Source: an uncultured Clostridia bacterium
GTDB taxonomy: Bacteria > Bacillota > Clostridia > Christensenellales > Borkfalkiaceae
Assembly: GCA_934271735.1 (NCBI GenBank)
Contig: CAKQSB010000005.1
Coordinates: forward strand, 86,614-150,613
Reading direction: 5' to 3'
Length of the DNA: 64,000 nucleotides
The notes under the pieces were generated by a model. It saw nothing but the letters and a program-made list of their open reading frames with translations, was not told the DNA's origin and ran no database searches. This document shows, one piece after another, positions 1 to 64,000 of this stretch (position 1 is the stretch's first letter; each line of letters starts with the position of its first letter). Made by a program: the position numbers and the translations under genes.

Positions 1-97
1 TCACGAAATACGCCGTAGTCGCCGATTTATGCAAAAGTATTCCCAAAGGATATCTCATACGTTTCGAAAACGTGTTTTAACGGTAATATAGTAATAT

Positions 98-150
98 TTA
101 AAACGCCGCCCGTCCCTGAAATGTAAGGACGAACGGCGTTATTTTTAATT
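98..150. terminator. Hairpin (cgccgcccgtcc / ggacgaacggcg) with A/T runs on both sides. Likely bidirectional rho-independent terminator downstream of copA.
   Basis: Inverted repeat at 102-140 flanked by tttaaa and atttttaatttt, read directly from the sequence. Confidence 0.5.
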
Positions 151-341
151 TTCCGTCGGTTTCGGAAACAACTTGTTATTGATTTTCGTCACGCCTTTCG
201 CGGCAAAATATATTGCAACCGTTCCGAGCGCGGAATTTCTGACCAAGCCGTTTTTACAACAAATCTTCGCATACACCCAAAAATCACAAAAATCGCCGAC
301 AAGCGGTAAACTGTCGGCGAAATTTGTATTTTAGTTTTGTA

Positions 342-2897
342 TTATTTTTCGATTGATTTGAAGTCGTACCCCGCAGCCTCGATAGCGGCTTTGATTTCGG
401 CTTCGTTTATATCTCCGCCGTATACAACCGCGCGCTTGTTTTCAAGCTCTACTTCCGCGTCAAGACCGAGGTTTTTAAGAATACCCTCAACAGTCTTTTT
501 GCAATGCTGACACATCATTCCGTCGATATGAATCGTCGCTTTTACTTCTTTCATTTTCTTTACTCCTTCTTTTTCGGATATTTTTGCCGCCGCTTCCGCT
601 TTTATTTCGCTTTCGGAGCGAACGGTCGGCATTTTTTCGGGATAATTCTTCCTGTCATCCGCCGTTTTTTTGAATTTTACGAGGCGCAGTCTCAAAGCGT
701 TGCCGACAACGCATACGCTTGAGAGGCTCATCGCGAGAGACGCAAACATCGGATTTAACGTTACGCCCACGGAAGTGAATGCTCCGCACGCGATCGGGAT
801 AAGTACGGCGTTATAGAAGAACGCCCAGAAAAGGTTTTCTTTTATGTTAAGCATAACTTTCGAACCAAGTTTCAAGCACTTCACGACATCGGTTAAATCA
901 TTCTTTATCAGAACGACGTCCGCACTGTCGATCGCGATATCAGTACCCGCGCCTATCGCCGCCCCGACGTCCGCTTTCGTAAGAGCGGGCGCGTCGTTCA
1001 CGCCGTCGCCGACCATCATAACTTTTTTCCCCTCGCTCTGAAGCTTGGAAACGACCTCGTATTTAGTATTCGGCAAAACCTCGGCTTTATACTCTATCCC
1101 GAGTTCGTCCGCAACCGATTGCGCCGCCGATTCGTTATCGCCCGTGAGCATAACAACCTGTTTCCCCATAGCTTTAAGCTCGCTTACCGCTTCTCTGCTC
1201 GAAGGCTTGATTTGGTCTTTAATCGACATATAGCCCGCTATTTGCGAGTTAATCGAAAGATAAAGTACCGTTGCTCCGACCTCTTTTTCGGAACGTTTCA
1301 CGATTTCGCTTTGTTCGTTCGCATTTCTTTCTCCTCTTACGAAACGAAGGTTTCCGAGAAGCAATTTCATGCCGCCGATTTCACCTTTTATGCCGAGACC
1401 TTTAACCGCCTCGAAATTCTCGACGGGTTTAAATTCTATTCCTTCCTTTTCGGCAAGCTCGATAACGGGTTTACCGAGAACGTGCGAACTCATCTTTTCA
1501 AGCGAAGCGCACATCGAAAGGAAATAATTTCTGTCGGTGCCGTCCGCCGTTTCAATGCCGCTTATTTCAGGTCTTCCGTAAGTTATCGTGCCTGTTTTAT
1601 CGAGTACGACCGCATTTATAGATTCGGTTTTCTGCAAAGCCTCGCCGCTTTTGATAAGTATACCGTACTCCGCGGCTTTGCCCGTACCCGCCATAAGCGC
1701 GGCGGGAGTTGCAAGCCCGAGCGCGCAGGGGCAGGAAACGACAAGCACGCTGACGGCGTTGTTCAAAGCTTTATCCGCGCCCGACCCGATTAAAAACCAC
1801 ACGATAAAGGTTACTATCGCAATGCCTATTACCGACGGGACGAAAATCCCCGCGACTTTATCGGCAAGTTTCGCGATAGGCACTTTCGTGGAGTTTGCGT
1901 CCTCGACGAGTTTTACTATTTTATATAACGTGGTATCTTCGCCGACCGAGACTGCTTCGGCAGTAGCGTAACCGCCCGAAAAAACCGTACCCGTTACGAG
2001 TTTTTCGCCTATGTCTTTGTAAACGGGAACGCTTTCGCCCGTTATCGCGGACTGATCCGCCCAACCGCCGCCGCTTAAGATAACGCAGTCGCACGGGATA
2101 TGCGAGCCGTCCTTTAAAACGACGATATCGCCCCTTTCAAGCTCGGCGATTTTGATTTCCTTTTCCTCGCCGCCGACCAAAACGACAGCCGTGTCGGGGG
2201 CAAGCCCGAGAAGCTTTTCGACCGAACCCATCGTTTTGTTTTTGGATTTCTCTTCGAGGTATTTGCCTACCGTTATAAGCGTTAAAATGGTAGCCGCGCC
2301 CTCGAAATAAAGATTATCCATATATCTCATCATAAGTTCGTGGTTTTCGGTAAAATGCCCGATCGCTATCATAATTATCGTATAAATACCGTATAAAAAC
2401 GATGCTGTTGCGCCAAGAGCCACGAGCGAATCCATATTGGGATGCAGTCCGAAAAGCTTTTTGAACCCGACTCTGAAATAGTCGAAATTGACTATTATAA
2501 CGGCGAGCGTCAATATCGCCTGCGCTATAGAGGCGTAAAGCTGATATTTCATTTCCATTGCGTTGAATATCGGCGGAACGGGAATACCTATCATCGGTCC
2601 CATCGATATATACATAAGGAAAATCATAAGCGGAACGGAAATTATAAGCCGCTTTTTCAAAGCGTGTTCTCTTTCTCTTCCGCGTTTAAGCGAAACGCCC
2701 TCTTTAATCTTATAACCCTCGTTCACCACGGCGGACATAATTTTTGCGGAAACGTCCTCGCTCATTTCAACCGAAAGCGCGCCCGTGATAAGGTTTACCG
2801 TGCAATCGGTCACACCCTCCACCGCTTTAACGCATCTTTCGACTCTTGCCGAACAGGCGGAACAAGTCATTCCGCCTACGGAAAACTGTTTTTTCAT
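342..2897 (-). CDS. copA: Copper-translocating P-type ATPase with N- and C-terminal HMA domains.
   Basis: 851 aa. GMTCSACSARVE and MMCQHCKKTVEG metal-binding motifs, CPC (SCPCALG), DKTGT and GDGVNDAP P-type ATPase motifs. Confidence 0.9.
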   Translation of the reverse strand: MKKQFSVGGMTCSACSARVERCVKAVEGVTDCTVNLITGALSVEMSEDVSAKIMSAVVNEGYKIKEGVSLKRGREREHALKKRLIISVPLMIFLMYISMGPMIGIPVPPIFNAMEMKYQLYASIAQAILTLAVIIVNFDYFRVGFKKLFGLHPNMDSLVALGATASFLYGIYTIIMIAIGHFTENHELMMRYMDNLYFEGAATILTLITVGKYLEEKSKNKTMGSVEKLLGLAPDTAVVLVGGEEKEIKIAELERGDIVVLKDGSHIPCDCVILSGGGWADQSAITGESVPVYKDIGEKLVTGTVFSGGYATAEAVSVGEDTTLYKIVKLVEDANSTKVPIAKLADKVAGIFVPSVIGIAIVTFIVWFLIGSGADKALNNAVSVLVVSCPCALGLATPAALMAGTGKAAEYGILIKSGEALQKTESINAVVLDKTGTITYGRPEISGIETADGTDRNYFLSMCASLEKMSSHVLGKPVIELAEKEGIEFKPVENFEAVKGLGIKGEIGGMKLLLGNLRFVRGERNANEQSEIVKRSEKEVGATVLYLSINSQIAGYMSIKDQIKPSSREAVSELKAMGKQVVMLTGDNESAAQSVADELGIEYKAEVLPNTKYEVVSKLQSEGKKVMMVGDGVNDAPALTKADVGAAIGAGTDIAIDSADVVLIKNDLTDVVKCLKLGSKVMLNIKENLFWAFFYNAVLIPIACGAFTSVGVTLNPMFASLAMSLSSVCVVGNALRLRLVKFKKTADDRKNYPEKMPTVRSESEIKAEAAAKISEKEGVKKMKEVKATIHIDGMMCQHCKKTVEGILKNLGLDAEVELENKRAVVYGGDINEAEIKAAIEAAGYDFKSIEK

Positions 2898-2950
2898 CCT
2901 TAAACTCCTTTTCAGCCCCGAAAATTACGACATTAAACTCGAAAAGTTAG

Positions 2951-2969
2951 TCTATAAGTCGATTATCGG
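2951..2969 (+). repeat. Copy of the dispersed motif CTATAAGTCGATTAT (intergenic, copA/GDPD spacer).
   Basis: tctataagtcgattatcgg. Confidence 0.7.
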
Positions 2970-3001
2970 TATATTTTTGTTTATTTTTCAAAGCCGCTTT
3001 A

Positions 3002-3781
3002 TCACGGTCTTATTATCTCGAAAATATAATTGTCGGCGAATTTTTCCGCTTTTTTTCTATCCTCGTCGTTACGGATAGTCCAGGTTATAACCCGTCTGTT
3101 TTTGCTCATTCTTTTCGAAACGGGGATATACTCCACGTTCATATTCATAAAATCGGGTCTTACGGTAAAATTAAAAAACGCCATACCGAGAAGCTTGTCC
3201 GCAAAAAAAGACAACTGTTTGTGTCTGCCTTTGTCGATAAGCTGACCTCTTATGAAATCGGGGCGTTTTTTGCGAAACTCGCGCATAATGAACGGGTCGA
3301 AGGACTGAACTACGAAATCGCCCTTATAACCGTCGAGCCTTTTTATAACCTCGTCTACGATAACGCCTTTCGTCCTCTGCGATTTAAGCTCGATAACAAC
3401 GGGCGTTCTGCCGTTCACGAATTTTAAAAAGTCGTCGAAAAGGGGGATTTTCTCCGTCGTTCCCGCAAGCGAAAGACTTTCGACCTCTTCGAGCGTTTTG
3501 TCCCATATCAGCGAATCCGCGCCCGTCATACGCTTTAAATTATCGTCGTGAAAACAAACGAGGGCGTTATCTAAGGTGAGCTGAATATCCATTTCTATCG
3601 GATAGCCGTTTTCTATCGCCGCTTCGTACGCTTTAAAACTGTTCTCGGGGATTCCGTTTTCTATGTCGTGCAAACCTCTGTGAGCAACGGGGGTTTTCAA
3701 AAGCCAGTGATTTTCGTCAATTCTTTGCGTCATTTTCCTTCTCTCCGCCGAGATTATAAACCCGATCCCGAAGTTTGTCAA
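3002..3781 (-). CDS. Glycerophosphodiester phosphodiesterase (GDPD family).
   Basis: 259 aa. VAHRGLHD...PENS...E.D N-terminal GDPD catalytic signature. Confidence 0.8.
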   Translation of the reverse strand: MTNFGIGFIISAERRKMTQRIDENHWLLKTPVAHRGLHDIENGIPENSFKAYEAAIENGYPIEMDIQLTLDNALVCFHDDNLKRMTGADSLIWDKTLEEVESLSLAGTTEKIPLFDDFLKFVNGRTPVVIELKSQRTKGVIVDEVIKRLDGYKGDFVVQSFDPFIMREFRKKRPDFIRGQLIDKGRHKQLSFFADKLLGMAFFNFTVRPDFMNMNVEYIPVSKRMSKNRRVITWTIRNDEDRKKAEKFADNYIFEIIRP

Positions 3782-3943
3782 ATCTTTTCGGGGTCGGGCT
3801 TAAAAAACTTGATTTTTTCTCCCGCTTTGTATATAATATATTCTGAGTATTTTTATAACAAAAATTAACCGCCATAGCGAAAAAACGGCGGCAAACAAAT
3901 ATTGAACTCAACCGAACTTACTTTTTTAAAGCGAGGACGATAA

Positions 3944-5764
3944 ATGGCGATAACAACCAAGAACAATATCAGAAACTTTTGCATAATAGCCCATATAGAC
4001 CACGGCAAATCTACGCTGGCGGACAGAATTATGGAGCTTACCGGTCAGGTTGCCGAGAGAGATATGGAAGATCAGCTCCTCGACTCTATGGACCTCGAAA
4101 GAGAAAGGGGCATAACCATAAAGCTCACGCCCGTCAGAATGGCGTATAAAGCCAAGGACGGACAGGATTATATTTTCAATCTTATCGACACCCCGGGACA
4201 CGTCGACTTCACATATGAAGTTTCCCGTTCTCTCGCCGCGTGCGAGGGGGCGATACTTATTGTCGACGCAACGCAGGGAATCGAGGCTCAGACCCTCGCC
4301 AACTGCTATCTTGCGCTTGATAACAATCTCGAAATCGTACCCGTAATCAATAAAATCGACCTTGCCTCCGCCGATCCGGACGAGACTGCGAAAGAAATCG
4401 AAGACGTAATCGGGCTGGACGGCTCTAACGCTCCGAGAATTTCCGCCAAAAACGGAATCAATATCGACCAGGTTCTGGAACAGATAGTAACCCTTATTCC
4501 GCCGCCGAAAGGCGACGACGACGCGCCTCTCAAAGCCCTTATTTTCGACAGTTATTACGATAATTTCAAAGGCGTTATCTGCTTTGTGAGAATTATGGAC
4601 GGTACCGTCGGCCAAGGTACGAGAATAAAGACATTTGCGGGGAGCAAGCAGTTCGACGTTACGGAAGTCGGCACGTTCAACCCCGGGCTTAAGCCGAAGA
4701 AGACGCTTTCCGCGGGCGAAGTCGGTTATATCGCCGCGAGTATCAAAAGCATAGAGGATATCGCCGTGGGCGATACGATTACGGACGCCGACAATCCCGC
4801 GCCCGTTCCCCTTCACGGCTACAAAAAAGTTCAACCCGTCGTGTTCTCGGGTATTTACCCGCTCGACGGCTCAAAATTCAACGACTTAAAAGAGGCTCTT
4901 TTAAAACTCAAATTGAACGACGCCTCTCTCACTTTCGAACCCGATAATTCCGACGCCTTAGGCTTCGGTTTCAGATGCGGATTTTTAGGACTTCTGCATA
5001 TGGAAATAATTCAGGAAAGAATCGAAAGGGAGTTCGATATCGATATAATCACGACCGCTCCGTCCGTTTCCTACCATATTTACAAGACGGACGGCGAAAT
5101 GCTTATCGTCGATAACCCGAGCAAGTTCCCCGACGTTTCGTATATCGATTACGCCGAAGAACCGATAATAACCGCGAATATTTTCACTCCGCCCGAGTAC
5201 GTGGGCGCGATTATGGAGCTTTGCCAGGACAAGCGCGGCGTTTTCACCGATATGACTTATCTCGACGCAAAGCGAGTAAGACTTAACTACACTCTCCCCT
5301 TAAACGAAATTATTTTCGACTTTTTCGACGGCTTAAAGAGCCGCACGAGGGGCTACGCTTCTTTCGACTACGAACTTTCGGGATATCAGAAAAGCGAACT
5401 CGTAAAACTCGATATGCTTTTAAACGGCGAAGTTTGCGACGCGCTTTCGATTATCGTTCACAAGGACAAGGCTTACGCCCGCGGGCGCGCGCTTGCGGAA
5501 AGACTTAAGGACGTTATTCCCCGCCAGCTTTTCGAGATACCCATTCAGGCGGCTATCGGCGGAAAAATCATCGCGAGAGAAACCGTCAAAGCTCTCAGAA
5601 AGGACGTTCTCGCCAAGTGCTACGGCGGCGACATAACGAGAAAGAAAAAGCTTCTCGAAAAACAGAAAGAGGGCAAAAAGAAAATGCGCCAGCTCGGCAG
5701 CGTGGAAGTTCCGAGCGAAGCGTTTATGTCGATTCTTAAAATCGACAGCAGCGATAACAAATAA
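3944..5764 (+). CDS. lepA: Elongation factor 4 (LepA).
   Basis: 606 aa. [10 protein letters not shown]1 motif, DTPGH, NKID, and the typical LepA C-terminal domain. Confidence 0.95.
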
Positions 5765-5765
5765 G

Positions 5766-5786
5766 CCGTTAATCGACTTATAGACG
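5766..5786 (-). repeat. Dispersed motif copy in reverse orientation, 2 bp after the lepA stop.
   Basis: ccgttaatcgacttatagacg. Confidence 0.7.
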
Positions 5787-5836
5787 AGTTTTTAAAGGTT
5801 GCAGACAAACTTTAAACAACCGCAAAGAGGATAAAA

Positions 5837-6946
5837 ATGCCCGGGATTTACGTTCACGTTCCCTTTTGCAAGAGCAAATGCGCGTATTGCGATTTCGCTT
5901 CTTACCCAAGAGAACTTTCAAAATGCGATTTATATTTCGCCTGTCTTTACAAAGAGATAAAGGGCAGGAGCGAACAGCTCAAAGACTACGTTTTCGACAC
6001 CGTTTATTTCGGTGGCGGAACGCCTTCGTTTGTCGACCCGAAATATATCGAAGGGGCGATGCGACAGATTCGCAACTACTACAAAATCGCGGACGGGGCG
6101 GAAATCACGATAGAAATGAACCCGGGAACCGTCACCGAGGAAAAAGTGCGCCGCTACGAAAAAATCGGTTTCAACCGTTTCAGCGTGGGGCTTCAGACCG
6201 CCAACGACGACCTTTTGCGGGATATAGGAAGAATACATACAAAGCAGGATTTTATCGACGCGGCTAAGCTTTTAGAGGGCAAAAATTTCAGCGCAGACAT
6301 AATGATCGGGCTTGAAAATCAGACGAAAGACGACATAAAACAGGCTATCGACCTTGCCGCAAGCTCGGGCGCGAAACATATCTCCTCTTACGCTTTGAAA
6401 GCCGAAGAGGGAACGCCGATGTACGGCAGATATTTAAACGGAGATTTACCGAGCGAGGATGATGTCGCCGATCAGTACGATTTTGCGGTACGATATCTCG
6501 CCGAAAAGGGCTATAAAAGATACGAAGTCTCGAACTTCTGCCTTGACGGCTATCGTTCGCGCCATAACCTCAACTACTGGAAGCGGGGCGAATACATAGG
6601 TTTCGGCGTTTCGGCTTCCTCGTTCATCGGCGAAAGACGGTTCACGAACACCGAAAAAATCGACGAATACGTTGCCTGCATAATGCGAAATAAAGTCGCG
6701 GAGATTTTCAGCGAAAACATCGAGGGCGACGAGCGGGAATTCGAATACATTATGCTCGCGCTTCGTACCTCCGACGGAATTTCGTTCGACGACTACACTT
6801 CCCGTTTCGGCAACGTTTTCACGGAAAAGTACGCAAAAAAGATATCGGACGTAAAAAAATATCTCGACGAGGACGAAAAAGGATTAAAAATCAAACCGGA
6901 ATATCTGTTCGTTCAGAACGAAATCATAATTCGTTTTATGGACTGA
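5837..6946 (+). CDS. hemW: Radical SAM family heme chaperone HemW (coproporphyrinogen-III oxidase-like).
   Basis: 369 aa. CKSKCAYCDF CxxxCxxC motif. Conserved position immediately downstream of lepA. Confidence 0.85.
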   Translation: MPGIYVHVPFCKSKCAYCDFASYPRELSKCDLYFACLYKEIKGRSEQLKDYVFDTVYFGGGTPSFVDPKYIEGAMRQIRNYYKIADGAEITIEMNPGTVTEEKVRRYEKIGFNRFSVGLQTANDDLLRDIGRIHTKQDFIDAAKLLEGKNFSADIMIGLENQTKDDIKQAIDLAASSGAKHISSYALKAEEGTPMYGRYLNGDLPSEDDVADQYDFAVRYLAEKGYKRYEVSNFCLDGYRSRHNLNYWKRGEYIGFGVSASSFIGERRFTNTEKIDEYVACIMRNKVAEIFSENIEGDEREFEYIMLALRTSDGISFDDYTSRFGNVFTEKYAKKISDVKKYLDEDEKGLKIKPEYLFVQNEIIIRFMD

Positions 6947-7006
6947 AAATTTTTTTCTAGACGCATCAAAAAAAGCACAATTACACCCGAAGATTAAAAG
7001 GATAAA

Positions 7007-10000
7007 ATGGGAAACTTCGTACACTTACACGTTCATACGGAATACAGCATACTCGACGGCGCGACGAAAATAGCCGTCGCGGCGAAAAAGGCTAAAGCCC
7101 TCGGTATGCCCGCGCTCGCGATAACCGACCACGGAAATATGTACGGCGCGGTAAACTTTTTCGACGCCTGCGAAAAGGAAGGCATAAAGGCTATTATCGG
7201 AACGGAATTTTACGTTTGCGACGACCTTACCTATAAAAACGGCAAATCCAAACTCAACCACCTCGTTCTGCTCTGCAAAAACGAAGAGGGTTACAAAAAC
7301 ATATCGCTTTTGAATGCGATCGCTTTCCGCGACGGGTTTTATTATAAGCCGAGAATAGACTTAAAAACGCTCGAAGCTCACCACGATGGACTTATCTGTC
7401 TTTCGGCGTGCCTTGCGGGCGATATTCCGCAAGCGATTTTAAACAGAGATTTCGAGGAAGCCGAAAGGCTCGTCGTATGGTTCAAAAACCTTTTCGGGGA
7501 AGATTTTTACCTCGAAATGCAGAACCACCTTCTCGAAGAACAGCTCGAAGTAAACAAATACCTGCGTATTTACGCTAAAAAATATAATATCAAGCTCGTA
7601 GTCACCAACGATGTGCATTATCTCGAACGCTCCGACGCCGAATCGCAAGACGTTTTAATGTGCGTTCAGATGGGCGCGGACTACGACGACCCGAAAAGAC
7701 TTCGCTTCCCCAACGACGAATTTTACCTTAAAAGTTACGACGAAATGGCAAGCCTTTTCCCGAACGATTCGGACGCTCTGGAAACCACTCTCGAGATTGC
7801 CGACAAATGCAAATTCGGGTTTGTTTACGGGCATTATATGTTCCCGCATTACTACCCCGACACGGGCGAAGACCCGAAAACCTATATCCGCAACCTCATC
7901 GACAACGGAATCAAGAAAAAATACGGCAAGGAAACGCCCGAAATCCGCGAAAGAATAGAAAGCGAACTCGCCGTTATCGAAAAGCAGGGCTTTATCGAGT
8001 ACTTCCTTATCGTATGGGACTACATAAACGCGGCGAGAAATATGGGTATTTCGGTAGGACCGGGCAGAGGCTCGGGCGCAGGCTCGATAGTAGCTTACCT
8101 CATCGGCATAACCAACATCGATCCGCTTAAATATGACCTTTATTTCGAGCGTTTCTTAAACCCCGAACGTGTTTCCGCGCCGGATTTCGACGTAGACTTC
8201 GAAGATAGCCGCCGCCAGGAGGTTATCGAATACGTCCGCAGAAAGTACGGCGAAAACAGAGTTTGTAAAATAGTAACTTTCGGAACAATGGCGGCTAAAA
8301 ACGCTATAAAAGACGTTGCGAGAGTACTTAAAGTTTCGTATTCCGAAGCCGACAGAGTTACAAAGGCGATGCCGAACAAGCTCGTCCGCAAAAACGCCAA
8401 CGGCGACGAATTCGACTTGAAACGCCCCAACATTATTTTAAAAGTCTTCGGGAAATACCACCCGAAAGAGGGCGCGAAAGACTACGGAGTCGATTTCTCC
8501 GTTCCCGAGCTCGTCAATATGTACAACGAGTCGCCCGAGATAAAAAGGGTCGTGGATATCGCCGCCAAACTCGAGGACTCCCCGAGACAGGCAAGTACTC
8601 ACGCCTGCGGCGTTATAATCGGCGCGGACATTCTCGATCAGCATATGCCGCTCGGCAGGAACGGCGAAGATATCACCAGCCAATATACCGGTGTAGAACT
8701 CGAACACCTCGGATTCCTTAAAATGGACTTTCTGGGTCTTCGAAACCTTTCCGATATTAAAATGGCGATCGATTATATAAAGCAGAACCACGGCGTGGAA
8801 ATCGATTTCGATAAATCGACTTACGACGACCCCAAGGTTTTCGAACTTCTTTCGACGGGTAACACCAAAGCCATATTCCAGATAGAATCCGCAGGCTTCC
8901 AGAAGTTCATGAAAGAACTCCGCCCCACCTCTATCGAAGATATAGTCGCGGCGGTGTCGCTTTACCGCCCCGGACCTATGGATTCCATTCCGAAGTTCGT
9001 AAAATGTAAGCACAACCCCGAACTCGTAACGTTCGCCCACCCCCTTCTCGAACCCATTTTAAAGCAGACGTACGGCTGTATCGTGTACCAGGAGCAGGTT
9101 ATGAAAATCGTTCAGGCACTCGCGGGTTACACGCTCGGACAAGCAGATATGGTCCGCCGAATGATGGGTAAAAAGAAAGTGGACGATATGATTAAGGAAG
9201 AAGTCATATTCATTCACGGCAAAGGCGAATCGGTCGATAAGCACGGAAAAGTTTCCACGGCGATCGACGGCTGCTTAAAGCGCGGAGTTCCCGAGGACGT
9301 GGCGCACGCCATATGGAACGAAATGAAGGACTTCGCGAAATACGCTTTCAACAAATCGCACGCGGCGGCATACTCGCTCGTAACTTATCAGACGGCGTTC
9401 CTTAAATGCTACTACGAAGCCGAGTTCCTGACGGCGGTTTTAAACAACCGTATCACGAACATCGACGAAATCAAAAACTATATTTCGTACGCGAAAGAGG
9501 AAGGCATAAAAGTTCTTCCGCCCGATATAAACGAAAGCGTAGGCTATTTCAGCGTTAAAAACAACTCCATCCGTTACGGCTTAGCCGCAATAAAAGGCAT
9601 AGGAATCGCGGCGATAGAATCTATCACGGCGGAACGCGAAAAGAACGGCAGATACCTTTCTTTCGAGAATTTCGTTTCGAGATGCGAAAGCAAGGTTTTA
9701 AACAAGAGACTTGTGGAAAACCTTATTTACGCGGGAGCATTCGACAGTTTCGGCAAAAATCGCGCTCAGCTCATCGCCATTTACGACGAGCTTATCGACA
9801 GGGTTATGATCATCGCCAAGCAGCGCGAAAGCGATCAGTTGAGCCTTTTCGGAGATCTTCTCACCGAGGACGACAGCTTCACGGTGACTTATCCCGATAT
9901 CCCCGAATACGACAACAAGACAAAACTTTCGCTCGAAAAGAACGTCACCGGCGTTTACGTTTCGGGGCATCCGCTCGACGGTTTCAAATCTATGTTTGCG

Positions 10001-10582
10001 GACTGCACGTTCACGACCGAAATGCTCGCGAACGTCGAGGAGGACGAGGACGGAAACAAAATTTACACCGACGTTAAAAACGATATGCCTGTTTACATAG
10101 GCGGAATTATCACCGCGTCGGACAAAATAACCACCAAATCGGGTTCGAATATGGCTTTCGTCACAATCGAAGATTCCTACGGGGCGATCGAATGTGTGTT
10201 CTTCCCCAAGACGTACGCGAAATTCAAGGACGATCTGAACGTAGAACAAGTTGTTAAGCTCCGCGGAAAATTGCAGATAAAGGACGAACGCGTAAGCATT
10301 CTCGCCGATTCCGTAGTTAAGATAAACGAAAACGAGCCGCAGGAAAACACGCCCGTCAAAAAGAAAAAAGATTATCTCGGCATTATCCTTCGCGACGACA
10401 CGAAAACCTTCAAAAACGAACTTATAGACATACTTTCCACCTATCCCGGCGACATAACCGTATGTTTTAAGATAGACGGGAAAAACTATATAATGACGCA
10501 GACCGTAAGGAACTGCAAAGGTCTTATAAACGAACTGCTCTCCATTGTGGACGAACAGGATATAAAATTCTTCTCAAACTGA
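7007..10582 (+). CDS. dnaE: DNA polymerase III alpha subunit (DnaE type).
   Basis: 1191 aa. N-terminal PHP domain (HLHVHTEYSILDG) and PolIII alpha core. Followed by pfkA as in many Clostridia. Confidence 0.95.
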   Translation: MGNFVHLHVHTEYSILDGATKIAVAAKKAKALGMPALAITDHGNMYGAVNFFDACEKEGIKAIIGTEFYVCDDLTYKNGKSKLNHLVLLCKNEEGYKNISLLNAIAFRDGFYYKPRIDLKTLEAHHDGLICLSACLAGDIPQAILNRDFEEAERLVVWFKNLFGEDFYLEMQNHLLEEQLEVNKYLRIYAKKYNIKLVVTNDVHYLERSDAESQDVLMCVQMGADYDDPKRLRFPNDEFYLKSYDEMASLFPNDSDALETTLEIADKCKFGFVYGHYMFPHYYPDTGEDPKTYIRNLIDNGIKKKYGKETPEIRERIESELAVIEKQGFIEYFLIVWDYINAARNMGISVGPGRGSGAGSIVAYLIGITNIDPLKYDLYFERFLNPERVSAPDFDVDFEDSRRQEVIEYVRRKYGENRVCKIVTFGTMAAKNAIKDVARVLKVSYSEADRVTKAMPNKLVRKNANGDEFDLKRPNIILKVFGKYHPKEGAKDYGVDFSVPELVNMYNESPEIKRVVDIAAKLEDSPRQASTHACGVIIGADILDQHMPLGRNGEDITSQYTGVELEHLGFLKMDFLGLRNLSDIKMAIDYIKQNHGVEIDFDKSTYDDPKVFELLSTGNTKAIFQIESAGFQKFMKELRPTSIEDIVAAVSLYRPGPMDSIPKFVKCKHNPELVTFAHPLLEPILKQTYGCIVYQEQVMKIVQALAGYTLGQADMVRRMMGKKKVDDMIKEEVIFIHGKGESVDKHGKVSTAIDGCLKRGVPEDVAHAIWNEMKDFAKYAFNKSHAAAYSLVTYQTAFLKCYYEAEFLTAVLNNRITNIDEIKNYISYAKEEGIKVLPPDINESVGYFSVKNNSIRYGLAAIKGIGIAAIESITAEREKNGRYLSFENFVSRCESKVLNKRLVENLIYAGAFDSFGKNRAQLIAIYDELIDRVMIIAKQRESDQLSLFGDLLTEDDSFTVTYPDIPEYDNKTKLSLEKNVTGVYVSGHPLDGFKSMFADCTFTTEMLANVEEDEDGNKIYTDVKNDMPVYIGGIITASDKITTKSGSNMAFVTIEDSYGAIECVFFPKTYAKFKDDLNVEQVVKLRGKLQIKDERVSILADSVVKINENEPQENTPVKKKKDYLGIILRDDTKTFKNELIDILSTYPGDITVCFKIDGKNYIMTQTVRNCKGLINELLSIVDEQDIKFFSN

Positions 10583-10618
10583 TAAAAAATTTACATTTAT
10601 ACCCAAGGAGGTAAACAT

Positions 10619-11578
10619 ATGAAAAAAATAGCAATACTCACAAGCGGCGGAGACGCCCCGGGAATGAACGCCTGCATAAGGGCGTGCGTAAGAAGCGCGG
10701 TCAACAGCGGACTTGAAGTTTACGGCGTTGAAAGAGGTTACTTCGGACTTGTAAACAACTGCATCTTCCCGATGACTACCCACTCCGTGTGCGATATCGT
10801 CCAGAGAGGCGGCACAATTTTAAAAACCGCAAGATGTCTCGACTTCAAACTTCCCGAAACGAGAAAGAAAGCCGCGGACAACCTTAAAGCTCTCGGTATC
10901 GAAGGTCTTGTCGTAATCGGCGGCGACGGTTCGTTCACCGGCGCAAGACTTTTGTCCGACGAAAACGGAATCAACGTCGTGGGTATTCCCGGCACAATCG
11001 ATAACGACCTTGCTTATACCGACTACACTCTCGGTTTCGACACCGCGGTAAACACCGTTCTCTGGGCAATCAACAACCTCAGAGACACCATGACCTCTCA
11101 CGACAGAGTTTCGCTCGTCAAAGTTATGGGCAGACGTTGCGGAGATATCGCGCTTTACTCGGGTATCTGCGGCGGCGCGGAATATATCCTCGTTCCCGAA
11201 ATTCCTTACGATATTCAGGCTATCGCCGAAGATATCAAAAAGAGTAAGGAAAGAGGCAAAACTTCCAACATCATCGTTTTGGCGGAAGGCGCGGGCAACG
11301 AACAGGAAATCAAAACCATCGTTTCGGTTATCAGCGGCGCGGACGTTAAAGTTACTACTCTCGGTCACATTCAGAGAGGCGGCACGCCCACTATGGCGGA
11401 CAGAATGCTCGCCGCGAGATTCGGCACGAGAGCCACCGAACTTTTAATCGAGGGCAAGACCAACAGAGTTATCGGTATCAAACACAATAAAATAGTCGAT
11501 CTCGATATAACGGAAGCACTTTCCGAAACAAAGAAAATCGACAAAAAGCTTTACGATATGGCGGCTAAACTCTGCTAA
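10619..11578 (+). CDS. pfkA: ATP-dependent 6-phosphofructokinase.
   Basis: 319 aa. TSGGDAPGMNA, GGDGS and IPGTIDND motifs. Strong RBS (aaggaggtaaacat ATG). Confidence 0.9.
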   Translation: MKKIAILTSGGDAPGMNACIRACVRSAVNSGLEVYGVERGYFGLVNNCIFPMTTHSVCDIVQRGGTILKTARCLDFKLPETRKKAADNLKALGIEGLVVIGGDGSFTGARLLSDENGINVVGIPGTIDNDLAYTDYTLGFDTAVNTVLWAINNLRDTMTSHDRVSLVKVMGRRCGDIALYSGICGGAEYILVPEIPYDIQAIAEDIKKSKERGKTSNIIVLAEGAGNEQEIKTIVSVISGADVKVTTLGHIQRGGTPTMADRMLAARFGTRATELLIEGKTNRVIGIKHNKIVDLDITEALSETKKIDKKLYDMAAKLC

Positions 11579-11605
11579 AATGTCGCTAAAAACACGAAAA
11601 AACTT

Positions 11606-12838
11606 ATGAAAAATCTTAAAGGAAGATGCGTTTTCGCTCAATCGGGCGGACCTACCACGGTTATAAACGCGAGTATTGCGGGCGGACTTCTGGAGGCTCT
11701 CGACAGCGAAAACATCACGGGCGTTTTGTGCGCTCATCACGGAATAAAAGGCGTTCTGGACGAGGACTTTTTCGATATTTCGGCGGAAGACAGAGCCGAG
11801 TTGGAAGCTCTCAAATACACGCCCGCTTCGGCGTTCGGTTCGGTCAGATATAAGCTCAAAAATCCCGCCGAGGACGATTCCGATTATCGCAGAATTTTGG
11901 AGGTTTTCAAAAAATACGACGTTCGTTATTTTTTCTATAACGGCGGCAACGACAGTATGGATACCTGCGATAAAATCTCGAAATATATGCAGAAATCGGG
12001 TTACGATATGAACGTTATCGGTATTCCGAAAACAATCGATAACGACCTTTGCGGCACAGACCACTGCCCCGGCTACGGCAGCGCGGCGAAATACATAGCC
12101 AACTCCGTTATGGAAGTGAACAGAGACGCCGAGATTTACTATTCCCCGCTTGTCATAATCGTGGAGATTATGGGCAGAAACGCGGGCTGGCTCACCGCGG
12201 CAAGCAGACTTGCTTCCGTAAACGGCGACGGCGCCGACCTTATTTATCTTCCCGAAGTTCCTTTCTGTTACGAGAAATTTTTGAGAGACGTTAAAAAGGT
12301 AGTGGACGAAAAAAATCACTGCGTCGTAGCGGTTTCCGAGGGAATACGTTTTGCGGACGGCAGATACGTCGGCGAAGACGGCAGCTCGGTGGACGATTTC
12401 GGACATTCTCAGCTCGGCGGCGTTTGTTCGGCTTTGAAAGCGCAGGTCAAAACGCTCGGAATAAAGTGCAAGGCTATCGAACTTAACATTCTGCAACGCT
12501 GCGCGGCGCACTGCGCTTCGGAAACGGACATTGAGGAGTCATTTTCGGCAGGGCGTTATGCCGTTAAAAAAGCCATAGAAGGCGAAACCGACAAGATGAT
12601 CGGTTTTAGAAGAAAGGGCGGAAACAATTACGAAATCGAATACGTTGCCGAACCGCTTTCCTCCGCGGCGAACGCCGAAAAGAAAATCCCTGCCGAATGG
12701 ATAACGGAAGACGGCACGAGCCTTACCGAAGATTTTGTTTCCTATGCTCTTCCCCTTATTTCGGGCGAACCCAAACGCAGGCTCAAAAACGGACTTCCCG
12801 AATACGCAAAGCTTAAATTCGTAAAGATTAAGCTTTAA
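11606..12838 (+). CDS. Second phosphofructokinase paralog (long-form, possibly PPi-dependent).
   Basis: 410 aa. GGPTTVINAS, GGNDS and PKTIDNDL PFK-family motifs. Longer, divergent paralog directly after pfkA. Confidence 0.7.
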   Translation: MKNLKGRCVFAQSGGPTTVINASIAGGLLEALDSENITGVLCAHHGIKGVLDEDFFDISAEDRAELEALKYTPASAFGSVRYKLKNPAEDDSDYRRILEVFKKYDVRYFFYNGGNDSMDTCDKISKYMQKSGYDMNVIGIPKTIDNDLCGTDHCPGYGSAAKYIANSVMEVNRDAEIYYSPLVIIVEIMGRNAGWLTAASRLASVNGDGADLIYLPEVPFCYEKFLRDVKKVVDEKNHCVVAVSEGIRFADGRYVGEDGSSVDDFGHSQLGGVCSALKAQVKTLGIKCKAIELNILQRCAAHCASETDIEESFSAGRYAVKKAIEGETDKMIGFRRKGGNNYEIEYVAEPLSSAANAEKKIPAEWITEDGTSLTEDFVSYALPLISGEPKRRLKNGLPEYAKLKFVKIKL

Positions 12839-12845
12839 AAACTTA

Positions 12846-12862
12846 CCTATAAGTCGATTATC
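12846..12862 (+). repeat. Dispersed motif copy immediately 5' of the PFK/aspS terminator. A degenerate inverted partner (cgattatccgatttatata) lies 3' of the hairpin at about 12909-12928.
   Basis: cctataagtcgattatc. Confidence 0.7.
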
Positions 12863-12866
12863 ATAA

Positions 12867-12908
12867 TAAAACCCCGTCAAAGAGATTTTTCTCCCGACGG
12901 GGTTTTCT
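12867..12908. terminator. Bidirectional rho-independent terminator between convergent PFK-2 and aspS.
   Basis: aaaaccccgtc...gacggggtttt hairpin with an A-run 5' and a T-run 3'. Confidence 0.65.
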
Positions 12909-12956
12909 ATTGTTTCGATTATCCGATTTATATAACAGTAATTTTTGTTAAAACAA

Positions 12957-14759
12957 TCAGTCTTTTTTGACTTCGATATAAAGTTCGTCAAGCTGTTTCT
13001 GTTCTACGGGCGCGGGCGCGCTGCTCATGAGGCACGAAGCCGTCTGAACCTTCGGGAAGGCGATAACGTCTCTTATCGAATCGTCTTTGGACAAAAGCAT
13101 TGTGAGACGGTCTAAGCCGAAAGCAAGTCCGCCGTGCGGGGGCGCGCCGTAATTGAACGCGTCCACGAAAAAGCCGAATTTCTTTTCGATATCTTCCTCG
13201 GAAAAACCGAGAATATTGAACATCTTCTTCTGAATATCTCTCGAGTGAATACGGATAGAACCGCCGCCCGATTCCTGACCGTTGATAACAAGGTCGTAAG
13301 CTTTCGCTCTCGCTTTGGACGGATCTGTTTCGCAAAGCTCGAGATCCTCGTTCATAGGAGCGGTAAACGGGTGGTGAACCGCCATATAACGATTCTCCTC
13401 TTCCGACCATTCGAACATCGGGAACTCGGTTATCCACAAAATATCGTAAACGTCCTTATCGATAAGTCCGTGTTTGTCCGCAATCATAAGACGGATTCCG
13501 CCGAGCGTGTTGAACACGACATAATCCTTATCCGCCGCAAAGAATAAAACGTCGCCCTCTTCAAAGTTCATTCTCGCCTTTATGTTTTCGATATCCGTCG
13601 GCGTGACGAATTTTGCGAACGACGATTTGATTTCGCCGCCGTTTGCCCAAGTCATCCAGCAAAGCCCTTTCGCTCCGAGCGTTTTTGCGTACTCGACGGT
13701 AGCGTCAAGCTCTTTTCTCGAGAATTTGTCGGCTAAACCTTTGGCGTTGATAGCTCTCACGCTACCTCTGATAGGTCCGATTTCGATTTTCAAAGCGTCC
13801 GCGAAAACCTTGAATTCCGATTTTGCGAACAAATCCGAGCAATTAACGATTTTCAAACCGAATCTTGTGTCGGGCTTGTCCGAACCGTAATTCTCCATAG
13901 CCTCGCGGTAAGTCATCGTTCTGAAATGTCCGTCGCCGAGATCTAAGCCTATCGCGCTTTTGAAAATGTTTTTGATAAGCCCCTCGATCGGGTACATAAC
14001 GTCTTCGATTTCCTCTACGAAGCTCATCTCGACGTCTATCTGAGTAAATTCCGGCTGACGATTGGCTCTCAAATCCTCGTCGCGGAAACATTTGGTTATC
14101 TGATAATATCTGTCGAAACCCGCAATCATTAAAAGCTGCTTATAAAGCTGGGGAGACTGCGGCAACGCGTAAAAACACCCTTCGTGAACCCTTGACGGAA
14201 CGAGATAGTCTCTCGCGCCCTCGGGGGTCGACCTTCCGAGCATAGGCGTTTCCACCTCGACAAATCCGTTGTCGTCGAAAAATCTTCTTGCGGCTTTGGT
14301 TATCTCGTTTCTCAAAAACAGGTTTTTCTGCAAAGAAGGTCTTCTTAAATCGAGATATCTGTATTTTAAGCGAAGGGTTTCGTTGACGTTGGAATCGTCC
14401 AGAATTTCGAACGGCGTGGTGTCCGCCTCGGCAAGAATTTTAAGCTCGTCGGCAAGAATTTCGATCTCGCCCGTTGCGATTTTGTTTGTTTTGCTTTCTC
14501 TTTCTCTAACTTTTCCCTTAACCGCGAGAACGTATTCCGAACGGATATTCTGCGCTTTTTCAAAAACCGCTTTATCCGTCGTATCGTCGAAAACGACCTG
14601 AACGAGACCCGTTTTATCGCGAAGATCGACGAAAATAAGCGAGCCGAGATTTCTTCTTCTCTGCGTCCAGCCCATAACCGTAACTTCTTTTCCCGCGTCC
14701 GCGCTACGAAGCGTTCCGCACATCGAAGTACGCCTTAAATCACCCATAAATTCTGACAT
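12957..14759 (-). CDS. aspS: Aspartate--tRNA ligase.
   Basis: 600 aa. Class II aaRS motifs, N-terminal OB anticodon-binding domain, and the GAD insertion typical of bacterial AspRS. Confidence 0.95.
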   Translation of the reverse strand: MSEFMGDLRRTSMCGTLRSADAGKEVTVMGWTQRRRNLGSLIFVDLRDKTGLVQVVFDDTTDKAVFEKAQNIRSEYVLAVKGKVRERESKTNKIATGEIEILADELKILAEADTTPFEILDDSNVNETLRLKYRYLDLRRPSLQKNLFLRNEITKAARRFFDDNGFVEVETPMLGRSTPEGARDYLVPSRVHEGCFYALPQSPQLYKQLLMIAGFDRYYQITKCFRDEDLRANRQPEFTQIDVEMSFVEEIEDVMYPIEGLIKNIFKSAIGLDLGDGHFRTMTYREAMENYGSDKPDTRFGLKIVNCSDLFAKSEFKVFADALKIEIGPIRGSVRAINAKGLADKFSRKELDATVEYAKTLGAKGLCWMTWANGGEIKSSFAKFVTPTDIENIKARMNFEEGDVLFFAADKDYVVFNTLGGIRLMIADKHGLIDKDVYDILWITEFPMFEWSEEENRYMAVHHPFTAPMNEDLELCETDPSKARAKAYDLVINGQESGGGSIRIHSRDIQKKMFNILGFSEEDIEKKFGFFVDAFNYGAPPHGGLAFGLDRLTMLLSKDDSIRDVIAFPKVQTASCLMSSAPAPVEQKQLDELYIEVKKD

Positions 14760-14910
14760 ATGTATTTCTCCGTTTTAAGGTCTCCGAATTTAGCTCGGCA
14801 GACCTTGCGTATACGATTATTCTAAACTTTTAGGAGAAAAATGTCAACGAATATTTTGAGATATTAGAATATATATGTAAAATTTACGCTGTCGGCGGAT
14901 ATTTTCGGAC

Positions 14911-15993
14911 CTACTCGTATACTCTTTCGAATCGTTTAAGCCCCGTAAGGATTTCGTAGGAAATCGTACCGCAGGCGTTCGCCATATCTTCGGCGGTAAG
15001 CGTTTTTCCGCCCTGACTGCCGATAAAAACCACCTCGTCGCCCGCTTTAACGCTTTTGTCAACCAACGCGAAACAATAGTCCATACAAACGCTGCCGACG
15101 ATTTTCCGTCTTTTTCCGCCGACAAGAACGTTTCCGCCGGTAAACTTACGCAAAATTCCGTCCCCGTAGCCCGCGGAAACCGTAGCTATATAACAATCTT
15201 TTTCGGCGATAAATTTTCCGCCGTAACCGACCGTCTCGCCCTTTTTAACTTTCGCCGCCCTCGAAACGTAGCTTTTCAGCGTAAGGCACGGTTTAACGCC
15301 CGCCGCGCCGTAGCCGTAAATCCCGATCCCGAAGCGCACCATATCGAAACGATATTTTTCTTCGACAAACTCCGCCGTGGAAGAAATATGTTTTATCGCG
15401 CCCGAAAAATTTTCGTCGCCGAGCTTTAAAAACGATAAGAATTTTTCATACTGCTTTTCGTTTCTCGCCTTATTCTCCCCGTCGAAAAAATGCGAATAAA
15501 CGCCCTTTATCGTCACCGTTCGGCATAAATTGACCGCGTTAATCGACTTATAGACGGCTTTTTCGGTTTTAATCCCCATTCGGTTCATACCCGTATCGAG
15601 ACATATATGCACGTATGCCGAAACGTTCATATCTTCACTTACGCGTATAATTTCGTTAAGCTCGGAAGGTGATGAAACACTGATTTCGATTTTCTTTAAA
15701 ATACATCTTCCGATTTCTTTCCCCGTAACTCTCGCAAGGCATAAAATCGGCTTAGCCGTTATTTCCCTCGCCCTTTCCGCTTCTTCGAGGGTTGCCGTAA
15801 CGAAATAATCGGCGGAACTTTCCAGAGCTTTGATAACTTCTCTTTCGCCGTGACCGTAAGCGTCGGCTTTAACGACGGCGGCAGAGAGAACGCCGCGCGG
15901 AAGTTTCGACTTCAACAAATCGAAATTATAAACAAGATTTTTTAAATTTATACAGATTTTACCCCTCATACTCTTCCCGAAAATCACATTCAA
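14911..15993 (-). CDS. alr: Alanine racemase.
   Basis: 360 aa. VVKADAYGHG PLP-lysine motif. Confidence 0.9.
   Translation of the reverse strand: MNVIFGKSMRGKICINLKNLVYNFDLLKSKLPRGVLSAAVVKADAYGHGEREVIKALESSADYFVTATLEEAERAREITAKPILCLARVTGKEIGRCILKKIEISVSSPSELNEIIRVSEDMNVSAYVHICLDTGMNRMGIKTEKAVYKSINAVNLCRTVTIKGVYSHFFDGENKARNEKQYEKFLSFLKLGDENFSGAIKHISSTAEFVEEKYRFDMVRFGIGIYGYGAAGVKPCLTLKSYVSRAAKVKKGETVGYGGKFIAEKDCYIATVSAGYGDGILRKFTGGNVLVGGKRRKIVGSVCMDYCFALVDKSVKAGDEVVFIGSQGGKTLTAEDMANACGTISYEILTGLKRFERVYE
15535..15558 (-). repeat. Dispersed motif copy inside the alr coding sequence, in-frame Y-K-S-I-N.
   Basis: Plus strand cgcgttaatcgacttatagacggc. The gene reads gcc gtc tat aag tcg att aac. Confidence 0.7.
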
Positions 15994-16104
15994 ATGCCGA
16001 ATAAATCGCTTTTAAGAACATATCTCCCGCTCTTCGCTTTACATCGGCAAAAAAATGCTATATAATAATGCTATACAATATATTTATTATCGACGAGGTG
16101 AAAT

Positions 16105-17388
16105 ATGAATTTACTTACGGAATTTCTCGATAAATCGAAAACGGCTTTCCATGCCGTGAAACTCGGCACGGAAAAACTTATAAAAGAAGGCTTTGCGGAG
16201 CTTAAAGAAAACGAAAAATGGAACGTAAAAAAAGGCGGGAAATATTTCGTCACGAGGAACGGTTCTGCTTTAATCGCGTTCGTTATCGGCGGAGAGGACT
16301 CGTTCAATATAGTAGCTTCGCACGGGGATTCGCCATGCTTTAAAATCAAAGCAAACCCCGAAATAAAAAGTGACAATTACGAAAAATTGAATGTTGAAAG
16401 ATACGGCGGCGGGATATTTTATTCCTGGCTCGATACGCCTTTAACCATTGCGGGAAGAGTTATCATTTCGCGCGATAACGAACTTATAGCGCGGGTTTTC
16501 ACTTCCGATCACAAGTTTGTTATCCCCTCTGTGGCGATACATTTCAACCGCTCCGTGAACGACGGATTAAAGCTCAATCCCCAGACGGATATGTCGCCGA
16601 TAACCGACATTTTAAACGGCGCGGTAAGCGGAAAAGAACTTCAAAATGAGCTTGAAAAGTTCGCGGGAGACGGAAAAGTCGTCGATTACGATCTTTACGT
16701 GGTGTCCGCCGAAAAACCGTTCTTTGCGGGATTTAAAGACGAGTTTTTGTGCAGCCCGAGAATAGACAACCTCACGAGCGCGTTTTCTTCTCTCGAAGCC
16801 CTTTGCAAAGCCGATCCGAAGGAAATCGCCGTTTGCTATGTAGCGGATAACGAAGAAGTCGGGAGCGGCACGAAACAAGGCGCGGCATCTAAATTTTTGT
16901 TCGACGTTTTAAAAAGAATCGCCGTTTGTCTCGGCAAAGAAAACGACATCGACGAAATGCTTGCAAGCTCCTTTGTCGTTTCCGACGACAACGCGCACGC
17001 CGTTCACCCCAACCACCCCGAATATTCCGACCCGACAAACAGAGTCAAGCTCGGCGAAGGTATAGTCGTTAAGCACCACGCAAATCAGAATTACACGACG
17101 GACGCATATTCTTCCTCGATAATAAAGCGCATTTTCGATAACGCGAACGTTAAATATCAGGATTTTTACACCCGTTCGGATATGCCCTGCGGCGGAACGC
17201 TCGGCGCGATAAGCTCCTCGCAGGTTTCGATCAAGAGCGTGGATATCGGTATTGCTCAGCTTGCCATGCACTCTTCCATAGAGACTATGGCAGCCGCAGA
17301 CTATGAAACCGCAGTCCGCGGATTAACTGCTTTTTATAACGCGAAAATAGTTTCCGACGGCGATTCTTTCGTTAAAATAATTTATTGA
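16105..17388 (+). CDS. M18/M42-type aminopeptidase (aspartyl aminopeptidase-like).
   Basis: 427 aa. Length and motif pattern of M18 aminopeptidases (HGDSPCFKIK, metal-binding His/Asp/Glu positions). Confidence 0.7.
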   Translation: MNLLTEFLDKSKTAFHAVKLGTEKLIKEGFAELKENEKWNVKKGGKYFVTRNGSALIAFVIGGEDSFNIVASHGDSPCFKIKANPEIKSDNYEKLNVERYGGGIFYSWLDTPLTIAGRVIISRDNELIARVFTSDHKFVIPSVAIHFNRSVNDGLKLNPQTDMSPITDILNGAVSGKELQNELEKFAGDGKVVDYDLYVVSAEKPFFAGFKDEFLCSPRIDNLTSAFSSLEALCKADPKEIAVCYVADNEEVGSGTKQGAASKFLFDVLKRIAVCLGKENDIDEMLASSFVVSDDNAHAVHPNHPEYSDPTNRVKLGEGIVVKHHANQNYTTDAYSSSIIKRIFDNANVKYQDFYTRSDMPCGGTLGAISSSQVSIKSVDIGIAQLAMHSSIETMAAADYETAVRGLTAFYNAKIVSDGDSFVKIIY

Positions 17389-17408
17389 GGCTTTTGATTA
17401 TAATAAAC

Positions 17409-17456
17409 ATGCGCCCGCTCCTCTCGGATTTTGCCGAAAAAGGTCGGGCGCATTTT
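17409..17456 (+). terminator. Hairpin (atgcgcccg / cgggcgcat) followed by ttttgttg. Probable terminator of the aminopeptidase gene.
   Basis: Inverted repeat plus T-run read directly. Confidence 0.45.
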
Positions 17457-17459
17457 GTT

Positions 17460-17630
17460 GTTTCTTGCCGTCGGATTATGTCGTTTTTTGTTGTCGTTAT
17501 TTGCAGATTTTTGCTGTCGCAACATGTCGCAATATACCGTCGTATTATGTCGTTTCACGCCGTCGGGATTTGCAATATTCTGCCGTCGAAGCTTGTCATA
17601 ATACGCCGTCGGGATTTGCCGTTTTCCGCC
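17460..17630. repeat. Degenerate tandem direct repeats with a 23 bp period (about 5-7 units), core (G/C)CCGTCGG(G)ATT(A/T)TG.
   Basis: Four contiguous units at 17535/17558/17581/17604 and a further unit at 17465. Lies between convergent aminopeptidase and mmcQ-like genes. ORFs crossing it are low-complexity. Confidence 0.6.
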
Positions 17631-17632
17631 GC

Positions 17633-18019
17633 TTATTCTTTCCGCCGTTTAGCCGCAGGCGTTTTTTTCGCATCGGTAAGCTCAAAACTTATATCGACGA
17701 GCATTTTTAGCTTGTTTTCGTCCGTTTTGTCGATATAAACGGACAACCAGTGGGTTTTATTCATATGATATGCCCGAAAAATCGTTTTGTTGTCTACGAT
17801 TTCGTCTATCATAAACGGTTCGCATTTAAGATTTATTATATCCACGTCCCGACCAAGCTCAAGCCCGAGTCTACCCGCAAAAACGGGCATAATGAGAGCG
17901 AACCATTTCTTGTTCGACGGGTGGCGAAAAACGGAAAAATCCGGCGAATCGAGCCACGGATTTTCCTCGGTTGTGATATAATTATTTAAAATATATTCTG
18001 TCAGCTTTGTTCTGTCCAT
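17633..18019 (-). CDS. MmcQ/YjbR family DNA-binding protein.
   Basis: 128 aa. Family-typical size and KWFAL-containing N-terminal region. Recognised from memory of the family, moderate certainty. Confidence 0.55.
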   Translation of the reverse strand: MDRTKLTEYILNNYITTEENPWLDSPDFSVFRHPSNKKWFALIMPVFAGRLGLELGRDVDIINLKCEPFMIDEIVDNKTIFRAYHMNKTHWLSVYIDKTDENKLKMLVDISFELTDAKKTPAAKRRKE

Positions 18020-18023
18020 AAAT

Positions 18024-20036
18024 TTAATTTAATGTTACGTCTTTAAGTTTTTCGTATTTTTCCATAGCGGCTTGCCGCAACGCGTTCAAGTCCTCGGGGT
18101 GAGTAAAAGCTTCGTCGCACAGTTTTTTCGCCGAGAAAATAACCGTCGGGGAATAAACGAGATCGCCTAAATCGCTTAAAAACTTTCCGCTTTGTCTCGT
18201 ACCCATAAAATCGCCGCTGCCGCGCATTTCGAAATCTTTTTCGGCAATTTTGAAACCGTCCGCGGACGAGCAAAGAACTTTCAGCCTTTCGAGAGCTTTT
18301 TCGTCGTCCGAGCGGGTGAAAAGGAAACAGTAACTCTTGTCCGAGCCTCTCCCCACTCTTCCCCTTAACTGGTGAAGCTGGGAAAGCCCGAAACGCTCGG
18401 CGTTATAAATAACCATAACCGTCGCGTCCGGAACGTCTATGCCGACTTCTACGACCGTCGTGGAAACAAGCACGTCTATATTTTTGCCTTTGAACTCTTC
18501 CATTATCCGCGTTTTTTCCGCGTCCTTCATTTTGCCGTGCAAAAGCCCGACCCGAATGCCTTTCAAAGCCGATGAAAATTCCTCGAAAAGCTCGGTTACG
18601 CTCATAAGCGTGCCTTCCTCGTCCTCGTCTATCTTCGGACAAACGCAAAACGCCTGCTTGCCCGCTTTAACCGTGTCGCGGATAAAGCCGAGCATACCCT
18701 CGTATTTACGTTCGGGAACGAGAAAAGTAGCCACGGGAAGCCGATTTTTCGGTTTGTCCTTTATCTCGGTTATGTCGAGATCACCGTAAAAAATAAGCGA
18801 AACGGTTCTTGGGATAGGCGTCGCGCTCATTACGAGAACGTCCGGGATAATGCCTTTCGCTACGAGCGCGCTTCTCTGTCCCACGCCGAAACGGTGCTGT
18901 TCGTCGCACACGCACATCGAGAGATTGTAAAACTCCACGTCGCTCTGAATAACGGCGTGCGTACCGACGACGATTTTCGCTTCGCCCGATTTTATTTTCG
19001 CCTTTATTGCTTTTTTTTCGGCAAGTTTAGTAGAACCGCTGAGAAAAACAATCTCATAATCGGGAAACAATCTCGAAATTATCCTGTAATTCTGTTCGGC
19101 GAGGATTTCCGTCGGCGCAAGCATAGTAGCTTGATAACCGCTTTTAACGGCGAAAAACAGCGCGCACAAAGCTACCGCCGTTTTACCGCTGCCGACGTCG
19201 CCCTGAAGAAGTCTGTTCATCGAACGCGGACTTGTCAGGTCTTTATAAATTTCGTTCACGGCGTTTTTCTGCCCGTCCGTGAACTCGAATCCGAAACGGG
19301 AAATAAACTCCCTTAAATCCGCTGCCGAACAGGAATATTGATTTATTCTGACCTGCTGGCGGTCGCCTTTTATAAATCTGAACGCCGAAACGAGCGTGAA
19401 ATATTCCTCTAAGGCAATTCTTTCCGCCGCCGAACGCATAATTTGCTCGTCCGAGGGGGCGTGAACGTCTATATAAGCCGTTTTGAGGTTTTCGAGGTCG
19501 TATTTTTTTGCGAGTTTCTGCGGAATCACGCTGTTTATTTCGAGAGAAAAAATCGCGCTTTTTATGGCGTCTCTCATAACTTTTTGGGAAAGATTTCCCT
19601 TAACCGTGTAAACGGGAACGATACCTTTTAAGCGCACGTTGTTATCGAGCGGCTCGAACGACGGATTTATAATCGAAACGCCGCCGAAATCGGTTTTCAC
19701 GCGCCCGTAAAAAAGGTATTCCTCGCCTATTTTCAAATGGCTCATAACGTACGGCTGATTGAACCATACGGCGGTGAAACCTCTTATGCCCTGTTCAACG
19801 GCAACCCTTACGCATTTTATTTTCCTTGCCGAAGTGAACATTTTCGGAACGGTAAGAAGTCTGCCGCAAGTAAGCACGATATCGTTATTATAGCATTTTT
19901 CGAGCGGAGTTATCTTCCTTAAATCGAGATAATTGCGCGGAAAATGCTTAATCAAATCTTCGGGCGTTAAAATATTCAGTTTTTTAAGGTCTTCGGCGCG
20001 CTTGTCGCTTATGCCTTTTATATCCGTAACTTTCAT
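18024..20036 (-). CDS. recG: ATP-dependent DNA helicase RecG.
   Basis: GDVGSGKT Walker A, DEQHRFG DEAH box, and N-terminal wedge domain. The listed ORF extends to 20081, but the internal Met (MKVTDIKG) at 20036 is the more plausible start and leaves the 31 bp repeats intergenic. Confidence 0.9.
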   Translation of the reverse strand: MKVTDIKGISDKRAEDLKKLNILTPEDLIKHFPRNYLDLRKITPLEKCYNNDIVLTCGRLLTVPKMFTSARKIKCVRVAVEQGIRGFTAVWFNQPYVMSHLKIGEEYLFYGRVKTDFGGVSIINPSFEPLDNNVRLKGIVPVYTVKGNLSQKVMRDAIKSAIFSLEINSVIPQKLAKKYDLENLKTAYIDVHAPSDEQIMRSAAERIALEEYFTLVSAFRFIKGDRQQVRINQYSCSAADLREFISRFGFEFTDGQKNAVNEIYKDLTSPRSMNRLLQGDVGSGKTAVALCALFFAVKSGYQATMLAPTEILAEQNYRIISRLFPDYEIVFLSGSTKLAEKKAIKAKIKSGEAKIVVGTHAVIQSDVEFYNLSMCVCDEQHRFGVGQRSALVAKGIIPDVLVMSATPIPRTVSLIFYGDLDITEIKDKPKNRLPVATFLVPERKYEGMLGFIRDTVKAGKQAFCVCPKIDEDEEGTLMSVTELFEEFSSALKGIRVGLLHGKMKDAEKTRIMEEFKGKNIDVLVSTTVVEVGIDVPDATVMVIYNAERFGLSQLHQLRGRVGRGSDKSYCFLFTRSDDEKALERLKVLCSSADGFKIAEKDFEMRGSGDFMGTRQSGKFLSDLGDLVYSPTVIFSAKKLCDEAFTHPEDLNALRQAAMEKYEKLKDVTLN

Positions 20037-20058
20037 TTTTTCGTCCTTTAAATTTTGC

Positions 20059-20150
20059 CCGAAAGCAGTTGCCCTCCGCAAACTTTTGTCCGAAAGCAGT
20101 TGCCCTTCGCAAACTTTTGTCCGAAAGCGATTGCTCTCCGCAAATAAAAC
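20059..20150. repeat. 3 x 31 bp tandem direct repeat (ccgaaagcagttgccctccgcaaacttttgt) in the yloV-recG spacer, in the recG leader.
   Basis: Units at 20059-20089 and 20090-20120 are near identical. The third unit (20121-20150) is degenerate. Confidence 0.7.
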
Positions 20151-20259
20151 AAAAAGCTTTCTTCGCCGAACACGGAGAAAGCCTTAATTAAACCGTAATT
20201 TAACGGCAAAATTTTCGTTGATAAAATTTTAAACTCGTTTAAGCCAAAGCAGAAAAAAT

Positions 20260-21891
20260 TTACTCGAGCGAAACGATGTAATAATAAATCGGTTGACCGC
20301 CGTAGAAAAGCTCGACATCCATATCGGGATATCTCTCGGCGATTTTGGATTGCATTTCGCCCGCTTCTTCTTCGGTAACGTCGCTGCCGTAATAAAGATT
20401 TATGAGGCTGTGACCGTTATAATGAAGCTTTTCGATAAGGTCGCCCGTAACTTTGACGAGATCCTTGCCTTTCGCGAGTATCTTTTTGTTGTCGAGCGCG
20501 ATTATATCGCCCTTCGTGAGCGAGAAACCGTCCACTTTCGCGTTTCTCACGGCGTAAGTCACCATTCCCGAAGAAACGTTATCCACGGCGTGAATCATTT
20601 CGATAAAGTTCTCGTCTGCGCTTATCTCGGGATTCATAGCGAGCGCTGCGGAAATACCCTGCGGTATGCTCTTTGTGGGAACAACGTATACTTTTTTGCC
20701 CTCGACGAGCGATTTGGACTGCTCCGCGGCAAGAATTATATTTTTATTGTTGGGGAAAACGAAAATATTTTCGGCGTTGATTTTGATTATCGCGTCGGCT
20801 ATATCCTGAGCGGACGGATTCATCGTCTGACCGCCTTCTATAACTCTGTCCACATTGATATCTTTGAAAATCGCCGCGATACCCTCGCCCGAGCAAATGG
20901 AAAGCATTCCGATTTCTTTCTTTTCCGCCTCGTACTTTTTGATAAGTTCTCTGTTTTCCTCGAGCATATTCTCGATTTTAACCTTATCGATCTCGCCGAG
21001 CTGCAAAGCTTTGGAAAGCGCCTGACCGGGGTTGTTTGTGTGAACGTGAACCTTGACGAATTCAAGGTCGCCTATAACGAGTACGCAATCGCCTATCGTC
21101 ATAAGATATTCTTTAAGTCTGTCGATATCGGCAAGCGTAGTCTTCTTTTTTAAATTTATAATGAAAAACTCCGTACAATATCCGAACTCGATAGTGCCTA
21201 AATTAAGAATGTCGGCGTGCTCCATGGAGCTGTCGGCTTTAACTTCGGGTTCTTCGACGGGCGCGCCTTCGATTTCCTCGCCGACGAGACCTTTATACAT
21301 TCCTTTATATATTGTTAAAAGTCCCGTTCCGCCGGAGTCCACGACGCCTGCCTTTTTTAAAACGGGTAAAAGCGTGGGGGTTAAATTAACCGCCTCTTCG
21401 CCTTTGGCTATTATTTCCTGAAAAAGAGTTTCGAAATCTTTGGTTTTTCCGCAAATAGACGAAACGTGTTCTGAAATCATTCTGCAAACGGTGAGAATAG
21501 TTCCTTCCTTGGGTTTCGATACCGCGCTGTACGCAACGTCCGTCGCGCTTTTTAAAGCCTTCGCGAAAATTTTGGTGTCAACTTCGTTGTAGTCTTTTAA
21601 AACCGAGCATATACCTCTGAATATCTGCGAGGTAATAACGCCCGAGTTTCCTCGCGCTCCGCGGAGCGCGCCTCTCGATACGCTGTCCGCCATATCGGAT
21701 AAATTGTTGCTTTTACAACTCTTTAATTCCTTCACGGCAGATTGCATCGTAAGGCTCATATTCGTTCCCGTATCGCCGTCCGGCACGGGGAAGACGTTCA
21801 GACTGTCTATATAGTCTCTCGAAACGTCTAAAAGCTTGGACGCGGACGTCACCATTTTGGCAAACGCTGCGCCCTTTATTGTTTTTTGCAT
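20260..21891 (-). CDS. yloV: DAK2 domain fusion protein YloV.
   Basis: 543 aa. Dak2-like N-terminal domain. Conserved recG/Asp23 neighbourhood. Confidence 0.85.
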   Translation of the reverse strand: MQKTIKGAAFAKMVTSASKLLDVSRDYIDSLNVFPVPDGDTGTNMSLTMQSAVKELKSCKSNNLSDMADSVSRGALRGARGNSGVITSQIFRGICSVLKDYNEVDTKIFAKALKSATDVAYSAVSKPKEGTILTVCRMISEHVSSICGKTKDFETLFQEIIAKGEEAVNLTPTLLPVLKKAGVVDSGGTGLLTIYKGMYKGLVGEEIEGAPVEEPEVKADSSMEHADILNLGTIEFGYCTEFFIINLKKKTTLADIDRLKEYLMTIGDCVLVIGDLEFVKVHVHTNNPGQALSKALQLGEIDKVKIENMLEENRELIKKYEAEKKEIGMLSICSGEGIAAIFKDINVDRVIEGGQTMNPSAQDIADAIIKINAENIFVFPNNKNIILAAEQSKSLVEGKKVYVVPTKSIPQGISAALAMNPEISADENFIEMIHAVDNVSSGMVTYAVRNAKVDGFSLTKGDIIALDNKKILAKGKDLVKVTGDLIEKLHYNGHSLINLYYGSDVTEEEAGEMQSKIAERYPDMDVELFYGGQPIYYYIVSLE

Positions 21892-21939
21892 TTAAAAAAT
21901 TTCCTCCGAAACAAGAAAACAGAACAAAACCCCCGGTCG

Positions 21940-22290
21940 TCAGAGTTTCACGCCGAGGATATTAACGTTGACCGTGTCCACGATCATACCCGTAAACTGT
22001 TCTACTTTGTATTTAACGGCCTTTTTAAGCGAATCCGCAACCGCGGAAATCGACACGCCGAATTTTATAATTACGAATACGTCTATATAAATTCTGTCGC
22101 CGGAAGTGGAAACCTTAACGCCCATTCCTCCCGACTCTTTTTTAAGGAGTCTGGAAAAACTGTCCATCAGCGTTCTCGGGACCATCTCCACTATACCGTA
22201 ACATTCGAGCGCGGCGTGCGCCGCAACCTTTGCTATAGCTTCGTCCGATATTGAAATTTTTCCGTAAGTGTTTGACGTTGTTACCGGCAT
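21940..22290 (-). CDS. Asp23/Gls24 family envelope stress protein (YloU-like).
   Basis: 116 aa. Asp23-family sequence (SISDEAIAKVAAHAALECYGIV...). Typical partner of yloV. Confidence 0.85.
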   Translation of the reverse strand: MPVTTSNTYGKISISDEAIAKVAAHAALECYGIVEMVPRTLMDSFSRLLKKESGGMGVKVSTSGDRIYIDVFVIIKFGVSISAVADSLKKAVKYKVEQFTGMIVDTVNVNILGVKL

Positions 22291-22481
22291 AAGTCGCTCC
22301 TTTATACCGGTATTATACTATATTTTGTTTTTTTTTACAAGGGATTTTCCGTCTCATTTGCAACTTTTACGGTTTTTTTATCTTTTTTTTGATAATCGGC
22401 GTTATTTTGTTGCATTTTATTTTTTATTGTGATATAGTATCTATGCTTTAAATTTAAACAATTCTCATTTGGAGGTGCAAT

Positions 22482-22670
22482 ATGTCGAGAGTTTGCAGCG
22501 TTTGCGGAAAAGCGAAATTATCCGGCAATAAAGTAAGCCACAGTAACCGTAAGACCCCGCGTTCTTACAATGCAAACGTTCAGAAAGTTAGAGTTGTAAA
22601 CGACGGCGTCGTTACTTCTGAATATGTTTGCGCTCGTTGCCTTAAGGGTAATAAAGTTGACAGAGCGTAA
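22482..22670 (+). CDS. rpmB: 50S ribosomal protein L28.
   Basis: 62 aa. MSRVCSVCGKAKLSGNKVSHSNRKTPRSYNANVQKVRV. GGAGG RBS and a promoter-like TTGCAT-17-TATAGT upstream. Confidence 0.95.
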   Translation: MSRVCSVCGKAKLSGNKVSHSNRKTPRSYNANVQKVRVVNDGVVTSEYVCARCLKGNKVDRA

Positions 22671-22696
22671 TTAGTTTTGTAAAACTTATTTGAACT

Positions 22697-22732
22697 CGGC
22701 GGCGTCCTTTTTTAAGGACGCCGTTTTGTCGT
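22697..22732 (+). terminator. Rho-independent terminator of rpmB.
   Basis: ggcggcgtcctttttt aaggacgccg ttttg hairpin plus T-run. Confidence 0.7.
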
Positions 22733-22936
22733 TGCCTCATATATGTCGTTGCCTCGTATATTACTATGCGAATTTAATGTAGCGGGAAAGCTTGAAAAAG
22801 CGGCTTTCAAATTCGGCAGATATCGGGATCTTATCTATCTTATAAAAGCTTTATAATCGCCGCGTTTATAAAAGCGCGATAACCGTTTTATAATCGCCGC
22901 AAAGTCCCCCGCCAAAGCGATATTTTTTAAAAATAA

Positions 22937-22994
22937 AACCCGTTTATAAATCCGATTGACCGAAAAAATCGCGGTTAATCGACTTATAGGCGGG
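22937..22994. repeat. Near inverted pair: a full dispersed-motif copy (22973-22994) facing a degenerate partner that lacks the central GTCG (22937-22960), forming a hairpin downstream of metK.
   Basis: cccgtttataaatccgattgacc … ggttaatcgacttataggcggg. Confidence 0.65.
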
Positions 22995-23064
22995 TTTTTG
23001 CTTATACATAACATTAACGCGGCGGTTTGCAAAACGCAAACCGCCGCGTTAAAATTTTTTAAGT

Positions 23065-24231
23065 TTATAAATATTTCTTTAAATCGTCTACTCTGTCAAG
23101 GCGTTCCCACGGAAATTCGGGTCTGCCGAAATGTCCGTAAGCCGCGGTGGCTTTGTAAATGGGGCGTCTTAAATCGAGCGTTTTTATTATCGACGCGGGG
23201 CGAAGATCGAACTCCTTGGAAATGATATCGGCGATTTTTTCGTCCGAAAGTTTGCCCGTTCCCTTGGTGTTCACGAAAAGCGAAACGGGGCGAGCAACGC
23301 CTATCGCATAAGCGACTTCGAGCGTACATTCGTCCGAAAGTCCCGCCGCAACGACGTTTTTGCAGATATATCTCGCCATATAAGCCGCGCTTCTGTCTAC
23401 CTTCGTGGGGTCTTTACCCGAGAACGCGCCGCCGCCGTGGGGGCAACTTCCGCCGTAAGTGTCGACGATTATTTTTCTGCCCGTAAGCCCGCTGTCTCCG
23501 TGCGGTCCGCCTATCTCGAATCTCCCCGTGGGGTTAATGTAAAACTTGGTGTTTTCGTCTAAAAGATTTGCGGGTATACTCGCTTCGATAACGTATTTTT
23601 TAATATCTCTTCTGAGTTCTTCGGTGGAAATTTTCTCGCTGTGCTGCGTGGAAACGACAACCGCCTCTACTCTTTTTACCTTGCCGTTTTCGTATTCTAC
23701 GGTAACCTGACTTTTTCCGTCCGGGCGAAGATACGGGAGCAACCCCGATTTTCTGACTTCCGCGAGCTTTCTCGTGAGCTTGTGCGCGAGCGTTAAAGCC
23801 GCGGGCATATATTCCTCGGTTTCGTTGGTCGCATAGCCGAACATCATACCCTGATCTCCCGCTCCGAATCTGTCGGCTTCGTCGCCGCCTTGGCGATGTT
23901 CGAGAGAGTTATCCACGCCGAGAGCGATATCCGCGCTCTGCTCGTGAATGGCGGTTAAAACGGCGCAGGTGTCGCAATCGAAACCGTATTTCGCTCTGTC
24001 GTAACCGATTTCGCGGATCGTATCTCTCGCAAGCTGCTGAATATCCACATAGCAATGCGTGGAAATTTCACCCATAACAAGTACGAGACCCGTGGTTACG
24101 GAAGTTTCGCAGGCCACTCTCGCCATAGGGTCTTTCGCAATAATCGCGTCTAAAACCGCGTCCGAAATCTGGTCGCAGATTTTGTCGGGATGCCCTTCGG
24201 TAACGCTTTCGCTGGTGAAAAATTTGTTCAT
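23065..24231 (-). CDS. metK: S-adenosylmethionine synthetase.
   Basis: 388 aa. GHPDK, GAGDQG and the full MAT signature. Confidence 0.95.
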
Positions 24232-24282
24232 AGTAAAAAACCTCTTTCAATGTATTTGTGGTCATTGACTGTGGTCGGAAAT

Positions 24283-24333
24283 ACTATATCACCTTTTAAA
24301 TCGTTTGTCAAATTTAATCGTATATGTTACAAT
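24283..24333. promoter_or_regulatory. Divergent overlapping sigma-A-like promoters sharing a palindromic -35 (TTTGTCAAA). Minus strand drives metK (TTGACA-17-TATAGT), plus strand drives the radical SAM gene (TTGTCA-17-TACAAT).
   Basis: Hexamers and 17 bp spacers read directly. The metK leader is only about 45 nt. Confidence 0.4.
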
Positions 24334-24381
24334 ATTTCAAGAAAAACTCACGGTAGCAAGCTTTAAAAAAACGGTAAAAAA

Positions 24382-25266
24382 ATGAACGGATTCGACGAAA
24401 AAACAAAATACTGCGGCTTATGCCCGAAAGACTGCCGCGTAACCAGGCACGAAACTTACGGCGCGTGCGGCGAAAAAAACGTTATGCGTATCGCGAAATT
24501 TTATCCGCATATGTTCGAAGAACCGCCGATAAGCGGCAAAAACGGCTCCGGAACGATTTTCTTCACGGGGTGTTCTCTGCGCTGTGTTTTCTGCCAGAAT
24601 TACTCTCTTTCCCGCTCGGAAAGGGGAAAAGAAATCACGCCCAAAGAGCTTGCGGACATTTTCAAAAAGCTCGAGAACGCAGGCGTTCACAACATAAATC
24701 TCGTTACGCCCACACATTTCGTTCCCGAAATTGCCGAGGCTTTTTCGATTTACCGCCCGAAAATTCCCGTGGTTTACAACACTCATTCTTACGAAACGAT
24801 AAAAGCGCTCGAAATTATCGATCCGTTCGTTGATATCTATCTTCCCGACCTGAAATTTTTCTCGCCCGAGCTTTCCTTGCGTTACACCGGCAGAGAAGAC
24901 TATTTCGAAGCCGCTTCGAACGCGATAAAATTTATGATGAGTTCCAAAAAAGCGAATTTTTCGGAAGACGGTATGATGAAAAGCGGGGTTATCGTGAGAC
25001 ATATGATTATGCCGCTCGGCGTGTCCGACAGCAAGAAAATCCTCAGATGGTTTGCGGAAAACAGGCGTGGCGGCGCGTATATTTCCTTAATGGCACAATA
25101 TACCCCTTTCGGAAACGTCGACAAATACCCCGAACTGAAACGCCCCATAACCGCGGGCGAATACGAACGGGTTTACGAAGAACTTTTAAACCTCGGAATA
25201 ACCGATTATTTCGCACAGGAACTCCGTTCTTCGAGCGAAAGTTTTATCCCCGACTGGGATTTTTAA
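24382..25266 (+). CDS. Radical SAM protein (glycyl-radical activase / AmmeMemoRadiSam-like family).
   Basis: 294 aa. GCSLRCVFCQN (CxxxCxxC with FCQN), plus an N-terminal extra Cys cluster. Confidence 0.7.
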   Translation: MNGFDEKTKYCGLCPKDCRVTRHETYGACGEKNVMRIAKFYPHMFEEPPISGKNGSGTIFFTGCSLRCVFCQNYSLSRSERGKEITPKELADIFKKLENAGVHNINLVTPTHFVPEIAEAFSIYRPKIPVVYNTHSYETIKALEIIDPFVDIYLPDLKFFSPELSLRYTGREDYFEAASNAIKFMMSSKKANFSEDGMMKSGVIVRHMIMPLGVSDSKKILRWFAENRRGGAYISLMAQYTPFGNVDKYPELKRPITAGEYERVYEELLNLGITDYFAQELRSSSESFIPDWDF

Positions 25267-25372
25267 CCGTTCGAAAAATTTCACCCCGCAAAACGGAAAA
25301 TTTTGTTATTTTACTTGAAATTTGACTTAAAAAAGGGTACAATATCAATATATACTTTTTTCAGGAAAACTT

Positions 25373-26296
25373 ATGAATATTTTATACTTGAAATACGCCG
25401 TAGCCGTGGCGAAAGCAGGCTCGCTCAATAAAGCCGCCGAGGAGCTTTTTATCGCTCAGCCGAACTTGTCGAGAGCCGTTAAAGAACTCGAAAAAGAACT
25501 CGGGATAGTAATTTTCGACAGAAACTCCAAGGGAATTACGCTGACTATGGACGGAGAACGGCTGATTTCTTACGGGAAAAGCCTCCTTCGCCAGATCGAC
25601 GAGATAGAAACGGAATTCAGAGAAAAAAAACACAAAACGGTTTTTTCCGTTTCCGCGCCGAGGGCGAGCTACATTTCGAGCGCGTTCGCGGAGTTCACGA
25701 AAGGGCTTTTGGAAAAGGAACGCTGCGACGCGTACTATAAGGAAACCAACAATCTCCGCGCGATAACCAACATTCTCGAAAAAGATTATAACCTCGGAAT
25801 CGTGAGATACGCTTCGGGTTACGACAAATATTTCAAACAGACGCTTGAAGAGAAAAACTTAAAACACGAGCTTATCGCGGAATTCGAGTTCTCTCTTTTA
25901 ATGAACAAAAACTGTCCGCTCGCTCAAAAAGACGAAATACGTTTTTCCGACCTTAAAGACTATATCCAGATAGCTCACGCAGATCCGTACGTTCCGTCCG
26001 TTTCTCTTTCCGAAATCAAAAAGGAAGAACTCCCCGACGACGTGGACAAACGCATTTTCGTTTTCGAAAGAGCCAGCCAGTTCGACGTTCTCGCCGAAAA
26101 TAAAGACACTTACGCCTGGGTTTCGCCCGTTCCCGAAGCCGCTCTGAAACGTTACGACTTAGTAATGAAAAAATGCGCCGATAACAACAAAGTTTATAAA
26201 GACGTGCTTATTTACAAAAAAGATTACGCTCTTTCGGGAATAGACAAAGAATTTATCACCGAGCTTTGCAACGCAAAGAGAAAATATTTCGGTTAG
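25373..26296 (+). CDS. LysR-family transcriptional regulator.
   Basis: 307 aa. N-terminal LysR HTH (LNKAAEELFIAQPNLSRAVKELE) and substrate-binding domain. Confidence 0.85.
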   Translation: MNILYLKYAVAVAKAGSLNKAAEELFIAQPNLSRAVKELEKELGIVIFDRNSKGITLTMDGERLISYGKSLLRQIDEIETEFREKKHKTVFSVSAPRASYISSAFAEFTKGLLEKERCDAYYKETNNLRAITNILEKDYNLGIVRYASGYDKYFKQTLEEKNLKHELIAEFEFSLLMNKNCPLAQKDEIRFSDLKDYIQIAHADPYVPSVSLSEIKKEELPDDVDKRIFVFERASQFDVLAENKDTYAWVSPVPEAALKRYDLVMKKCADNNKVYKDVLIYKKDYALSGIDKEFITELCNAKRKYFG

Positions 26297-26297
26297 C

Positions 26298-26569
26298 CAT
26301 AGGTGATTGCGTTCAAACCAGGTCTTGCGTTGTGTTTTTGACTAATACATCGTTGCGTTCGCGTGTTATACGCAGAGTATTAACGCGCTCACGCGCCTTG
26401 TCTTAGCCTAAAAACGCAAGGCAAGACTTGTCGGCAACCAAAACGTCGTTATTTTCGATGAATTTTGGCGAAGGCGAACGCAGATGTACTTACCGTACTT
26501 CAAGCGAGAATTTGACAAAAGGCGCGGAAATAACGGCGTTTTGGCGGGTTCTAACACAATCACCTGTGG
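26298..26569. mobile_element. MITE-like element of about 270 bp, bounded by ~23 bp imperfect terminal inverted repeats and with internal nested hairpins.
   Basis: ccataggtgattgcgttcaaacc (26298-26320) matches the reverse complement of ggttctaacacaatcacctgtgg (26547-26569) at 19 of 23 positions. Internal stem ggtcttgcgttgtgtttttg / taaaaacgcaaggcaagac. Confidence 0.35.
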
Positions 26570-26641
26570 CTAAAATCTCTGCCGATATATTTTTTAAATT
26601 CGATATATCTTTTTTCATATATCGGTATAAAAATTAAGTAT

Positions 26642-26670
26642 TTTACATAACCGATTTTAATTGATATAAT
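26642..26670 (+). promoter_or_regulatory. Candidate adhE promoter: TTTACA-17-TATAAT with a TG-extended -10.
   Basis: ttttacataaccgattttaattgatataat. Would give a 5'UTR of about 350 nt. Confidence 0.45.
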
Positions 26671-26699
26671 AGTATCGATAAAAATGTAGCTATTTAAAA

Positions 26700-26960
26700 C
26701 CCCAGCAAAACTCGCCTTGAAGCCGTCTTTTCTATGCTTTACGGCAAATTCGCCCTCGTAGTATTTGTTTACAACGTCGGTTGCCTTCGCCATAAATCAT
26801 TAGAAAATACGGCTTCAAGGTTGCCCTATATATTAAGTTATCGATACCGCAAATTTTCAGGCGTAGCTTGCGTTTAAGGCAAGGCGTTTTCGCGGGTTAG
26901 TATACAAATACAAGCCGCGAAAAGAACGATGAATTAAGCGTAAGATACGCCTGAAAATCG
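26700..26960 (+). promoter_or_regulatory. Long structured adhE 5' leader with nested long-range inverted repeats.
   Basis: cgccttgaagccgtc (26716) pairs with acggcttcaaggttg (26803). ttttcaggcgta (26857) pairs with tacgcctgaaaa (26948), with an inner ttttcgcgg / ccgcgaaaag pair. Confidence 0.35.
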
Positions 26961-27033
26961 AATTTTGTTGAGGTTTTAAATAGCTAACGATTGTTTTTCC
27001 GAGAAAAACTCTGAAAAAGACAAGGAGGCTGAA

Positions 27034-29706
27034 ATGGAATTCGATTACAAAATAACCGACAGCGTGGAAACGCTCGAACAAACTGTCGCGAGAGTGAAAA
27101 AAGCTCAGGAAGAATACTCTTCTTTTACGCAGGAACAAGTAGACAAAATCTTTTTCGCGGCGGCAATAGCCGCAAACAAGGCGCGTATTCCGCTCGCAAA
27201 AATAGCGGTAAGCGAAACGGGAATGGGCGTTATCGAAGACAAGGTGATAAAAAACCATTACGCTTCCGAATATATTTACAACGCTTACAGAGACGTTAAA
27301 ACGTGCGGCGTTATAGAGGAAGACAAAGCTTACGGCATAAAGAAAATCGCCGAGCCGATAGGGCTTATCGCGGCGGTTATCCCCACCACCAACCCGACTT
27401 CGACGGCTATTTTCAAAACTCTTCTCGCTTTGAAAACAAGAAACGGAATTATCATAAGCCCGCATCCCAGAGCCAAAAACTCCACTATCGCGGCGGCTAA
27501 AACCGTTCTGGAAGCGGCAATTTCCGCGGGCGCGCCGAAAGATATAATCGGCTGGATAGACGTTCCGTCGCTCGAAATGACAAACCTTCTGATGAAAGAA
27601 GCAGACATTATCCTCGCAACCGGGGGCCCCGGAATGGTCAAAGCCGCATATTCGAGCGGAAAACCCGCCCTCGGCGTAGGCGCGGGCAACACCCCGGCGA
27701 TTATAGACGATTCCGCGGACATAACGCTCGCGGTAAACTCGATTATCCACTCCAAAACATTCGACAACGGTATGATCTGCGCTTCCGAGCAGTCCGTTAT
27801 CGTTCTCGATAAGGTTTACGATAAAGTAAAAGCCGAATTTGCGGCGCGCGGCTGCTATTTCTTAAACGAAAGCGAAACAGAAATGGTAAGAAAAACGATA
27901 ATCATAAACGGCGCGCTCAACGCTAAAATCGTGGGACAGAAAGCCGCGACAATCGCAAAACTTGCGAACGTGAACGTTCCCGAGGGGACGAAAATTCTTA
28001 TAGGCGAAGTGGAAAGCGTTGAACTTTCCGAAGAATTCGCCCACGAAAAACTCTCCCCCGTTCTTGCGATGTACCGCGCAAAAGACATCGAAGACGCGTT
28101 TTTAAAAGCCGAAAGGCTTATCGCGGACGGCGGATTCGGACATACTTCGTCAATTTATCTCGACGTTGCCTCGCAACAAGCCAAGATAGACGAGTTCGCC
28201 GAGAGAATGAAAACCTGCAGAATACTCGTGAACACCCCCTCTTCTCAGGGCGGTATCGGAGACTTATACAACTTTAAACTCACCCCCTCTTTAACGCTCG
28301 GCTGTGGAAGCTGGGGCGGAAACAGCATTTCGGAAAACGTAGGCGTTAAGCACCTTCTTAATATCAAAACCGTTGCGGAAAGGAGAGAAAATATGTTGTG
28401 GTTTAAAGCTCCCGAAAAAATTTACATCAAAAAAGGCTGTCTGCCCGTCGCTCTTTCCGAGCTTAAAACAATGGGCAAAAAGCGTTGTTTCGTGGTTACG
28501 GACAGTTTCCTTTATCATAACGGTTACACCCGCCCGATAACCGACAGACTCGACGAAATGGGAATTTCCCACGCTACGTTTTTCGACGTTGCGCCCGACC
28601 CTACTCTCGCCTGCGCGAAAGAGGGAACGAAACAGATGACGGACTTCAAACCCGACTGCATAATCGCGCTCGGCGGCGGTTCGGCTATGGACGCGGCGAA
28701 GATTATGTGGGTTATGTACGAACACCCCGAAGTGGATTTCCTCGATATGGCGATGAGATTTATGGACATCAGAAAGAGGGTTTACACTTTCCCGAAAATG
28801 GGTGAAAAAGCTTATTTCATAGCTATCCCCACTTCTGCGGGAACGGGCTCGGAAGTTACGCCGTTCGCGGTTATAACCGACGAATCGACGGGCGTCAAAT
28901 ACCCGCTCGCGGACTACGAATTGCTTCCGAAAATGGCTATAATCGACACCGATTTTCATATGAGCGCACCCAAAGGGCTTACCGCGGCTTCGGGAATAGA
29001 CGCAGTTTCGCACGCCTTGGAGGCTTACGCTTCCATGATGGCTACCGATTATACCGACGGACTTGCGATAAAAGCTTTGCAGACTATTTTCGAATATCTT
29101 CCGAGAGCTTACGAAAACGGACAAACCGACGTTATCGCCCGCGAAAAAATGGCTAACGCAGCGACTATGGCGGGTATGGCTTTCGCGAACGCGTTCTTGG
29201 GAGTTTGCCACTCTATGGCGCACAAACTCGGAGCTTTTCACCACATTCCGCACGGCGTTGCGAACGCGCTTATGCTCGACGAAGTTATTCGCTTCAACTC
29301 CGCCGACGTACCCGCGAAAATGGGAACGTTCCCGCAGTACGACCACCCGCATACGCTCGGCAGATACGCTGAAGTTGCGGACGCGCTTAAGATAAAAGGC
29401 AAAACGGACGAAGAAAAGGTGGAAAATCTTATAAAGGCTCTGGACGAACTCAAAGCGACCGTCGGCATAAAACCGACCATAAGAGATTACGTACCCGACG
29501 AACAGGCGTTCCTCTCCTCTTTGGACGAGATGACGGAGCAGGCGTTCGACGATCAATGCACCGGCGCGAACCCGAGATATCCGCTTATGAGCGAGATAAA
29601 ACAAATGTATTTAGACGCGTATTACGGCAAAAAATTTGTCGAAGCGAAAACGCCCGGGGGCGCGAACTTAAAGCCGAAGACGAAAAAGGTTAAGGAGGAA
29701 AAGTGA
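27034..29706 (+). CDS. adhE: Bifunctional acetaldehyde-CoA / alcohol dehydrogenase.
   Basis: 890 aa. N-terminal ALDH domain and C-terminal Fe-ADH domain. RBS aaggaggctgaa ATG. Confidence 0.95.
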   Translation: MEFDYKITDSVETLEQTVARVKKAQEEYSSFTQEQVDKIFFAAAIAANKARIPLAKIAVSETGMGVIEDKVIKNHYASEYIYNAYRDVKTCGVIEEDKAYGIKKIAEPIGLIAAVIPTTNPTSTAIFKTLLALKTRNGIIISPHPRAKNSTIAAAKTVLEAAISAGAPKDIIGWIDVPSLEMTNLLMKEADIILATGGPGMVKAAYSSGKPALGVGAGNTPAIIDDSADITLAVNSIIHSKTFDNGMICASEQSVIVLDKVYDKVKAEFAARGCYFLNESETEMVRKTIIINGALNAKIVGQKAATIAKLANVNVPEGTKILIGEVESVELSEEFAHEKLSPVLAMYRAKDIEDAFLKAERLIADGGFGHTSSIYLDVASQQAKIDEFAERMKTCRILVNTPSSQGGIGDLYNFKLTPSLTLGCGSWGGNSISENVGVKHLLNIKTVAERRENMLWFKAPEKIYIKKGCLPVALSELKTMGKKRCFVVTDSFLYHNGYTRPITDRLDEMGISHATFFDVAPDPTLACAKEGTKQMTDFKPDCIIALGGGSAMDAAKIMWVMYEHPEVDFLDMAMRFMDIRKRVYTFPKMGEKAYFIAIPTSAGTGSEVTPFAVITDESTGVKYPLADYELLPKMAIIDTDFHMSAPKGLTAASGIDAVSHALEAYASMMATDYTDGLAIKALQTIFEYLPRAYENGQTDVIAREKMANAATMAGMAFANAFLGVCHSMAHKLGAFHHIPHGVANALMLDEVIRFNSADVPAKMGTFPQYDHPHTLGRYAEVADALKIKGKTDEEKVENLIKALDELKATVGIKPTIRDYVPDEQAFLSSLDEMTEQAFDDQCTGANPRYPLMSEIKQMYLDAYYGKKFVEAKTPGGANLKPKTKKVKEEK

Positions 29707-30455
29707 TGGATCTTGACAGAGTTATAGCCGTCCGAAACAACAAGACAGTTTACCGCGACGGCGAGGACTGCGTAAAGGTTTTCGAAAGCGTTTACGAAAA
29801 GGACGACGTTTTATCGGAAGCTTTAAATCAGGCGCGCGTGGAAAAAACAGGGCTTAACATACCGAAAATCAAAGCCGTTACGATGATAGACGGCAAATGG
29901 GCGATAATTTCCGACTATATCAAAGGAAAAACGCTCGACAGGCTGATAAAGGAAAACCCCGGAAAGAAAAAGGAATATATCGAAAGGCTTGTCGACCTTC
30001 AGATCGAAGTTCAGTCGAAAACCTGTCCCAAGCTTAATAAACTTAAGGACAAAATGAACGCTAAAATTTCTGAGGCCGAGCTTGACGAATCGGTTAAATA
30101 CGAATTGCACACAAGGCTTGAAAGTATGCCGAAACACGTAAAACTCTGCCACGGAGATTTTAACCCGTCGAACATTATCGTCGGCGACGACGGAAAGGAT
30201 TATATTCTGGACTGGTCTCACGCGACGATAGGAAACGCCTCGGCGGACGTTGCGAGAACTTACCTTTTGTTCTGGCTTGCGGGAGACATAAGCGGCGCGG
30301 ACTATTATCTCGACGCTTTCTGTTTAAAAAGCGGCACGAAAAAGGAATACGTTCAGAAATGGATGCCGATCGTCGCGGCTTCGCAATCGGTTAAAGGCAA
30401 CAAGGAACAACGCGAATTTTTGCTTTCGTGGGTCAACGTCGTGGACTATCAATAA
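29703..30455 (+). CDS. Phosphotransferase-family (APH / CotS / choline-kinase-like) kinase-fold protein, translationally coupled to adhE.
   Basis: 250 aa. HGDFNPSNIIV catalytic loop and ILDWSHA (DFG-equivalent). The start (GTG at 29703 or ATG at 29706) overlaps the adhE TGA stop. Confidence 0.7.
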   Translation: MMDLDRVIAVRNNKTVYRDGEDCVKVFESVYEKDDVLSEALNQARVEKTGLNIPKIKAVTMIDGKWAIISDYIKGKTLDRLIKENPGKKKEYIERLVDLQIEVQSKTCPKLNKLKDKMNAKISEAELDESVKYELHTRLESMPKHVKLCHGDFNPSNIIVGDDGKDYILDWSHATIGNASADVARTYLLFWLAGDISGADYYLDAFCLKSGTKKEYVQKWMPIVAASQSVKGNKEQREFLLSWVNVVDYQ

Positions 30456-30458
30456 GCC

Positions 30459-30525
30459 GCGGATTGTCAATAAGGATTGTCAATAAGTCCGTGATCTTTT
30501 TGTAAGACGCGGATTGTCAATTACT
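30459..30525. promoter_or_regulatory. Three direct repeats GGATTGTCAAT(A/T)A plus two copies of ATAAGCCGCG, upstream of the hfsA-hydS-PP2C operon. Candidate operator.
   Basis: gcggattgtcaataa (30461), ggattgtcaataag (30475), gcggattgtcaatta (30510). Confidence 0.5.
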
Positions 30526-30596
30526 CGCGGTTATCATCGATAAGCCGCGAACTATCGATATACCGATAAACGAAAATCCGAAACAGGAGAACAGAT

Positions 30597-30839
30597 ATGA
30601 TAAAAGTTACCGTTTGTATAGGCAGCTCCTGCCACATAAAAGGCTCGAGACAAATTGTCGAAGACCTTCAGCGTCTCGTAGCCGAAAACAAACTTGACGA
30701 AAAAGTCGAGCTGGGCGGCACGTTCTGTATGGGGAGATGCAAAGAGGGCGTTTGCGTTACCGTGGGCGACGATTTCTTCTCCGTAAGCCCCGAAAACGTC
30801 GACGATTTCTTCAAAAAAGAAATACTTCCGAGGGTTTAA
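30597..30839 (+). CDS. Small thioredoxin-like (2Fe-2S) ferredoxin, NuoE/HfsA-like.
   Basis: 80 aa. CIGSSCHIKGS ... CMGRCKEGVCV four-Cys pattern. Confidence 0.75.
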   Translation: MIKVTVCIGSSCHIKGSRQIVEDLQRLVAENKLDEKVELGGTFCMGRCKEGVCVTVGDDFFSVSPENVDDFFKKEILPRV

Positions 30840-30854
30840 AAGCAACGCAAAACC

Positions 30855-30957
30855 CGTAATGGCGAACATTGTCTGTCAGAAAAATTTACATAACAAAAAA
30901 ATAACAAACGATTCGTAACGGCGAACATTGTTCGACCGAAAAGATTCACATAAAAAC
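30855..30957. repeat. Two copies of an ~45 bp direct repeat (58 bp period) between the paralogous ferredoxin genes.
   Basis: cgtaatggcgaacattgtctgtcagaaaaatttacataacaaaaa versus cgtaacggcgaacattgttcgaccgaaaagattcacataaaaaca. Confidence 0.5.
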
Positions 30958-31000
30958 ATACGCCGGAAAATAACGGCGAAAAAAGATAAGGAAGATTATT

Positions 31001-31264
31001 ATGATAATAAGAGTATGCGTCGGCAGTTCCTGCCATATAAAAGGCGCGCCGGAAATAGTCGAACTTTTTCAGAATTACATAGCGCAGGAAAAACTCGAGG
31101 ACGATATCGTTCTTGTGGGGAGCTTCTGCGCGGGAAAATGCAACCGCGTGGGCGTAACCGTCTCCGTGAACGACGAAGTTTACACGGGCATAAATCCGCA
31201 GAATTTTCTGAGCCTTTGGAACGACAAGATAATACCGGAAATCAAAAAAGAAAAAGAGGGTTAA
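31001..31264 (+). CDS. Second small (2Fe-2S) thioredoxin-like ferredoxin, a paralog of 30597-30839.
   Basis: 87 aa. CVGSSCHIKGA ... CAGKCNRVGV. Stop is 1 bp before the hydS ATG. Confidence 0.75.
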   Translation: MIIRVCVGSSCHIKGAPEIVELFQNYIAQEKLEDDIVLVGSFCAGKCNRVGVTVSVNDEVYTGINPQNFLSLWNDKIIPEIKKEKEG

Positions 31265-31265
31265 A

Positions 31266-32942
31266 ATGATGTCGGATTTTCTCACGTTAAAAAAATCAAA
31301 CTGCAAAAACTGCTATAAATGTATACGTCACTGCCCCGTTAAATCGATAAGATTTTCGGCAAATCAGGCGCATATCATAGGCAACGAATGTATTCTTTGC
31401 GGACACTGTTTCGTAGTCTGCCCGCAGAACGCGAAAGAGATAAAGAGCGAAACCGAGTTGGCGAAAGTTCTTATCCAGTCGGGCGATCCCGTTTACGTTT
31501 CGATCGCGCCGTCGTTTATAGCAAACTACGAAAACGTAGGCATAAACGGTATGAGCGAAGCGCTCAAGAAACTCGGGTTTGCGGAAGTGGAAGAAACGGC
31601 GATAGGAGCTACGATCGTCAAAAAGGAATACGAAAGAATGTTGTCCGAGGAAAAACGGGATATCGTCATTTCCTCGTGCTGTCATTCGATAAATCTTCTC
31701 ATTCAGAAATATTTCCCCGATTCACTGAGATACCTCGCGAATATTCTCTCCCCTATGCAGGCGCACGCGAGGGATATAAAGGAAAGAGTTCCGAACGCAA
31801 AAGTCGTGTTCATAGGACCTTGCGTCGCGAAAAAGGACGAAGCGGCTTATTACGACGGGCTTGTGGACGCGGTTTTAACTTACGAGGAACTCGCGGAATG
31901 GCTCAAAGCCGAGAAAATCGAGCTTAAAAGCAATATGGACGATACCGAAAAGAGCCGCGCGAGATTTTTCCCCACGACGGGCGGAATTTTAAAAACTATG
32001 GAGCAACTCCCCGAATACACTTACCTTGCGATTGACGGCGTGGAAAACTGTATCGCCGCGCTCAAAGATATCGAAAGCGGGAAAATTCACAACTGCTTTA
32101 TCGAAATGTCCTCGTGCGTGGGAAGCTGCATAGGCGGTCCCGTTATGGAAAAATATCACCGTCTGCCCGTTAAGGACTACGCGGCGGTCGCGAAATATGC
32201 CGGCAAAAAGGATTTCGACGTGAATATGCCCGACAGAGTGTCTCTTCTCAAAAGCATGACGGCTATCGGCAGAAAATCCGTTCCGCCGACCGAACAGGAA
32301 ATCGAAGAAATACTCAAGAAAATGGGTAAATTCAAAAAGGAAGACGAGCTTAACTGCGGTTCTTGCGGCTACGATACCTGCCGCGAAAAGGCGGCGGCTA
32401 TTTTCGAAGGAAAAGCCGAAATTTCGATGTGTCTCCCGTTCCTTAAAGAAAAAGCCGAAAGTTTTTCGGACTGCATCGTTAGCAACACCCCGAACGGACT
32501 TATCGTTTTAAACGAGAGCCTCGAAGTTCAGCAGATAAACGCTTCGGCGAGAAAAATCATGAACATCCGCTCCGCAAGCGACGTTCTGGGCGAAAGCGTT
32601 ATAAGAATTCTCGACGTGGACATTTTCTCGAGAGTTTTAAAAACCAAGCGTAGCGTGAGAAACGAAAGAGCTTACCTTGCGGAATATAAAAAATACGTAG
32701 AACAGTCGGTTATTTACGACGAGAATTATCACTTGCTCGTTTGCCTTATGAGGGATATAACAGACGAAGAAACGGAGCGCGAGAAAAAAGAAAGCATTTC
32801 CCGCCAGACCATAGAGGTCGCGGACAAAGTAGTCGATAAACAGATGCGAATCGTTCAGGAAATCGCGTCGCTCCTCGGCGAAACGGCGGCGGAAACCAAA
32901 ATCGCGCTTACGAAATTGAAGGAGTCTATCGAAGATGAATGA
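31266..32942 (+). CDS. hydS: Sensory [FeFe]-hydrogenase-like protein (HydS/HfsB type): 2x[4Fe-4S] ferredoxin, H-cluster domain, C-terminal PAS.
   Basis: 558 aa. CKNCYKCIRHCP and CILCGHCFVVCP ferredoxin motifs. H-cluster L2-like IGPCVAKKDE and L3-like EMSSCVGSCIGGP. C-terminal PAS-like region. Confidence 0.85.
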   Translation: MMSDFLTLKKSNCKNCYKCIRHCPVKSIRFSANQAHIIGNECILCGHCFVVCPQNAKEIKSETELAKVLIQSGDPVYVSIAPSFIANYENVGINGMSEALKKLGFAEVEETAIGATIVKKEYERMLSEEKRDIVISSCCHSINLLIQKYFPDSLRYLANILSPMQAHARDIKERVPNAKVVFIGPCVAKKDEAAYYDGLVDAVLTYEELAEWLKAEKIELKSNMDDTEKSRARFFPTTGGILKTMEQLPEYTYLAIDGVENCIAALKDIESGKIHNCFIEMSSCVGSCIGGPVMEKYHRLPVKDYAAVAKYAGKKDFDVNMPDRVSLLKSMTAIGRKSVPPTEQEIEEILKKMGKFKKEDELNCGSCGYDTCREKAAAIFEGKAEISMCLPFLKEKAESFSDCIVSNTPNGLIVLNESLEVQQINASARKIMNIRSASDVLGESVIRILDVDIFSRVLKTKRSVRNERAYLAEYKKYVEQSVIYDENYHLLVCLMRDITDEETEREKKESISRQTIEVADKVVDKQMRIVQEIASLLGETAAETKIALTKLKESIEDE

Positions 32943-34107
32943 TCTTTGCGTGGATATCGGCTACAAAAGCATAAACCACGTCGGCGAACAGCTTTGCGGC
33001 GACCACGTCGACGTTGTGGAACAAGGCGAAAACTCGCAGGTCGTGGTTCTGGCGGACGGACTGGGGAGCGGCGTTAAGGCAAGCATACTTTCCACGCTCA
33101 CCTCGAAAATCATTTCCACGATGATGGCTGAGGGGCTTTCCCTCGAGGACTGCGTTTCCACAATTGCCGCGACGCTTCCCATCTGCTCGGTCAGAGGGGT
33201 TGCTTATTCCACTTTTACGATAGTTCATATCGTCAACAACGAGACGGCGGAAATTATGGAATTCGACAATCCGCAGGTCATCGTTTTAAGAGACGGATCG
33301 AATTATCTTTACCATAGAACGGAAATGACCATCGGCGGAAAACGCATCTATAAGTCGATTATCCCGCTGAAAGACAACGACGTGTTTATTCTGATGAGCG
33401 ACGGTTGCCCGCACGCCGGGCTGGGAACTCAGTTCAATTTCGGCTGGAAAAGAGACGAAATAATCAACTTCCTTCTCCCTAACGTTTACGTCGGTTACAC
33501 GGCAAAAACGCTCTCCACCATTCTCGTGGACGAATGTAATCGTCTTTACGGAAACAAGCCGGGCGACGATACGACGGCAGTCGTTTTAAAGGTCAGAAAG
33601 CGCGAGCCGATGAACCTTCTTTTCGGTCCGCCCTCCAACCCGGACGACGCAAACCGTATGATGTCTTTGTTCTTCTCCAAAGAGGGAAAACATATCGTAT
33701 GCGGCGGAACGACCTCGTCTATCGCCGCAAAATATCTCGGGAAAACCGTCAGACCGACTTTGAATTTCGTTCGAAGCGACGTTCCGCCGATTGCCGAAAT
33801 AGATGGCGTGGATCTTGTTACGGAAGGCGTTATAACGGTAAATAAAGTCGTGGAATATGCGAAAGACTCCTTAAGCGAAAACAAGCTTTACGAAAAATGG
33901 AGTTTCGGACAGGACGGCGCGTCGCTTATCTGCAGGCTTTTATTCGAAGAAGCGACGGATATCAACTTTTTCGTCGGCAGAGCCGTAAACCCCGCGCACC
34001 AGAACCCCGATCTTCCCATAAACTTCAACATTAAAATGAATCTTGTGGAAGAACTTTCGAAATGTCTTAAACAAATGGGTAAAAGAATAAAGGTAAGCTA
34101 TTTCTGA
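32935..34107 (+). CDS. PP2C-family (SpoIIE/RsbU-type) serine phosphatase, 8 bp overlap with hydS.
   Basis: 390 aa. GDHVDV...VVLADGLGSGVKAS PP2C metal-binding signature. ATGAATGA overlap with the hydS stop. Confidence 0.85.
   Translation: MNDLCVDIGYKSINHVGEQLCGDHVDVVEQGENSQVVVLADGLGSGVKASILSTLTSKIISTMMAEGLSLEDCVSTIAATLPICSVRGVAYSTFTIVHIVNNETAEIMEFDNPQVIVLRDGSNYLYHRTEMTIGGKRIYKSIIPLKDNDVFILMSDGCPHAGLGTQFNFGWKRDEIINFLLPNVYVGYTAKTLSTILVDECNRLYGNKPGDDTTAVVLKVRKREPMNLLFGPPSNPDDANRMMSLFFSKEGKHIVCGGTTSSIAAKYLGKTVRPTLNFVRSDVPPIAEIDGVDLVTEGVITVNKVVEYAKDSLSENKLYEKWSFGQDGASLICRLLFEEATDINFFVGRAVNPAHQNPDLPINFNIKMNLVEELSKCLKQMGKRIKVSYF
33345..33365 (+). repeat. Dispersed motif copy inside the PP2C coding sequence, in-frame I-Y-K-S-I-I.
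   Basis: catctataagtcgattatccc. Confidence 0.7.
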
Positions 34108-34120
34108 AAAACAAAAGTCA

Positions 34121-34155
34121 AAATAAAAGTCGTCCCAAAGGGGCGACTTTTTTCG
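34121..34155. terminator. Bidirectional terminator between the PP2C gene and a convergent membrane-protein gene.
   Basis: aaaagtcgtccc aaag gggcgactttttt. Confidence 0.6.
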
Positions 34156-34167
34156 TTTGTTTTTGCG

Positions 34168-35121
34168 TTAAATTTCCACGTCGTTCAAAAGCTGCTCGTC
34201 GTTTTCGCGAAGCTCCTTGGGAACGATTATGTTGTCGTAATCGATGAAATATCTTTTAACGTTTATCGTGTAATAATCGATCAGTCTCATACAAACCGTC
34301 ATAAGGGTGAAGAACGCCGCGATAAGAACCGATCCCGCGCCGAGCGTAAACACGCCCATCGATATAAACAGGTATACGTATATGAGATTTACCGACAAAT
34401 ACGCGGAGAACATTCTCCAGAAATATTTTTTGCCGGGGTGAAGTCCTTTTATAAACGCCTGCTTAACGCCGAGGCCTCCGACGATCATATTCGCCATAAC
34501 CTGACTTAAACAGGACGAATAAATACCTACCGAAAATGCCAGAATACACACGCCTAAAAACACGACGATTACCGTTAAGTAAGGGGCTAAAAATCTGAAC
34601 AAAATAAACTCCACAAAAAAGACCACGGCGTAGTAAACGATAGCCAAAACCGCGTCTATAAGTTGATAAACGACGATTTTCTTCAAATTTTCGAACATAA
34701 CTCCGAGATACCCTCTGTGCGATAAACTCGACATATATCCGTCGACTAAAATCATCAGAGTACAGTCGCTCAGCCCTGCGAAAAATCTGTAAAGATAAAC
34801 GATCAGAACGCAGATAAGCGCGGCTATGACGATACTGCCGACGTTAGCCGAAATATACGCGAGAAACTCGTTGAAATGCGCGGTGAGGTTGGACGAATTC
34901 GTCGCCGAAACTCCGCTCTGCCCTTTTAAAAGAGCTTTTATGATTTCCGCGATATCCTGCAAAACGGGTTTAAGCTGTTCGATAAACGGCGTTAAACTGA
35001 CGTTTAACGTAAACCACACCGCAGTTGCGAAAAGCGCGAAAATAATCGTTTTATAAAGAATATTTTTAAATACAAGCCCGAAGTTTCCTATGGCTATTTT
35101 AAACGCGTTGATTACCCGCAA
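34168..35121 (-). CDS. Multi-pass integral membrane protein of unknown function.
   Basis: 317 aa with several hydrophobic helices. No recognised catalytic motif. Confidence 0.55.
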   Translation of the reverse strand: MRVINAFKIAIGNFGLVFKNILYKTIIFALFATAVWFTLNVSLTPFIEQLKPVLQDIAEIIKALLKGQSGVSATNSSNLTAHFNEFLAYISANVGSIVIAALICVLIVYLYRFFAGLSDCTLMILVDGYMSSLSHRGYLGVMFENLKKIVVYQLIDAVLAIVYYAVVFFVEFILFRFLAPYLTVIVVFLGVCILAFSVGIYSSCLSQVMANMIVGGLGVKQAFIKGLHPGKKYFWRMFSAYLSVNLIYVYLFISMGVFTLGAGSVLIAAFFTLMTVCMRLIDYYTINVKRYFIDYDNIIVPKELRENDEQLLNDVEI

Positions 35122-35207
35122 AACTTCTCTCCTCCGCCGCTTTGTTTCCGACCGATAATTTAAAACGTTTTCTTCGGCTTTCTTTTTAAGCGGCTCGTTA
35201 TAACCCT

Positions 35208-35225
35208 ATATAATCGATTATATAA
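35208..35225. promoter_or_regulatory. Perfect 18 bp palindrome TATATAATCGATTATATA, about 85 bp upstream of the membrane-protein gene start.
   Basis: Read directly. Looks like a G-less symmetric variant of the dispersed TATAAGTCGATTAT motif. Confidence 0.3.
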
Positions 35226-35383
35226 TATTTTTATTTTTTTTGCAAGAAATTTATAACGATTTATTTTTTCGGCGTAATTTATAGCCTTTCGCCAGGCAAA
35301 ACGGGGCATAAAAATACGCGGATTTCGGAAAAATTTTCCGAAATCCGCGTAAAAAAATCTTATAAATCTTTTAAAAGATTAAA

Positions 35384-36385
35384 TTATTTATTCATCGCCT
35401 TTTCAACGGCAACCGCAACCGCAACGGTAGCTCCAACCATCGGGTTGTTACCCATACCGATAAGACCCATCATCTCTACGTGAGCGGGAACGGAAGAAGA
35501 ACCTGCGAACTGAGCGTCCGAATGCATTCTTCCCATAGTATCGGTCATACCGTAAGAGGAAGGACCTGCCGCCATATTGTCGGGGTGAAGCGTTCTGCCC
35601 GTGCCGCCGCCCGAAGCAACGGAAAAATATTTCTTGCCGTTTTCTACGCACCACTTTTTGTAAGTGCCTGCAACGGGGTGCTGGAATCTCGTGGGGTTCG
35701 TGGAGTTACCCGTGATGGAAACCATAACGTTTTCGAGTTTCATTATCGCAACGCCTTCGGGAACGTTATCCGCGCCATAGCATTTAACCTTAGCTCTCGG
35801 TCCGTCCGAATAAGGCTTTTCGTAAACTACGGTTACCTTTTCGGTGTAAGGATCGAAGGTGGTTTCGACGTAAGTGAAGCCGTTGATTCTCGAAATGATC
35901 ATAGCCGCGTCTTTGCCGAGACCGTTAAGAATAACTCTTAAGGGTTTGGTTCTTACGGTGTTTGCGTTAAGAGCGATTTTGATTGCGCCTTCCGCCGCCG
36001 CGAAAGATTCGTGACCAGCCAAGAAGCAGAAGCAATCGGTGTCGTCCGAAAGGAGCATCGCGCCGAGATTTCCGTGACCAAGTCCTACCTTTCTGTTATC
36101 GGCAACGGAGCCGGGAATACAGAACGACTGAAGACCGATACCGATCTTAGCCGCTGCGTCCGCAGCTTTTTTAGCTCCGCTCTTTATAGCGATAGCCGCG
36201 CCGACGGTGTAAGCCCAAACGGCGTTCTCGAAGCAAATAGGCTGAGTGCTTCTTACGATATCGTCGCAATCAACCCCTTTTGCAAGACAGATTTCCTTGC
36301 ATTCTTCAACCGAAGAAATGCCGTATTCTTTCAAAGTAGCATTGATTTTGTCAATTCTTCTTTCATATCCTTCAAATAAAGCCAT
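35384..36385 (-). CDS. GGGtGRT family protein.
   Basis: 333 aa. Literal SGGGTGRTLHP motif. Confidence 0.75.
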   Translation of the reverse strand: MALFEGYERRIDKINATLKEYGISSVEECKEICLAKGVDCDDIVRSTQPICFENAVWAYTVGAAIAIKSGAKKAADAAAKIGIGLQSFCIPGSVADNRKVGLGHGNLGAMLLSDDTDCFCFLAGHESFAAAEGAIKIALNANTVRTKPLRVILNGLGKDAAMIISRINGFTYVETTFDPYTEKVTVVYEKPYSDGPRAKVKCYGADNVPEGVAIMKLENVMVSITGNSTNPTRFQHPVAGTYKKWCVENGKKYFSVASGGGTGRTLHPDNMAAGPSSYGMTDTMGRMHSDAQFAGSSSVPAHVEMMGLIGMGNNPMVGATVAVAVAVEKAMNK

Positions 36386-36397
36386 TTCTTCTTCTCC

Positions 36398-37090
36398 TTA
36401 TTCCTTTCTCGGATCGATATATTTGTAAGCGTTCTCGAATCTGCCGTAGTGACCCTTGGCTTTCTCGTACGCCTCGTTGGGAGTGAGACCTTTTTTGATA
36501 AAATCGGTCATTTTGCCGAGCGAAACGAACTCGTAACCGATAACCTGCATATCTTCGTCGAGAGCCATTCTCGTAACGTAGCCCTCTGCCATTTCAAGAT
36601 ATCTCGTACCCTTTTCCTTAGTTCCGTACATGGTTCCGACCTGCGAACGAAGTCCTTTTCCGAGGTCCTCGAGTCCCGCGCCGATAACAAGTCCGTCGTC
36701 GGAATAAGCCGACTGAGTACGTCCGTAAACTATCTGTAAGAAAAGTTCTCTCATTGCGGTGTTGATAGCGTCGCAGACAAGGTCGGTATTAAGAGCCTCG
36801 AGAATGGTTTTTCCGGGAAGAATCTCGGAAGCCATTGCCGCGGAGTGAGTCATACCCGAACAGCCGATGGTCTCGATCAAAGCCTCTTCGATAACGCCTT
36901 TTTTAACGTTGAGCGAAAGCTTGCAGGCTCCCTGCTGAGGAGCGCACCAACCGACGCCGTGAGTAAATCCGCTGATGTCGGTTATCTGCTTAGCTTCAAC
37001 CCAAAGCCCCTCTTCGGGGATAGGCGCGGGTCCGTGCTTAGGACCTTTCGCTACGCAGACCATATCCTTTACTTCGTTTGAATATTGCAT
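36398..37090 (-). CDS. NifU/IscU-like Fe-S scaffold-like protein, operonic with the GGGtGRT gene.
   Basis: 230 aa. IETIGCSGMTHSAAMA segment. 12 bp from the downstream gene. Confidence 0.45.
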   Translation of the reverse strand: MQYSNEVKDMVCVAKGPKHGPAPIPEEGLWVEAKQITDISGFTHGVGWCAPQQGACKLSLNVKKGVIEEALIETIGCSGMTHSAAMASEILPGKTILEALNTDLVCDAINTAMRELFLQIVYGRTQSAYSDDGLVIGAGLEDLGKGLRSQVGTMYGTKEKGTRYLEMAEGYVTRMALDEDMQVIGYEFVSLGKMTDFIKKGLTPNEAYEKAKGHYGRFENAYKYIDPRKE

Positions 37091-37366
37091 AAATATTCCT
37101 CCAAATTTTTTTTCGCTTATATTCCGTGCCGAAACCCGTTCGGCTCGTCTTCCGTTAAATTATAGCATATCCCGAAAAATTTTTCAATTATTATTTAACC
37201 GTTATTTTAAGTTTTTTACGGGTTTATCCGTATACTCCGAACAAGAACAACATCAATTCGGATAATTTATAAAAAAAAACACAATTATTAGGAAATAAGG
37301 CAAGACAAGGCAGATACCTGCGATGTATAATACATATATAAAAATATAAAACTTCAGGAGGAAAAA

Positions 37367-38515
37367 ATGAAGAAAATGAGAAAGACGGCGATAATTGCCG
37401 CCATATCCCTTTTGGTTTTATCTTTCGTCACGTTCTTTTCGGGCATACAGATTATGCGTGCGGAAAAAAGCGGCGCGGAAACAAATAAAACCGGTGAAAT
37501 TACCGACGTAATCACGGTAAAAAGCCCGATTCAGGGTTCGACGGTTACTTTGGACAATGAAAAAATCGCCGATTATTTCGAGCATTACTCCAAAGGCTAC
37601 AGCGTCAAAGCGGGTTACTTCGGGCAAGGCGATATTTTTATGATGAACCCCGTTAAATTCGAGTGGGAATGCGAGGACGGTTTATATTATCAGTTATATA
37701 TCGCCGACAATCTCGGGTTTTACGACGCAGAGAAATTCTTCACGACAAAGAATTACGCGGTGATCGAAAACCTCGTTCCCGAAACAAAGTATTACTGGAA
37801 AGTTAAGGTCGCTTTAAGCGGCGGCGAAGAAAAAACTTCCAAATCCTATTGTTTTGAAACGAAAGGCAACGTAAGAACCATAACTTTGGACGGAGTTTCC
37901 AACTCAAGAGACCTGGGCGGAATAAAAACCGCCGACGGAAAAGAAATAAAATACGGAATGGTTTATCGTTCCGCAAATCTTGATTCCGTTACCGAAAAAG
38001 GCAGAGCCGAGGCAAGAAGGCTCGGAATAAAAACCGACCTCGATTTACGCGGCGGAGACGCCCCGACTGCTTCCCCTCTCGGCTCAAATGTCAATCTTAT
38101 CGCAAAAAAAGCTCCGTGCTACACCGGCGACCCCTTTGGAATCAACGGCACGGAAGAATATCGCAATGCTTTAAGAGACGAAATAAAAGTTTTTGCATAT
38201 GAAGAAAACTACCCCGTCCTTTTTCATTGTCAGATAGGCAGAGACAGAACGGGAACTCTCGCAATGTTTATCTTGGCGATTTGCGGAGTTGAAAAAGAAG
38301 AAATTCTCAAAGATTACGAGCTGACATATTTCTCTCAGAACGGTACGACGGACGGCAAAACCGAATGTCCCGATTGGATCGATTATACCTGCGATTTTCT
38401 CGGCACGCTTTCCGAAACCGGCACGACGCTGAGCGAAAAAGCAATAAATTACGCTATAAGTCTCGGCGTTACCGAAACGGAGATAGCCTCCATTAAAAGA
38501 ATTTTAACGAGGTGA
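37367..38515 (+). CDS. Secreted or membrane-anchored protein: signal/anchor, FN3-like domain, protein tyrosine/dual-specificity phosphatase domain.
   Basis: 382 aa. N-terminal hydrophobic segment. HCQIGRDRTG CX5R P-loop. RBS caggaggaaaaa ATG. Confidence 0.75.
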   Translation: MKKMRKTAIIAAISLLVLSFVTFFSGIQIMRAEKSGAETNKTGEITDVITVKSPIQGSTVTLDNEKIADYFEHYSKGYSVKAGYFGQGDIFMMNPVKFEWECEDGLYYQLYIADNLGFYDAEKFFTTKNYAVIENLVPETKYYWKVKVALSGGEEKTSKSYCFETKGNVRTITLDGVSNSRDLGGIKTADGKEIKYGMVYRSANLDSVTEKGRAEARRLGIKTDLDLRGGDAPTASPLGSNVNLIAKKAPCYTGDPFGINGTEEYRNALRDEIKVFAYEENYPVLFHCQIGRDRTGTLAMFILAICGVEKEEILKDYELTYFSQNGTTDGKTECPDWIDYTCDFLGTLSETGTTLSEKAINYAISLGVTETEIASIKRILTR

Positions 38516-40533
38516 CGAATATGAAAAAATTATTTTTAATTCTTACGATAATTTTATCTTCCGTTTTATGTCTTACCTTTACGGGCGGTTCGCAGAAAAC
38601 GCTTGCGGAAAACAGCGGCAACGTTTACGATATATCCGAAGTTTCGTCGATCGCTCCCGGCGGAGAGTTGGAATTTTACGGACAACTTCTCATGGTCGGC
38701 AACAAACAGCTCGAAAATAAGGATTCCGTCAAATTTCTTTACAAAATAGCAAACCTCGAAAAATACGTTCGTTCGGCCTTCGGAATAGGCTGTTACGGAT
38801 TCTATTTCAGTTATGACGTCGGCAAACCGATTTCCGTTAAAAAATGCGATTTTAACGGAAGCAAATGGGGGCGCGCCGAAGAAGTTTTTTCGGAAACCGA
38901 AACGACGTCATTTTCCGATTATATAGAAATGACTCTTAAAATCGAAGAAACCGCCGAAAACAAGATAACTCTTTCCCTTTCTTACGAAATCGGCGGTAAA
39001 CAAAGAAGCGTGTCGGCGGAGTTTGATAAAGCGGAATCCGATATGAAACTTCGTTTCGGTGAAAACGCCGATCAACAGTATTCCGAAGTTTACATAAAAT
39101 CTTTACTGCCCGCCGCCACTTTCGGAGACGGTTCGTTTGAGTATGTAAACTACAACAATAACGCAGGGAAAAACATTTCGGGAAAATGCATGCTCGGAAC
39201 GGTCGGAACTTCCGATGCGGAAAAATTCGGCGTTCCGTCGGGTTATAACGGAAACGTTCTCAAAATCGAAGGACTTACCCCCACCGGTTCGCTCGATATG
39301 TCGTTCGATTTTTCCGCCGCAAACATAAAGAGAGAACGCGTAAAAAGCATTTCTTTCAGAATTTACGTTACGGCTACTTCTTCCGATACGGACAAATATC
39401 CCGTTCTGCGCGTTCCGAATTACGGAAGCACGTCGGCTTTCACGGCATATCCCGTAGGAAACAATACAAACAAATGGTTAAACGTTTCTTTCAACGAAAA
39501 CCAGATCGATAACATCTGCTCCGCCGGAAAGCTCACGAAATTCACGTTATGGTTCAGAACAAACGCCAGAACGATTATTTATATCGATTCGTTTAAGGTC
39601 GATCTTATTCCTCTGGACGAAACGCCGCCCGTTATAAGCGCGCCTATTACCGAATTTAATCTGACCGCCGGAGTTTATCCTCTCGACGATTCGGTTACCG
39701 CTACCGACGATTCGGGAGAGGTGAGTTTACAAAGAATCTGGTCGGACGGAGCCTTGGATAATCGCGGAAGGCTTACGGCGGGAACGCATACCTGCAAAGT
39801 TATAGCGACGGATCCGAGCGGAAATACAAGCGAAGTCACCTTACATTATAACGTTACGACAGAAGCCGATCTCGAAAAATATTCGATTACCTTCCGTTTC
39901 GAGGGAATAGACGAAGTTACCGTCGAATATTACAAAGGCGGGGAAGATTACGTTACTATTCCTTCCGTACCCGAGAGAAAACACTACGATTTCGTCACCG
40001 ACGAGATTGTATTCAACTACACCTCTAATCAGGTCGTGAACGGATATTACGTCGCCACCGTTTATAAGGTAAATTATTATGTTGACGGCGCGCTTTACAC
40101 CTCTGTTTCTTATACCGTAGAAAATATTTACAATTTTGCAGAACCCGACGTTCCCGCAAAAAAAGGCTGTCGCGGACAATGGGAGGACTATCTGCTTAAT
40201 TATGAAAACGTGAACGTAAACGCCGTGTATACGCCTAAAGAAACTTCGTCGGAATCCGAAAAAGAAACCCCTTCGGAAAGCGAAAGCAAATCCGAAAAAG
40301 AAACCCCTTCGGAAAGCGAAAGCAAATCCGAAAACGAAACTGAAAGCAAATCCGGAATTCCGGGAACGGAATCCGCGGGAAACGCGTCGGATAATAACAC
40401 CCCGAGCGCCACGGAAAGCGGAAAAACTGAAAACAAAGGTTGCGGTTCTGCGGCAAACGCAACGCCGATTGCACTGCTTGTCGTTTTGTTCTCGTCTCTT
40501 GCGGCTGTAATGATAAAACGCAAACAAAGCTAA
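38512..40533 (+). CDS. Large secreted protein with a Ser/Glu-rich tandem repeat and a C-terminal hydrophobic helix plus KRKQS tail (no LPXTG).
   Basis: 673 aa. Signal peptide. 2 x perfect 36 bp repeat at 40255-40326 encoding SEKETPSESESK. C-terminal ...ATPIALLVVLFSSLAAVMIKRKQS. Start overlaps the upstream gene stop. Confidence 0.7.
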   Translation: MTNMKKLFLILTIILSSVLCLTFTGGSQKTLAENSGNVYDISEVSSIAPGGELEFYGQLLMVGNKQLENKDSVKFLYKIANLEKYVRSAFGIGCYGFYFSYDVGKPISVKKCDFNGSKWGRAEEVFSETETTSFSDYIEMTLKIEETAENKITLSLSYEIGGKQRSVSAEFDKAESDMKLRFGENADQQYSEVYIKSLLPAATFGDGSFEYVNYNNNAGKNISGKCMLGTVGTSDAEKFGVPSGYNGNVLKIEGLTPTGSLDMSFDFSAANIKRERVKSISFRIYVTATSSDTDKYPVLRVPNYGSTSAFTAYPVGNNTNKWLNVSFNENQIDNICSAGKLTKFTLWFRTNARTIIYIDSFKVDLIPLDETPPVISAPITEFNLTAGVYPLDDSVTATDDSGEVSLQRIWSDGALDNRGRLTAGTHTCKVIATDPSGNTSEVTLHYNVTTEADLEKYSITFRFEGIDEVTVEYYKGGEDYVTIPSVPERKHYDFVTDEIVFNYTSNQVVNGYYVATVYKVNYYVDGALYTSVSYTVENIYNFAEPDVPAKKGCRGQWEDYLLNYENVNVNAVYTPKETSSESEKETPSESESKSEKETPSESESKSENETESKSGIPGTESAGNASDNNTPSATESGKTENKGCGSAANATPIALLVVLFSSLAAVMIKRKQS

Positions 40534-40556
40534 TAGCCGATACACCTCATTAAATG

Positions 40557-40595
40557 TCGGAGCGCGATAAAAACGCTCCGATATTTTTATATTTT
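40557..40595 (+). terminator. Terminator hairpin tcggagcg...cgctccga followed by tatttttatatttt.
   Basis: Read directly. Confidence 0.5.
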
Positions 40596-40810
40596 CGGTT
40601 CACCGCCGCTTATAGCCGCATATTTACCTGTTATTTTAAGTTTTTTTGCTTGCTTTTATATTGTTTTAATGTTAGAATAGAAAAAGACGGACTTCAAACC
40701 GTCTGAACGAATATTACGCGCCGAGATAATTTTGTAGGGGCGTTTCAATCGTTCGCCCGAGAAAAATAAAATCACGACAAAACATTTTTGCTTATACGAG
40801 GTACAATTCA

Positions 40811-42016
40811 ATGAAAAACGTAATGGACGTTCTCGAAGAACGCGGATTTATAAAACAGACCGTTTACGGCGAAGACTTGAGAAAGAAACTCGAAACCGAA
40901 AGCGTTACATTTTACGTCGGCTTCGACCCGACGGCGGACAGTCTCCATATCGGACATTATATTCCCATTATGGCAATGGCTTGGATGCAGAGATACGGTC
41001 ATCGCCCCATCGCGCTTTTCGGCGGCGGCACGGGCATGATCGGCGACCCCTCGGGCAGATCGGATATGCGCCAGATGATGACGAGAGAGACTATCGACCA
41101 CAATATCGAATGCTTTAAAAAGCAAATGTCCCGTTTCATAAATTTCGATGGAGAAAACGGCGCGATAATCGCCAACAACGCGGACTGGCTTTTAGACCTT
41201 AATTATATCGAATTCCTCCGCGATATCGGCGTTTACTTCTCCGTAAACAAAATGCTCACGGCGGAATGTTTCAAACAGCGAATGGAAAAGGGGCTTACCT
41301 TCTTTGAATTTAACTATATGTTAATGCAGGGTTACGACTTTTTGCATCTCAACCAAAAATACGGCTGCTCGCTTGAGGTGGGCGGCGATGATCAGTGGTC
41401 GAATATGCTCGCGGGCGTGGACCTTATCCGCAGAAAGGAACAGAAGGACGCTTACTGCTTAACCTGCACTCTCCTTTTGAACAGCGAAGGCAAAAAAATG
41501 GGCAAAACGCAGAAAGGCGCGCTCTGGCTCGACGAAAACAAATGCTCCGTTTACGATTTCTATCAGTATTTCAGAAACGTTGAAGACTGCAAAGTTGCGG
41601 AGTGTATGCGTCTTTTAACCTTTATGGATATGGACGAAATCGCCGAACTTACCAGATATAACGACGAGAGAATGAACGCGGCTAAGGAAAGACTTGCTTA
41701 CGAAGTTACCAAGCTCGTTCACGGCGAGAAAAAAGCCGAACAGGCAAGAAAGCAGGCTAAGGCGGCATTCGGCGGCAACGCGGAAGATATGCCCTCTTAC
41801 AACGCAAACGGCGCGGATAACATTCTCGACATTATGATCGGCGCGGGCGTTGCCAAATCCAAGGGCGAAGCGAGAAGACTTATCGAGGGCGGCGGCGTTT
41901 CTATAGGCGACGTTAAGCTCACCGTGAACGATCTCGCGATCTCTCCCGAAGTCAAAGCCAAAGGCAACTTTATTCTCCACAAAGGCAAAAAAGTTCACAT
42001 CAACGTTATTTTATAA
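40811..42016 (+). CDS. tyrS: Tyrosine--tRNA ligase.
   Basis: 401 aa. HIGHY (HIGH), [19 protein letters not shown] (KMSKS), C-terminal S4 domain. Confidence 0.95.
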
Positions 42017-42028
42017 CATATTTTATTA

Positions 42029-42075
42029 AAAAAAACGTCGTTTGGCAGTACCCTGTCGGACGACGTTTTGTTTTT
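42029..42075 (+). terminator. Rho-independent terminator of tyrS.
   Basis: aaaaaaacgtcg...cgacgttttgttttt. Confidence 0.65.
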
Positions 42076-42120
42076 ACTTTTTTAAGAAATATTTTTATTA
42101 TCAAATTTAATCGATTTTAT

Positions 42121-42480
42121 TTCGACCGATTTCGCCACGACTTAATCCGACAAAATTCTCCACGACTTGATCCGACAATTTTCAACCCGGCTTAATCCGT
42201 CAGATTTCGACTTGTCTTTTTTCGACCGATTTCGACCTGTCTTAATCCGACAAGTTTCGACTTGGCTTGTTTCGACAAATTTCGATTTTGTTTTTTCGAC
42301 CGGATTCGCCCCGATTTATTCCGACAATTTTCGACTTGATTTATTCGACAAAATTCTCCCCGACTTTATCCGACGGCTTTCTCCGCTCACCGATTTCGAC
42401 GACCTTCGTTTTATTATTACACGCGTTCGATTTCGTTTCGACGGTTTTCGACGTTTGTCGACGGTTTTCGACGCAATACT
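42121..42480. repeat. Degenerate tandem array of about 12-14 units with an ~25 bp period, unit TTCGAC(N6-8)CTTAATCCGACAANT.
   Basis: Units start at about 42121, 42146, 42181, 42206, 42231, 42256, 42281 and onward. The 194 aa ORF through it (42167..42751) is low-complexity and not credible. Confidence 0.65.
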
Positions 42481-42740
42481 TTACGCCCTTAGGTGTTTAA
42501 TCTGTTTACTTCACCTTATGATTATGCTAAAATATTTTAGCCGAGTGAAGTTTTATGCGGCTAAGATTTTGGAAACGAATTTCGGTAAAAAAATGTCTGA
42601 AAATACAGGGGGTCGGCAAAAGTTTGCAAGAGAATTTTCGGCATTTTACAACAAACTAACGCTCGCACACCGACAAAGACGTAAAGATAACGCGAGTCGA
42701 AAAGCCGAACAAAAAAAACGAAAATTCACGCAGAAAAATT

Positions 42741-43190
42741 TTAAGTTCTGAAATCGGATCTGCCGAGAAGATAATCGGGCGAAACGCCGAAATAATCCGA
42801 TAAAATTTCCAAAGTGTCGATCATCGGGATAAACTTTTGTTTGAGCCAGTGCAAAATCAGGCTGTCGTCGATACCGCAATCGTGCCCGACCTTGTAAAAC
42901 GAAGTTTTCTTTTCGGCGCACAGTTCGAGAAATCGCTCGTGGAAAGTCGCGGCGGAATCGGTTTTGATAAAATCGTTCTCTTTGGTTTTTCCGAGAAGGT
43001 AATTGATTGACACTTCGAAATAATCGGCGATTTTAACGAGGATTTTCGTTGTCGGTATTATTCCGTATGCGGTTGCCGAAAAGAACGACGAATTGCTTAT
43101 GCCGATTTTCAATCTAAGTTCTGTTTTCGTCAGATACGTTTCATCCGCTAAATAATTTATTCTCTTCTTAAATGCTTCGGAAACAGGCAT
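42741..43190 (-). CDS. XRE-family regulator with two HTH_XRE domains.
   Basis: 149 aa. Two repeats each ending ...INYLLGK / ...PDYLLGRS. Confidence 0.75.
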   Translation of the reverse strand: MPVSEAFKKRINYLADETYLTKTELRLKIGISNSSFFSATAYGIIPTTKILVKIADYFEVSINYLLGKTKENDFIKTDSAATFHERFLELCAEKKTSFYKVGHDCGIDDSLILHWLKQKFIPMIDTLEILSDYFGVSPDYLLGRSDFRT

Positions 43191-43406
43191 ACAACCTCCA
43201 TTATCGACAAAGTGTATAATTCTTAATCTTCACCTATAAATAATATAATTTTGTTTACGGTTTTACTATGAACGATACGTTTAGTTTACCTAACGATAAA
43301 AGGAAATTTTAATGTAAAAACCGTCAAAAAAAAAGCATAAAACAAGAAAAAAACGGAAATGCCCGTTTTCGGATAAACAAAATAAAAAACAAAGGAGGAA
43401 TTCACA

Positions 43407-43748
43407 ATGAACATTGACTACGAAAAACTGGATTTTGTAAGCGAAACAAAGCCTATCTGCGGTTCTTTTTCCGAAAAACGCTATCAAAAAGCGTACGCCG
43501 ACACGCTGAAAAGATTTTTGAAATCGGCTGAAAAATACTACGCGCCCGGCGAATTCGACGAAAGACACGAGACCGAAATTTTCGAAAATCGTTTAAAACA
43601 ACGGTGCGCAACCCTCGCGACTTTTCCGGAAGAAGTTCTTAAAAAGCTTAAGAACTTCAGATTCCTTGTACTCGGATATTGTCACCGCGACGAAAAAACC
43701 GCTTTGGTTTCGTACTGTCTTCAGACGTGGAAAAAACGCCCCGATTGA
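43407..43748 (+). CDS. Small hypothetical protein (113 aa), divergent from the XRE gene.
   Basis: Strong RBS aaaggagga N7 ATG. No recognisable domain. Confidence 0.55.
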   Translation: MNIDYEKLDFVSETKPICGSFSEKRYQKAYADTLKRFLKSAEKYYAPGEFDERHETEIFENRLKQRCATLATFPEEVLKKLKNFRFLVLGYCHRDEKTALVSYCLQTWKKRPD

Positions 43749-43953
43749 ACCGGATTTTGTTTTTTTAGCGATATTAAAGGCAATTTCAACGCGATATCGG
43801 AGCCGCTTGCAAATGAAAAAAATTCCATAAAATGCGAATGAAAATACAAATAAAAATTTTTTCGAAAAAGGGGGCATAAACGCTTGACGGCAAAACCCGA
43901 ACGCCGCCTTTTGCCGTTTCCCTTGGCGCGACCGCGGATTTTCGACTTTTTTC

Positions 43954-44045
43954 GAATCCACACAAACATACGTTTTTGTGGATAACTGTGGATAACTTTC
44001 GGTAAAACAGGTGGGTTATCCACATTGTAGAAAAAGTTATCAACA
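43954..44045. promoter_or_regulatory. DnaA-box cluster with three perfect and two imperfect boxes.
   Basis: TGTGGATAA at 43977-43985 and 43987-43995 (reverse complement TTATCCACA). TTATCCACA at 44016-44024. TTATCAACA at 44037-44045. GAATCCACA at 43954-43962. Confidence 0.6.
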
Positions 44046-44290
44046 GAATTTGCTTGTTTACGGTGTTTTCAAGCCGAAAAAGTCTATGTGAAAATTTGTA
44101 TTAAATTTCGCATTTTTCGGCTTAGCCGAACTCGGGGTTTTTCCGGAAAAGCACGTCAAAAGCATTTACGACAAAAAATATCGGCGACTTAATCCTTAAA
44201 GAACTTAATCCTTAAAGATAAGCCGCCGACTTATATAATTTATGTTTGTTTTATTACGTTTTATATTCGTTACTTAGCGCCGTCGGAAAT

Positions 44291-45172
44291 TTATCTCGCC
44301 TTGCCTTCGAAAAACACGGCTATCGTGCCTTTTCCGCAATGGCAACCCATAACGGGTCCGATTTCCGAAACGACGCACTTTCCTTTAAGCTTCGGGAAGA
44401 CTTTTTCTATCTCCGAAACGACAATCGCGGCGTCCTCTTCAGCGTCCGCGTTCCCGACGATGCAACGCCCGTCGTAATCGTTTCCGTTCAAAGTGTCCTT
44501 AGCCATTTCCGAAACAAGCTCGGCAACCGCTCTTCTCTTTCCGATAAGTTTCTTTTTGACTTCGAGCCTGCCCTCTTTCGTTACGCCGAGCAGCGGCACG
44601 ATTTTGAGTATGTTTCCGATAAAGCCCGCCGCCGCGGAAAGTCTTCCGCCTTTTATAAACGCCGTGAGGTCGGCCGTGAAATAAAGCGCGCGAATGTTTA
44701 AACGTTTGTTTTCGATAATCTCCGTCGTTTCCGCCGCGCTTTTACCCTGATCTCTCAGATCCGCCGCGTCCTCGACGAGCATTCCGTAGCCCATAGACCC
44801 GCAAAGCGAATCGATGACGTAAATCTTTCTTTCTGGATATTTTTCTTCGAGTTCTTTTTTAGCCGAAAGGCAATAATCGTACGAACCCGAAAGCCCGGAC
44901 GACAACGTTATGTGGATAACGTCGATTCCGTCCTTAAGATAAGGCTCGAAAAATTCAACGTATTCGCCGACGTTCACGCTGCTCGTTTTTACGTTCGCGC
45001 CTTTCGAAAATCTGTCGTAAAATTCTTTGTTAGATATGTTTTTGCCGAAATCGTCGATATAATTTTCTTCGTTTATGCGAAATCTGAACGGCAAAACGGC
45101 AATTTCTCTTTCCCTTGCGCGTTCCTCCGTGAAATCGGCTGTAGAACCGCAAGTTACCACAAATTTATTCAT
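44291..45172 (-). CDS. DegV family fatty-acid-binding protein (FakB-like).
   Basis: 293 aa. DegV fold signatures (VTCGSTADF..., DSLCGSMGYG). Confidence 0.9.
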   Translation of the reverse strand: MNKFVVTCGSTADFTEERAREREIAVLPFRFRINEENYIDDFGKNISNKEFYDRFSKGANVKTSSVNVGEYVEFFEPYLKDGIDVIHITLSSGLSGSYDYCLSAKKELEEKYPERKIYVIDSLCGSMGYGMLVEDAADLRDQGKSAAETTEIIENKRLNIRALYFTADLTAFIKGGRLSAAAGFIGNILKIVPLLGVTKEGRLEVKKKLIGKRRAVAELVSEMAKDTLNGNDYDGRCIVGNADAEEDAAIVVSEIEKVFPKLKGKCVVSEIGPVMGCHCGKGTIAVFFEGKAR

Positions 45173-45194
45173 CAGTAAGTCCTTTTTATTATTT

Positions 45195-46091
45195 TTAGTT
45201 TTTCACTTCGTTTCTCGGCGTTCCGAGGAAGAATACCGCGACCGTACCCCTTCCCGTGTGACAGCCTATCGTCGCGCCGATATCGAAAATTTTGCACTTT
45301 CCTTTAAGTTTCGGGAAAGCTTTTTCGACTTCCTTAGCGGTGTAATTCGCGTCCTCTATGCACTCGGAATTGCACAAATAGCAAGGTCCGTCGTAGTTTT
45401 CGCCGTCGTCAGCGTTTTTAAGCATTTCGGAAATAAGTTCGGCAACCGCTCTTCTCTTGCCGATGAGCTTCTTTTTTATAACGAGTTTACCCTCGGGGCT
45501 GACGTGAAGAAGGGGGCAGATTTTCAGAAGCGAACCCAAAATTCCCGCCGCCGCGGAAACTCTTCCGCCGCGAACGTACGCGGACAAATCCATAGAATAG
45601 AACAAGTGATGGATTTTATACTTCACCTTTTCGAGATACTCCGCAAGTTCCGCCGCGGTTTTGCCCTCGTCGCGATAATCCGCCGCGAGATCCATAAGCA
45701 TACCGTAACCCGACGACGCGCAAAGCGAATCGACGACGTAAACCTTTCTTCCGGGGAATTTTTCCTCGAGATTCTTTTTGGCGATAAGGCAGGATTCATA
45801 CGAACCCGAAATACCCGAAGATAACGTTACATGAACGACGTCAAGTCCTTTTTCAAGAAAGGGCGTGAAAGCTTCTTCGTATTCGCCCGCGGTGGTCTGG
45901 CTCGTTTTCGCGGGTACACCCTTAGCCATTTCGGCATATAAAGTTTTGTAAGCTAAGCTTTTTCCGAAATCGTCGTCGTAATCCTTTTCGCCCAGTCTGA
46001 AATGGAAGGGCAACACTTCAATGTTTCTTTCTTTAAGATGACTTTCGTTGAGATCTACGGTCGAACCGCAACCTAAAATATAATCCGACAT
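45195..46091 (-). CDS. DegV family protein, a tandem paralog.
   Basis: 298 aa. ILGCGSTVDL..., DSLCASSGYG. Paralogous to the downstream gene. Confidence 0.9.
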   Translation of the reverse strand: MSDYILGCGSTVDLNESHLKERNIEVLPFHFRLGEKDYDDDFGKSLAYKTLYAEMAKGVPAKTSQTTAGEYEEAFTPFLEKGLDVVHVTLSSGISGSYESCLIAKKNLEEKFPGRKVYVVDSLCASSGYGMLMDLAADYRDEGKTAAELAEYLEKVKYKIHHLFYSMDLSAYVRGGRVSAAAGILGSLLKICPLLHVSPEGKLVIKKKLIGKRRAVAELISEMLKNADDGENYDGPCYLCNSECIEDANYTAKEVEKAFPKLKGKCKIFDIGATIGCHTGRGTVAVFFLGTPRNEVKN

Positions 46092-46398
46092 TTTTCTCTC
46101 CTTTTCCTTTTATATTTGAAATCTTATTTTTTCGGATATGTTTCGATTATGTTTAAACAGAGCTTTTCCGCAGCCGAGCCGCGGCGGCTTTATCCATAAA
46201 TATATTACCACCGATTGAGGATAAAGTATGTCTATTGTTGCCGTTTTTCGCTATACGATATGTTTTTAGGCGGTAGAAAGCCGATTTTACTACTCTACCC
46301 GCAGTAGAATAACCCGATTTTAAAGAAAAACAAGCATAAAAACTACTAAAACCGTTAAAAAGGTTGCGGTTTTCGGCGGTAAATGATAAAATAAAATT

Positions 46399-48999
46399 AT
46401 GTTATCGGAAATGCAGGCGAAAGCCGTAAAAGAGTTTGACAGAAACATTTTAATGCTCGCAAGAGCCGGTACGGGCAAGACGTATACCGTGGCGCAGAAA
46501 ATCGTCGAGGCGGATAAACTCGGTATAGACGCCGATAAAATTCTGTGTCTCACGTTCACCGTGAAAGCCGCCGACGAGCTTAAGGACGATATTATGAAAT
46601 CCTGTGGCGATTTCCGCCCGGAGGTCTATACGATACACGGATTTTGTTATAAACTTATGCGGGAATACGGACGGAAAACGGGAAAATTTTCCGATAAGCA
46701 GATTGCCGACGAAATCGACGAAGGCGAGATTTTAAAGGCTGTTTTAAACGATTATATCGCTTCGGGAGACTATAAAACGGCGGACGGATTCGTTCCCACG
46801 CTCACGAAAAACCTCGTTAAAGCCGTTTCCATGATAAAACACCGCCGCGCGGAATCGGGTTATAACTATTTTTCGCCGAGCGGCTACGGCGCGGCGATAA
46901 ATTCGCTCGCGGCAAGCAGCAAAGAATTCAGAGACTGTTTCGTCGTCAAAAAAGGAGCGGCGAGATACACCGACGAAAATCTTATCGGTTTTTTGAAAGC
47001 CAAGGGTTCGGAATTTATGGAGAAATACCGCTTTGTTTTAAACTCCTCCGCCCTTTGCGATTTCGACGATTTAATCTTCTCCGCAAAGGAAATAGTTTCG
47101 GACATCAACTATCAAAAGCCCGCCTATAAGTTGATTATCGTGGATGAAATGCAGGATACGAGCTTTTATGAGTACGAGATTATGAAATACTTTTTCAAAA
47201 ACGCGAACGTGCTTATGTGCGGCGACGAATACCAGACGATTTACGGCTGGAGAGGGTCGAAACCGTTCGAGATAATCGATGACTTCAAAAGAAACTATAA
47301 CCCTCTCGTTATAAATCTCGACAAAAACAGGCGTTCCGCGCCCGTTCTCTCTTATGCCGCCGCATACTATCTCAAATCGGCTTTCGGCGCAAAAACCGAA
47401 CTCCCGCCCGCGGGCGAAATCCCGGACGAAGATAAAATCGATATCGTCGGTTGCAAGGACGCGAAAGACGAAGCGAAATTCGTTTTCGAAAAGGTCGGCG
47501 CGTTTAAAGGCGAAGCTTCGGAAATCTGCGTTATGGCGCGTTCCAACAGATATATTGCCGATCTTTACAGAGAGCTTACGGAAATCAACTCCTCTTTGCC
47601 CGCCGAGAACAGACTTGCTTTTTTCACGGCCGACACTCATTTCCAATTTTACAAAAAACCGATAATCAAAGACGCGCTCGCTTTTTTAAGGCTTATTTTA
47701 AACCCCGACGACGAAGCTTCGTTTTTAAGAATAGCTCCGAAATGCGTTAAAACCGTTACCTGCGAAATGATCGCGGCTTTGAACGATTATTCCTCGTTAG
47801 GGCTTTCCGCGGGACAATTTCTGTCCGACGAAGTATATCGTTTTTCCGATTACTACGAGCCGCTTTTATACGCTTACGACAAAGGCGAAATAATCGTTTA
47901 CGACCTCGAAACGACGGGGCTCGATCTCGATAACGACGAAGCCATTCAGATTTCCGCCGTGAAAACGGGCAAAAACGGGATAAAAGAAACGTTTAACGAG
48001 TTCATTCTCCCCGAAATCGAAATAAAAAGTTCCGCCGTTTCCGTCCACGGTTACGACAAGGAATACATAAAAGCTCACGGCGGCAGGAACGCAAAAGAGG
48101 TGCTGAAAGATTTCTGCGCCTTTACGAAAGGCTGCGTTCTTATCGGGCATAACAGCTCCTCTTTCGACGATATCATTCTGGAAAGAGAGCTGAAATCGTA
48201 CTCTTTGCCCCACTCCTTTCCTTACCGCTACGACACGCTTAAAATCGCCGCTCTTTTAAAGCCGCAGACGGGCGATTATAAACTCGAAACGCTCTGCAAG
48301 GCTTTCGATATAAAGAACGTCCGCGCTCACGACGCTTTTTCGGACGTATCGGCAACCGAACAGGTTCTTAAAGTTTTTATCGAAAAATACCTTTACCCCA
48401 CAAGACAGGCGAGAAAGACCGTCACCGAACGATATGCCGACGTTTTCAAAGGTTTTTACGACCTTATATATACAATGAAAGCCTTGCTTTTGAAAAACGA
48501 TGTTTTAACGCTTATCAAAGAGATCGGCGAAACGCTCGGGCTTAACCAGCCGAAATCCGCAGCCGCGGCTATGGCGGACAAGGAATCTTTAAACGATTTA
48601 TACCGCGCGCTCAAAGGTTATATAGGAAACAACGAACCGCTCAGTTTCTTAAAATCCTTTTTGCGGGACGTTTCCCTTTCGGGAAGTCAGATGGACGTTA
48701 TCGTAAAGAAATTCAACAAAGTTCCGCTCGTCACCGTTCACCAGTCCAAAGGGTGCGAGTTCAAAGAGGTGATTCTCGTCGGTATGGGCGAAAACGAATT
48801 CCCGTCCTATAAAGCCGTGGAAACGCATAACGAAGAAGAGGAAAAGAGGGTCTTCTACGTTGCCATAACGCGCGCGAAAGAAAAGCTCGTCATAACTTAT
48901 CCGAAATACAAAACGTTTTACGACGTGAGTTACCGCCGCGCTCCCTCGCCCTTTTTATCCCTCCTGCCCGACGACGCCGTGAACGAAATCAAACGGTAA
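46399..48999 (+). CDS. UvrD/PcrA-family SF1 helicase with an embedded DnaQ-like DEDDh 3'-5' exonuclease domain.
   Basis: 866 aa. Helicase motifs: AGTGKT (I), TFTVKAADEL (Ia), IVDEMQD (II), GDEYQTIYGWRGS (III), 2B-domain DALAFLRLILNPDDEASFLRI, VHQSKGCEF (V), YVAITRAKEKL (VI). Exonuclease motifs: VYDLETTGLD (Exo I), IGHNSSSFD (Exo II), AHDAFSDVSAT (Exo III, DEDDh), inserted between the 2B region and motif V. Confidence 0.85.
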   Translation: MLSEMQAKAVKEFDRNILMLARAGTGKTYTVAQKIVEADKLGIDADKILCLTFTVKAADELKDDIMKSCGDFRPEVYTIHGFCYKLMREYGRKTGKFSDKQIADEIDEGEILKAVLNDYIASGDYKTADGFVPTLTKNLVKAVSMIKHRRAESGYNYFSPSGYGAAINSLAASSKEFRDCFVVKKGAARYTDENLIGFLKAKGSEFMEKYRFVLNSSALCDFDDLIFSAKEIVSDINYQKPAYKLIIVDEMQDTSFYEYEIMKYFFKNANVLMCGDEYQTIYGWRGSKPFEIIDDFKRNYNPLVINLDKNRRSAPVLSYAAAYYLKSAFGAKTELPPAGEIPDEDKIDIVGCKDAKDEAKFVFEKVGAFKGEASEICVMARSNRYIADLYRELTEINSSLPAENRLAFFTADTHFQFYKKPIIKDALAFLRLILNPDDEASFLRIAPKCVKTVTCEMIAALNDYSSLGLSAGQFLSDEVYRFSDYYEPLLYAYDKGEIIVYDLETTGLDLDNDEAIQISAVKTGKNGIKETFNEFILPEIEIKSSAVSVHGYDKEYIKAHGGRNAKEVLKDFCAFTKGCVLIGHNSSSFDDIILERELKSYSLPHSFPYRYDTLKIAALLKPQTGDYKLETLCKAFDIKNVRAHDAFSDVSATEQVLKVFIEKYLYPTRQARKTVTERYADVFKGFYDLIYTMKALLLKNDVLTLIKEIGETLGLNQPKSAAAAMADKESLNDLYRALKGYIGNNEPLSFLKSFLRDVSLSGSQMDVIVKKFNKVPLVTVHQSKGCEFKEVILVGMGENEFPSYKAVETHNEEEEKRVFYVAITRAKEKLVITYPKYKTFYDVSYRRAPSPFLSLLPDDAVNEIKR
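47122..47140 (+). repeat. Variant motif copy (TTG instead of TCG) inside the helicase coding sequence, in-frame Y-K-L-I-I.
   Basis: gcctataagttgattatcg. Confidence 0.4.
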
Positions 49000-49096
49000 A
49001 AAGTCAGCTTCCCGCCCGAGGCGGCGCTCGAAACCGAACGGTAAAAAAGCGATTTTACCCTTCGAAAAAAAAATGTAATTTTTTTGTTTTATACGC

Positions 49097-49125
49097 TTGA
49101 CATTTGGCGCGAACCGTAGTAATAT
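49097..49125 (+). promoter_or_regulatory. Candidate pyrG promoter TTGACA-17-TAATAT.
   Basis: ttgacatttggcgcgaaccgtagtaatat. Confidence 0.5.
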
Positions 49126-49152
49126 AAAATGCGTTTTTTGAATATAGCTTTT

Positions 49153-49213
49153 CGGGGCGTTTTTTTAGGAACTTAATCGGAGTTTCTAAAAAAAAACGCC
49201 CTTTTTCATTTTT
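49153..49213 (+). promoter_or_regulatory. Leader terminator/attenuator hairpin upstream of pyrG.
   Basis: ggggcgttttttt ... aaaaaaaaacgccc followed by tttttcattttt, about 100 nt before the pyrG ATG. Confidence 0.45.
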
Positions 49214-49319
49214 AAAGACCTCGAAAGGTATATTTACACCCGTTTTTCAGGCAAAACGGAAGAAAAAAATCCTAAAATCGCAAAGGGCAAATTCAAGGGC
49301 GGTAAGGATATGAGGCATT

Positions 49320-50927
49320 ATGACTAAATACATATTCGTTACGGGCGGAGTCGTTTCGGGACTCGGAAAAGGAATAGTCGCCGCGTCGCTCGGCAGACTT
49401 TTGAAACTGAGAGGGTATAAAGTCGCGGCGCAGAAGCTCGACCCCTATATGAACGTAGACCCCGGCACAATGAACCCCATTCAGCACGGAGAAGTTTACG
49501 TTACCGAAGACGGAGCGGAAACCGACCTCGACCTCGGACACTACGAAAGATTTATCGACGAGGATCTTAACAAGTACTCCAACTTAACTTCGGGAAGAGT
49601 ATTTTCAAAAGTTCTCGAAAAGGAAAGAAAGGGCGAATATCTCGGGCAAACCGTCCAGATAATTCCCCACGTCACCAACGAAACCAAACATTTCATAAAG
49701 AAAAACGCAGAAGTCACCAAAGCGGACGTGGTCATTACGGAAGTCGGCGGAACGATAGGCGATATCGAAAGCGCGCATTTCCTCGAAGCGATAAGACAGT
49801 ACGCTTCGGACGTCGGCAGAGCAAACTGTCTGTTCATTCACGTTTGTCTTGTTCCTTACGTTTCGGGTTCGGACGAATACAAGACCAAACCCACACAGCA
49901 CAGCGTTAAGGAACTTCAGTCGCTCGGAATCCACCCCGACGTTATCGTCACCCGTTCCGATTCCGATATCGGCGACGATTTAAGAAAGAAAATCGCGTTG
50001 TTCTGCAACGTAAAGCCCGACTGCGTAATTTCCGACGTAACGCTCGACTGCTTATACAAAACGCCCGTTATGCTCCACAAAAACGGACTTGACAAAGTGG
50101 TTTGCAGAGAACTTAAACTTAAAGGCAAACTCGATTTAACGCCCTGGAAAGAACTTATCAGACGTATCGGAAACAGAAGGAAACACGTCACCGTCGCGCT
50201 CGTCGGCAAGTACGTAAAACTTCACGACTCCTACCTTTCGGTCGTCGAAGCTCTTTACTCTGCGGGCTATGAAAACGGCTGCTACGTCGACATCGAATGG
50301 GTCGACAGCGAGGAGGTTTTCCCCGACACGGCGGACGAGATTTTCAAAGGCGTGGACGGAATTATCGTTCCCGGCGGTTTCGGCTCGAGAGGTATCGAAG
50401 GCATGATAGAGACCTGTCGCTACGCGAGAGAACACAATCTCCCATACTTCGGAATTTGTCTCGGAATGCAGGTTATGGTTATGGAATTCGCGAGAAACGT
50501 TTGCGGACTTGAAAAAGCCACTTCGGGCGAGTTCGACGAAAACGCTAAATATAAGGTTATCGACCTTATGCCGGACCAGCAGGGAAATATCCCCAAGGGC
50601 GGCACGATGAGATTGGGCGCATACCCCTGCGAAATAAAAGACGGAACGAAGCTCGCCGAATGTTACCAAGCGAAAGCAATTTCCGAACGCCACCGCCACA
50701 GATACGAATTCAACAACGAATACCGTCAGACGCTCGAAAAAGGCGGACTTGTTTTATCGGGCACTTCGCCCGACGGAAGAATAGTCGAGACGGTAGAAAT
50801 AAACGGAGACAAATTTTTCTTAGGCGCGCAGTTCCACCCCGAATTCAAATCGAGACCGAACAGAGCGCATCCCCTTTTCAAAGGATTTATAGCAAGCTGC
50901 GTTAAAACGCACGACGAAAACAAATAA
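49320..50927 (+). CDS. pyrG: CTP synthase.
   Basis: 535 aa. [11 protein letters not shown] synthetase domain and C-terminal GATase (GICLGMQ, HRHRYE). Confidence 0.95.
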
Positions 50928-50941
50928 TACGGAGGACAAAA

Positions 50942-53044
50942 ATGAAAGACACTAAGGTTGAAAAGCTTTTCGCGGAAAACGTCTTTACGGACGTTGAAAT
51001 GGAAAAGAGAATTTCCAAAGAAGCATACGACAGTTACAGAAAAACGGTCGACGAAAACGTGCCGCTCGCCAAAAAAGCCGCGGACGAAATCGCCAAAGCG
51101 ATGATGGCATGGGCAATGGAAAAAGGCGCAACGCATTACACTCACTGGTTTCAACCTATGACGGGCGTTACCGCCGAAAAACACGAAGCTTTCATCGAGC
51201 CCGACGGAAAAGGCGGCGTCGTTACCAAATTTTCAGGCAAAACGCTCGTTAAGGGCGAACCCGACGCGTCGAGTTTCCCCAGCGGCGGACTCCGCTCCAC
51301 TTTCGAAGCGAGAGGTTACACGGCTTGGGATCCTTCGTCCAAAGCGTTCGTAAGAGACGGTTCTTTGTATATCCCCACAATTTTCTGCTCCTACGGCGGC
51401 GAATCGCTCGATAAAAAAACTCCGCTTTTGAAAAGTATCGAAGCTTTGAACAAACAAGTTCTCAGAATCATGCGCCTTTTCGGCGATAAAGAAACCAAAA
51501 AGATTATTTCCACCGTCGGTGCGGAACAGGAATATTTCCTTGTCGACAAGGGAGTTTACGAAGAAAGGCTCGACCTCGCGACTTGCGGAAGAACGCTTTT
51601 CGGAGCTCACCCCCCGAAAGGTCAGGAACTTGAAGACCATTATTTCGGAAAAATCAAACAGCGCGTATGGGATTATATGAGCGATCTCGACGAAGAGCTC
51701 TGGAAACTCGGAGTTTACGCGAAAACAAAGCATAACGAAGTCGCGCCCGCTCAGCACGAACTCGCCTGCGTTTACACTCCGTCCAACGACGCGGTAGACC
51801 ACAACCAGATAGTTATGTCGGTTATGAAATCGGTTGCGAACCGCCACGGAATGGTTTGTCTGCTCCACGAAAAGCCGTTCGACGGCATCAACGGAAGCGG
51901 CAAACACAACAACTGGTCTATGGCGACCGATCGCGGCGAAAATCTACTCGATCCGACCGACCACCCCGAAAACAACCCGAGATTTCTCCTTATCCTCGTC
52001 GCGGTTATAACGGCTGTGGATAAATATCAGGATCTGCTCCGTATTTCGGTAGCTTCCGCCGGCAACGACCACAGACTCGGAGCGAACGAAGCGCCCCCGG
52101 CAATCGTTTCTATGTTTATCGGCGAGGAGCTTGAAAACATTCTCTCTTCTATCGAACGCGGCGCAAAATACAGCGAGATAAAAGCCGAAGTTTTGAAAAT
52201 CACGAGCGGACTTATCCCCAAATTCGATAAGGACAAGACAGACAGAAACAGAACCTCGCCGTTCGCGTTTACGGGCAATAAATTCGAATTCCGTATGGTC
52301 GGCTCGGACATGTCGGTTTCGGCGGCGAACGTCGTTATAAACACCATCGTTTCCGACGTTTTAAGCGATTTTGCGGACGAGCTTTCTTCCGCGAAAGATT
52401 TCGACGCGGCGGTCATCGATATTATCAGAAAGAGCTATTCCGAACATAAACGTATCGTTTTCAACGGAAACAACTACTCCGACGAATGGGTTAAAGAAGC
52501 CGAAAAACGCGGACTTTTAAATCTTAAGACGACCGTCGACGCGCTTCCTTATTATCTCAAGAAAAAGAACATCGATTTGTTCGTCCGCCACGGTGTTTTA
52601 ACCGAGACCGAAGTTAAATCGAGATACGAAATACAGCTCGACTCTTACGTTAAGATTATCGAAGTGGAAGCGAAAACAATGCTGAATATGGCAAGAAGAG
52701 AAATCCTTCCCGCCGCGATAGGTTATTCGGACGAACTCGCAAACGGACTTGCGGCTAAGGCTTCTATAGGCTTGGACATCGAAAAAACCGCCGATAAACG
52801 GCTTATAGACAGGCTTATGAAGCTTAATGATAAACTTTTGAAAGCGATAGAGAAGCTCGAAAAAGACATTAAGGCCGCCGCCACAAAGAAGGAAAGCTTA
52901 GAGATTGCCGAATATCACAGAGACGTGATTATCCCCGATATGGATAAGTTGAGAGCGATTTCGGACGAACTCGAAACGATTGTAGACAAAGCGTACTGGA
53001 ATTTCCCGACGTACACGGAAATCCTCTCAAGCGTTATGTATTAA
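50942..53044 (+). CDS. glnN: Glutamine synthetase type III.
   Basis: 700 aa, GSIII length. GS catalytic-domain signatures. 14 bp after pyrG. Confidence 0.85.
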   Translation: MKDTKVEKLFAENVFTDVEMEKRISKEAYDSYRKTVDENVPLAKKAADEIAKAMMAWAMEKGATHYTHWFQPMTGVTAEKHEAFIEPDGKGGVVTKFSGKTLVKGEPDASSFPSGGLRSTFEARGYTAWDPSSKAFVRDGSLYIPTIFCSYGGESLDKKTPLLKSIEALNKQVLRIMRLFGDKETKKIISTVGAEQEYFLVDKGVYEERLDLATCGRTLFGAHPPKGQELEDHYFGKIKQRVWDYMSDLDEELWKLGVYAKTKHNEVAPAQHELACVYTPSNDAVDHNQIVMSVMKSVANRHGMVCLLHEKPFDGINGSGKHNNWSMATDRGENLLDPTDHPENNPRFLLILVAVITAVDKYQDLLRISVASAGNDHRLGANEAPPAIVSMFIGEELENILSSIERGAKYSEIKAEVLKITSGLIPKFDKDKTDRNRTSPFAFTGNKFEFRMVGSDMSVSAANVVINTIVSDVLSDFADELSSAKDFDAAVIDIIRKSYSEHKRIVFNGNNYSDEWVKEAEKRGLLNLKTTVDALPYYLKKKNIDLFVRHGVLTETEVKSRYEIQLDSYVKIIEVEAKTMLNMARREILPAAIGYSDELANGLAAKASIGLDIEKTADKRLIDRLMKLNDKLLKAIEKLEKDIKAAATKKESLEIAEYHRDVIIPDMDKLRAISDELETIVDKAYWNFPTYTEILSSVMY

Positions 53045-53064
53045 AATTTAAAAACAACCAAAAC

Positions 53065-53106
53065 AAAACCCCCTGTCGGAAAAATCCGACAGGGGGTTTT
53101 AAAAAA
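53065..53106. terminator. Bidirectional terminator between glnN and the convergent tetR-like gene.
   Basis: aaaaccccctgtcgga aaaa tccgacagggggtttt. Confidence 0.7.
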
Positions 53107-53132
53107 TTTTAAAAGAAATATTTCACGTATTA

Positions 53133-53714
53133 TTAAGCTTTTTTGTATTTATCCATAAACAAACGAACGCCCGTTTCCAGAACTTCCATCTGCGTTCTGA
53201 GATAATACTCGTCTTCGAACATCGCATAATGAACGCACGCGCGGACAAAAACGAAAATAAGCGGGGTTATCGTCGTGTAAGGAACACCTATTTTCGGTTC
53301 GAGCTGCTTCGCATATTCGGTGTAACGCTTGTTTACGCCCTCGAAAAACTTCTTTCCTTCCTCGATATACTTCGGGTGGGTATAAACCTGATACATAAGC
53401 CGATACTTTTTACCGTGTTTTTCCTTTGTCCAGTAAGGAACTTCTTTCAGGAATCTTTCGACGTCCTTCGGATCTGTCGGTGCTTTTGCCATAAAATCGT
53501 CTTCGACTTTTTCCATACAATACGCAACCGACTGAATCAAAAGTTCGTCGACGTCATTGAAATAATTATAAAAAGCCGCTTTGGAAATACCGCAAGCTTT
53601 TGCAAGAGCGGCGATACCCGTTCCGTGCAAACCGTTATCGGCATAACAATTAAAGCAGGCTTCCATAATCTGCTCTTTTTTCTCTCTGTAAACTTCCTCG
53701 TTTCGTACTCTCAT
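53133..53714 (-). CDS. TetR/AcrR-family transcriptional regulator.
   Basis: 193 aa. N-terminal TetR HTH (GLHGTGIAALAKACGISKAAFYNYF). Confidence 0.85.
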   Translation of the reverse strand: MRVRNEEVYREKKEQIMEACFNCYADNGLHGTGIAALAKACGISKAAFYNYFNDVDELLIQSVAYCMEKVEDDFMAKAPTDPKDVERFLKEVPYWTKEKHGKKYRLMYQVYTHPKYIEEGKKFFEGVNKRYTEYAKQLEPKIGVPYTTITPLIFVFVRACVHYAMFEDEYYLRTQMEVLETGVRLFMDKYKKA

Positions 53715-53939
53715 ATTGCTACTCCTATTTTCGGCTCTATACGATTATACGTCTTTTTTGAATAAAAATCAAATAAAAAACGACATACTTCGACTTTATT
53801 TGCAAAGTTTTATAATATTCTGCTTTTTTAAAGCCTTAAATTAACTGTTTTTACAAATCCCCGAATACAAAACTTGATTTCAACCCAAATAATTAACCCG
53901 AAAAACATTTTCGGGTTAAATACGGTTTTTAAATTTATG

Positions 53940-55451
53940 TCAATCTTTTCTGTTGATAACGGAAATATCGAGTTCCATTCCGAGCTTGCCGTCGTTACCT
54001 TTTTCCACGGTAACCTTTCCGCTCGCTTCGTCCTTTATAACCTTTCTGTATTTTCCGCCGGTTATAAGTCCGCAGATATCGAAACTGTATTTTTCCCTTT
54101 CCGTAAGATACGGCATAAGCTCGTCCACGTTCTCTTTCGCAACGTAACCGACGTGATGCAAAGCCTTCATATCCCAGTCGTATATGTAAACTTTGATTTT
54201 ATCGCCGTCGACGACAAGTCCCGTACGCTTGAATTCCTGTTCCGCGTACTCGTAAACTATATCGTTTTCATACTCTTCTTTAATCTCGCTCATTTTAAGT
54301 CCGTCGTACTTATCGATATATCCGAGCTTGACGCCTTGTTTGATCTCTTCGTCGAGTATGTTCTTGACTTTTATACCCTCTTCGTTGTCCTTATCCGTTC
54401 CGATTACGTTCGCCGTGCAGTTGAACAGAATTTCGTTCGGTCTGTAAATAAGCTTTCTGCCGCGCTTAACGCAGATATTCGCGAGGATTTCCTCAAGATT
54501 TGCGGGAGCGGTAAGCTTGAACGCTTCTTTTTCGGGTTTCGCCTGCGGTTCGGATTGTTCCGCCGCTTCGGTTTCGTCCTTTTCTTCAGTCTCTTTCTCT
54601 TCGCTTTCCGCTTCTTCCGCGACTTCTTCGATTACGTCGGGAGTTTCTATCGCCGCTTCCACGATTTCTTCCGCTTCGGTCTCCTCTTCGGATTCTGTCG
54701 TTTCTTCCGCAACTTCTTCGGTCGCATCCGCTTCTTCGATAGCGTTTTCAACCGTTTCCACGGCTTCCTCCTCTTCCGTTTCGGGTTCTTCTTTAACTTC
54801 TTCCGCGGGAGCTTCTTCCTCGACTTCTTCGATTACGTCGGGGGTTTCTATCGCCGCTTCCACGGCTTCTTCCGCTTCGGTCTCCTCTTCGGATTCTGTC
54901 GTTTCTTCCGCAACTTCTTCGGTCGCGTCCGCTTCTTCGATAGCGTTTTCAACCGTTTCCACGGCTTCTTCCTCTTCCGTTTCGGGTTCTTCTTTAACTT
55001 CGTCTTCTGGAATCTCTTCAACCGATTCGGGAGATTCCTCGCCGTTTTCCGCCGCTAAATTTTCAACTTCCTCGGCAGTTCCGTCAAGACTTCCTTCCTC
55101 TTCGAGTATTTCGTCGGACTCCTCTTCGGTCGCATCCAAAGGAGTTTCGTCCAAACCTGTTTCCTCTGCCTGTTCGGTTTCCTCGCAAACAACCTCTTCC
55201 GTCTCTTTCGAAACTCCTTCCTCTTCGGGAGCAACCTCTTCTGCGGGAACTTCCGCTTCCGCGACTACTTCCTCATCAGCCGTAATCTCGTTTTCGGGTT
55301 CGATTACAGGTTCGACTACGTTTTCGGAATTATCGTTTTCGACGATTGCTTCGAGAACTTCCGTTCCCTCCGCAACCTCTTGCTCTTTACGTTCGTCGGT
55401 TACGACGCGATTTATTCTGATCGCCGACGGTCTCTTTTTCATTCTACGCAT
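53940..55451 (-). CDS. Highly acidic Glu/Thr/Ala-rich protein with a basic N-terminus, an internal ~70 aa tandem duplication and a C-terminal ~170 aa globular domain of unknown function.
   Basis: 503 aa. The opposite-strand ORFs 53874..55058 and 54517..55467 are low-complexity shadows. Confidence 0.6.
   Translation of the reverse strand: MRRMKKRPSAIRINRVVTDERKEQEVAEGTEVLEAIVENDNSENVVEPVIEPENEITADEEVVAEAEVPAEEVAPEEEGVSKETEEVVCEETEQAEETGLDETPLDATEEESDEILEEEGSLDGTAEEVENLAAENGEESPESVEEIPEDEVKEEPETEEEEAVETVENAIEEADATEEVAEETTESEEETEAEEAVEAAIETPDVIEEVEEEAPAEEVKEEPETEEEEAVETVENAIEEADATEEVAEETTESEEETEAEEIVEAAIETPDVIEEVAEEAESEEKETEEKDETEAAEQSEPQAKPEKEAFKLTAPANLEEILANICVKRGRKLIYRPNEILFNCTANVIGTDKDNEEGIKVKNILDEEIKQGVKLGYIDKYDGLKMSEIKEEYENDIVYEYAEQEFKRTGLVVDGDKIKVYIYDWDMKALHHVGYVAKENVDELMPYLTEREKYSFDICGLITGGKYRKVIKDEASGKVTVEKGNDGKLGMELDISVINRKD
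54590..55025. repeat. Near-perfect ~210 bp tandem duplication inside the acidic-protein gene.
   Basis: gacttcttcgattacgtcggg... recurs at about 54621 and 54832, with long identical runs (…ctcctcttcggattctgtcgtttcttccgcaacttcttcggtcgc…). Confidence 0.7.
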
Positions 55452-55664
55452 ACATTTTCTCCGCTGACCGAATTTTTTCGTTTCGGCTCAATAAGCCGAA
55501 CAGGGGTTGAAACCCGTTTTTCGTTATCGGCTGTATTCACAGTATAAAGAATAGAAACGAGGTTGTCAACCGATTTTTAACCAAAATAAAAGGATTTCAC
55601 ATTGTTTTTTTTGCCTGATTTTTCCGATAAAATTAGGGAAAAAGGCATTAAACGACGGAAACCC

Positions 55665-55688
55665 TCGTATAAGTCGATTAACGGGCGT
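55665..55688 (+). repeat. Dispersed motif copy, intergenic just downstream of the trpS stop.
   Basis: ctcgtataagtcgattaacgggcg. Confidence 0.7.
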
Positions 55689-55706
55689 AAGCAAATAACG
55701 CGCGCT

Positions 55707-56792
55707 TTACACCGAATACTTTTCTTTCTGAACCCTTATAAGTTCTTCGTCCGAAAAATAATTTATCTTCATCGCGGACTTGACTTCCGTCAAAGTCGCG
55801 GCGGCTGCTTTTTCGGCTTTCTCGCTGCCGCGTTTCAAAATTTCGTACACGGCGGGAATATCTTTTTCGCACTCTTTTCTTCTTGCTCTTATCGGCTCTA
55901 AGATAGACTGAACGACTTCGTTAAGGAATTTTTTCACTTTCATATCGCCCAAGCCTCCTCTCGTGTAATGAGCTTTAAGCTCGTCGAGATTAGCGTAATC
56001 GGGAAGGAAAGCTTTGAAATGCTCGTCGGTCGCGAAAGCGTCGAGATAAGTGAACACGGCGTTGCCCTCGAGTTTGCCGGGGTCGGAAACCTTGATATGA
56101 TCGGGGTCGGTGTACATACTCATTATTTTTTTCTTTACGTCGTCCGCGGTATCGGCAAGGTAAATGCAGTTGCCGAGCGATTTGCTCATTTTCGCTTTTC
56201 CGTCCGTTCCGGGAAGTCTTAAACAAGCCTTTCTCTCAGGCAGCATCGCTTCGGGTTCGACCAGAGTTTCGCCGTAAACGGAATTGAATTTTCTTACGAT
56301 TTCTTTTGTCTGCTCGATCATCGGGAGCTGATCCTCGCCTACGGGAACGATATTCGCTTTGAACGCGGTTATATCCGCCGCCTGGCTTATAGGATAAGTG
56401 AAAAATCCCACGGGTATGCTCGTTTCGAAATTACGCATCTGAATTTCGCTTTTAACCGTCGGGTTTCTCTGCAAACGCGAAACGGTAACGAGATTCATAT
56501 AATAAAACGAAAGCTCGGTAAGCTCGGGAACCTGCGACTGGATAAAGAAATTTACCTTGTCGGGAGAAAGTCCGCAGGAGAGATAATCAAGCGCGACTTC
56601 TATTATGTTCTGTCTTACCTTTTCGGGATTTTCGGCGTTATCTGTGAGAGCCTGAGCGTCGGCTATCATAATGTACATTTCGTCGTAGCCGCCCTCGTTC
56701 TGAATTTTCACTCTCTCCGCGAGAGAACCTACGTAATGTCCGACGTGAAGTCTCCCCGTCGGGCGGTCGCCCGTTAAAATTATCTTTTTCAT
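55707..56792 (-). CDS. trpS: Tryptophan--tRNA ligase.
   Basis: 361 aa. [16 protein letters not shown] (HIGH-type) and KMSKSLGN. Confidence 0.9.
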
Positions 56793-56837
56793 ATTAAACC
56801 TCGTAAAATCATTTGTATATAACGCCGTAACTTACGT

Positions 56838-57779
56838 TTAAAGATTTTCGGCGATTTCGACTATTTTTCTCAGCCTGTGATTAAGGCAGCTTTTCGACAT
56901 CCCGAGAAGCTCCGCAAGCTCGTTTAAAGTGCTTTTTTTGTTTTCGAGCCGAGCCGCGGCGACTTGCTTTAAAGGAAGCGGCAAAGAATCCAGCCCCTTT
57001 GTTTCGCTTATGCGGTTTATCGCCCTGATCTGCTTCACGGAAGCGTCCATCTGTTTTACCATATTCGACATTTCGCAGTTTATTTTTCTGTTCATATCGT
57101 TGTTTACGTCTTTTTCTACGGCGATTTCCGAAATCTCCATAACCGCCTTAGCCGCGCCCATAAGCGCCATAAGATCCGATATTTCGTCTATCGTTTTGAA
57201 ATAAACGACGTAAGTTTCCTTTCTGTCCGTAAGCCTCGGCATAAGATACGCTTCGGAAAGAATTTCGCAAAGATCGGTAGCCGTCTGATAGTTCGCGAAC
57301 ACGAACTCCAGATGATAACCCGTGGTGCTTGTCCGCTCGGCTTTGGGAACGGTTACGCTGCCCGAGCCTAAAAACAACCCTCTTACGTACGCTCCGCGCG
57401 TTTTATCGGTGACGAGCTTTTCGTCTATGCCGAGTCTGACCGCAAGCCCCTCTTCGTCTCTTTCGACTATCCCGAGATCGCAAAGAATATCTACGCTTTT
57501 TTCGCTTACGACTCTGAGCGTGGTTTTGCCTCTTTTAACCGAAGTAATCGTTTGCGGCTCTACCGAAAAAAGCGATTTGATGAGCGAAACGAGAAAAACC
57601 CGCTCGCCCTCGCCCGAGGGAGAAAGCTCGAAACCCACAAGCCCATGTTCGGAACAAATAGTTCCGGCCGACCTCACGAAAGCCGAAAGGCAAGCCTTTT
57701 TCTCGCTTTCGCCGCGGAATTTAACGCTTAAAAGCTCGGTTTTAAGCCTTTCGGAAAAATTCTTTTTTTCGTCCTTCAT
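56838..57779 (-). CDS. whiA: DNA-binding protein WhiA.
   Basis: 313 aa. Degenerate LAGLIDADG-like core and C-terminal HTH (…LNHRLRKIVEIAENL). Confidence 0.8.
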   Translation of the reverse strand: MKDEKKNFSERLKTELLSVKFRGESEKKACLSAFVRSAGTICSEHGLVGFELSPSGEGERVFLVSLIKSLFSVEPQTITSVKRGKTTLRVVSEKSVDILCDLGIVERDEEGLAVRLGIDEKLVTDKTRGAYVRGLFLGSGSVTVPKAERTSTTGYHLEFVFANYQTATDLCEILSEAYLMPRLTDRKETYVVYFKTIDEISDLMALMGAAKAVMEISEIAVEKDVNNDMNRKINCEMSNMVKQMDASVKQIRAINRISETKGLDSLPLPLKQVAAARLENKKSTLNELAELLGMSKSCLNHRLRKIVEIAENL

Positions 57780-57853
57780 AATATTTTTCGACGGATTTTT
57801 ATGCCGCCGTTCCTTTGCGGTTTTTCCGCCGTTCAGTTATCGTCTTTAACTTT

Positions 57854-58666
57854 CTAACGCCCCTCTATGCCGTGCTCTTTTTTAAAGTTACGGAAACGAA
57901 GTTCGGGAGTTCTGCCATCGATGTTCATAATTCTGTCGAGCGGAAAATCCACTCTTTTCGCCGTTTCAAGAAACAGCTTGTTGTCGCCTATTCTGTCAAC
58001 CGAGTGCGCGTCGCTGTCGACAACGAATTTCACACCCGTTTCGATAACTTTCCGCCACTGCTCGTCCGTAAGGTGAGTTTTTTTTGTATTTATCTCGATA
58101 TACGTGCCGTAATCCGCCGCGGCTTTCGCCACTTCCACAGGATCGCAGAAACACATATACCCGACGTGCGTTATAACGTCTATCGGGTTGTTTTTTATGG
58201 CGTTCACGTAGCAATTCGTGTTGAAACGAATAAGCCTGTCCGACGGTGTTTTATGAAAAACGCTGTCGAAAATATTCGCCCAAAGAAGCCACGCTAAGTC
58301 CTTGAAACTGTTGTAACGAATAAATCTATGCACGCCGGCAAGAATTACGTCCAGCTTCGCGTAGTCCGTCGGCTTGACGTCGATCGTTCCTCTTTCGCCG
58401 CGCAGATTGGATTCTATCCCCAAAAGCACCTTAACGCCGTATTTTTCCTCGGCTTCGTTGCACTCGCGTTTCATCTGATCCAGGTATTTTCGCCTCATTC
58501 CGAAGGCGGGGTGCGAAAAGCCGTGATCGGTTATCGCTATCCCTTCGAGTCCCTTTTCCGCCGCGCTCGCGGCGTTATCGAAAATACTGCCCTTACCGTG
58601 ACTGTACTTCGTGTGAGTGTGCAGATCAAAGTTGATTTTCAGTTGTTCTTCATTGTATTTCATCAA
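57854..58666 (-). CDS. PHP-domain phosphoesterase (YcdX / histidinol-phosphatase-like).
   Basis: 270 aa. HTHTKYSHG...ITDHG PHP motifs. Confidence 0.7.
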   Translation of the reverse strand: MMKYNEEQLKINFDLHTHTKYSHGKGSIFDNAASAAEKGLEGIAITDHGFSHPAFGMRRKYLDQMKRECNEAEEKYGVKVLLGIESNLRGERGTIDVKPTDYAKLDVILAGVHRFIRYNSFKDLAWLLWANIFDSVFHKTPSDRLIRFNTNCYVNAIKNNPIDVITHVGYMCFCDPVEVAKAAADYGTYIEINTKKTHLTDEQWRKVIETGVKFVVDSDAHSVDRIGDNKLFLETAKRVDFPLDRIMNIDGRTPELRFRNFKKEHGIEGR

Positions 58667-59579
58667 ATTCGCCTATGTATTCCGATTCTTCGGAAAGATC
58701 TATACCCGTTTTTTCTTTTACGACGGTTTTTATGCGCGTTATCAGTCTTTTTATATCCCCGCTCGTCGCGTTTTTGTCGGCAATAATGAAATTCGCGTGC
58801 TTTTCGGAAACCCGCGCGCCGCCTTCCGTCGCGCCTTTAAGCCCCGCTTGTTCGATAATTTTCCCCGCAAAATACCCGTCGTTTTTAAATACACTCCCGC
58901 ACGATCTGCCTTTCGGGTTTTTCTTTTGCCGAAGCTTTAAAAATTTGTCGCATTTTTCGCGCGATTCGTCGAACTCCACGTTTTCGAGGGTGAAACAAGC
59001 CGAAACGATAAATTCTTTCGTTTTCTTGAAAACGCTGTCTCTGTACTCGAAACCGCACGCTTTCCTCGGGTAAATCCCTCCCGCCGTAACAACGTAAGAT
59101 ACGTAGTCTCCTATATTTTTGCCGTAACAGCCCGCGTTCTGCGCGATCGCTCCGCCCACGGACGCAGGAATTCCGCTTAAAAACTCCACCCCTCCGAGGG
59201 ATGAATAAAGCGCGGTTTTCAGAAAATCGGCGAGCGTAACGCCCGATTCGGCAACGATCGTTCTTCCGCTCACGGAAATGTTTTTAAGCCTTTCGGAATA
59301 AATTATCGCGCCCGAAAAACCCTTGTCCGACACGAGAACGTTCGAACCTGCGCCGAAAAAAACATACGGAATACCGTTTTCTTTAAGTTTTTCGATTAAA
59401 ACTGCCGCTTTTCCCGCGTTTTCGGGGTAAAAAGCTCCCTCGGCGTTTCCGCCCGTACCGTAAGTGGTTTTACGCCCCGCGGGGCAATTTTCTTCATAAA
59501 AAACGTCGATTTTTTTCGCGATATCTTTCATCGCCGCGCAATATGACACTTTTACGTCTCCTATTTTACTATATTTCAC
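58650..59579 (-). CDS. murB: UDP-N-acetylenolpyruvoylglucosamine reductase.
   Basis: 309 aa. FAD-binding PCMH domain (GGNAEGAFYP...) and MurB C-terminal domain. Confidence 0.9.
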   Translation of the reverse strand: MKYSKIGDVKVSYCAAMKDIAKKIDVFYEENCPAGRKTTYGTGGNAEGAFYPENAGKAAVLIEKLKENGIPYVFFGAGSNVLVSDKGFSGAIIYSERLKNISVSGRTIVAESGVTLADFLKTALYSSLGGVEFLSGIPASVGGAIAQNAGCYGKNIGDYVSYVVTAGGIYPRKACGFEYRDSVFKKTKEFIVSACFTLENVEFDESREKCDKFLKLRQKKNPKGRSCGSVFKNDGYFAGKIIEQAGLKGATEGGARVSEKHANFIIADKNATSGDIKRLITRIKTVVKEKTGIDLSEESEYIGEFDEIQ

Positions 59580-59582
59580 TCA

Positions 59583-60599
59583 TTATTTCAAGCGTTTTAG
59601 ACCGCTTTTGACGTTTTCGGAAATTTTAACGTCCGTCGTCGCCTTATTTATTTCGCTTTTTGCGTCCGCGATAAGCCGTTTACTCAGAAACGGGCTTAAC
59701 GTATACTCGTTTTTCGAGAAATCGTACCCGTAAAAATCGACTTCATCACTCGTCTTTCCGTCCGTCCGCATCATACCGATTTTATAAAGTTTTTTCTGAA
59801 CGTTTTCGGACAAAAGCAGCTCGATCGCAAGCTTGCAATAGCGATATTTTTCATCGTTTTTTGTCGTTATAGCGATATATTGAACAAGGTCGGAATACCC
59901 CTCGAGCGGGTGTACGGTAAATTCGTCTTTTTTCTTTTCTATTCGCTTTATATCCCTTTGCGTACCGAGAAGAACGGCGTTTTCCTCGGAAAGAAAACGG
60001 GAATAAGCGTCTTTCGGCAGAAGATAAACGGCGTTTGCCGTTATCCCGAGATGTTTAAGCGATAAAACGGGTAGAATGTTTTCTCCGTCCGAAACGATAA
60101 GATTTTCTATCGTCTTTGCAGAATTGCTTGCAAAAAGTCCGTCTATAAGTCGATTATCTCCGCTTTTAGCGATTAAATAATAACCGCCGAAGCACCAAGG
60201 CGCGGCGACAACTCTTCCGTTTAACTCACCGCCGAAAAAGTTTTTGAAAGGCAATTCTCTCGCATACTTTAAAGTTTCATCCGCGCCGACGCCGAAAGAA
60301 ATCAGATCGGGGATTTCGCCTTTTTCAAAAGCTTTTTCCATACTTTCCGTCGTCTGAGTTTTAACGAACGTAACGACGCCGTCGTCGCTTAAAGGTTTTA
60401 ACGAGGATGAAAGAAAATCGGCCCTCGAACCCGTTCCGCCCTCAAACGTGTCTATATGCCACACGGTAAGCACGGTTTTATATTGCCCCGAAGAAAACGG
60501 GGTGTTTTTCTCTCTCGTTTTCGGCGCGGCAAAAAAAATCACGAAAACCGCCGTGAAAACGCAGAGCGCGAACGAAACCGCCCTTATTACTGTTTTCAT
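59583..60599 (-). CDS. Membrane-anchored extracytoplasmic protein, possibly solute-binding-protein-like, of unknown function.
   Basis: 338 aa. N-terminal TM/signal segment. 4 bp from murB. Confidence 0.5.
   Translation of the reverse strand: MKTVIRAVSFALCVFTAVFVIFFAAPKTREKNTPFSSGQYKTVLTVWHIDTFEGGTGSRADFLSSSLKPLSDDGVVTFVKTQTTESMEKAFEKGEIPDLISFGVGADETLKYARELPFKNFFGGELNGRVVAAPWCFGGYYLIAKSGDNRLIDGLFASNSAKTIENLIVSDGENILPVLSLKHLGITANAVYLLPKDAYSRFLSEENAVLLGTQRDIKRIEKKKDEFTVHPLEGYSDLVQYIAITTKNDEKYRYCKLAIELLLSENVQKKLYKIGMMRTDGKTSDEVDFYGYDFSKNEYTLSPFLSKRLIADAKSEINKATTDVKISENVKSGLKRLK
60139..60162 (+). repeat. Dispersed motif copy inside the 59583..60599 coding sequence. The gene strand reads G-D-N-R-L-I-D.
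   Basis: ccgtctataagtcgattatctcc. Confidence 0.7.
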
Positions 60600-60767
60600 A
60601 GTCTAATATATGATTTCTTTTCGCAAATAAAAACGGAAAAGCAAAAATAATCGCCGATAAAAAAATTTTATCGGCAGCTAATAAAAAAAACTCCGAAGCG
60701 GATAAATTTCCGCCTCGGAGAATATTTTTAAATTCGCGTTGTATGTTTGATTTCTCAATCGTTCCGT

Positions 60768-61424
60768 TTATATATTCGGATTTTCAATCGTTCCGTCTGT
60801 ACATTGCACGATGTAATTCGCGTTTTTATCTATCCATCTGTCGCCTTTTTCGATCGCGTTCCACTGCGCTTTTGTGCCTTTAAAGATTATTTTTTCTATC
60901 TTCGGGCAACCGTCAAACGCGCGTTTTCCGATAGTTTCTACGCTCGGGTACATCGTAACCGTCCGCAATTCTTTACACATTATGAACGCGTAGCGGTCTA
61001 TTTGAGCGACGGTTTCGGGCAAACTCACGCTGATAAGATTTCTGCAAGCCTTGAAAGAAAATTGACTTAAATAAGTAATTTCCGTGTTCCCTATCTTGCT
61101 CGGAATAACGAGGTTTCCGCACATTTTGTCGTTGTCGACGATAAGCATTCCCTCTTCCTCGTCCACTTTGATAAGCGAGGGATCTATAATGGCGTCGATA
61201 TACGGATTTTCGCTTTCCGTTTCCGATTCGCTTTCGCTATCCGTCTCGTTCTCGCTTTCCTTTTCAGACTCGCTCACGCTTTCAGACGCGCTCGTATTCC
61301 CCAAACTGTCGCTTCCGCCGTTTTTATTTCTCAGAACAAAAACGAGCGCAACAGCGACGGCTATAACGACCGCAACGGCTATGATTATAATTACAATCTT
61401 TTTTGTTTTATTCGCTTTTCCCAA
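60768..61424 (-). CDS. N-terminally anchored surface protein with a Ser/Glu-rich acidic linker and a BspA-type leucine-rich repeat (LRR_5) region.
   Basis: 218 aa. TM segment IVIIIIAVAVVIAVAVALVFVL. Linker SESVSESEKESENETDSESESETESEN. IP..I..IG..AF..C..L repeats. Confidence 0.6.
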   Translation of the reverse strand: MGKANKTKKIVIIIIAVAVVIAVAVALVFVLRNKNGGSDSLGNTSASESVSESEKESENETDSESESETESENPYIDAIIDPSLIKVDEEEGMLIVDNDKMCGNLVIPSKIGNTEITYLSQFSFKACRNLISVSLPETVAQIDRYAFIMCKELRTVTMYPSVETIGKRAFDGCPKIEKIIFKGTKAQWNAIEKGDRWIDKNANYIVQCTDGTIENPNI

Positions 61425-61489
61425 AATCTGCCACCGTAATTTATTTTGCCTTTTTGTTTTATGTCTCCATTGTACACCAAATCCGCCCC

Positions 61490-61632
61490 ATAGTCAAGCA
61501 GTCGCGCCGAATTACGTATTTCCCGCGATTCGCAAATTCGGCGTTTCGCGAGCAACCGTTTATCGGCGTCGCAAAATGTATGACGGAACTTTTGATTCTC
61601 TTGCCGAACGTTCATGCCGTCCGCATAATTAA
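61490..61632 (+). pseudogene. Remnant of an IS481/IS3-like transposase N-terminus (HTH segment only).
   Basis: In-frame translation …AIRKFGVSRATVYRRRKMYDGTFDSLAERSCRPHN*. It resembles the conserved FGVS..TVY.W.KRY…L.DRSRRPH.SP HTH block of IS481-family transposases and is truncated immediately after. Confidence 0.4.
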
Positions 61633-62059
61633 CTATTTTTCAGCTCGAAAATATTATTTCGAATTTCTTTAATTACTACACCCCGACAGGTGAATATCTT
61701 TGCGACAGCAAAGTATCTAAGCTCTCGCCGAAAGCTGAAAACGGCAAACAAAGAGCCTTCATAAACCGATTTAAGGCGATAGAACGTTGATTCTACCGCC
61801 CCTTTTCGTAATACTCAAAAAGCAGTTCGCGAACTCTTCGCAAACTGCCTTTTGAAAAATATATGATAAGGGGGAAAATGATGAGCTGTATAAGCTGTCA
61901 ATTGCTATCTGCTGGGGGTTTCACTCTCCGCGCTTTCGCACAAGCCCTTCGTCAATTGACACCTATATAATACTATATAGTAACACTTTTGTAAATCGAA
62001 ATCAAGATATTTTTATGATTTGTGTCTTATTTTGTAACTTATGTATCTTATTTTACATT

Positions 62060-62458
62060 TTAACGTCGATTTGAGCCGATTTTTGTCATTTTTTTGCTCT
62101 CGTCGACCGTAAATACCGACCCCGTTCTTTTTATCGGGTAAGAAAGACAAGCCTCTTCGCTTTTGCCCGAATAATATCTTACGCCGACGTAAATTTCCGA
62201 TTTCTTTTCGTAAATAGAGAAAATCCCGTCAGCGGGGAGCGGATGACCGTCGGAAAACTTTTCCAAGCCGTCTTCAAAAGCGAGAAAAGCGTCCGCACCG
62301 ACAATCGCCACGCAGTAGCCTATGAATTTTCTTAAATCCGCGTGTTTTAAACTTTCGCACGAAACGATAAAAAGCCTCGACGCGTCCGTAACGGAACGTT
62401 TATGCACGCACGCCGCGATATACTCCGCCATCTCCTCAGGACTTCTGATAATCCGCAT
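62060..62458 (-). CDS. Hypothetical protein (132 aa).
   Basis: ORF only. No recognisable motif. Confidence 0.35.
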   Translation of the reverse strand: MRIIRSPEEMAEYIAACVHKRSVTDASRLFIVSCESLKHADLRKFIGYCVAIVGADAFLAFEDGLEKFSDGHPLPADGIFSIYEKKSEIYVGVRYYSGKSEEACLSYPIKRTGSVFTVDESKKMTKIGSNRR

Positions 62459-62581
62459 ATCCGCTCTCCTTTTACATAGTATGTAAAACGGATATAAAAA
62501 GGCAACAAAAAACCGCGTCGGGCTGAGCGATTTTAATGCTCGCCGCGCGGTGACTTTATATTCATATCGGTCTTTATATAA

Positions 62582-63277
62582 TTACTGTATAATCGCGTGC
62601 TTTCTTCTCTTCAACTCGGCAACGAGTTCTTGTTCGGTTTTTACGGCGTTTTCGAGAATAACCCCCGAAACGCAGTCCTCCGTTTCGTGGAAATCGCTTC
62701 CCGCAGTCATTATAAGTCCGTTTTCTTCGGCAAATTTTTTTGCCATGTCATTACGGCTGTTCTGGCGCGGGTTGCCGTTAAGAACTTCAACGCCGTCCAA
62801 AACATCGGGATTGCGATAATTTATCATACTTCTGAACGGGTGAGCCTGAGAAACAAGATATCCGTTTTCCCTGCAATAGTTGCGCATACAGACGGTGTTT
62901 TCTTTCAAGAGCCTTTGAAAATCGCCGATTTTATCGGGCGTTACGCCGTAGATAAGAAATTCGGCATTGAAAGCGTCCTCTATATAATAGGATGTTTCGT
63001 CGGGCATAAACTCCATACCGAAAAAAACGTCTATACTTTTTTTTGCGCACTCCGTCTTTAATGTAAGGTAATGTTTTATAAAATTTTCGTTATACTCGTC
63101 GAAATCTTTAAATTTATAGTATTCGCGAAGAAACGAGTTATAGTGACTCGTGTAAACTATTCCGTTATAACCGTTTTTTGAATAAATTTCGGCTATCGTT
63201 TTTTCGTCCGTCATCGCGCAGGGAGACGTTCCCAAAACGTGCAAGTGCATTTCAAGTTTATACATATTCAGCCTCAA
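62582..63277 (-). CDS. PHP-domain-like metal-dependent phosphoesterase (putative).
   Basis: 231 aa. MHLHVLGTSPCA…YTSHYN…SDFHE His-rich PHP-like pattern. Confidence 0.5.
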   Translation of the reverse strand: MRLNMYKLEMHLHVLGTSPCAMTDEKTIAEIYSKNGYNGIVYTSHYNSFLREYYKFKDFDEYNENFIKHYLTLKTECAKKSIDVFFGMEFMPDETSYYIEDAFNAEFLIYGVTPDKIGDFQRLLKENTVCMRNYCRENGYLVSQAHPFRSMINYRNPDVLDGVEVLNGNPRQNSRNDMAKKFAEENGLIMTAGSDFHETEDCVSGVILENAVKTEQELVAELKRRKHAIIQ

Positions 63278-63285
63278 AAAACGCA

Positions 63286-63308
63286 GTTAATCGACTTATA
63301 GCCCGCCT
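63286..63308 (-). repeat. Dispersed motif copy, intergenic between the PHP-like and cupin genes.
   Basis: agttaatcgacttatagcccgcc. Confidence 0.7.
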
Positions 63309-63311
63309 TTT

Positions 63312-63644
63312 TTAAATCTGACGGGGAACGGCAGCGACAAAAACGAGATCGGTATCCCCTACGTTCATAAGCGTGTGCGAGCATCCTCTCGGGCAGAAAT
63401 GGCAGCTCCCTTCGCCGAGCATTTCCGTTTCGCCCTCGCAAATCGCCTTGCCTTTGCCCGATAAAATAAGGATTATTTCGCAGGTATCCATATGCTTGTG
63501 CATACCTACGGAAGAGCCGGGTTTAAGCCTTGCCGACAAAAATTTAACGTCGTTTCTTTCGATCATTTTAAGCAAAATCGAGCCTTTTCCGCCGTTGAAT
63601 TCCGGAATTTCCTTTTCGGTTAATCCGCTGAAATCGATTTTCAT
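63312..63644 (-). CDS. Cupin-domain protein.
   Basis: 110 aa. G(X)5HXH…E…G…H cupin motifs (GSSVGMHKHMDTCEI…CPRGCSHTLMNVG). Confidence 0.75.
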   Translation of the reverse strand: MKIDFSGLTEKEIPEFNGGKGSILLKMIERNDVKFLSARLKPGSSVGMHKHMDTCEIILILSGKGKAICEGETEMLGEGSCHFCPRGCSHTLMNVGDTDLVFVAAVPRQI

Positions 63645-63677
63645 ATTTTTACCTCAATAAATGTGTTAGCGTTGCGT

Positions 63678-64000
63678 TTATCGATTTTTCTTTTTATAAA
63701 CGCAGAATTTTATATTATAACCGTTTGTTTCGAGAGTTTCGCCCTCTTCCGAAAGCGCGAAATCATCTCTTTCGTCGAGATTTTCGAAGAAAACTTCTGC
63801 TTCGCCGTCCGCATCCACTTTGGTTACCAGAACTTCGTCGCAAAAGGGAAGCATACTTTTATAAAAATAAGCTCCGCCGATAACGTAAACCTCGCCGTCT
63901 TCTTTCGAAAGAGTTTCAAGCATATCTTCAAGCGTATGAACGCATAAAAGATCGTCGCGTTCTATCCCCTCGGGGCAAAGAACGATATTTTTTCTGTTTT
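63678..64000 (-). CDS. folA: Dihydrofolate reductase, C-terminal part. The gene continues past the window end.
   Basis: The frame stays open to position 64000 (…NRKNIVLCPEGIERDDLLCVHTLEDMLETL…VYVIGGAYFYKSMLP…). DHFR GG hinge and LP motif. Confidence 0.8.
   Translation of the reverse strand, partial: NRKNIVLCPEGIERDDLLCVHTLEDMLETLSKEDGEVYVIGGAYFYKSMLPFCDEVLVTKVDADGEAEVFFENLDERDDFALSEEGETLETNGYNIKFCVYKKKNR

Follow-up and report, generated by a model that had tools for sequence, protein, structure and literature searches.

A UvrD-family helicase with a DEDDh exonuclease nested in its 2B domain in an uncultured Clostridia bacterium

The gene, its domains and its surroundings

The window, a stretch of 64,000 nucleotides from an uncultured Clostridia bacterium, harbors a single uninterrupted open reading frame with an ATG start and zero internal stops that encodes a protein of 866 aa (Table 1). 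Translation may begin at either 46399 or 46411, as the database protein P0001 (99% identity) comprises 862 aa. The gene is adjoined by DegV and pyrG; its neighbours in the window are tyrS, two DegV genes, pyrG, glnA type III, trpS, whiA, murB, dnaE, and recG, in agreement with the housekeeping context that a first-pass annotation had described. Scanning for promoters and terminators around the gene yielded counts no higher than in shuffled sequence, and the sole good promoter-like site nearby is located at 49097-49125, ahead of pyrG. SOS regulation was rejected because no LexA box (GAAC-N4-GTTC, ≤1 mismatch) was found upstream of the gene in the window; the same search upstream of 59 loci gave, outside the window, scattered one-mismatch matches only. 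Rfam and tRNA scans of the whole window returned no matches.

Table 1. Coordinates of the helicase-exonuclease gene and of the features encoded by it (window positions)
Feature	Residues	Position	Strand	Evidence or remark
Whole helicase-exonuclease gene including stop codon		46399..48999	+	ORF; alternative start 46411 possible
N-terminal UvrD-helicase region (domains 1A/1B)	3-300	46405..47298	+	Pfam UvrD-helicase PF00580, residues 3-300, 3.9e-43, 148.5 bits (cut-off 23)
Q residue	Q6	within 46405..47298	+	
Walker A (motif I) ARAGTGKT	21-28	46459-46482	+	
Motif Ia TFTVKAA	52-58	46552-46572	+	
Motif II VDEMQDT	248-254	47140-47160	+	
Motif III GDEYQTIYGWRG	275-286	47221-47256	+	
UvrD_C first part (2A N-terminal half and 2B N-terminal half)	305-497	47311..47889	+	PF13361; UvrD and cross-phylum alignments
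Motif IV NRRS	310-313	47326-47337	+	
Degenerate GIG-equivalent KTVTCE		47749-47766	+	in UvrD_C first part
Nested DEDDh (DnaQ/RNase T-fold) 3'-5' exonuclease domain	498-665	47890..48393	+	Pfam RNase_T PF00929, residues 499-655, 6e-21, 76.1 bits (cut-off 24)
Exo I DLETTG	502-507	47902-47919	+	
Exo II HNSSSFD	584-590	48148-48168	+	
Exo III HDAFSD	644-649	48328-48345	+	
Helical linker and C-terminal 2B helices	666-772	48394..48714	+	model secondary structure, alignments
2A C-terminal half	773-866	48715..48996	+	Pfam UvrD_C_2, residues 777-832; UvrD alignment to 645
Motif V TVHQSKGCEF	779-788	48733-48762	+	
Motif VI FYVAITRAK	819-827	48853-48879	+	

The encoded protein belongs to the SF1A superfamily as judged by motifs Q, I, Ia, II, III, IV, V, and VI and by both helicase Pfam domains scoring above the gathering score; each motif quoted in the first-pass annotation was recovered at its place. 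Residues D502, E504, D590, H644, and D649, together with an RNase_T match above the gathering score, define a DEDDh exonuclease. All three domains for which a search had been proposed (UvrD-helicase, UvrD_C, and RNase_T) were matched, and the claim that helicase and exonuclease are united in one polypeptide was confirmed by these domains and by the single reading frame. The match to UvrD_C (PF13361, residues 305-835, 7.3e-65, 220.1 bits, cut-off 25.6) covers profile positions 1-348 of 350 and therefore bridges an insert.

This insert had been placed between the 2B domain and motif V, a position that had to be revised. Alignment with E. coli UvrD (query 208-447 corresponding to UvrD 175-412, and query 705-865 to UvrD 484-645) as well as an alignment across phyla that included ordinary UvrD/PcrA proteins located the exonuclease inside 2B, about 45 residues past the GIG position; the GIG/helix-hairpin-helix segment precedes it, and the C-terminal helices of 2B follow. 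The same nesting point in 2B was common to all phyla compared. The GIG motif that PcrA/UvrD orthologs carry in 2B is degenerate in the window protein (T452-V453-T454), and G[VI]G is retained in most of its relatives. The exonuclease is followed by a linker with a 30-residue helix at 669-698, as indicated by the secondary structure of the model, and R672 in this linker is invariant in the family alignment. The protein stops where UvrD residue 645 aligns and therefore possesses no C-terminal extension or Tudor domain, the part of PcrA/UvrD associated with RNA polymerase binding; profile NF008743 was matched only up to position 645 of 720.

An AlphaFold model of the protein (pLDDT 88.7, pTM 0.80; exonuclease and linker helices pLDDT 90-96) showed a compact, multidomain fold predicted with confidence. 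The best structural match of this model was UvrD 2IS6 with a target-normalised TM-score of 0.67, followed by PcrA, Rep, and MtUvrD1; RecB, AddA, and AdnB were weaker matches. Comparison of sequence and structure with the PDB revealed no entry combining a UvrD-type motor with a nested exonuclease.

Distribution and conservation of the nested architecture

Conservation was analyzed in a family alignment of 38 sequences, in which all quoted catalytic residues of helicase and exonuclease, including the five DEDDh residues, proved invariant. The exonuclease is thus complete, as the first-pass annotation had stated, and the objection that its catalytic residues might turn out not to be conserved on proper alignment does not hold. 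PF00929 occurred together with the UvrD domains in all of the best 120 homologs, the fully nested architecture was found in 105 of the 150 best representatives, and the order of N-terminal helicase part, middle part, exonuclease, and C-terminal helicase part was present at 59 reference-genome loci. Among 131 representatives, Exo I was kept in at least 121, Exo II in 129, and Exo III in 131. The nested order recurs in at least 105 distinct clusters at 50% identity from several phyla, and throughout these clusters both active sites are complete and show purifying selection. Carriers include Clostridia, Veillonella (WP_062403531.1), C. perfringens, Prevotellaceae (P. nigrescens WP_004363497.1), Poribacteria, Myxococcota, and a Vibrio, and the design is found widely among gut anaerobes.

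Clustering of the neighbours at the 59 loci revealed no partner gene conserved family-wide; hence, the assignment to a pathway is weak. Genes dnaX-ybaB-recR are located upstream in eight Veillonella loci, and SbcD-like and SbcC-like genes follow 21-57 bp downstream in five Clostridia loci; these adjacencies of recR and sbcCD are lineage-level synteny only.

The nested architecture was absent from 50,697 phage records, none of the 182 matching records carrying it, and just three carriers were detected among 2.9 million IMG/VR contigs. The one examined of these contigs (L083) represents a host flank adjoining a prophage integrase, and contig L084 has the same two upstream ORFs. A phage origin of the gene was rejected on the basis of the phage records and of the host flank in L083.

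Literature searches yielded no description of a UvrD-type helicase with a nested DEDDh exonuclease, and candidate papers proved to be unrelated. Neither a fitting NCBIfam family model nor a curated family was found, and public database names for homologs are only generic. These results and the comparison with the PDB are consistent with the earlier statement that the architecture is uncharacterised; enzymes of the UvrD/PcrA type that carry a proofreading-type exonuclease within 2B seem not to have been studied before.

Proposed function and competing explanations

We consider it rather probable that the gene encodes a bifunctional, stand-alone enzyme of chromosomal DNA maintenance, in which an SF1A motor carries a DEDDh exonuclease in 2B and which works as a paralog beside PcrA/UvrD. 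It most likely acts in repair as a single chain, unwinding 3'-ended DNA strands and degrading them, both activities presumably being coupled. To our knowledge, all characterised UvrD, Rep, PcrA, RecB, and AddA motors translocate 3'-5'; by analogy, the motor of the window protein, which is predicted to be ATP-driven, would also move 3'-5' on ssDNA. The DEDDh domain, predicted to be metal-dependent, would remove nucleotides from free 3' ends. The substrate is probably DNA because the closest relatives of the domain are the proofreaders PolC and DnaQ: the best NCBIfam match was PolC (1.4e-30), and matches in the PDB include PolC and DnaQ chains (9QPC and 2P1J for PolC). The score for DNA polymerase III epsilon (TIGR00573) was 63.8 bits at a cut-off of 71.5, and the DinG-exo model PRK08074 matched the exonuclease with 3.2e-19 (PDB 8ZEF, 1.3e-09).

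Among solved structures and family models, those of UvrD, PcrA, and Rep come closest to the motor, as would be expected if the protein were the lineage's own PcrA/UvrD ortholog that has gained an accessory domain and exerts the usual roles in RecA-filament removal, replication-transcription conflicts, and NER/MMR. This explanation is unlikely. Scores of the equivalog models amounted to about a quarter of their cut-offs (PcrA TIGR01073, 229.3 vs 911.2 bits; UvrD TIGR01075, 209.5 vs 1144.45 bits; Rep TIGR01074, 214.6 vs 951.45 bits), and the RNA-polymerase-binding C-terminal domain is absent. Furthermore, a canonical UvrD/PcrA gene exists alongside the helicase-exonuclease gene in two complete replicons, those of A. 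noterae and P. nigrescens, and the C. perfringens version is rare, comprising an 18-member cluster. A distance tree calculated from helicase columns only also set ordinary UvrD/PcrA apart from the insert-bearing proteins, although with a bootstrap of only 46/100. The helicase-exonuclease is very probably a paralog distinct from ordinary PcrA/UvrD.

An RNA or RNA-DNA hybrid substrate, with the motor stripping R-loops or transcripts and the RNase T-fold domain trimming RNA 3' ends, appears just as improbable. Many RNases belong to the Pfam family RNase_T, PcrA/UvrD are known to suppress R-loops (PMC8318588), and B. subtilis DinG is reported to be a 3'-5' exo(ribo)nuclease (PMC12525004). However, the best matches of the window exonuclease were DNA proofreading domains (PolC, DnaQ, DinG-exo, and Cas2-DEDDh) and not RNase T, Orn, or RNase D, and the missing C-terminal domain for RNA polymerase binding also argues against an RNA substrate.

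The first-pass annotation had cautiously suggested an anti-phage effector; the explanation considered here is a single-chain helicase-nuclease degrading invading phage or plasmid DNA. PADLOC indeed gave strong but generic matches to defence-associated UvrD-like models (RTasHel, 8.5e-87; GajB) and a match to a Cas-associated DEDDh model; the GajB matches span the generic motor only. The 25 highest-ranking of the 63 PADLOC hits included neither the Nhi nor the Hna model. Additionally, a distant homolog with 25% identity and the same nested architecture is encoded on Chryseobacterium plasmid pA2BH1, located 12 bp downstream of a gene for a 1,612-aa TmtA/MkoA-like ATPase and beside a type III R-M system. 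This homolog is the sole foothold of the suggestion, which found no support at the window locus, and a role in defence is very unlikely. Genes of core metabolism surround the gene in the window, and housekeeping contexts were also observed in P. nigrescens, A. noterae, and Veillonella; the adjoining genes DegV and pyrG take the place where a Gabija system would have the OLD-family nuclease GajA. The proposed check of distribution and neighbourhood, which gave the clusters and phyla described above, showed no defence partner conserved over the 59 loci. The absence of the architecture from the phage records and its rarity among IMG/VR contigs likewise speak against defence, and the gene order near the helicase-exonuclease is stable within lineages, unlike that of a variable defence island.

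That the reading frame reflects an error of sequencing or assembly, or a frameshift joining two adjacent genes, had been raised as an objection at the outset and is ruled out for practical purposes, since helicase motifs flank the exonuclease on both sides in one frame, the composition of the insert matches that of the rest of the gene (GC 0.468 vs 0.466; GC3 0.58 vs 0.57), and the architecture recurs across phyla in independent assemblies and isolate genomes that number in the hundreds.

For the proposed DNA-maintenance enzyme, the position of the insert suggests how motor and nuclease might cooperate. When UvrD-family proteins dimerise, their 2B domains meet immediately C-terminal to GIG, and the trailing subunit is located on the 3' side of the tracked strand (PMC11912403, PMC13646824, on the role and geometry of 2B). 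The exonuclease would be grafted beside this dimer surface, where it may stand in for the trailing subunit and accept the 3' end of the strand that the motor pulls from the duplex. One chain could in this way unwind and digest a 3'-ended strand starting from a nick, a gap, or an end. If the coupling holds, the enzyme would correspond in function to UvrD together with ExoI/ExoX in strand excision, to the motor-nuclease RecB/AddA, or to MrfA/MrfB. In monomeric UvrD-DNA structures, 2B faces the duplex ahead of the junction and the 3' end of the tracked strand exits from domain 1A; a direct hand-off of this end is not obvious because the two are located on opposite sides. We regard it as a tentative and somewhat doubtful idea that the exonuclease, by occupying the autoinhibition and dimerisation surface of 2B, creates a constitutively active monomeric helicase which feeds the tracked 3' end into its own exonuclease. 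If true, anaerobes would possess a self-contained strand-excision engine, e.g., for nick-directed mismatch or lesion excision, and nature would have provided an experiment on the control of SF1A helicases by 2B.

Autoinhibition, dimerisation, and duplex contact have been ascribed to the 2B domain, a regulatory swivel of SF1A helicases that is much debated. With a 170-residue enzyme grafted near the dimer interface, this natural family thus provides direct access to the question of how unwinding is controlled by 2B. Its members are common among medically relevant anaerobes that can be cultivated, namely Veillonella, Prevotella nigrescens, and some C. perfringens, so that both genetics and biochemistry are feasible; strand-excision nucleases are poorly defined in these organisms.

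Comparison with known helicase-nuclease systems

Fusions of helicases and nucleases recur in the processing of DNA ends and strands, as exemplified by RecBCD/AddAB, DinG-exo, WRN, and Dna2. With UvrD, PcrA, and Rep the window protein shares the four-subdomain motor (1A, 1B, 2A, and 2B) and all SF1A motifs; it differs from them by the DEDDh domain of about 170 aa and the helical linker nested in 2B, by the lack of a C-terminal domain, by its degenerate GIG, and by scores far below the equivalog cut-offs. RecB, AddA, and AdnB likewise combine a UvrD-like SF1A 3'-5' motor with a nuclease in one chain and process the 3'-ended strand. However, their nuclease is a C-terminal PD-(D/E)XK RecB-type endonuclease, for which no Pfam domain was found in the window protein, whereas the nuclease described here is a nested DEDDh domain. 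AddA and RecB models matched the motor only and remained far below their cut-offs; furthermore, these enzymes work in heteromeric complexes, whereas no conserved partner gene accompanies the helicase-exonuclease.

Firmicutes DinG (S. aureus/B. subtilis) and WRN had been named as analogies, and fairly so; both carry exonuclease and helicase in one polypeptide. In DinG, the DEDDh 3'-5' exonuclease is homologous to that of the window protein, and a role in repair, as an integrated nuclease-helicase, has been proposed for DinG-exo (PMC12345164). DinG, however, has an SF2 XPD-like 5'-3' helicase and an N-terminal exonuclease acting on the opposite strand; with an SF1A motor, presumably moving 3'-5', and an exonuclease in 2B, the strand logic of the window protein must therefore be different. 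Models PRK08074/TIGR01407 accordingly matched residues 498-663 only, with 68.5 bits vs 789. WRN pairs a 3'-5' helicase with a 3'-5' exonuclease in one chain, with polarities as proposed here; its motor is a eukaryotic SF2 RecQ helicase not homologous to the window motor, and its exonuclease is N-terminal.

In GajB, ArmD, and the RT-associated helicase a UvrD-family core is also present, and their PADLOC models match the window motor; these proteins act with partner genes in defence islands, whereas the window locus contains neither GajA nor another partner and lies in a housekeeping context. The closest relative of the window exonuclease is the proofreading domain of PolC, in which a DEDDh domain is also nested within a domain of another enzyme; there the host is a polymerase, here a helicase. 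In B. subtilis, MrfA/MrfB form an excision pathway of their own, in which a helicase cooperates with a DEDDh exonuclease (bioRxiv 10.1101/2024.02.15.580553), but they are two separate proteins, and MrfA is an SF2 YprA-type helicase.

An exonuclease nested in the 2B subdomain of a UvrD-type helicase

The helicase-exonuclease gene is a single open reading frame without internal stop (see table). Its start codon is ambiguous: ATG codons are present at 46399 and 46411, the 99%-identical database protein P0001 (862 aa) would begin at M5, and no obvious Shine-Dalgarno sequence was found upstream of either candidate. The UvrD_C match spans nearly the whole profile and therefore bridges an insertion. 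Every motif quoted in the first-pass annotation was found at its position, and in an alignment of 38 family members the Q residue and motifs I, Ia, II, III, IV, V, and VI were invariant. That annotation had also considered that the catalytic residues might not be conserved; D502, E504, D590, H644, and D649 were invariant in all 38 sequences and, together with the RNase_T match, bear out its assignment to the DEDDh type. GC and GC3 were equal between the exonuclease segment and the remainder of the gene. The helicase-exonuclease is thus confirmed, and a chance pattern is excluded.

Orthology to PcrA, UvrD, or Rep was rejected, as scores of 209-229 bits were obtained against equivalog cut-offs of 911-1144. 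A canonical UvrD/PcrA gene was found alongside the helicase-exonuclease in the chromosome-sized record of Acetoanaerobium noterae and in a replicon of Prevotella nigrescens.

Alignment with Escherichia coli UvrD paired residues 208-447 with UvrD 175-412 and residues 705-865 with UvrD 484-645. Since these breakpoints fall within 2B, which we take to comprise approximately UvrD residues 378-550, about 250 extra residues lie inside this subdomain. The exonuclease had correctly been described as inserted in the helicase, but it is located inside 2B and not between the 2B region and motif V. Family members from six phyla were aligned with ordinary UvrD/PcrA genes of the same genome scan; the insert, a DEDDh fold plus a helical linker, always started about 45 residues past the GIG/helix-hairpin-helix element and ended before the C-terminal 2B helices. 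The GIG position reads G[VI]G in most relatives and TVT in the window protein. The sequence stops at the position matching UvrD residue 645, hence the UvrD/PcrA C-terminal domain is absent.

AlphaFold2 prediction on the family alignment gave a pLDDT of 88.7 and a pTM of 0.80, with 90-96 for the exonuclease and linker helices. The model suggests that the enlarged 2B is compact rather than a floppy tether. A Foldseek search against the PDB retrieved UvrD, PcrA, Rep, UvrD1, AdnB, AddA, and RecB, all covering the motor only, with query-normalised TM-scores of about 0.5.

Coordinates of the helicase-exonuclease, its domains, and other features of the window
Feature	Position	Remarks
Helicase-exonuclease gene	window 46399-48999 (+)	866 aa
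UvrD-helicase	residues 3-300	Pfam
UvrD_C	residues 305-835	Pfam, profile positions 1-348 of 350
RNase_T	residues 499-655	Pfam, 76 bits vs cut-off 24
UvrD_C_2	residues 777-832	Pfam
aspS	window 12957-14759	
tyrS	window 40811-42016	
trpS-like	window 55707-56792	
Type III glutamine synthetase gene	window 50942-53044	
Low-GC stretch, ~1.5 kb	window 42751-44290	GC 0.39 in 42001-44000 bin; no ORF ≥150 aa
ORF, 230 aa	window 36398-37090	no Pfam match at E≤1e-5
ORF, 673 aa	window 38512-40533	no Pfam match at E≤1e-5
ORF, 503 aa	window 53940-55451	no Pfam match at E≤1e-5
ORF, 338 aa	window 59583-60599	no Pfam match at E≤1e-5

Distribution and origin of the family

PF00929 occurred together with UvrD domains in all 120 of the 120 best database homologs. 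One genome per species was scanned and domain order was checked with custom domain-order HMMs; the order N-terminal helicase, middle, exonuclease, C-terminal helicase was found in 59 loci. These comprise many Clostridia MAGs (Christensenellales, Ca. Scatosoma), Clostridium perfringens and another Clostridium, eight Veillonella, Prevotella/Alloprevotella/Porphyromonadaceae, Poribacteria, one Myxococcota MAG, and Vibrio comitans. The nested architecture was additionally found in A. noterae, P. nigrescens, and a Chryseobacterium plasmid. The insert region alone (residues 440-720), compared with 1.84 billion representatives, gave 42 matches at E≤1e-30; the best 150 matches included 105 fully nested proteins and 26 fragments, and among these 131 representatives Exo I was present in at least 121, Exo II in 129, and Exo III in 131. 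A neighbour-joining tree of 596 helicase-only columns separated ordinary UvrD/PcrA from the insert-bearing proteins (bootstrap 46/100); this is compatible with a single origin of the insert but does not prove it.

The C. perfringens version (P0121-P0135) is probably an accessory or one-lineage gene in that species, because its 90%-identity cluster has only 18 members, compared with 611 in the Veillonella cluster and 820 in that of P. nigrescens. Longer relatives (P0058, P0071, P0073, P0090, P0102; ~910-1050 aa) have in domain 1B an additional segment that resembles a zinc ribbon and shows the pattern CxxC...CxxC, e.g. CPSCKK...CAECG; this segment is missing from the window protein. The V. comitans version (L069 8975-12646; 1,223 aa) has a 325-residue N-terminal extension without Pfam match and adjoins an Endonuclease I gene.

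Genomic neighbourhood

The housekeeping context noted in the first-pass annotation is borne out, as the window is core chromosome (dnaE, aspS, recG, fakA, adhE, tyrS, two DegV genes, pyrG, glnA type III, trpS, whiA, murB); housekeeping surroundings were also seen in P. nigrescens, A. noterae, and Veillonella. No tRNA genes and no Rfam matches at gathering thresholds were found in the 64 kb, although three aminoacyl-tRNA synthetase genes are present and in Firmicutes such genes often have T-box leaders. The low-GC stretch separates an ORF of 194 aa from the two DegV genes.

Comparison of neighbours across the family loci revealed no family-wide conserved gene, and no LexA boxes were found upstream of the gene in the window, with only scattered one-mismatch sites at other loci. 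All eight Veillonella genomes (L035-L037, L039, L041, L042, L045, L048) have dnaX-ybaB-recR directly upstream and purA downstream. In five Clostridia/Ca. Scatosoma MAG loci (L017, L018, L019, L023, L024) the next genes, 21-57 bp downstream, encode a 355-aa SbcD-like metallophosphoesterase and an 853-aa SbcC-like SMC/AAA_23 ATPase, which suggests that the helicase-exonuclease gene is co-transcribed with an end-processing nuclease. Both neighbourhoods point to a role in DNA metabolism, at the level of these lineages only.

A type III glutamine synthetase gene is found downstream of the helicase-exonuclease gene, in the same orientation, in members of two phyla: Clostridia (L001, L002, L005, L010, L011, L021, L022) and Prevotellaceae (L051-L053). 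Most loci have the two genes side by side (82-603 bp), whereas pyrG separates them in the window and in the relatives closest to it. Identity between Prevotellaceae and the window is 43-44% for the synthetase and 25-26% for the helicase; the pairing could be an ancient block transfer or coincidence.

At the window locus, the gene is not visibly a defence gene. The PADLOC matches RTasHel, GajB, and DEDDh are generic to helicase and exonuclease domains, and the architecture was covered in 0 of 182 matching phage records. Only three IMG/VR contigs cover it; L083, the contig examined, represents host sequence next to a prophage integrase, and its two upstream ORFs recur in L084. The sole exception in defence context is plasmid-borne: on pA2BH1 of Chryseobacterium (L082, NZ_MN657149.1), a distantly related protein (25% identity) is encoded beside a type III R-M system in an apparent defence operon (1-10526). 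The operon comprises genes for a DNA methyltransferase, a small protein resembling type II REases, a type III Res helicase, and a TmtA/MkoA-like ATPase of 1,612 aa with sacsin-like N-terminus; the gene for the nested 859-aa UvrD-DEDDh helicase follows the last of these after 12 bp, and the two may form an undescribed two-gene defence module. A distant nested protein of 875 aa in IMG/VR (L085 4913-8607) starts at the stop codon of a gene with an FGE-sulfatase domain; the surrounding ORFs have no Pfam match, and the context could be viral or conflict-related.

Proposed mode of action and known systems

One chain thus combines an SF1A motor with a DEDDh site, both intact, and the latter rides on 2B. 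The nearest relatives of the exonuclease domain are DNA proofreading exonucleases (PolC, 1.4e-30; then DnaQ, DinG-exo, and Cas2-DEDDh), and this relationship favours DNA 3' ends as substrate. Judged from the families, 3'-5' translocation on ssDNA and 3'-5' exonucleolysis would be expected. 2B is a swivelling regulatory subdomain whose GIG motif touches duplex DNA in the autoinhibited monomer, and removal of the whole 2B unmasks helicase activity; in the active dimer, the 2B-2B interface is built from residues just C-terminal to GIG, and ssDNA follows the path 2A-1A-2A-1A, so that the trailing subunit holds the tracked strand on its 3' side (PMC11912403; PMC13646824). Because the graft adjoins these interface elements, the exonuclease may take the position of the trailing subunit and may there take up the tracked strand's 3' end. 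Starting at a nick, gap, or end, a single polypeptide would then both unwind and degrade a 3'-ended strand. In monomeric UvrD-DNA structures 2B is directed toward the duplex and not toward the exiting 3' end, a geometry that counts against a simple hand-off.

The literature searched contained no description of a UvrD-type motor with a DEDDh domain inside its 2B, Foldseek and sequence comparison with the PDB no solved structure of the combined fold, and the NCBIfam profiles no curated family model, in agreement with the earlier view that this architecture is uncharacterised for UvrD/PcrA-type helicases. Public records use generic names only ('3'-5' exonuclease', 'ATP-dependent DNA helicase', 'UvrD-helicase domain-containing protein', 'AAA family ATPase'). 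Helicase-nuclease fusions in general are already known and the concept is not in itself surprising; the family is genuine and widespread, lends itself to experiment, and can inform on the regulation exerted by 2B. Its proposed strand logic differs from that of Staphylococcus aureus DinG, in which a 5'-3' motor is joined to an exonuclease whose substrate is the opposite strand (PMC12345164), and is similar to the RecB/AddA arrangement; the pairing of polarities resembles that of WRN.
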